Below the pieces are notes generated by a model. That model worked only from the letters and a program-made list of their open reading frames with translations. It made no database searches and was not told the DNA's origin. The position numbers and the translations under genes were made by a program. A stretch of DNA of 24,000 nt from Draconibacterium halophilum (GTDB taxonomy: Bacteria; Bacteroidota; Bacteroidia; Bacteroidales; Prolixibacteraceae), in the NCBI RefSeq assembly GCF_010448835.1, contig NZ_CP048409.1:2332037-2356036 (forward strand), in the 5' to 3' direction. This document shows positions 1 through 24,000 of this stretch, piece after piece (the stretch's first letter is position 1; each line of letters starts with the position of its first letter).

Positions 1-1530
1 ATCGAACATCCTCCGGCTTTTGGAATGAAACTGAAATCGTTTGATGCAACCGAAGCAAAAGCCATGCCCGGAATAAAAGATGTATTCTCCATAAAAACTT
101 ATAATGACGACTATGAACTGCAATGGTCGGATATTACTGCTTTTACAGAATTGGTGGCAATCGTTGGTAGTTCAACCTATGAAGTGATGAATGCCAAACT
201 GATGCTAAATGTTGAGTGGGAACCTATTTCTGATGACAATGCGCAAGGTGTTCCTGCCGGTTTTGAAAGTACAGCAGAGCACTACAAAAAAATGGAGGAA
301 GCAGCCGCCAGTTCCGGACGAGAAGAACGTAGGGACGGAAATCCGGAAGAAGCGTTTAAAAATGCAGCAAAAGTAATTGAGCGAACCTATACGGCTCCTT
401 TCCAGGCACATAGTCCTTTGGAGCCCATGAACTTTTTTGCCGACGTGAAGGAGGATTTTGCACAATTGGCAGGACCGACACAAACGCCTGAGTTCATGGA
501 GAAATCTGTTGCCGCGCGGCTTGGACTTCCACTCGAAAAAGTGGATGTGAAAATGACCCGCATGGGTGGTGGTTTCGGACGTCGTCTGTATGGCCATTTT
601 ATGGTGGAGGCGGCCGTTATATCGCAAAAAATGAAAGCACCCGTAAAATTGATATACTCGCGCGAAGACGATATGTCCTACGGAATTTATCGTCCGGCTT
701 ATCATGCTTTATATCGTGCAGCGTTGGATGCCGACAATAATCTTATTGGTTTTCATGTACGAATGGGAGGTATCCCGAGTAGTCCTTTACATGCCAATCG
801 TTTTCCGGCAGGATCGGTAGATAACTACCTTGCTGAAGGCTGGACTGTGGATTCCAACATTAGCACCGGAGCTTTTCGTGCTCCCGGCTCCAATTTTAAT
901 GCCGTAGCTGAACAATCGTTTCTGGATGAAGTGGCGGAAGCTGCCGGTAAAGATCCTATTCAGTTTCGTCTCGACTTACTAAAACGCGCACAGGAAAATC
1001 CGGTGGGAAGCAACAATGATTATGATGCAGCCCGCTATGCCGGGGTACTCGAACAGGTTCGCGAAAAATCGGGTTGGGATACAAACTCGGAAGGCAAAAA
1101 CCGGGGTGTTGCCGCTTATTTCTGTCATAATTCTTATGTGGCAAATGTGGTAGACATTGCCAACACTAGTGACAATCCGGTAATCGAAAAAGTATATGCT
1201 TCGGTAGATTGCGGGATTGTGGTAAATCCCGATGCTGCTGTAAACATGACGGAGGGAAGTATTGTAGATGGAATCGGTCATGCTATGTATAGCGAAATTA
1301 CCTTTAACGAAGGTGAACCGGAACAAAATAATTTCGATATGTACCGTTTGATCCGGCATACTGAAGCACCAAAAGAAATAGAAGTACATTTTGTTAAGAA
1401 TAATATAGACCCGACTGGATTAGGGGAACCACCTTACCCTCCGGTTATGGGAGCGCTGGCAAATGCCTTATACAAAGCCAACGGTGAACGGTATTATCAT
1501 CAGCCATTTGTAAAAAACAGTATTGGCTAG
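1..1530 (+). CDS. Molybdopterin-binding subunit of a xanthine dehydrogenase/aldehyde oxidase-family oxidoreductase (IorB-like); 5' end lies outside the window
   Basis: Frame 1 is open from nt 1 (IEHPPAFG precedes the Met at 25), so the gene is truncated by the window edge. Family hallmarks in the translation: MTRMGGGFGRR, FRAPGSNFNAVAEQSFLDE, CGIVVNPDAAVNMTEGSIVDGIG and the C-terminal PTGLGEPPYPPVMGALANALY. The family call is firm; the IorB-type subfamily call is by eye. Confidence 0.85.
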   Translation: MEHPPAFGMKLKSFDATEAKAMPGIKDVFSIKTYNDDYELQWSDITAFTELVAIVGSSTYEVMNAKLMLNVEWEPISDDNAQGVPAGFESTAEHYKKMEEAAASSGREERRDGNPEEAFKNAAKVIERTYTAPFQAHSPLEPMNFFADVKEDFAQLAGPTQTPEFMEKSVAARLGLPLEKVDVKMTRMGGGFGRRLYGHFMVEAAVISQKMKAPVKLIYSREDDMSYGIYRPAYHALYRAALDADNNLIGFHVRMGGIPSSPLHANRFPAGSVDNYLAEGWTVDSNISTGAFRAPGSNFNAVAEQSFLDEVAEAAGKDPIQFRLDLLKRAQENPVGSNNDYDAARYAGVLEQVREKSGWDTNSEGKNRGVAAYFCHNSYVANVVDIANTSDNPVIEKVYASVDCGIVVNPDAAVNMTEGSIVDGIGHAMYSEITFNEGEPEQNNFDMYRLIRHTEAPKEIEVHFVKNNIDPTGLGEPPYPPVMGALANALYKANGERYYHQPFVKNSIG

Positions 1531-1536
1531 AAATGA

Positions 1537-1570
1537 AATCTACGTGATATCACGTAGATTCTTTTATTTA
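1537..1570. terminator. Bidirectional hairpin terminator between convergent genes
   Basis: Perfect 24-nt palindrome AATCTACGTGAT/ATCACGTAGATT at 1537-1560. It lies between the + strand stop at 1530 and the - strand stop at 1585. TTTTATTT follows it on the + strand and an A-rich stretch (AAATGAAA) precedes it. Confidence 0.6.
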
Positions 1571-1584
1571 AAAAATAGGAGAAT

Positions 1585-2301
1585 TTAAAACCGAAACAGA
1601 TTAAAGCGGTTATCACGGATATTAAAAACCAATAGCTTTCCGCTGATTACTTCGCCGTAACCGGTAATGATTTTGATAATCTCATTGGCTTGTAATGTTC
1701 CGGTTATTCCGGGCAGGACTCCAAGGAGACCAATGTCATCTTCGTTATAAACTCCGTCTTGAGGTGTTGTTGGAAAAAGATCGCCATAAACAGGGCCATT
1801 TTTGTAATTGAATACACTTATTTGCCCCTCAAAATTTAGCACCGAAGCAAAAGCCAGTGGTTTGTTCAAACCTGCCGATTTTGTGCCAATTAGCTGGCGG
1901 GTTTTGTAATTGTCAGTGCAATCGGCAATTACGTCGTATTGTTGAAAAAGGTCTTCTGCGTTGGATTCATCCAGTTTTGTGTCAAAAGTCTGAATTTCAA
2001 TTTCGGGGTATAATGCTTTCAGCTTTTGGCCAGCGATTTCAACTTTTATTTGCCCCACTTCTGCCGAAGTATAAAGAATTTGGCGTTGAAGATTTGAGGT
2101 GCTGACAATATCATCATCTACAATGCCAATGTTGCCAATTCCCGCGGCGGCCAGGTACACCATTAAAGGACTTCCCAGACCCCCGGCACCGATTACCAAT
2201 ACACGTGAATTCTTTAATTTTTTCTGCCCCGTTTTGCCAATTTCCGACAGTGAAAAATGACGTGTAAACCGCGAAAGATCTTCCTTATTCAGCTCTTTCA
2301 T
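1585..2301 (-). CDS. moeB: MoeB/ThiF-family adenylyltransferase (molybdopterin-synthase adenylyltransferase-like)
   Basis: From the ATG at 2301 the product starts MKELNKEDLSRFTRHFSLSEIGKTGQKKL, a canonical MoeB/ThiF N-terminus. It has the Rossmann ATP motif VLVIGAGGLGSP followed by DDDIVSTSNLQRQ. The 34 extra codons in the ORF track overlap the moaE 3' end and were dropped. It is the last gene of the moaA-moaD-moaE string. Confidence 0.8.
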   Translation of the reverse strand: MKELNKEDLSRFTRHFSLSEIGKTGQKKLKNSRVLVIGAGGLGSPLMVYLAAAGIGNIGIVDDDIVSTSNLQRQILYTSAEVGQIKVEIAGQKLKALYPEIEIQTFDTKLDESNAEDLFQQYDVIADCTDNYKTRQLIGTKSAGLNKPLAFASVLNFEGQISVFNYKNGPVYGDLFPTTPQDGVYNEDDIGLLGVLPGITGTLQANEIIKIITGYGEVISGKLLVFNIRDNRFNLFRF

Positions 2302-2746
2302 AATGATTATGGTGATCGTGTCCTTCGGTATTGCAATCGCAGTTTTGACCCCATTCGCTGGTACCGTCAGCAAAAAACTCGTGTTTCCAGATGGGTACTT
2401 CACCTTTTACCCGGTCGATGATGTAACGATTAGCATCATAAGCTTCTTTCCGATGGCCGGAGCCCGTGATCACCACAACTGCACATCCACTGATCTCAAC
2501 ACGCCCAACGCGATGAACACAAGCTGCCTGGTTAAGTTTAAAGCGCGATTTGGCTTCCGCTAAAATTTCACTGATCATTTTATTGGCCATCGGTGCGTAG
2601 GCTTCGTATTCCAAATGTGTTACGTCGCGGCCTTTGTTATTATCACGTACTTCGCCGCTAAACAATACAACTGCACCACTTAGTGGATGCCTGAATTCAT
2701 CGAAAAGTGCGCTGTAATTGATCTTCGTATTTTGTATGTGCTTCAT
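2285..2746 (-). CDS. moaE: Molybdopterin synthase catalytic subunit MoaE
   Basis: MoaE-like blocks VVLFSGEVRD, HLEYEAYAPMA and GSGHRKEAYDANRYIIDRVKGEVPIWKHE. It sits directly after moaD. The ORF-track start at 2767 is a GTG overlapping moaD. The first ATG at 2746 (MKHIQNT) is 10 nt past the moaD stop and is used here, so the start is uncertain by 7 codons. Confidence 0.85.
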   Translation of the reverse strand: MKHIQNTKINYSALFDEFRHPLSGAVVLFSGEVRDNNKGRDVTHLEYEAYAPMANKMISEILAEAKSRFKLNQAACVHRVGRVEISGCAVVVITGSGHRKEAYDANRYIIDRVKGEVPIWKHEFFADGTSEWGQNCDCNTEGHDHHNHYERAE

Positions 2747-2756
2747 ATCTATTGAT

Positions 2757-2999
2757 TTATCCTCCACTTGAGGGAGGAATTAAAAACAATGTGGTTTGGT
2801 CATTTATCGTTTCGTTTAGCGGAACAAATTTTTCGTTCACAGCAATCCGGCAGCTGGTGAGCACCTCTTTTGCTTCCGGGTTTAATTCACCCAGTTTTTC
2901 AAGTAAGTTGGCATAACTTTCTTCCGGTGCCATTTCAATGCTGGTTTCGTCGCCAAAGAACTTTTTAAGTCCTGCAAAACATACAATCTTTCTATTCAT
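2757..2999 (-). CDS. moaD: MoaD/ThiS-family sulfur carrier (molybdopterin synthase small subunit)
   Basis: 80 aa, ending in the obligatory C-terminal Gly-Gly (LIPPSSGG). It is sandwiched between moaA (stop at 3002) and moaE. Confidence 0.8.
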   Translation of the reverse strand: MNRKIVCFAGLKKFFGDETSIEMAPEESYANLLEKLGELNPEAKEVLTSCRIAVNEKFVPLNETINDQTTLFLIPPSSGG

Positions 3000-3001
3000 T
3001 T

Positions 3002-3976
3002 TTAGCCTCCTATATTTCTCATTGATAATTCGCTGCCGTGGAATTTAACCGCTTGTTTAAGCAGCAGTAATCCTTTCAGTTTCTCAGCAAGTAGCTTGTC
3101 GTTATGGATATACGGCATCAGTTTTTCGCCATGAGCATTGCTCAGACAGCCAAAAAAGTAGCCGTTGCTATCTAGTCGTAAACGGTTACAGTCGTGGCAA
3201 AATGGCGTCGATTCATTGGCTATTATCCCAAAAACACCTCCGTTTGAAGTGCGCCAGTAATTTGCTGTTGATGCGTGTTCTCTTTTAATTTCTTCAATTT
3301 GGTATTTATCCTGAATCGTTGAAAGAATCTCCTTCTCCGAAAAGAAAAGGCTGTTCTCCGAATGGTATAAATGCCCCATTTTCATTAACTCCAGATAGCG
3401 GATCTTTACTCCCAGTTCTGTCGCATAATCAAGTAGCGGAACAATCTGCGAGTCGTTTTTCCCCCGCATGATAACCGCATTCAATTTTACGTTCAATCCT
3501 GCATTTATGGCTGCTTCAATTCCCTGGAAAACCCGTGATGTATCGGATCTTCGTATTATTTTTCCAAAGGTTTTATTATCGATAGCATCAACCGAAATAT
3601 TAATTGATTTTACACCAGCATTAAGCAGTTTTTCTGCATTTTCTTTTAGAAAAAAAGCGTTGGTGGTTAGGCGAATATCGTTAATTCCCAGCTCTTTAAT
3701 ATTCTCGATAAGTGGGTAGAGATTGGAGTAAAGCAAAGGTTCACCACCGGTTAACCGAACGCTTTTTAAACCAGTTAATCGATGCACCGCCTGAATTAAT
3801 TGAGTAAATTCTTCTACTGAAATTGGTTTGTCGGTACCGTTTTTATCAATTTCAATGTTCGCACTTTCATCAAACTCACTATCAACACAATAAATACAGG
3901 AAAAATTGCACGAGTTCAGCAGACTTATTCTCAACTTTTCGAACCTTCTGCCCAGCTTATCTTCAATTTTCAACAT
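3002..3976 (-). CDS. moaA: GTP 3',8-cyclase MoaA (radical SAM)
   Basis: N-terminal radical-SAM CxxxCxxC (CNFSCIYC) and the GGEPLL motif. C-terminal second-cluster cysteines (CHDCNRLRLDSNGYFFGC) and a C-terminal Gly-Gly tail (RNIGG). 324 aa, the typical MoaA size. Confidence 0.9.
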   Translation of the reverse strand: MLKIEDKLGRRFEKLRISLLNSCNFSCIYCVDSEFDESANIEIDKNGTDKPISVEEFTQLIQAVHRLTGLKSVRLTGGEPLLYSNLYPLIENIKELGINDIRLTTNAFFLKENAEKLLNAGVKSINISVDAIDNKTFGKIIRRSDTSRVFQGIEAAINAGLNVKLNAVIMRGKNDSQIVPLLDYATELGVKIRYLELMKMGHLYHSENSLFFSEKEILSTIQDKYQIEEIKREHASTANYWRTSNGGVFGIIANESTPFCHDCNRLRLDSNGYFFGCLSNAHGEKLMPYIHNDKLLAEKLKGLLLLKQAVKFHGSELSMRNIGG

Positions 3977-4220
3977 GCTTATTTAACTTTAAAAGCGCCA
4001 ATTTGTTCAGTTTATTTAGCCATTCAGGTATTTTAATAAACGCGGTTATTTTTTACTAAAAATTTTATGTCATTGATTGACTTTTTATTGAACAGTATTA
4101 ATTATTTTCTTGTTATAATGTTGGTTTATAAATATTTGGTGTATTTTTATTTAGTTAAATTCAGGTAAGTGCATTCTCTGATGGCTTTGCCCAGCGTAAC
4201 TAACCTTTAATATTTTTGAA

Positions 4221-5237
4221 ATGACGCACGAACTAAAGTTACTGTTTGACACATTAAAAAACTGGCAGCAGCAAGGTAAAAAGGCTGTATTTGTTTCGGT
4301 AGTCGATCTTGAAGGCTCATCGTACCGCCGGCCTGGTGTCAGGATGTTAATCTGCGAAGATGGTGAGTATGCAGGAGCCGTTAGCGGCGGTTGTGTTGAA
4401 AGCGAAATCGAACGTCAGGCACAAAGTGTTTTTCGCACGAATACGCCCAAAGTAATTACTTATGATGGCCGTTATCGGATTGGCTGCGAGGGGGTTATTT
4501 ATGTATTAATAGAACCCGTGTTACTATCAGAAGCTCTTTTGGGAGCTTTTGAAAGTCAGTTGAAAAGCAGGAGGGCTTTTGAAATGAATTCATTTTTTTA
4601 TTCTGAAGTAGGAGAGTACGATAAAATTGGCTCGGTACTTAATTTTAATGGTACAGAATATTCGCTGAATCCTGATTTTAAGAGTGACGAAACGGATAAC
4701 CAGAAATGTTTTTCGCAAACCTTCGAGCCTTTGTTTCAACTGTTTATATTTGGTGCTGAGCACGATGCAGTTCAGCTGAGTCAGGCTGCTAAATTGTTGG
4801 GATGGAAAGTAACGATTATCGCATCGCCTGAAGAGTCAAAATCATGTGATTATTTCCCGGGAGCAGCTTCTTTGCTTACTCCTTCTTTTGATGATATTGA
4901 TACCTCGGCCATTGATGAACAAACTGCAGTTGTTTTAATGACGCACAGTTTTAATAAAGACGTGCAATATTTAATGGCTTTAAAAGAAATCAATCCGGCC
5001 TATATTGGTTTGTTGGGGTCGGTAAATCGAAGGGAACGTGTAATTTCAATGTTACTGGAACAGATTCCCGATCTTTCGCTTGAATTTATTGAACAAATCC
5101 ATGGGCCGGCTGGAATTAATATCGGCGCTGAGAATGCTGCAGAGATATCGGTTTCTATTCTGGCAGAAATATTAAGCGTGGTACGCAAACAGAAGCCCCT
5201 GGCTTTGCGCGAAAAAGTGGGAGCAATTCATGAATAA
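4221..5237 (+). CDS. XdhC/CoxI-family molybdoenzyme maturation (accessory) protein
   Basis: N-terminal XdhC_CoxI-like block (AVFVSVVDLEGSSYRRPGVRMLICEDGEYAGAVSGGCVE). C-terminal Rossmann-like XdhC_C block (LFIFGAEHDAVQLSQAAKLLGWKVTII ... IHGPAGINIGAENAAEISVSILAEIL). It overlaps the next gene by 8 nt (ATGAATAA). Confidence 0.85.
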   Translation: MTHELKLLFDTLKNWQQQGKKAVFVSVVDLEGSSYRRPGVRMLICEDGEYAGAVSGGCVESEIERQAQSVFRTNTPKVITYDGRYRIGCEGVIYVLIEPVLLSEALLGAFESQLKSRRAFEMNSFFYSEVGEYDKIGSVLNFNGTEYSLNPDFKSDETDNQKCFSQTFEPLFQLFIFGAEHDAVQLSQAAKLLGWKVTIIASPEESKSCDYFPGAASLLTPSFDDIDTSAIDEQTAVVLMTHSFNKDVQYLMALKEINPAYIGLLGSVNRRERVISMLLEQIPDLSLEFIEQIHGPAGINIGAENAAEISVSILAEILSVVRKQKPLALREKVGAIHE

Positions 5238-5820
5238 CATTCCAATAATTTTACTTGCAGCAGGTGCTTCCCGAAGAATGGGGCAGCCCAAACAACTTCT
5301 GCCTTGGGGGGAACAAACTTTAATCGAACACCAGGTAAATATATTATTAACGACAGGTCATCCTGTGGTGGTTGTTCTGGGAAGTTGTGCAGAAGGTATC
5401 ATCCCAAAACTTAAAGACTTACCAATTAAATTCACCATGAACGAAAACTGGGAAAAGGGGATGGGAACTTCCATTGCCGCCGGAATTAAATTCGTTGAAC
5501 AACTATATCCTAATTGTAAAGGAGTGCTGATAACATTGATCGACCAACCACTTGTTACAACTACTCATTTAAACAAACTGTCTGAAACTTTTGAGCCGGA
5601 AAAACAAGAGATAATTGTATCGCAATCTGAATCGGGGTGGCAGGGCGTTCCCGTTTTATTTGACCGTTGTTACTTTGATGAGTTATCAAAATTAAATGGG
5701 AAACAGGGCGCAAAAACTGTCTTTCGGTATTATTCACAACATGTAAATGCCATACAATGTGGTGATATATTGGAAGATATGGATACGCCGGAGCAATATA
5801 ATGCGCTCAAGAATAATTGA
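5230..5820 (+). CDS. MobA-like NTP transferase, probable molybdenum cofactor cytidylyltransferase (MocA-like)
   Basis: N-terminal nucleotide-binding signature ILLAAGASRRMGQPKQLLPW. 196 aa and translationally coupled to the XdhC-like gene, the usual context of MocA-type enzymes. CTP versus GTP specificity cannot be read from the sequence by eye. Confidence 0.7.
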   Translation: MNNIPIILLAAGASRRMGQPKQLLPWGEQTLIEHQVNILLTTGHPVVVVLGSCAEGIIPKLKDLPIKFTMNENWEKGMGTSIAAGIKFVEQLYPNCKGVLITLIDQPLVTTTHLNKLSETFEPEKQEIIVSQSESGWQGVPVLFDRCYFDELSKLNGKQGAKTVFRYYSQHVNAIQCGDILEDMDTPEQYNALKNN

Positions 5821-5868
5821 TAGGCTCAAAATATCTATCGATTTCAATTCCGAGTTCTTTGTTTGTTA

Positions 5869-6570
5869 TTAATCGTTTGCCAAATTAACAATATGACAGG
5901 CAACAACTCCGGCTGTCTCGGTTCGTAAACGTGCATTTCCAAGCGAGATAGCCTCAAAACCATTTTCTTGCGCCAGTTTCACTTCTTCCGTACTAAAATC
6001 GCCTTCCGGACCAATTAAAATCAGCACGTTATCGCCACATTTTACACTATTTTTCAGGTGTTGCTTTTCGCCATCATTACAGTGAGCGATAAATTTTTTT
6101 GTTTCTGTGGCTTGTGAAATTACATCGGGGAGTTTTGTCAACTCATTTAGTTTGGGCAGGTATGCTTTAACCGATTGTTTCATGGCCGAAACCAATATCT
6201 TCTCCAAACGCTCGGGTTTTATCACTTTTCGCTCCGAATGTTCCGAGAGAATAGGAGTAATCTCGTCAATTCCGATCTCGGTGCATTTTTCCAGAAACCA
6301 CTCAGTGCGATCGATGTTTTTGGTAGGGGCAATGGCAATGTGTAAATGAAAATCTTTCTTACCGAATTCGGTTTGCGAATCAATTATGTTGAGTTCACAT
6401 TTTTTCGGATTGGCATCGATAATTTGGGCTTTGTAAAAGCCGCCTTTGCCATCAACAAGCTCAATGTCGTCGTTTTCTTTTAAGCGAAGCACACGAACGG
6501 CATGTTTCGATTCGGTTTCATTTAAAACAACTTCGGCACCTGAAATCGTTGGAACATAAAATAACTGCAT
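5869..6570 (-). CDS. rsmE: 16S rRNA (uracil1498-N3)-methyltransferase RsmE
   Basis: MQLFYVP start, PUA-like block HAVRVLRLKENDDIELVDGKG, and a C-terminal SPOUT block ILIGPEGDFSTEEV ... ISLGNARLRTETAG. The ORF-track start at 6588 is a TTG; the ATG at 6570 gives the canonical N-terminus. Confidence 0.85.
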   Translation of the reverse strand: MQLFYVPTISGAEVVLNETESKHAVRVLRLKENDDIELVDGKGGFYKAQIIDANPKKCELNIIDSQTEFGKKDFHLHIAIAPTKNIDRTEWFLEKCTEIGIDEITPILSEHSERKVIKPERLEKILVSAMKQSVKAYLPKLNELTKLPDVISQATETKKFIAHCNDGEKQHLKNSVKCGDNVLILIGPEGDFSTEEVKLAQENGFEAISLGNARLRTETAGVVACHIVNLAND

Positions 6571-6697
6571 GGATTCAAAACTTTTCAAATGCCAAAGTTA
6601 GTAAAATTGTTATTCTGATCTTTTATAATCTAAGAAGTCGGTTACAAACCATAAAATCCAGTTGTTCCCTCAGATAGAAAGTAGATAAATGTATGTT

Positions 6698-7702
6698 TTA
6701 CGATTCCGGTTCTTCGCTGAATTTAAATGTTTTATACAGGTATCCCATGGCCGGGAAAATAATCAACACACCAACAACCAATGCAATCAATAGATAAAAC
6801 TGCGTTTGGTGCGGTGCTTTTGCAGCTTGTATTGTAATATCGTGACCGCTGTTTGTTTTTACCAGGACCGGAAACTGAATGGCAAACCACCCTGTTACGA
6901 GCAAGATAGTTTGGAATCCTGCCGTTAGTCGCAGCCAGTTGCCTTTGTTTTTGTTCAGAAAATACCAGAATGCGGGCAGCGCCAGCGTTGCTAAAACAAT
7001 ACAGGTTACACTTATGGAGGAGTTTATAAAGTCTTTCAATAACGAATGACCAGCAAGTTTTGCTGTTGCAAAAACAATTGATCCCATTACAACCAAAGCG
7101 ATTAGCAAACGTTTGGTCATGCGTGTGAAATAGATAATGTAGTCTTTGTCCTCTATTTCGCTAACGGTAAAAATACCTGCCAGAAATGCAAACAAAAGTA
7201 CCACAAACAAGCCCATGCTTACTGAAAACCAGTTAAGCCACGGATGGATGTATACGGCATAAAACCCAAGTTGGTAATTCATCGAGATTTCACCGAGGAT
7301 AAGTCCGCCAACGGTTACACCTAAAAAGAACGTGGTAAAAACACTGGAGAAGCGAAAAATAGCTGAATATATGGCTTTCGTAGGTTCCTCTTCAATATCG
7401 TATTGTCTGAAAGTAAAAGCTGAACCACGCATGATAATGCCAATGAGTACCAACAGAACAGGAATGTGCAATGCCGTAAGAATAGTTGAATATACCGATG
7501 GGAATCCAACAAAAAGGATTACAACCACCAGAATTAGCCAAACGTGATTGGCTTCCCAGACCGGTGCTATGGCACGCGATACAATTTTTGATGCTTTTCC
7601 ACGCGATAACAGTTCGAGAATGCCACCGCCAAAATCGGCACCTCCAAGTATAACATAAAGCAATAAACAGATAACAAGTATGATGAGATTAGCTTCAGCC
7701 AT
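6698..7702 (-). CDS. cydB: Cytochrome bd-type quinol oxidase subunit II
   Basis: 334-aa polytopic membrane protein with the CydB-like APVWEANHVWLI block. Its start overlaps the cydA stop by 8 nt (ATGGCTGA). Confidence 0.9.
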   Translation of the reverse strand: MAEANLIILVICLLLYVILGGADFGGGILELLSRGKASKIVSRAIAPVWEANHVWLILVVVILFVGFPSVYSTILTALHIPVLLVLIGIIMRGSAFTFRQYDIEEEPTKAIYSAIFRFSSVFTTFFLGVTVGGLILGEISMNYQLGFYAVYIHPWLNWFSVSMGLFVVLLFAFLAGIFTVSEIEDKDYIIYFTRMTKRLLIALVVMGSIVFATAKLAGHSLLKDFINSSISVTCIVLATLALPAFWYFLNKNKGNWLRLTAGFQTILLVTGWFAIQFPVLVKTNSGHDITIQAAKAPHQTQFYLLIALVVGVLIIFPAMGYLYKTFKFSEEPES

Positions 7703-9005
7703 TTTGCAGATATTTTGATTGTAATAGTTTAATTTGGCGGCTCAACAACCAGATAACCACAAAAGTTAATATGGCATAAACCGCAGTAATCGTATAAAAA
7801 GTATACTGTATGCCGGGCATTGGAGTTAATGAATCTTTTGTTTTCATTATGCCATAAATAATCCATGGCTGACGGCCCACTTCGGTAACGATCCAGCCGG
7901 CCTCGACAGCAATAAAACCCAGTGGCGTGGCTATGGCCAGCATACGCAGCCACCATTTTTGTTCAAACCAGTGTTTCCATTTGTAGGTTCCGGCAAAAAA
8001 CAGGGCGGCTATCAGCATTAAAAACATTCCGATTCCAACCATCAATTGAAAAGAATAATGGGTAATGGGAATAGGTGGCCATTCTTCTTCCGGAAACTCT
8101 TCCAGGCCCTTTACTTCGGCATTAAAATCGCCATGCGCCAGAAAACTCAGAAATCCGGGCAGTTTGATCGCGTATTTTACTTCGCGGTTTTCCACATCAG
8201 GAATTCCACCAATAATAAGCGGAGCTTTTTCCTGCGTTTCGAAATGCGACTCGAAAGCAGCCAGTTTTGCCGGTTGCAGTTCGGCTACGTTCTTAGCAGC
8301 CAGATCGCCACTTAAAGGTTGCAAAATAGCTGCCACCGATGCAAAAGCCAGGGCAATGGTAATGGCTTTAGCGTGAATCTCCAGTTTGTTTTTCATGTAT
8401 AAAACAGCATGCACTCCGGCCACCGCAAAACCAGTTGCCGAAAAGGCGGCTATAGTCATGTGATGAGCCTGCGAAAACCAGGCTTTGTTAAACATGGCTT
8501 TAACCGGATCGATGTTAATGGCTTGTCCATTCACCCAGTCGAAACCCGACGGAGCGTTCATCCATGCATTAGCTGAAACTACAAAAATTCCTGATAAAAC
8601 ACCGGAAATTCCAACTACCATTCCGGTGTAAAGATGTACCCATTTGTTTAGGCGTTTCCAGCCGTAAAGAAATAATCCCAGGGCAATGGCTTCTACAAAA
8701 AAAGCTGTTCCTTCCCACGAAAAAGGCATCCCGAAAATAGGTCCGGCATGCTCCATAAACGTGGGCCATAACATGCCCAGCTCAAACGATAATACAGTTC
8801 CTGAAACCGCTCCAACGGCAAAAAATATAGCTACACCTTTTGCCCATGCTTTTGCCAAATCAAGGTAAACCGGATTTTTTGTTCGCAGCCATTTCCACTC
8901 AGCAACAAACATAAACCAGGGCATTACCATTCCTATGCAGGCAAATACGATATGAAATCCTAACGAAACGGCCATTTGCATTCTGGCAGCCATAAATTCA
9001 TCCAT
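7695..9005 (-). CDS. cydA: Cytochrome bd-type quinol oxidase subunit I (short Q-loop form)
   Basis: N-terminus MAARMQMAVSLGFHIVF and the subunit-I hallmark EVGRQPWIIYG near the C-terminus. At 436 aa it is much shorter than the 522-aa E. coli CydA, consistent with the short Q-loop class. No cydX-like small ORF is present in 6589-6697. Confidence 0.9.
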   Translation of the reverse strand: MDEFMAARMQMAVSLGFHIVFACIGMVMPWFMFVAEWKWLRTKNPVYLDLAKAWAKGVAIFFAVGAVSGTVLSFELGMLWPTFMEHAGPIFGMPFSWEGTAFFVEAIALGLFLYGWKRLNKWVHLYTGMVVGISGVLSGIFVVSANAWMNAPSGFDWVNGQAINIDPVKAMFNKAWFSQAHHMTIAAFSATGFAVAGVHAVLYMKNKLEIHAKAITIALAFASVAAILQPLSGDLAAKNVAELQPAKLAAFESHFETQEKAPLIIGGIPDVENREVKYAIKLPGFLSFLAHGDFNAEVKGLEEFPEEEWPPIPITHYSFQLMVGIGMFLMLIAALFFAGTYKWKHWFEQKWWLRMLAIATPLGFIAVEAGWIVTEVGRQPWIIYGIMKTKDSLTPMPGIQYTFYTITAVYAILTFVVIWLLSRQIKLLQSKYLQNG

Positions 9006-9252
9006 GTTTTATCCAGTTTTTCTGTTTTTATTGTATGCCATCCTTAACAACAATTACCTTTTGTAGTTCGAGGTTTTTTTTAGATTTCTGCATTCTATAT
9101 AAGTATTCTGCCTCAAAATATTGATTGATTGTGATATAGAATAAAGTTCTGTCACAATTGTTATGCTAATTTAGAAAATAAAATCGACCGATAATAAAGA
9201 TATTCGGTGTTTTTAATAAACTAAAGTTTAAAAAGTGCAGTATCAAAAGGAA

Positions 9253-9747
9253 TTATTTAAACATCCGCGGAACCAGATGGAATTTCAGTTTGCCACTTCG
9301 TGCTTCTACTTGTTCCCAATTATCAACATCGAAATTTATTCCAACGGTTGATGTGGTGGGCATGTCGCTGAAAAATTCATCGAGTAAATTGCAGACATAG
9401 TAGTAAAATCCCGGATTATGACCAAAAAAGAATACGGTGTTGGAACTGGGAGGTAATTTGTGTATCAACTCCAAAAACTCGTGGGTGCTTAATCCATCGT
9501 AAATATCTTCAACAGTAATAATGTCTTGTCGTTTGAAATCAAGATTTTCGGCAAAGATCATGGCTGTTTTATATGCACGCTTGGCAGGACTTGAAATAAT
9601 TGTATCTGGAATTACCCCTTGTTTTTTAAGATCCTTGCTTACCAGTTTTGCGTCGTTTTTACCACGTTCACGCAGGTCGCGTGTAAAATCATCTTCGTAC
9701 CCGTAAGGTACAGCTTTGCCATGTCGTACGATTACTACTTGTTTCAT
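9253..9747 (-). CDS. Histidine phosphatase superfamily protein (SixA-like)
   Basis: N-terminal catalytic RHG motif (VIVRHGKA) and a second His block (FFFGHNPG). Its 164-aa size is typical of SixA-type phosphohistidine phosphatases. Confidence 0.7.
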   Translation of the reverse strand: MKQVVIVRHGKAVPYGYEDDFTRDLRERGKNDAKLVSKDLKKQGVIPDTIISSPAKRAYKTAMIFAENLDFKRQDIITVEDIYDGLSTHEFLELIHKLPPSSNTVFFFGHNPGFYYYVCNLLDEFFSDMPTTSTVGINFDVDNWEQVEARSGKLKFHLVPRMFK

Positions 9748-9804
9748 CTGTATAGATTAAAGGCCGTTACCGTAATCAAACGGCAGCGGTCTGGTTCGTT
9801 TTTT

Positions 9805-10083
9805 TTATACCAGTTCGTAAACGTCAATACTAACTTCTCCCAATTCTCCAATTTTAGGAACGGTACTGGTAAAATGGGGTGTATTGTTGTGGTAGCTAAT
9901 TGCTGCCTGATCTTTCCATTTCTCTATCAGGCAAAAGGTTAATGGATCGTCTACCTTTTTATGCAAAACATACTCAATATTTCCTTCCTCTGCACGCGAT
10001 GCTTCTACCAATCCATCAATAAGTTTCATAAATGTTGATACCTGTGTTTTATCCACTATAAATTTAGCTACTATGGTAATCAT
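9805..10083 (-). CDS. ABM (antibiotic biosynthesis monooxygenase) domain protein, YgiN-like
   Basis: 92-aa ferredoxin-like-fold pattern: IVAKFIV ... EEGNIEYVLHKKVDDPLTFCLIEKWKDQAAISYHNNTPHF. This is typical of ABM-domain proteins. Confidence 0.7.
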   Translation of the reverse strand: MITIVAKFIVDKTQVSTFMKLIDGLVEASRAEEGNIEYVLHKKVDDPLTFCLIEKWKDQAAISYHNNTPHFTSTVPKIGELGEVSIDVYELV

Positions 10084-10224
10084 AATTTCAGTTTTAGTTT
10101 GATGTTATAATATTTAATCTTCTATGCCAAAACGGAATTAAAAAAGAAAATTCTGCTTTTGAATAAGCTGTAGAAGTTGTCTTTAACAAATTTAACTTAA
10201 TTTGTAGCAATAAGACAAATTTTA

Positions 10225-10737
10225 ATGAAACGAATTGGACTGTTATCGGACACACATGGATTTATTCATGAACGAGTTTATACCTTTTTCGACAAGGTGG
10301 ATGAAATATGGCATGCCGGCGATTTTGGAAATATTGAAACTGCTGACCAATTGGCTGCTTTTAAACCTTTGCGTGGTGTGTACGGAAATATCGACGGGCA
10401 GGATGTGCGTATAGTACATCCAATGCACCAACGGTTTAAATGCGAGGAGGTGGATGTTTGGATGACACACATTGGTGGTTATCCGGGACGTTATGAACGC
10501 TATGTAAAACCTGATATTTATAACAACTCCCCCGATTTGTTTATCAGTGGGCATTCGCATATTCTAAAAGTGATTTTCGATAAAAAGCTTAATTTTTTGC
10601 ACATCAATCCAGGTGCTGCCGGTTACAAGGGCTTTCATAAAGTTTGCACTGCCTTGCGTTTTGTTATTGATGGGAAAGTGATTCGCGATCTTGAAATCTG
10701 GGAGCTTCCACGCCATGAAGCTGTTCCGAAAGTTTAA
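10225..10737 (+). CDS. YfcE/MJ0936-family metallophosphoesterase
   Basis: Calcineurin-like phosphoesterase motifs in order: LSDTHG, HAGDFGN, GNID, GHSH. 170 aa. Confidence 0.8.
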   Translation: MKRIGLLSDTHGFIHERVYTFFDKVDEIWHAGDFGNIETADQLAAFKPLRGVYGNIDGQDVRIVHPMHQRFKCEEVDVWMTHIGGYPGRYERYVKPDIYNNSPDLFISGHSHILKVIFDKKLNFLHINPGAAGYKGFHKVCTALRFVIDGKVIRDLEIWELPRHEAVPKV

Positions 10738-10748
10738 TTTGGTGCAGA

Positions 10749-11423
10749 TTATTTTAGTTTTGGCAGCTCAAATAACTCCGTCCAAAGCCGGTTAAATTCT
10801 TCATTGTACTGTTTAACAATCTCAAATTTTGTAGTAGCTACCAGGTTTTCCTGGTTGTGTTTGGTGGCAGTATAGGTCCAGTTAAAACTGCCGGTTATAG
10901 CAATCTGCTTATCGATAATACCAAATTTATTGTGCATGTGATAATGCGAATGATCGGTTTTTACAGGAATACCAGCCAGTGCCAATATTAAAATCTCTGA
11001 GCCGTAATCTGCAATTTTTTCATCGTCGGTAATGATGCGTACTTTCACTCCACGATTATGGCAGGAAATTATTCTTTTTGCGAGTTCGTTATCGGTAATA
11101 GTAAATATGCATAAGTCGACTGTTTCTGTTGCGTGATCGAGCAACTGTTTAATTTCGTTTTTAATCTGGTGGCCCGGACTGAAAAATACGTGGTTAAAGT
11201 GAAAGGCATGCTGGTTAATGAGTGTAATACAAGTTTCCAGCCAGGAAATAACATGCTTATGCCCGGATGCTTCCAACTGTTTTCCCTTTTTAATCAGCAG
11301 GCTTTTTAATGCTTCTCTGTCGCGCCGGTTAAGTTTTTTTAGTCGGCCGGTAATGGAGCCGGGCACCTCTTTTTCATTCAGCGAATCGCAACGCTTAACG
11401 AAGTAATTAAAAAGGTCTTGCAT
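10749..11423 (-). CDS. Phospholipase D-superfamily protein with a single HKD motif (Nuc/Zucchini-like)
   Basis: One complete HxKxxxxD(x6)GSxN motif: HMHNKFGIIDKQIAITGSFNWT, encoded at 10881-10934. The preceding core FFSPG ... VDLCIFTITDNELAKRIISCHNRGVKVRIITDD resembles Nuc/MitoPLD-type single-domain PLDs. No signal peptide. Confidence 0.8.
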   Translation of the reverse strand: MQDLFNYFVKRCDSLNEKEVPGSITGRLKKLNRRDREALKSLLIKKGKQLEASGHKHVISWLETCITLINQHAFHFNHVFFSPGHQIKNEIKQLLDHATETVDLCIFTITDNELAKRIISCHNRGVKVRIITDDEKIADYGSEILILALAGIPVKTDHSHYHMHNKFGIIDKQIAITGSFNWTYTATKHNQENLVATTKFEIVKQYNEEFNRLWTELFELPKLK

Positions 11424-11574
11424 GGTTTTTAAAGTTAAGGTAATAGTTTAAGGTAAAAGTACAAAGTTAACTGTTGCAATATTCAATCTCATTCAATCAT
11501 AATTAGGAGCTACAAGTCATATTCCTTCCTTTGCCATTATTTCAAAATCTCACCGTCTCAGCGCTCAATTTTTA

Positions 11575-12417
11575 TCAATCCGGTTTCACAAATGTATGTG
11601 CCACCCAATTATTCTTCTCCATAAATCCGGCATTGGTCAGTCCCAGCTCTTCGGCTTTTACAACTATATCCTGAATGTCCTCGGTGTAAAACCCACTCAT
11701 TATCAGTGTCCCTCGTTTTTTTAATACTGAATAATAAGTTGGCATGTCGTTCAGCAAAACATTTTTATGAATGTTGGCAAAAATCAGGTCGTATTTTTCT
11801 TCTCCGAGCAGGCTGGCATCACCCAGTTTTGCATTAATATTTGTGATCTTATTCAGCGCTGCATTTTCTTGTGTCCCCTCGTACGACCACTTGTCAATGT
11901 CGATGGCAGTAATTTGTTCGGCACCTTTCATCGATGCAAGAATACTGAGAATTCCTGTTCCGCAGCCCATATCGAGGATTGTTTTTCCTTTGAGATCATT
12001 TTGTAAAATCGACTCAATTATGGTGGCGGTTGTTTCATGGTTACCCGTGCCAAAGGCCATGTTTGGCTCAATAATAATTTCGTATTTTGTCTCGGGGTAT
12101 TCAGTGTGAAACGGAGCTCTGATCAAACATTCGCCACCGATTACCAGCGGTTTGAAATAGTTTTTTTCCCATTCTTTATTCCAGTTTTGGTCAGCAATGA
12201 ATTCCGATTCTACTACGAAAGAAAAATTATCTGAAAAAGTTTCAAGAACGGTGCTTAAGCTTTCTTCTGAATAGCTGTCCGAGGGAATAAAAGCTTCAAA
12301 TCCGGTTTGAGTTTCAATAAAACTATCAAAACCAACTTCCGCTAGTTGAGCATTTAAAACGTCGCGTAACCACTCCTGGAAAGGAGTAATTTGTATGCTT
12401 ATTTTTAGGTAATCCAT
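11575..12417 (-). CDS. prmA: Ribosomal protein L11 methyltransferase PrmA
   Basis: PrmA N-domain (ISIQITPFQEW ... GFEAFI), SAM-binding motif ILDMGCGTGILSI and the FANI motif (DLIFANIHKNVL). Start set at the ATG at 12417 (MDYLKISI); the 20 upstream codons look like a spurious extension. Confidence 0.85.
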   Translation of the reverse strand: MDYLKISIQITPFQEWLRDVLNAQLAEVGFDSFIETQTGFEAFIPSDSYSEESLSTVLETFSDNFSFVVESEFIADQNWNKEWEKNYFKPLVIGGECLIRAPFHTEYPETKYEIIIEPNMAFGTGNHETTATIIESILQNDLKGKTILDMGCGTGILSILASMKGAEQITAIDIDKWSYEGTQENAALNKITNINAKLGDASLLGEEKYDLIFANIHKNVLLNDMPTYYSVLKKRGTLIMSGFYTEDIQDIVVKAEELGLTNAGFMEKNNWVAHTFVKPD

Positions 12418-12488
12418 TGGTACGGTATTTCGCGCGAAGGTATAAAAAAACGGCCACGGGAGAGTTGCTGACTGCACAACTCATTTTT

Positions 12489-13724
12489 TTAATCAATAAA
12501 TTTATTTGGAAATACGTTTACGGCGATAAAACCAAAAATTCCGCATATCCCAATTAGAAGTAAATCAATAAGCTGGGTTTTTATTTTTTTCTTTCGTTTT
12601 CTGATAATCAGGAATTGAGTAATGATGAGTAAAAAGCAAATTATTAGCCAACTAAAAGATTTATTTGTGCTGACAAAGAAATTTATATAACCTGAGTTGC
12701 TGTCGGTCATTTTAAGTTGAGCAGGGAAAAGCAATTGTGCAATTTGACCCTCGGTTCGCTCAGTTTTTGTTTGCCAGGTTTCTGAATATTCGTCAACTTT
12801 TTTATAGTCTCTGTTCAGTACCTGAGTTCTGATAAAACCGTCGCCAATGGTTGTTACATTAAAATTAAAATAATCGCCGTAAATTCTGACTTCATATTTA
12901 TCCGGATTAATATTATCTGCATCAAATCTCTCCAGCAGATAATCGTATTGTGTTAGCACAAACAACTGGTTATTTTCGGTAAATAGATAAGCATAATAGA
13001 GCTTGTCGCTAAAATCGACACTCTGGATGGTTTTTAATTTCATCCCTTCCGGTAGTTCAACTTGGCGAACAAAAGGTAAACCCTTTTGCATTTTAATATG
13101 GAAAAGCTGGTCGGCTGAATCGATAACAAAATAACCTTCGTCGCACGATTTACGAGTGGTTGGAATTCCGTTTATTGATTTTGCCGGAAACTGAAAACCA
13201 CGTTTATAAAGTACTGCCGAGAACATCCGGCTTTTTTCCTCATGTATTTTATTTGTTTTGGCATCAATAAACTCCATGCGCCAGGTAATGCGAAAAAAAT
13301 CGTCGGGCATATTGAGGTTTGCACGGCCCGATTGCGATTCAAACAAAGGAAATAGTTTGGGTTTTGGGGCATGAATTTCTTCCGGTTTTACCCTGAATGA
13401 AGACCGAAAAGTGCTGGCATGTTGAATATTGATTTTTAGGCCATTTACGGAATCAGGCATTGATCCATTCATAACCAGCTGTTGCGTATACATTAGTGGT
13501 AATTTCTTTTCATACACGTCACGTGACAATACTTTTCCCTCCGAGTTTGACCATTTTGATTCTTCGCCCGAACGAAAGATCATAAAATCATGATCAATGC
13601 AGCTATATTGAATAAACGGGGGTCTGACGGGTTTTTCAAATGCCATCCAATACAGTTTTGGCAGCACAATTGACAAACCTACAATGGCTAAAAAAACTAA
13701 AATATATCTGCTGATTTTTACCAT
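12489..13724 (-). CDS. Bitopic membrane protein with a large periplasmic domain (resembles DUF4857); last gene of the envelope cluster
   Basis: Start set at the ATG at 13724 (MVKISRYILVFLAIVGLSIVLP), 1 nt after the stop of the upstream permease gene. It has one N-terminal TM helix, a soluble region of about 330 aa, and two C-terminal TM helices (WLIICFLLIITQFLII and LIDLLLIGICGIFGFIAV). Size and topology match my recollection of DUF4857; this has not been verified by HMM. Confidence 0.6.
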   Translation of the reverse strand: MVKISRYILVFLAIVGLSIVLPKLYWMAFEKPVRPPFIQYSCIDHDFMIFRSGEESKWSNSEGKVLSRDVYEKKLPLMYTQQLVMNGSMPDSVNGLKINIQHASTFRSSFRVKPEEIHAPKPKLFPLFESQSGRANLNMPDDFFRITWRMEFIDAKTNKIHEEKSRMFSAVLYKRGFQFPAKSINGIPTTRKSCDEGYFVIDSADQLFHIKMQKGLPFVRQVELPEGMKLKTIQSVDFSDKLYYAYLFTENNQLFVLTQYDYLLERFDADNINPDKYEVRIYGDYFNFNVTTIGDGFIRTQVLNRDYKKVDEYSETWQTKTERTEGQIAQLLFPAQLKMTDSNSGYINFFVSTNKSFSWLIICFLLIITQFLIIRKRKKKIKTQLIDLLLIGICGIFGFIAVNVFPNKFID

Positions 13725-13725
13725 A

Positions 13726-14400
13726 TTACATTTCTCCTTTTCTGAACCGGTATCCCGAAAACAACAATACAAATGATAAAAGAACAGCGAAGACAATTAA
13801 CAGCGGCAGGGCGGGGTAATAAGCTCCTGTTGTGGCGGTTTGAAGATAAATGGGGACGAAAGTTGCAGCCACTAACAGGTATAGAAAACGATATTTCCAT
13901 ACCGGCTCCAAAACGATTAAAGCGGTGAAAAAATAAACTACAAATCCACACAAAAACCAGGGCGCCACAGAAATTAACGAAGCTTGAATGATCTCAGCAG
14001 GAAAATAAGCCAAACTCAGTGCGGCAAACAGCAGAACGATAACTGTACCAATCGCGAACAGGCAAAATGCACCGAACAGGATCATAATCAGCAGCACTTT
14101 GTTTTCATTAACAGGTAAATGAAATGTGAGCTTAATTCGTTTGTTAACGGTCTCCGGAAAATATTGGGCTAAGGCAATTGCCAGCCCTCCGGCAACAGGT
14201 ACAAATTTGAACAAACTGTAGGCAAAGAATTGATGCCCTTGGAAAAGGATGCTATACCAATAGTTTGCTGTTTCGTTAAACACAAAATCGTGCTGAACTT
14301 TTAGAAATATATTTCCAACGACTAAAACGCCGAGTGCTGCATAAATAGTTGTAACCCATCTGATTTTTAGCCATTCTTTATATATAATCGATTTCCACAT
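13726..14400 (-). CDS. ABC-2-type transporter permease (six predicted TM helices)
   Basis: 224-aa hydrophobic protein. It starts with an ABC-2-like KEWLKIRW block and contains AQYFPETVNKRIKLTFHLPVNE. That block resembles the E-x-x-x-G-T-hydrophobic-L-L-x-x-P motif of ABC-2/GldF-type permeases. It begins 4 nt after the ABC ATPase stop. Confidence 0.6.
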   Translation of the reverse strand: MWKSIIYKEWLKIRWVTTIYAALGVLVVGNIFLKVQHDFVFNETANYWYSILFQGHQFFAYSLFKFVPVAGGLAIALAQYFPETVNKRIKLTFHLPVNENKVLLIMILFGAFCLFAIGTVIVLLFAALSLAYFPAEIIQASLISVAPWFLCGFVVYFFTALIVLEPVWKYRFLYLLVAATFVPIYLQTATTGAYYPALPLLIVFAVLLSFVLLFSGYRFRKGEM

Positions 14401-14404
14401 TTTG

Positions 14405-15289
14405 CTAATATTTTCCGGTTAATCCAATAAATGCATCTTCCAGTCCCATTTCAATTTTTTGAAAGTTTTTGTGCGCAATCCCATTGTTTTTCAAGAAGTT
14501 CAGAATCCTATCTTCCGATTCGTAAGTGTAGAGTTCAATTTTATTATTTACTTTCTCAATATTACTTACAAAGTCTTCTCCCGAAAGATCGATAGACGGA
14601 TTTTCAAGCTCCAGGTAAAACTGTTTAAATTCCTGCATAAACGAATTTACATTGCGTTGCGCCAACACTGTGTTAAAATCCATAATTAGCAGATCATCGA
14701 TCAGGCGTTCCATATCCTGGATAATATGTGAAGTGGTGAAAATGGTTTTGTTTTTAGCTTTGGCATATTCGCGTAAGTAATCGATAAACAAACGGCGGTA
14801 CCCGGGATCGAGGCCCATCGAAAAATCGTCGAGGATAAGCAAATCGGGATCTTGTGCCAAAATAAGCCCAAGCGCTACTTGCGAACGCTGCCCACACGAC
14901 ATGGTAGATATTTTTTGCTTTGGCGAAACCTGAAGTTTCGACATTAATTGCCAGTAGGGTTCGTTATCCCATTTAGGGTAGAATTTCGAGTAAAATTTCT
15001 CGATCTGATGGATGTTCATAAATGCATATTGAACGTGTCCTTCAATAAGAAAACCTATTCGGGCTTTGTTCTCCGGCGAAAGATGTTGTGTGTTCTCGCC
15101 ATAAATCAGGCATTCGCCACTTTGCGGCTGCAAAAATCCATTTAGGATATTAATAGTGGTTGTTTTTCCGGTGCCATTTTTCCCCAGCAGCCCCAATATA
15201 CTTCCACTCTGAACGTTAAAATTCAGGTTTTCGTAAACCAGCTTTTTGCCGTAATAGTGGGTTAGGTTTTTACATTCAATTGCGTTCAT
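14405..15289 (-). CDS. ABC transporter ATP-binding protein with divergent catalytic motifs
   Basis: Walker A GKNGTGKTT, signature-like MSCGQR, Walker B LLILDD, and an H-loop TTSHII. A C-terminal extension of about 80 aa resembles those of ABC-2/GldA-type ATPases. Confidence 0.9.
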   Translation of the reverse strand: MNAIECKNLTHYYGKKLVYENLNFNVQSGSILGLLGKNGTGKTTTINILNGFLQPQSGECLIYGENTQHLSPENKARIGFLIEGHVQYAFMNIHQIEKFYSKFYPKWDNEPYWQLMSKLQVSPKQKISTMSCGQRSQVALGLILAQDPDLLILDDFSMGLDPGYRRLFIDYLREYAKAKNKTIFTTSHIIQDMERLIDDLLIMDFNTVLAQRNVNSFMQEFKQFYLELENPSIDLSGEDFVSNIEKVNNKIELYTYESEDRILNFLKNNGIAHKNFQKIEMGLEDAFIGLTGKY

Positions 15290-15306
15290 CTTATTCTGAT
15301 TAGCAG

Positions 15307-16877
15307 TTACTGGAACATAAATCCAAGTTTTATAGTTAAAATTCCATTTTCTTCATTCGAATGCGATACTTGCTGATATTGGTATACAATTCGTAAAAAA
15401 AGTTCGTCAATATTTTCCGATTTTGACAATTTGTAACCCCAATTTACCTGGGTAGCAATATTGAAATAATCGGCTGTATCGATTTCAAAATCGCGGATAT
15501 AAAGTTGTTTGTTTTGTCGACGGGTAATTGTTTCGTCGTTTGAAAGATTAAGCTCCTGATCAAAAGTGTAACGATATTTCAGTCTAATCTCAGGGGCAAA
15601 ACGAAATTTCCCAAAGTAAAAGTTCTTTTCAAAATTTACTCCCAGTTCAATATTTGAATAGTTGGCATTAAAAATCTCAGGAATGTAATAATACTTTTCG
15701 GTGTTTAACTTTAAACGAGAGAATACCGAACTTTCCCAGTTTATTTGTTCGTAGTCGTAAAGTTTTAAATAGTTAAATCTCACGCAGGTGTTAAATCTCT
15801 TCTGATTAAGTTTTAGGTTTTTTGATAAGGTAATGTATTCAGTAGAATTATCATCATTTAAAATAGCATCTTGTATATATTCAATTCCGTCTGCATTAAA
15901 AAACGATGTGTTAAAGGTAATTTTTTGAATCGTATTATTGGTCTGTTTGGTAAGCTGTTGATTTAGTTCAACTTCAAAAGTTTTCCAATCGCCGGCATCT
16001 TCTTTTTTAATTGTATTTGATCCGTCCTCCGTTGTTTCCTTGCCGTATGTTCCTCTAATTTCTGTTAACGACCGAAATCCGAGTAATTTAGTGTCATACT
16101 GTGCTCCCGCTGATAAACTGTTATGATTGTAAAATCGCGATTTTGATTGTCCTGTTTCTGAAGTAAAAAATCCCATTCCTTTAAACATAAAATATGTAGG
16201 ATCAGGATCATCTAATACTACTTGTTTATAATCAATATCTTCTTTTCGATTTCGGTAAGCCAGATCTATACCAAGATTACTGTTTGAAATAGGTATAATA
16301 ATTGATGGACGCAGTGAAAAATCGGAAACGAGTGTGCGAGGGCGCGGATCTTTTTGTTTTGCACTTTTTCCAATGTGGTAATCAGCTATTAATCCAACCG
16401 AAAGTTTATTGCTAAGTTTTGTTGCAATACCCCCGAAAGCTGAAAACTTTCTTTGTGAATGTTAGCACCAGGAATCGAATCTCCGATAATATATGGATTT
16501 TCTCTGTAGGGATTAAAAAGCCCGGTATATAAATTCCCCGTTTCATCACTGTTTTGGTACGCAAATTTTCCATAATAATGAATTTTATTTACTACCAGGT
16601 AACTTTCGGAATAAAGTGAGTAGTTTTCCAAATGTGTCGCCTCCCGCACCTTTCGGAAATCTCCATCTGACAATTTATATTCCCCGAAAACTTCACCAAT
16701 GTTTTCGTTGGAGTTAAAAGTTAAGCCAGCCAAATTTCCACTGTTAAGCCAATGGTTTTTTAGTTTGAAAAGTTTTAATGAATTGAATGTACTATCCTTT
16801 GGTGTGTTATTTGCCAAAATCCTTTCTGTAGTAAAAAAGGATAAAGTCAGAATAAAAACAATCTTAAGTTTAGTCAT
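15307..16877 (-). pseudogene. Predicted outer-membrane beta-barrel protein (resembles DUF6850), interrupted by a frameshift near 16430-16434
   Basis: The N-terminal ORF runs 16877 down to 16389 (MTKLKIVFILTLSFFTTERILA signal peptide; the track start at 16904 is a GTG). The C-terminal frame is open from 16461 down to the stop at 15307. I translated 16189-16461 by hand: HSQRKFSAFGGIATKLSNKLSVGLIADYHIGKSAKQKDPRPRTLVSDFSLRPSIIIPISNSNLGIDLAYRNRKEDIDYKQVVLDDPDPTYF, running into MFKGMGFF. Adding one nt to the C5 run at 16430-16434 joins them as ...KESFQLSGGIATKLSNK... into a protein of about 523 aa. That protein has alternating beta-strand patterns and ends KLGFMFQ. Confidence 0.65.
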
Positions 16878-16941
16878 CTCAAGCAAAACATTTATAGTAC
16901 CCACCTTTTGTAATGGCAGGCGATTTCTATTGTTTCTGAGT

Positions 16942-18162
16942 TTATTCTTCTAAACTTGTAGGATGTATTCCTGGAGTTGGAACTAAATCATGCAAAAAAT
17001 CCTCTGAAGAATTATTGGTGTCTTTATAAATTACGCGGCTACCTATAATCATTTTTGCTTTACGTCGAACGGATAATGATGAATAAGTGCCCGCCTCTAT
17101 ATAGGTATAACCTGCATCCAACTCAACAGGAAGACGCTTATAAATATCATCTCTGTCAACACGAGCACATTCAACAGCATCAATAACAAATTCTCTGTCA
17201 ATCATGAGGTACTCAGTAGACGAAGAACTTCCTGGTTTTGTCATAAAATTACCGGTATCAGAAACGTAGCTTTCCCAATCATTATTAGGGAGTCGGAAAA
17301 GAACTTCTGCAGGGCCGAAAACTGAAGTCGACCAATCGTGCATGGCAGTATTCGTTGTATATATCATAGTGAGGTTTGGTACTGCAGAAGCATCCAAATC
17401 TTTGCCTGAAGATTCAACATAAGTCTCCCAATTGGCATCTCCAAGATTAACAGGTGAATTTGGATTTCCATTTTCATCGGTTCGATGATCGATACCATCA
17501 AGAGCAATTACAAAACTTTCACCAGGGAAAACAGGGTATTCGGTGCCATCACCCGGTACTATCCATGTATGAAAAGTTAAAGGTATTCTATCAAGTAATT
17601 CATCATTGTCGTCAACCCAGCTGGTAAGTGTTGAGGTTGAGGTTTGGGCATGGACTGCAATGCATAATCCATCAGCATATAGCGTATCTCCCGAGTTGTT
17701 ATATATTTCATGAAACTGATCGGAGTAATAAAATTTATCTTCAGGTGTTCTTGAACCGGAATAATAGATTTCTTTAAATATGAACCCACCGGTATTATCT
17801 ACCAAAATCAAATTCATTGCTATATCCGATTCTGCCATTAAAGAATAGTTAGATATTATTCCGTTAAAAATGTATTCCTCCCCATCGGTGCCAATAACAG
17901 AAAAGCTTGCTGTAAAATTATAATTTCCTTCAACCAGTTCAAAAATGGCGTTACCATCAGAAGTTGCTGTTACTGAAGTGGTTCTTGTGTTATTTGTGTT
18001 GGTAGCTGTAACAGTAACATTCTCTGGGAAATCTGCTACAGTAAATCCTTCAGGGTAACCTACCTTTACCGTAGTTATATAGCTGGGAGTAACATCATCT
18101 TTGCAGTTTGTTAGCAATAAACACATTAACAAGGATATGGTTATAAGTACAAATTTTCTCAT
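16942..18162 (-). CDS. Surface-exposed lipoprotein (resembles DUF4876)
   Basis: Signal peptide plus lipobox (MRKFVLITISLLMCLLLTNC) followed by KDD. It has an N-terminal Ig/carboxypeptidase-regulatory-like stretch (VTVTATNTNNTRTTSVTATSDGNAIFELVEGNYNFTASF) and then a larger beta-rich domain. Its 406-aa size and its position right after a TonB-dependent receptor match my recollection of DUF4876; not verified. Confidence 0.7.
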   Translation of the reverse strand: MRKFVLITISLLMCLLLTNCKDDVTPSYITTVKVGYPEGFTVADFPENVTVTATNTNNTRTTSVTATSDGNAIFELVEGNYNFTASFSVIGTDGEEYIFNGIISNYSLMAESDIAMNLILVDNTGGFIFKEIYYSGSRTPEDKFYYSDQFHEIYNNSGDTLYADGLCIAVHAQTSTSTLTSWVDDNDELLDRIPLTFHTWIVPGDGTEYPVFPGESFVIALDGIDHRTDENGNPNSPVNLGDANWETYVESSGKDLDASAVPNLTMIYTTNTAMHDWSTSVFGPAEVLFRLPNNDWESYVSDTGNFMTKPGSSSSTEYLMIDREFVIDAVECARVDRDDIYKRLPVELDAGYTYIEAGTYSSLSVRRKAKMIIGSRVIYKDTNNSSEDFLHDLVPTPGIHPTSLEE

Positions 18163-18190
18163 GATATAAATTATAAATCGGTTTAAATAT

Positions 18191-21054
18191 TTACAAACTA
18201 AATGTTAGGTTTGCTCCGAAGTAGGCAATTTGGTTTAATCTGGCATAGGTGCCGCTTCGTTTCACTTTATATAATGGCCGGTGATTAAACAGGTTGTATG
18301 CAAAAAACGACAACTTCGCAAATTTTCCAAATTCCTTGGTTAATTTTAAATTGAGTTGCCAGGTTATCGGATACGATTCCTCGTCATAAAAATCATCATC
18401 TTGCTTTTCTACCATAGTTGAGTAGGGGCTTCATACGAATACTTATCCTGCCATTTGTGGTAATCCATATCCATGTCATAAAAACCTACCGGATCCACAT
18501 AAATGATTTCCCCAGCAGAAAATTGGCCGTATAGCTTTTCGTTTTTCTCGCCTCTGGTATAGGCAGCAGGTGTTCCGGATTCGTTTTCCCAAAAATTTTC
18601 AAACTTATTCATCCAAATTGTTTGAAGGTTGAGTGAAAAAATCATTTTGAGTTTAGGAATATGGGTGATGGTTTGGATGTTGGAATTTAAACGTTGCGTA
18701 ATAATGCCAGAGTTTCCCGGCAAAACAGAAAGATATGGATAATAGTCTCCCTGGTACGATGAAGTTATCCTTTCCAAAAACGGTACAGCATGCCTGGATC
18801 TTTTTATGTGATAATAAGCACCGTCAACCATCAACTCTGTTTTTATCGGATTTATACGACCAAAGTTAATAACATATTCAATTCCTTTCTTGTCGACGCT
18901 ATAGTTATTTATCGGTGACTTGTATCTTTCGAATTCATTTTCCTGCCCATAAGGCAATATTCGGATGTCTCCATTCTCCTCGTAGGTAATTTCTCCGTTA
19001 TCAAAAACCGGTAAGAATCCCTTTCCCAAATCATCCCATTTTCGGTAATTTATTGAAAAGTATTGGTATTCCCAGCTGTAGCCATTTCTGATTCTCTCGC
19101 TAAATCCGGTAACAATAAATTTTATGCCTTTAATGTTGAAGTCGGCTCCCAATTCATATTTTTTATTTGACATTGGTTTTAAGCTCGGATTGCTGGTGTC
19201 TTCAATAACTTCTGTTGTTGAAACAATTAATTCCGGTGAGTAATTAAAACTCAGTTTGTCAATATAAGCGGCATCCGGATACATGTGCAACATAGTAGGT
19301 GTTTTTGATGTTTTTCCGAAGCCACCTCGGAGTGTAAGGTTGCGAAGTATTCTTTTTGTGTCGTTATCTGTTATTTTGTAGGCGACATTTATTCTTGGTT
19401 CCAGAGCGTTAAATCCATTGGTAGAGAAGATCCCTTTTGGAAGGAAATTGTTGTAGCGTATCCCTATTTGAGCTTCCAGGTTGTTAGTGCCAATTGGCAG
19501 GTTTATTCTATCTTCGGCAAAAAGAGCCAGTTTTTTGCTTGCCGGAATATCTTTAAATGCACGGGGCCGGGTTTCAATTGCATTTCTTGGCGGCCGGGTT
19601 AGGTCGTACAGCCTGCCTTCTCCATTATTGCCTGAAACCCGCCAGTCAAAACCATACAATACTTTGTGGCTCATTTTTCCAATTTTCCATCTTGAATCGA
19701 GTTTAATTGTTGCAAAATAATTGTAAGGTTTACCATCAACGTTTAGTTCGGAATAATAACTCGATGGTAAAATATTTACAGCATATTCTCCTGCTAAGTA
19801 GCTTGTTGGGATGGGAGTAGCAGAAGTGGTATTTAATGTATAGTTGTAAAAGTTCTGCTGTTTAAAGCTACCCGATAAGTTATAAGATAAGTTGCCAAGC
19901 CACCATTTTTGAAGCGACCATTTTCCGTAAATTTTCAAATCTAAACCAGATTCTCTTTCGCGCTGACGTTCCAGTTTTCGCTGGTCCGGATCTTTCTTTT
20001 CGTCATCAAGTGTGCGAAAATAATTTCCCTTAAAATTTATACTTAAGGGATTATGTTTCTTAAAAAGGGTATTTGAGTAGCCAAATTGTCCGTTTATTCT
20101 TTTATAAATACTTGCAGGTTCTCTCAAATCATCATATGAATGGGTATAGTCAAATTCAATATTTACAGCTCCTTTGTTTTCACCTTCAAGCAAAAATCCT
20201 TTGGAAATTGCGACTTGTTTAATTTTTGGGTCGGTTTTCACTTTTCCTTTAAGAGGCGTTTTTCCTGATTTTGTTTTTATCAGCACTACACCAGTTGTTA
20301 AATCGCCGTATTGTACTGATGGAATTCCCCGGATAACTTCTACGGATTCGATAAAATCCGTTGATATTTGACGAATATCTATTCCGCCTCCAGCTGTGGA
20401 ATATGCATTTGATTGACCTTGTGTGGTTGTATTTACTGATTGCATATTTGCATCATTGTCCATTGGTGTTCCATCAATAATAATTGCAGTTCCTAAAGCA
20501 TCATTGGAATTAGCTGGTCTGGTTCTGTCTTCTCCCGAGTAGGTGTTTATATCCCTGATTGTTATTTGATTGGCCTTTGACAAATCGGGATTTAAAGAAA
20601 TCTGGCCGGGAGCCAACTGCATAATATCGGAAAGACTTGTAGGCTGTGAATGTTCAATCGCAACATTCTCGATGGTTGAAGATGAACTTAAACTGGTATT
20701 CTCCCGGGCTACAACAGTTATTTCATTCAATCCGAGAGAGCTAACCTCCATAGATATATTGTAGCTCGCAATATTTCGTTTAATTTCAACTGGTTTCTCG
20801 TACCTTTCGTAACCTAAGCACGAAGCTTGTATCGTATATATTCCTTCTGGAATATCATCAAAATTAAACTCACCATTTAAATCCGATGTTGTCCATCGAT
20901 TTAGCTCCAATAATTGTATGGCAACTAAACCTATTTGGTCTTTGGTTTCGATGTGCTCAACCACTCCGGAAAAATTATAAGTATTTTGAGCAAACAGATA
21001 TAAAGGTAGTGTTGTAATTACCAGGGAAATTATATGCTTTAAAAATTGGTTCAT
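18191..21054 (-). pseudogene. TonB-dependent receptor with N-terminal CarboxypepD_reg-like domain, interrupted by a frameshift near 18425-18428
   Basis: The 881-aa ORF 18409-21054 has a signal peptide, a CarboxypepD_reg-like domain (FSGVVEHIETKDQIGLVAIQLLE ... GIYTIQASCLGYE) and a TonB-box-like EITVVA. It also has a plug (IESVEVIRGIPSVQYGDLTTGVVLIKTK) and a long barrel. The last barrel strands (PITWQLNLKLTKEFGKFAKLSFFAYNLFN ... YFGANLTFSL) lie in another frame, in ORF 18191-18415, which is open up to 18430. One extra nt in the G4 run at 18425-18428 (C4 on the coding strand) fuses them as ...YEAPYSTMVEKQDDDFYDEESYPITW... Confidence 0.85.
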
Positions 21055-21302
21055 ATGTTCACTCGAAAACGACTCTTTTACTCTGTTCTTTTAATACCAC
21101 TTCATTATTGTTTTAATTGTGGAATTTCCTGTTTTTGCAATAAAATTTTAAATATAGTCAATATTTGAGGTCAACGATTTGTTTACGTACAATTTGAGAA
21201 TATACGTCTTCTAAAAAGAATTGTAGAAAGATGATGAGGTAATTGTAAGGTTAAATTTATTTACTGAGAAAAAGCAGGGAGATTTTCAAATTAAAACAGG
21301 GT

Positions 21303-21737
21303 TTAGTTATCCTGTTGGTAAATATTCATCTTTTCAAGTGCCTCAATTGCTTCATCGATCGAAAGATAAAGGTCACCTTCTTTTTCGTCCCATACCTGGC
21401 CTTTGTTTATTCCTCTTAAACTGCAATCTATTGTTTCATTCAGAATTACCGTTTCAATGGCTTTCATTTTTACCGAATTTTCGTCTATTTGAACCACTTT
21501 GGCTTTAACGGGTTTCCCTTTCACCGGTTTATCATTTTTAGTTACCTGAATAACCAAACCATAGCAAATTCTCCCTTCTTCTACCCACACCGGAATCTTT
21601 GCTTTTAAGGAATCGCTCATTTCTACTTTTTTCTCACTGTAGGTGTATGAGGCTATTTCTTCCGATTTTTTTGAAGAATCACAACTGATAATGCCTATTG
21701 AGGTTAACAGACCAACAAATAATACCAGTTTTTTCAT
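21303..21737 (-). CDS. Small lipoprotein of unknown function
   Basis: Signal peptide with lipobox Cys (MKKLVLFVGLLTSIGIISC), 144 aa, Lys-rich and beta-rich middle region. No recognisable family motif. Confidence 0.55.
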   Translation of the reverse strand: MKKLVLFVGLLTSIGIISCDSSKKSEEIASYTYSEKKVEMSDSLKAKIPVWVEEGRICYGLVIQVTKNDKPVKGKPVKAKVVQIDENSVKMKAIETVILNETIDCSLRGINKGQVWDEKEGDLYLSIDEAIEALEKMNIYQQDN

Positions 21738-21877
21738 GCAATAAAAAAGTTTGACCCAAAAGAATAATGCAATGTTCTTTCTTATAATACCCCGGCCTTA
21801 GCAGATGTTTCTTAAGAACAGAGGTAAATGTAGCAAATATCATCGAAACATGGCTTGGGAGTGGTTTATTGTTAACG

Positions 21878-21915
21878 AAAAAAGCCATTTCCTAACTGAG
21901 GAGGAAATGGCTTTT
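21878..21915 (-). terminator. Rho-independent terminator of tpiA
   Basis: 13-bp perfect inverted repeat, AAAAGCCATTTCC (21880-21892) and GGAAATGGCTTTT (21903-21915), with a 10-nt loop. It starts 25 nt downstream of the tpiA stop. On the minus-strand transcript the GC-containing stem is followed by a run of six U. Confidence 0.75.
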
Positions 21916-21939
21916 CAATATTTTTTAATGGCTTATAAC

Positions 21940-22698
21940 CTAGAATCCGTTGATGATTCCAATAAAGTCTTCAGCTTTTAATGAAGCACCACCAATTAAA
22001 CCACCGTCAACATCTTTGTTGGCGAATAATTCTTTTGCGTTGCTTGGTTTACAGCTACCACCGTAAAGAATCGAAGTTCCTTCAGCAACTTCCTCGCCAA
22101 ATTTGGCCGTAATTGCAGCGCGAATATTAGCGTGCATATCCTGAGCCTGGTCAGAACTTGCAGTAACACCTGTGCCAATTGCCCAGATTGGCTCGTAAGC
22201 AATAACGATTTTCTTGAAATCGTCGGCTGACAGTTGGAAAACTGTTTCTTCCAATTGGTTTACAACATATTCGTTGTGTGTGCCTGCTTCGCGAATATCC
22301 AAAGCTTCACCACAGCAATAAATCGGAGTTAATCCGTTTTCTAACGTAAGGGCTACTTTTTTATTAAGAATTTCACTTGTTTCACCGTAGTATTCACGAC
22401 GCTCAGAGTGACCTAAAATAACATATTCGGCACCGGTTGATTTTACCATTTCAGCAGAAACTTCACCTGTGTAAGCTCCTTTGGCTTCAGCAGCACAGTT
22501 TTGAGCTGATACACCAATTCTGTCAGTATTAACTGTTTCAACTACTTTTGTAATGTGTGTAAATGGTGTTCCCAATACAACAACTACATCGTTAGCACCT
22601 TCGCTCGCTACAATGGCGTCAACAGCTTTTGCCAACTCAACACCTTCTTGCAAGGTGGTGTTACATTTCCAGTTTCCTGCAACTATTTTTTGTCTCAT
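21940..22698 (-). CDS. tpiA: Triosephosphate isomerase
   Basis: Canonical TIM blocks: [16 protein letters not shown], the active-site [11 protein letters not shown], and ILYGGS ... [10 protein letters not shown]. 252 aa. Confidence 0.95.
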
Positions 22699-22837
22699 AT
22701 TATTGAATTTTAGTTTATTAGATTTTCAAAAATCGATCACAAATTTAACCGAATTAATTGATTCGCGGGCTATTGAAAATAATGCTTAAATACAATTAAC
22801 TATTTGTTTACGGAATTTAAAGCAGTAAGCACGGGTT

Positions 22838-23968
22838 TTATTCGTTTATAAACTCGCTTTCAATTTCTTGCGGAGTTGGAATATCATTGTAATGCCATTT
22901 TCCCAGAATCGTTCCGTCTTTCATTACAATCAAGCCCGGGTTGGAACGAATCATTGTTTTTAAGGTAATTTCGTCAGCATTAAAGAATTCGTAAGGAGCC
23001 TGATTTTTTTCAGCAAATTGCATCGCTTCGTCTTGCAAAGTTGAGGTAAGGCAAATAAACGAATACCCCTGATCCATTGCCCAATGCGCCAATGCATTTA
23101 TTTTGTCCTGCGATTTAGTGCTGGTTTTATGCAGATCGTAGGCCACCAATATAAAAACATAATTCTCGTCGTAAATAAAAAAGTCTTTTATATCATCTCC
23201 TTCGGGCGATTCAATTATAAAATTATGAATTGGTGGTTCATAGCCCTCCTGCACCAAGTTTGATTCCATGTCGTGATATTCCCAGTTTACAGTGTCTTGC
23301 CACGGGTAGTTGTCTTCGGTGAATTCTTTCACCTCGCCGCTGTTTTTGTTTTTATAGTAGAATATATTCTCATAGATTTCCTGTGGTGCATCATCGGGGA
23401 TACTCATTGCTTCAGGAATATTGGTACCCACTTTATAAGGTCTGAAATCAAAAATTGGTAGATGATTGTACGAATAGAAAACAATACCAAAATAAACGAT
23501 AAAAACACCAATACTCATAATGGCCGGTACTTTGCTTTTTACTTTGTCGGCAAACCAGTTGCGGTTAGCTACAACAATAATGGCCAGCACAATAAATACC
23601 AGGTTTTTATAAAATGTTTCCCAGTTTGAAATTACCAGTGCATCGCCAAAACAGCCGCAGTCGGTTACCGGGTTTTTTAGTGCGATCCAAAGGGTAAGCG
23701 GCGTAAAAAAGACCATAAATGCCAGCCCCAGCCACGAAAATAGGCGCATCCGCCAGTTAAATAAAAAGGCTACACCAATGGCAAACTCGGCAAAAGCCAG
23801 GAGAACGCCCAGCGGAAAAGCTGCCCAAAGCATCCAATCCAGACCCATGGCATTAAAGTAGTCGGTAAATTTGTAGGCCGAACCCCAGGGATCAATTCCC
23901 TTTACAAATCCAGAAAAAATAAAAACAATACCAAAAAGAATTCGGGCGAGCTGTTTTACAATATTCAT
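22838..23968 (-). CDS. MauE/DoxX-like membrane domain fused to a thioredoxin-fold (TlpA-like) domain lacking CxxC
   Basis: The N-terminal 170 aa or so form four to five TM helices with the MauE-type DCGCFG motif (codons 23651-23659). The C-terminal 190 aa or so show a thioredoxin-like pattern (YVFILVAYD ... FICLTS ... NPGLIVMKDGTILGKW), with no Cys pair where CxxC would sit. Confidence 0.7.
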   Translation of the reverse strand: MNIVKQLARILFGIVFIFSGFVKGIDPWGSAYKFTDYFNAMGLDWMLWAAFPLGVLLAFAEFAIGVAFLFNWRMRLFSWLGLAFMVFFTPLTLWIALKNPVTDCGCFGDALVISNWETFYKNLVFIVLAIIVVANRNWFADKVKSKVPAIMSIGVFIVYFGIVFYSYNHLPIFDFRPYKVGTNIPEAMSIPDDAPQEIYENIFYYKNKNSGEVKEFTEDNYPWQDTVNWEYHDMESNLVQEGYEPPIHNFIIESPEGDDIKDFFIYDENYVFILVAYDLHKTSTKSQDKINALAHWAMDQGYSFICLTSTLQDEAMQFAEKNQAPYEFFNADEITLKTMIRSNPGLIVMKDGTILGKWHYNDIPTPQEIESEFINE

Positions 23969-24000
23969 AGAGTGATTTTATTCTTCGTTTTCAAATTCAA

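Follow-up and report, generated by a model that had tools for sequence, protein, structure and literature searches.

In Bacteroidota, the loci BT3625-33 of Bacteroides thetaiotaomicron and PG1019-22 of Porphyromonas gingivalis are reported to be among the loci most strongly induced when iron is chelated or haem is limiting (PMC10434189, PMC10470040, PMC13096392). BT3625-33 encodes a DUF4857 protein, a hypothetical protein, an ABC ATPase, two PepSY proteins, a fimbrillin-family protein, two DUF4876 proteins and a receptor, and all nine genes are co-induced, 37-128-fold with 150 uM dipyridyl, a chelator that binds metals besides iron, which counts against an iron-specific reading; PG1019-22 was up-regulated 21-214-fold (PMC10434189). 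In a hemin-availability comparison, the P. gingivalis DUF4876 gene showed a log2 value of -5.4 and was tabulated alongside hmuY (PMC10470040), and, as late as 2026, PG1019/PG1020 were described as a transport system yet to be characterised (PMC13096392). DUF4876 proteins have been proposed, based on AlphaFold-Multimer models, to serve as lids of TonB-dependent transporters (bioRxiv 10.1101/2023.03.17.533168).

Here, we have analyzed a related cluster in a 24,000-nucleotide stretch of the Draconibacterium halophilum genome (hereafter the window; contig NZ_CP048409.1, positions 2,332,037 to 2,356,036). Six genes occupy the minus strand at 12489-21054, encoding a receptor, a DUF4876 lipoprotein, a DUF6850 protein, an ABC ATPase, a permease and a DUF4857 protein (Table 1). 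An initial annotation, made from the sequence, had given their spacing as 1-64 nt, and all six are present with gaps that agree (28, 64, 17, 4 and 1 nt from receptor to DUF4857, calculated from the coordinates). Its likening of the second, third and sixth products to DUF4876, DUF6850 and DUF4857 was borne out by Pfam (5e-46; 4.8e-21 and 5.3e-30 for the two halves of the split DUF6850 gene; 3e-78).

Table 1. Features of the D. halophilum cluster and its upstream region (positions within the window).
Feature	Position	Strand	Basis
TonB-dependent receptor, ~954 aa frame-corrected	18191..21054	-	CarbopepD_reg_2 + Plug; frameshift ~18425-18429
DUF4876 surface lipoprotein, 406 aa, putative receptor lid	16942..18162	-	Pfam, PDB 4Q1Z match, lipobox
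DUF6850 protein, ~523 aa frame-corrected, probable outer-membrane beta-barrel	15307..16877	-	Pfam; frameshift ~16430-16435
ABC ATPase, 294 aa, ABC-2/ABCA-like class	14405..15289	-	ABC_tran
Six-helix permease, 224 aa, predicted ABC-2 (type V-like) fold	13726..14400	-	AlphaFold2 model + Foldseek
DUF4857 protein, 411 aa	12489..13724	-	Pfam 3e-78
144-aa lipoprotein 'LIPO143', probable seventh member	21303..21737	-	Lipobox Cys19; homologues head cluster
Promoter-like conserved non-coding block	21143..21179	-	Invariant in six Draconibacterium loci
Terminator-like hairpin past tpiA	21880..21915	-	14-bp stem, then T-run

The receptor carries the expected CarboxypepD_reg-like N-terminal domain (CarbopepD_reg_2, 6e-14) followed by a Plug match (2.9e-10); profile searches yielded no SusC match, and haem and siderophore receptor models matched at a sub-threshold level only. 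For the DUF4876 lipoprotein, a solved structure is available as a match (PDB 4Q1Z, E 1.1e-65), and its lipobox leads into CKDDV, an acidic motif resembling an export signal. Given the models published for related loci, it is a putative surface lid capping the receptor. The DUF6850 protein has a signal peptide and a beta/alpha amphipathic ratio of 1.40, the same as that of the receptor, so that the beta-barrel-like periodicity noted initially holds, the barrel itself being indicated indirectly. Its C-terminus reads G-x-x-F in all relatives and FMFQ in the window, where Phe is no longer the last residue. No sequence relatives of DUF6850 were found in the PDB and no match to DUF560/Slam or other barrel families; its sequence features suggest that it is a probable outer-membrane beta-barrel.

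In D. halophilum, the receptor and DUF6850 genes have each suffered one 1-nt deletion adjoining a homopolymer run, as judged against the related locus L001, so that the former now reads as two ORFs (881 and 74 aa) and so does the latter (171 and 293 aa); in one relative, both genes are intact (932 and 524 aa). The dN/dS values are 0.045-0.19 across all six genes and remain well below 1 downstream of both frameshifts (for the receptor, 0.11 before and 0.07 after), and the lesions are therefore recent or represent sequencing errors. Since two components are frameshifted, the system may be inactive in this organism.

Within the inner-membrane part, the annotated ABC ATPase was confirmed by ABC_tran (9.3e-23). 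Its best NCBIfam matches are PmtA, GldA, DrrA and NodI, every one scoring far under its own cut-off, and its nearest solved sequences are the nucleotide-binding domains of ABCA3/4/1/7, 4YER and MlaF. The 224-aa protein, initially called an ABC-2-type permease, belongs to a small family (473 clusters) and has no match in Pfam or NCBIfam, ABC2_membrane_4 matches in two homologues being sub-threshold. However, its AlphaFold2 model (pLDDT 76, pTM 0.78) resembles CcmB (8ce1_B), PmtCD (9q1y) and NosY (7o0y_E), the top three PDB matches by Foldseek, with weak E-values (0.14-1.4) and with a TM-score of 0.57 and a probability of 0.99 for NosY; LptF is among the weaker fold matches. The model and the homologue matches together show a predicted ABC-2-like fold. 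The DUF4857 protein has the topology previously described, its periplasmic domain of ~330 aa being preceded by one helix and followed by two; the domain is beta-rich. Its 411-aa start is supported because residues M1, S5, R6 and Y7 are invariant, and the 385-aa NCBI call would drop the first helix. No confident structural neighbour was found for its AlphaFold2 model (pLDDT 76, pTM 0.70), beta-propeller matches being weak and partial (TM ~0.25). Considering the tight spacing in related loci (median gaps of 4 nt from ABC to permease and 1 nt from permease to DUF4857) and the natural permease-DUF4857 fusions (P0291 and P0374; 663 and 659 aa), we propose that the ATPase, the permease and DUF4857 may form one inner-membrane complex.

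Just upstream of the receptor, the LIPO143 gene is probably a further member of the unit; in 23 related loci, its homologues occupy the 5'-terminal position of the cluster. Conserved residues of this lipoprotein include W51, C58, Y59, G60, E95, W116 and E118, and no relatives were found in Pfam or the PDB. As no acidic surface-export signal follows the lipobox Cys, it likely faces the periplasm. Between LIPO143 and the receptor, ~90-120 nt ahead of the receptor start codon, lies a conserved block (AATCG...AATATTGAyTATATTTAAAATTT) that is overlapped by the top promoter-like match (TTGACC-18-TAAAAT, 21174-21145). It agrees by eye with a classical Fur box at 11 of 19 bases, but no convincing Fur box was found for the cluster, and the block resembles a promoter. 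Farther upstream, the hairpin, read on the minus strand, marks the putative boundary of the unit.

The six genes occur together in 46 of 51 related loci with full flanks, according to ORF clustering. In four of the remaining five, the missing gene was found by tblastn, and L047 lacks a receptor match because the locus probably ends there. The linkage is kept in essentially all 51 loci, and the synteny check suggested at the outset gives a strong result, although the gene order varies. At least four architectures retain the linkage: the outer trio may lie upstream or downstream, and some loci are interrupted by a HEAT-repeat gene or carry additional regulators. In terms of sequence identity, genes of the outer trio correlate with one another at a Spearman coefficient of 0.61-0.76 and those of the inner trio at 0.74-0.84, against 0.24-0.58 for pairs spanning the two trios; DUF6850 tracks both modules (0.61-0.64 with the outer, 0.48-0.58 with the inner). 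These sequence comparisons show two co-evolving modules, an outer-membrane trio (receptor, DUF4876, DUF6850) and an inner-membrane trio. In D. mangrovi, the inner trio is 84-91% identical and the outer trio only 26-38%, which indicates cassette exchange. In extended variants, the cluster also includes a membrane polyferredoxin of the NapH/NosR type, an ECF sigma factor and a protein with a sub-threshold resemblance to Metal_resist. As P. gingivalis and the BT1938-39 locus have the outer pair (receptor and DUF4876) but not the inner trio, the modules are not obligatorily coupled. The idea of a hard-wired trans-envelope machine therefore has to be relaxed: the modules stay together through rearrangements, but the halves are separable. 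Similarly, the reported absence of SusD, a binding protein, Hmu genes and a sigma/anti-sigma pair is true within the window, whereas in relatives the cluster itself contains the ECF sigma factor and other partners.

We tentatively regard the cluster as a conserved two-module Bacteroidota envelope system for acquiring a scarce metal-bearing nutrient, most likely chelated or haem-like iron, whose inner part would act periplasmically in the manner of NosDFY or CcmAB; here we infer what the substrate is, in which direction the system acts and whether its modules touch. The induction of BT3625-33 and PG1019-22 and the partner genes of the extended variants speak for the link to metal. The receptor, capped by DUF4876 on the surface and accompanied by the DUF6850 barrel, would bring cargo into the periplasm. 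The inner trio is unlike a binding-protein-dependent importer, and cytoplasmic ATP hydrolysis would move the periplasmic DUF4857 domain, which might take over or process the cargo, for example by passing metal to a reductase or transporter or by removing a stripped carrier. A point against the proposed role in metal acquisition is that BT3632 and BT3633 had no fitness phenotype across 519 conditions (Price preprint).

The exporter-type ATPase and permease could also recycle a carrier, the receptor and lid importing a ferric chelate, a reductase (a PepSY protein or polyferredoxin in relatives, and one encoded elsewhere in the genome in D. halophilum) freeing the iron, and ABC-2/DUF4857 expelling the empty carrier via a DUF6850 exit, which would parallel FpvA and PvdRT-OpmQ of Pseudomonas. 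The putative second barrel is always in the cluster and correlates with both modules, and reductase-type partners occur in B. thetaiotaomicron and the extended variants; nevertheless, this appears somewhat unlikely, considering that carrier biosynthesis genes occur in 0 of 81 loci, that the compact DUF4857 model has no obvious periplasm-spanning adaptor and that no homology to MacB, membrane-fusion proteins or TolC-type components was found. Rather unlikely, too, is that ABC-2/DUF4857 moves the receptor's cargo through the inner membrane with no soluble binding protein involved, the periplasmic domain of DUF4857 being a tethered receptor, by the logic of YbtPQ and IrtAB, siderophore importers with exporter folds. 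An importer would be expected in a TonB-dependent locus of the iron-limitation type, the minimal cluster has no other inner-membrane transporter, and some organisms have the tethered domain fused to the permease, but YbtPQ/IrtAB have a different fold (type IV), the recurrence of reductase partners points to metal release in the periplasm, and we know of no bacterial ABC-2 (type V) system that imports.

The arrangement of receptor, surface lipoprotein and extra barrel mirrors that of Slam-linked loci, and DUF6850, perhaps with the inner trio, might instead put DUF4876 on the surface or assemble the receptor complex, in analogy to Slam proteins beside TbpA/TbpB-type pairs or to Lol/Lpt-type ABC extractors. 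The co-variation of DUF6850 with receptor and lid and the LptF fold match would fit, yet we consider this improbable: the DUF4876 export signal is of the generic acidic type that thousands of Bacteroidota lipoproteins use without a dedicated barrel, DUF6850 matches no Slam or other barrel family, and the published annotation of the B. thetaiotaomicron locus includes no DUF6850 protein. That two unrelated operons lie side by side, or that the D. halophilum cluster is a decaying relic, is very improbable; the two frameshifts, the displaced Phe of DUF6850 and the free-standing outer pair of other species could be read in this way, but the linkage withstands module-order inversions and insertions, the nine B. 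thetaiotaomicron genes are co-induced, and dN/dS stays low past both frameshifts.

Compared with known systems, the architecture falls outside the described paradigms, as initially stated, since HMM and structure searches yielded no characterised siderophore, haem, vitamin, gliding or Sus system. The system is not wholly undescribed, given that the induction of BT3625-33 and PG1019-22, the DUF4876 lid proposal and 4Q1Z had already been reported. GldAFG of Bacteroidota gliding likewise has three parts, an ATPase and an ABC-2 permease being joined by a protein whose large periplasmic domain lies between terminal membrane helices. GldA is the second-best NCBIfam match of the ATPase and aligns over its full length, but it scores 125.6 bits where the cut-off is 402.6; DUF4857 shows no match to GldG, and the cluster goes with a TonB-dependent receptor rather than with gliding genes. 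CcmAB(CD), which releases the haem chaperone, is an ABC-2-type machine working on a periplasmic haem-carrying partner with no solute transport, and CcmB is the permease's top Foldseek match, with a weak E-value (0.14); however, the cluster has no CcmC, CcmD or CcmE homologues, and the CcmA model scores far under cut-off. NosDFY (with NosL, NosR and NosA; copper delivery to nitrous oxide reductase) shares the ABC ATPase, the ABC-2 permease and a dedicated periplasmic partner, and NosY is the permease's best match by TM-score. NosA, a TonB-dependent receptor, accompanies some nos clusters, and the polyferredoxin and a small periplasm-facing lipoprotein in extended variants are nos-like traits. 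In contrast, NosD is a beta-helix whereas DUF4857 is beta-rich with three membrane helices, the cluster has no NosZ and no NosL homology, and sequence similarity to NosF/NosY is not significant. XusABC and other lidded non-SusC receptors of Bacteroides share the surface lipoprotein lid and belong to an iron-limitation regulon, but the Xus lid is DUF4374 rather than DUF4876, and its inner partner is a single PepSY reductase rather than an ABC-2 complex. PG1019-PG1020 and BT1938-BT1939 have the same receptor/DUF4876 pairing and strong induction by iron or haem limitation, although, unlike in D. halophilum, the ABC/permease/DUF4857 trio is not reported alongside. The nearest described counterpart, likened via its published annotation (PMC10434189), is BT3625-BT3633, which shares DUF4857, a small hypothetical membrane protein, the ABC ATPase, DUF4876 and the TonB-dependent receptor in one co-regulated block, and differs in its two PepSY-TM proteins, the fimbrillin-family lipoprotein BT3630, a second DUF4876 and the lack of an annotated DUF6850. 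The conserved Bacteroidota cluster described here couples an uptake receptor, a putative lid and a probable second barrel with an unusual exporter-type ABC complex of the inner membrane, and its gut and oral relatives are strongly induced under shortage of iron or haem.

The six minus-strand genes of the cluster (window positions 12489-21054) fall into an outer trio, namely a TonB-dependent receptor, a DUF4876 lipoprotein and a DUF6850 protein, and an inner trio, namely an ABC ATPase, a permease and a DUF4857 protein; a nearby gene for a 144-aa lipoprotein is a probable seventh member. Taken together, our results support the view that the cluster is a conserved system of two modules with a tie to the acquisition of scarce metal. 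The six genes had been correctly described in the initial annotation, including the 1-64 nt range of the intergenic gaps (here 28, 64, 17, 4 and 1 nt), and the HMM searches proposed there verified the three families that it had named and matched no characterised system. All three pass the Pfam gathering thresholds, with 157.5 bits for DUF4876 (threshold 27.9), 75.9 and 105.4 bits for the two halves of DUF6850 (threshold 27) and 263.2 bits for DUF4857 (threshold 25).

Coordinates of the cluster, its surroundings in the window and the polyferredoxin genes found in loci of related genomes (L numbers)
Feature	Position	Strand	Remarks
Molybdenum-cofactor neighbourhood	25-5820		MoeB/ThiF-like, MoaE, MoaD/ThiS-like, MoaA, XdhC, MobA-like transferase
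Partial molybdopterin-binding oxidoreductase	25-1530		within the above neighbourhood
cydAB, cytochrome bd oxidase	6698-9005
prmA	11575-12477		flanks cluster on one side
DUF4857 protein	12489-13724	minus	Pfam 3e-78
Permease, 224 aa, six-helix	13726-14400	minus	no Pfam or NCBIfam match
ABC ATPase	14405-15289	minus
DUF6850 protein	15307-16877	minus	Pfam matches in both halves
DUF4876 lipoprotein	16942-18162	minus	Pfam 5e-46
TonB-dependent receptor	18191-21054	minus	CarbopepD_reg_2 6e-14, Plug 2.9e-10
144-aa lipoprotein gene	21303-21737	minus
Strong terminator hairpin	21880-21915		after tpiA
tpiA	21940-22698		flanks cluster on other side
376-aa MauE/DoxX membrane protein	22838-23968		upstream of tpiA
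Polyferredoxin genes in related loci	L011 3845-5776; L077 6378-8375		also L013, L014, L036-38, L047, L049, L059, L064, L075, L079-81

For the DUF4857 gene, the start chosen by NCBI gives 385 aa and would cut off the conserved membrane helix at the N terminus; a predicted start at 13724 (411 aa) is supported by homologues and by invariant M1, S5, R6 and Y7. A non-coding block at 21143-21179, approximately 90-120 nt 5′ of the receptor start codon, is invariant in six Draconibacterium loci, with conservation limited to close relatives, and is probably the promoter. No more than 11 of 19 bases agree with the classical Fur box, and a mismatch search in this AT-rich DNA gave only noise; the block looks like a promoter rather than a Fur operator. 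Beyond prmA, the order prmA-PLD-metallophosphatase-ABM-histidine phosphatase-cydAB is kept across Draconibacterium and Maribellus.

Two genes of the cluster are frameshifted, and no other visibly broken gene was seen in the window. Compared with an intact relative, the receptor has a single-base deletion at approximately 18425-18429 (GAAGC-CCCT vs GAAGCTCCTT) and DUF6850 has one at approximately 16430-16435 (TTTC-GGGGG vs CTCAGGGGG), each adjoining a homopolymer run (C4 or G5). In the deposited genome, the C-terminal DUF6850 fragment is annotated as a separate 289-aa protein. Values of dN/dS against the relative are 0.045-0.19 for all six genes, including 0.07 and 0.19 for the portions 3′ of the receptor and DUF6850 frameshifts, respectively, which implies that the lesions are either recent or sequencing errors.

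Conservation of the cluster was examined with one genome per species in 80 loci carrying DUF4857 relatives (42-76% identity), mostly from Prolixibacteraceae and other Bacteroidales or Marinilabiliales. The genes for the ATPase, permease and DUF4857 protein are adjacent and in constant order in all loci, separated by a median of 4 and 1 nt, respectively. The synteny that the initial annotation had wished to see checked is borne out by ORF clustering, which placed all six families together in 46 of the 51 loci with full 10-kb flanks; in four of the remaining five, the missed gene was recovered with tblastn, and in the fifth (L047) no receptor was found and the locus probably ends before it. The commonest order is that of the window, with receptor, DUF4876 and DUF6850 immediately 5′ of the ATPase gene. 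A second order differs by the insertion of a gene for a 723-aa HEAT-repeat, lipoprotein-like protein between the DUF6850 and ATPase genes (15 loci, such as L024 6215-8428), and in a third the outer-membrane trio lies 3′ of DUF4857. Such linkage, kept through rearrangement, argues for a functional tie.

The two trios appear to evolve as separate modules. Identities to the reference correlate well within receptor, DUF4876 and DUF6850 (Spearman 0.61-0.76) and within ATPase, permease and DUF4857 (0.74-0.84), whereas correlations between the outer and inner trios are only 0.24-0.58. In D. mangrovi (L002 2857-8251), identity to the reference is 84-91% for the inner trio but only 26-38% for the outer trio, which sets this species apart from the window and from L001 and L003-L006, all of them closely related Draconibacterium. 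The inner-membrane part has apparently stayed in place while one outer-membrane cassette was replaced by another.

With regard to the outer-membrane components, DUF4876 matches PDB 4Q1Z at E 1.1e-65, a solved structure with no functional annotation. Its lipobox Cys is followed by CKDDV, and the acidic residues common at this position across the family fit the surface-export signal of Bacteroidota lipoproteins; the 144-aa lipoprotein lacks such a signal and probably faces the periplasm. The DUF6850 protein has a signal peptide, a beta/alpha moment ratio of 1.40, equal to that of the receptor, and a terminal Phe within a G-x-x-F motif that is invariant across a 69-sequence homologue alignment, which together support a predicted outer-membrane beta-barrel. 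The window copy ends in FMFQ (15307-15312), with an extra Gln past the Phe, and its five closest relatives end in F. Sequence-profile searches with DUF6850, DUF4857, the permease and the 144-aa lipoprotein hit no PDB entry.

With 473 clusters at 50% identity among 1.84 billion proteins, the permeases form a small, uniform family. By sequence, the window permease has no match to the ABC2_membrane families even at E 10, and two homologues reach 26.0 and 21.6 bits with ABC2_membrane_4, just under the cut-off of 27. Its structural model has six helices (pLDDT 76, pTM 0.78), and the top PDB matches are CcmB, PmtCD and NosY (TM 0.45-0.57, with weak E-values of 0.14-1.4), LptF and ABCG25 ranking lower. 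For the ATPase, the closest sequences of solved structure are ABCA-type nucleotide-binding domains, 4YER and MlaF; its best HMM models (PmtA, GldA, DrrA and NodI) are all far under their cut-offs. The permease model is consistent, at weak E-values, with a NosY/CcmB/Wzm-like six-helix fold, and the ATPase with the ABC-2/ABCA class. The DUF4857 model (pLDDT 76, pTM 0.70) comprises an N-terminal helix, a beta-rich periplasmic domain, for which a beta-propeller resemblance is weak and partial (TM ~0.25), and two C-terminal helices. Two homologues, P0291 (663 aa) and P0374 (659 aa), are natural single-chain fusions of permease and DUF4857, which is good evidence that the two proteins act in one complex.

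Several accessory genes recur in related loci. The 144-aa lipoprotein stands at the head of the cluster in 23 loci, and a 790-aa BNR/Asp-box repeat protein lies 5′ of the receptor in 35 (e.g., L002 306-2723); it may carry a type IX secretion tail, for which the match is sub-threshold. A NapH/MauN/NosR-type membrane polyferredoxin of 640-665 aa is present in 15 loci, with five membrane helices, two CX3CP motifs, a 2x[4Fe-4S] segment and an outside-facing C-terminal domain of approximately 310 aa; an HMA-like domain, seen only at E 0.2, is not claimed. In 11 loci there is an ECF sigma factor, after it a single-helix protein that matches Metal_resist (LTXXQ) below threshold, and then a small membrane protein, and these three genes often precede the polyferredoxin in extended clusters. 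The absence of a sigma/anti-sigma pair, noted in the initial annotation, therefore holds for the window but not for the whole system.

Counterparts of the cluster have been reported in two species. In 150 uM dipyridyl, BT3625-33 of Bacteroides thetaiotaomicron was up 37-128-fold, and PG1019-22 of Porphyromonas gingivalis was up 21-214-fold (PMC10434189). The former, named a putative fimbrillin locus by its authors, encodes DUF4857, a hypothetical protein, an ABC ATPase, two PepSY-TM proteins, a fimbrillin-family lipoprotein, two DUF4876 proteins and a receptor (PMC10434189, the only paper found to mention DUF4857). The P. gingivalis DUF4876 gene, listed together with hmuY, showed a log2 change of -5.4 in a hemin-availability comparison (PMC10470040), and PG1019/PG1020 were in 2026 still termed an uncharacterised transport system (PMC13096392). 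DUF4876 lipoproteins were modelled as lids on BT1939 and BT3633, and DUF4876-receptor pairs are adjacent in 59-81 genera and gave no fitness phenotype across 519 conditions (bioRxiv 10.1101/2023.03.17.533168). Searches by locus tag yielded nothing beyond these reports.

The proposed link to metals has three strands: the induction of both counterparts under iron or haem limitation, the pair of receptor and lid, and reductase-type partners that recur (in Bacteroides PepSY, in Prolixibacteraceae NapH-like polyferredoxin). We infer the identity of the cargo, the direction of action and any contact between the modules. The inner trio does not belong to the importers that depend on a binding protein. 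NosFY and CcmAB are ABC-2 machines in which ATP powers the passing on of copper or haem within the periplasm and not the movement of a solute across the membrane. As they are the nearest structural analogues of the inner trio, a periplasm-facing role is favoured, at somewhat below even confidence, in which DUF4857, permease and ATPase would act from the periplasmic side on cargo delivered by the receptor.

Other explanations were weighed against the same evidence. The predicted barrel of DUF6850 could serve as the exit of a carrier-recycling exporter resembling PvdRT-OpmQ, which seems fairly unlikely. An importer of unconventional type, working on the principle of YbtPQ and IrtAB, would be unlikely as well. 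An assembly role, Slam-like or Lol/Lpt-like, is judged improbable. Chance adjacency or a decaying relic is highly improbable: the linkage survives rearrangement, and decay into pseudogenes is rejected as the leading explanation given the low dN/dS on either side of each frameshift, although both frameshifts of the window fall within the cluster.

For cargo of the many non-SusC TonB-dependent receptors in Bacteroidota, whose passage across the inner membrane or processing there is little understood, the cluster suggests a route without a soluble binding protein, based on an ABC-2 complex of exporter type to which a periplasmic domain of its own is tethered. More tentatively, the inner trio might represent an unrecognised periplasm-facing ABC class and the obligatory inner-membrane partner of lidded TonB-dependent receptors, being either a NosDFY-like relay, driven by ATP, that strips iron or haem delivered by the receptor or passes it on, or else the first ABC-2 importer in bacteria, with interchangeable outer-membrane cassettes setting specificity. 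Since few loci respond more strongly to iron or haem withdrawal than the B. thetaiotaomicron and P. gingivalis counterparts, the mechanism is relevant to nutritional immunity in both the gut and the periodontal pocket. Genetic work on the system is feasible in B. thetaiotaomicron (BT3625-33), and the swapping of outer-membrane cassettes provides a natural experiment on specificity.

Membership in the SusCD, Hmu, Xus, Btu, Fhu/Fec, Nos and Gld systems was tested with HMMs and rejected in each case, and the absences claimed in the initial annotation were confirmed for the SusD partner, binding protein and Hmu-type haem genes. Unlike a SusC/SusD locus, the window has no SusD Pfam match in any ORF, and the receptor does not match the SusC model TIGR04056. 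Neither a periplasmic binding protein nor a FecCD-type permease, as in Fhu/Fec/Btu/Hmu-type importers, was found in the window or the 80 related loci. No HmuY-like, HmuR or HmuS chelatase-like domains were found, and the receptor scores far below the TonB-hemin cut-off of 316.85 (27.6 bits for the window copy and 50.9 bits for the homologue in L001, a relative in which receptor and DUF6850 are intact). With GldAFG, the GldA score is 125.6 bits against a cut-off of 402.6, and DUF4857 has no other Pfam match, the GldG family included. With NosDFY, the likeness is confined to the permease fold of NosY, with no NosD domain, NosZ or NosL in the window or related loci. The initial suggestion of an undescribed system stands insofar as the cluster is real, conserved and of a function that lacks experimental definition, but the system has been partly seen in expression and lid-prediction studies. 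While the induction of the counterparts and the DUF4876 lid prediction are already known, what is atypical is an ABC-2 inner-membrane partner in a TonB-dependent acquisition locus.
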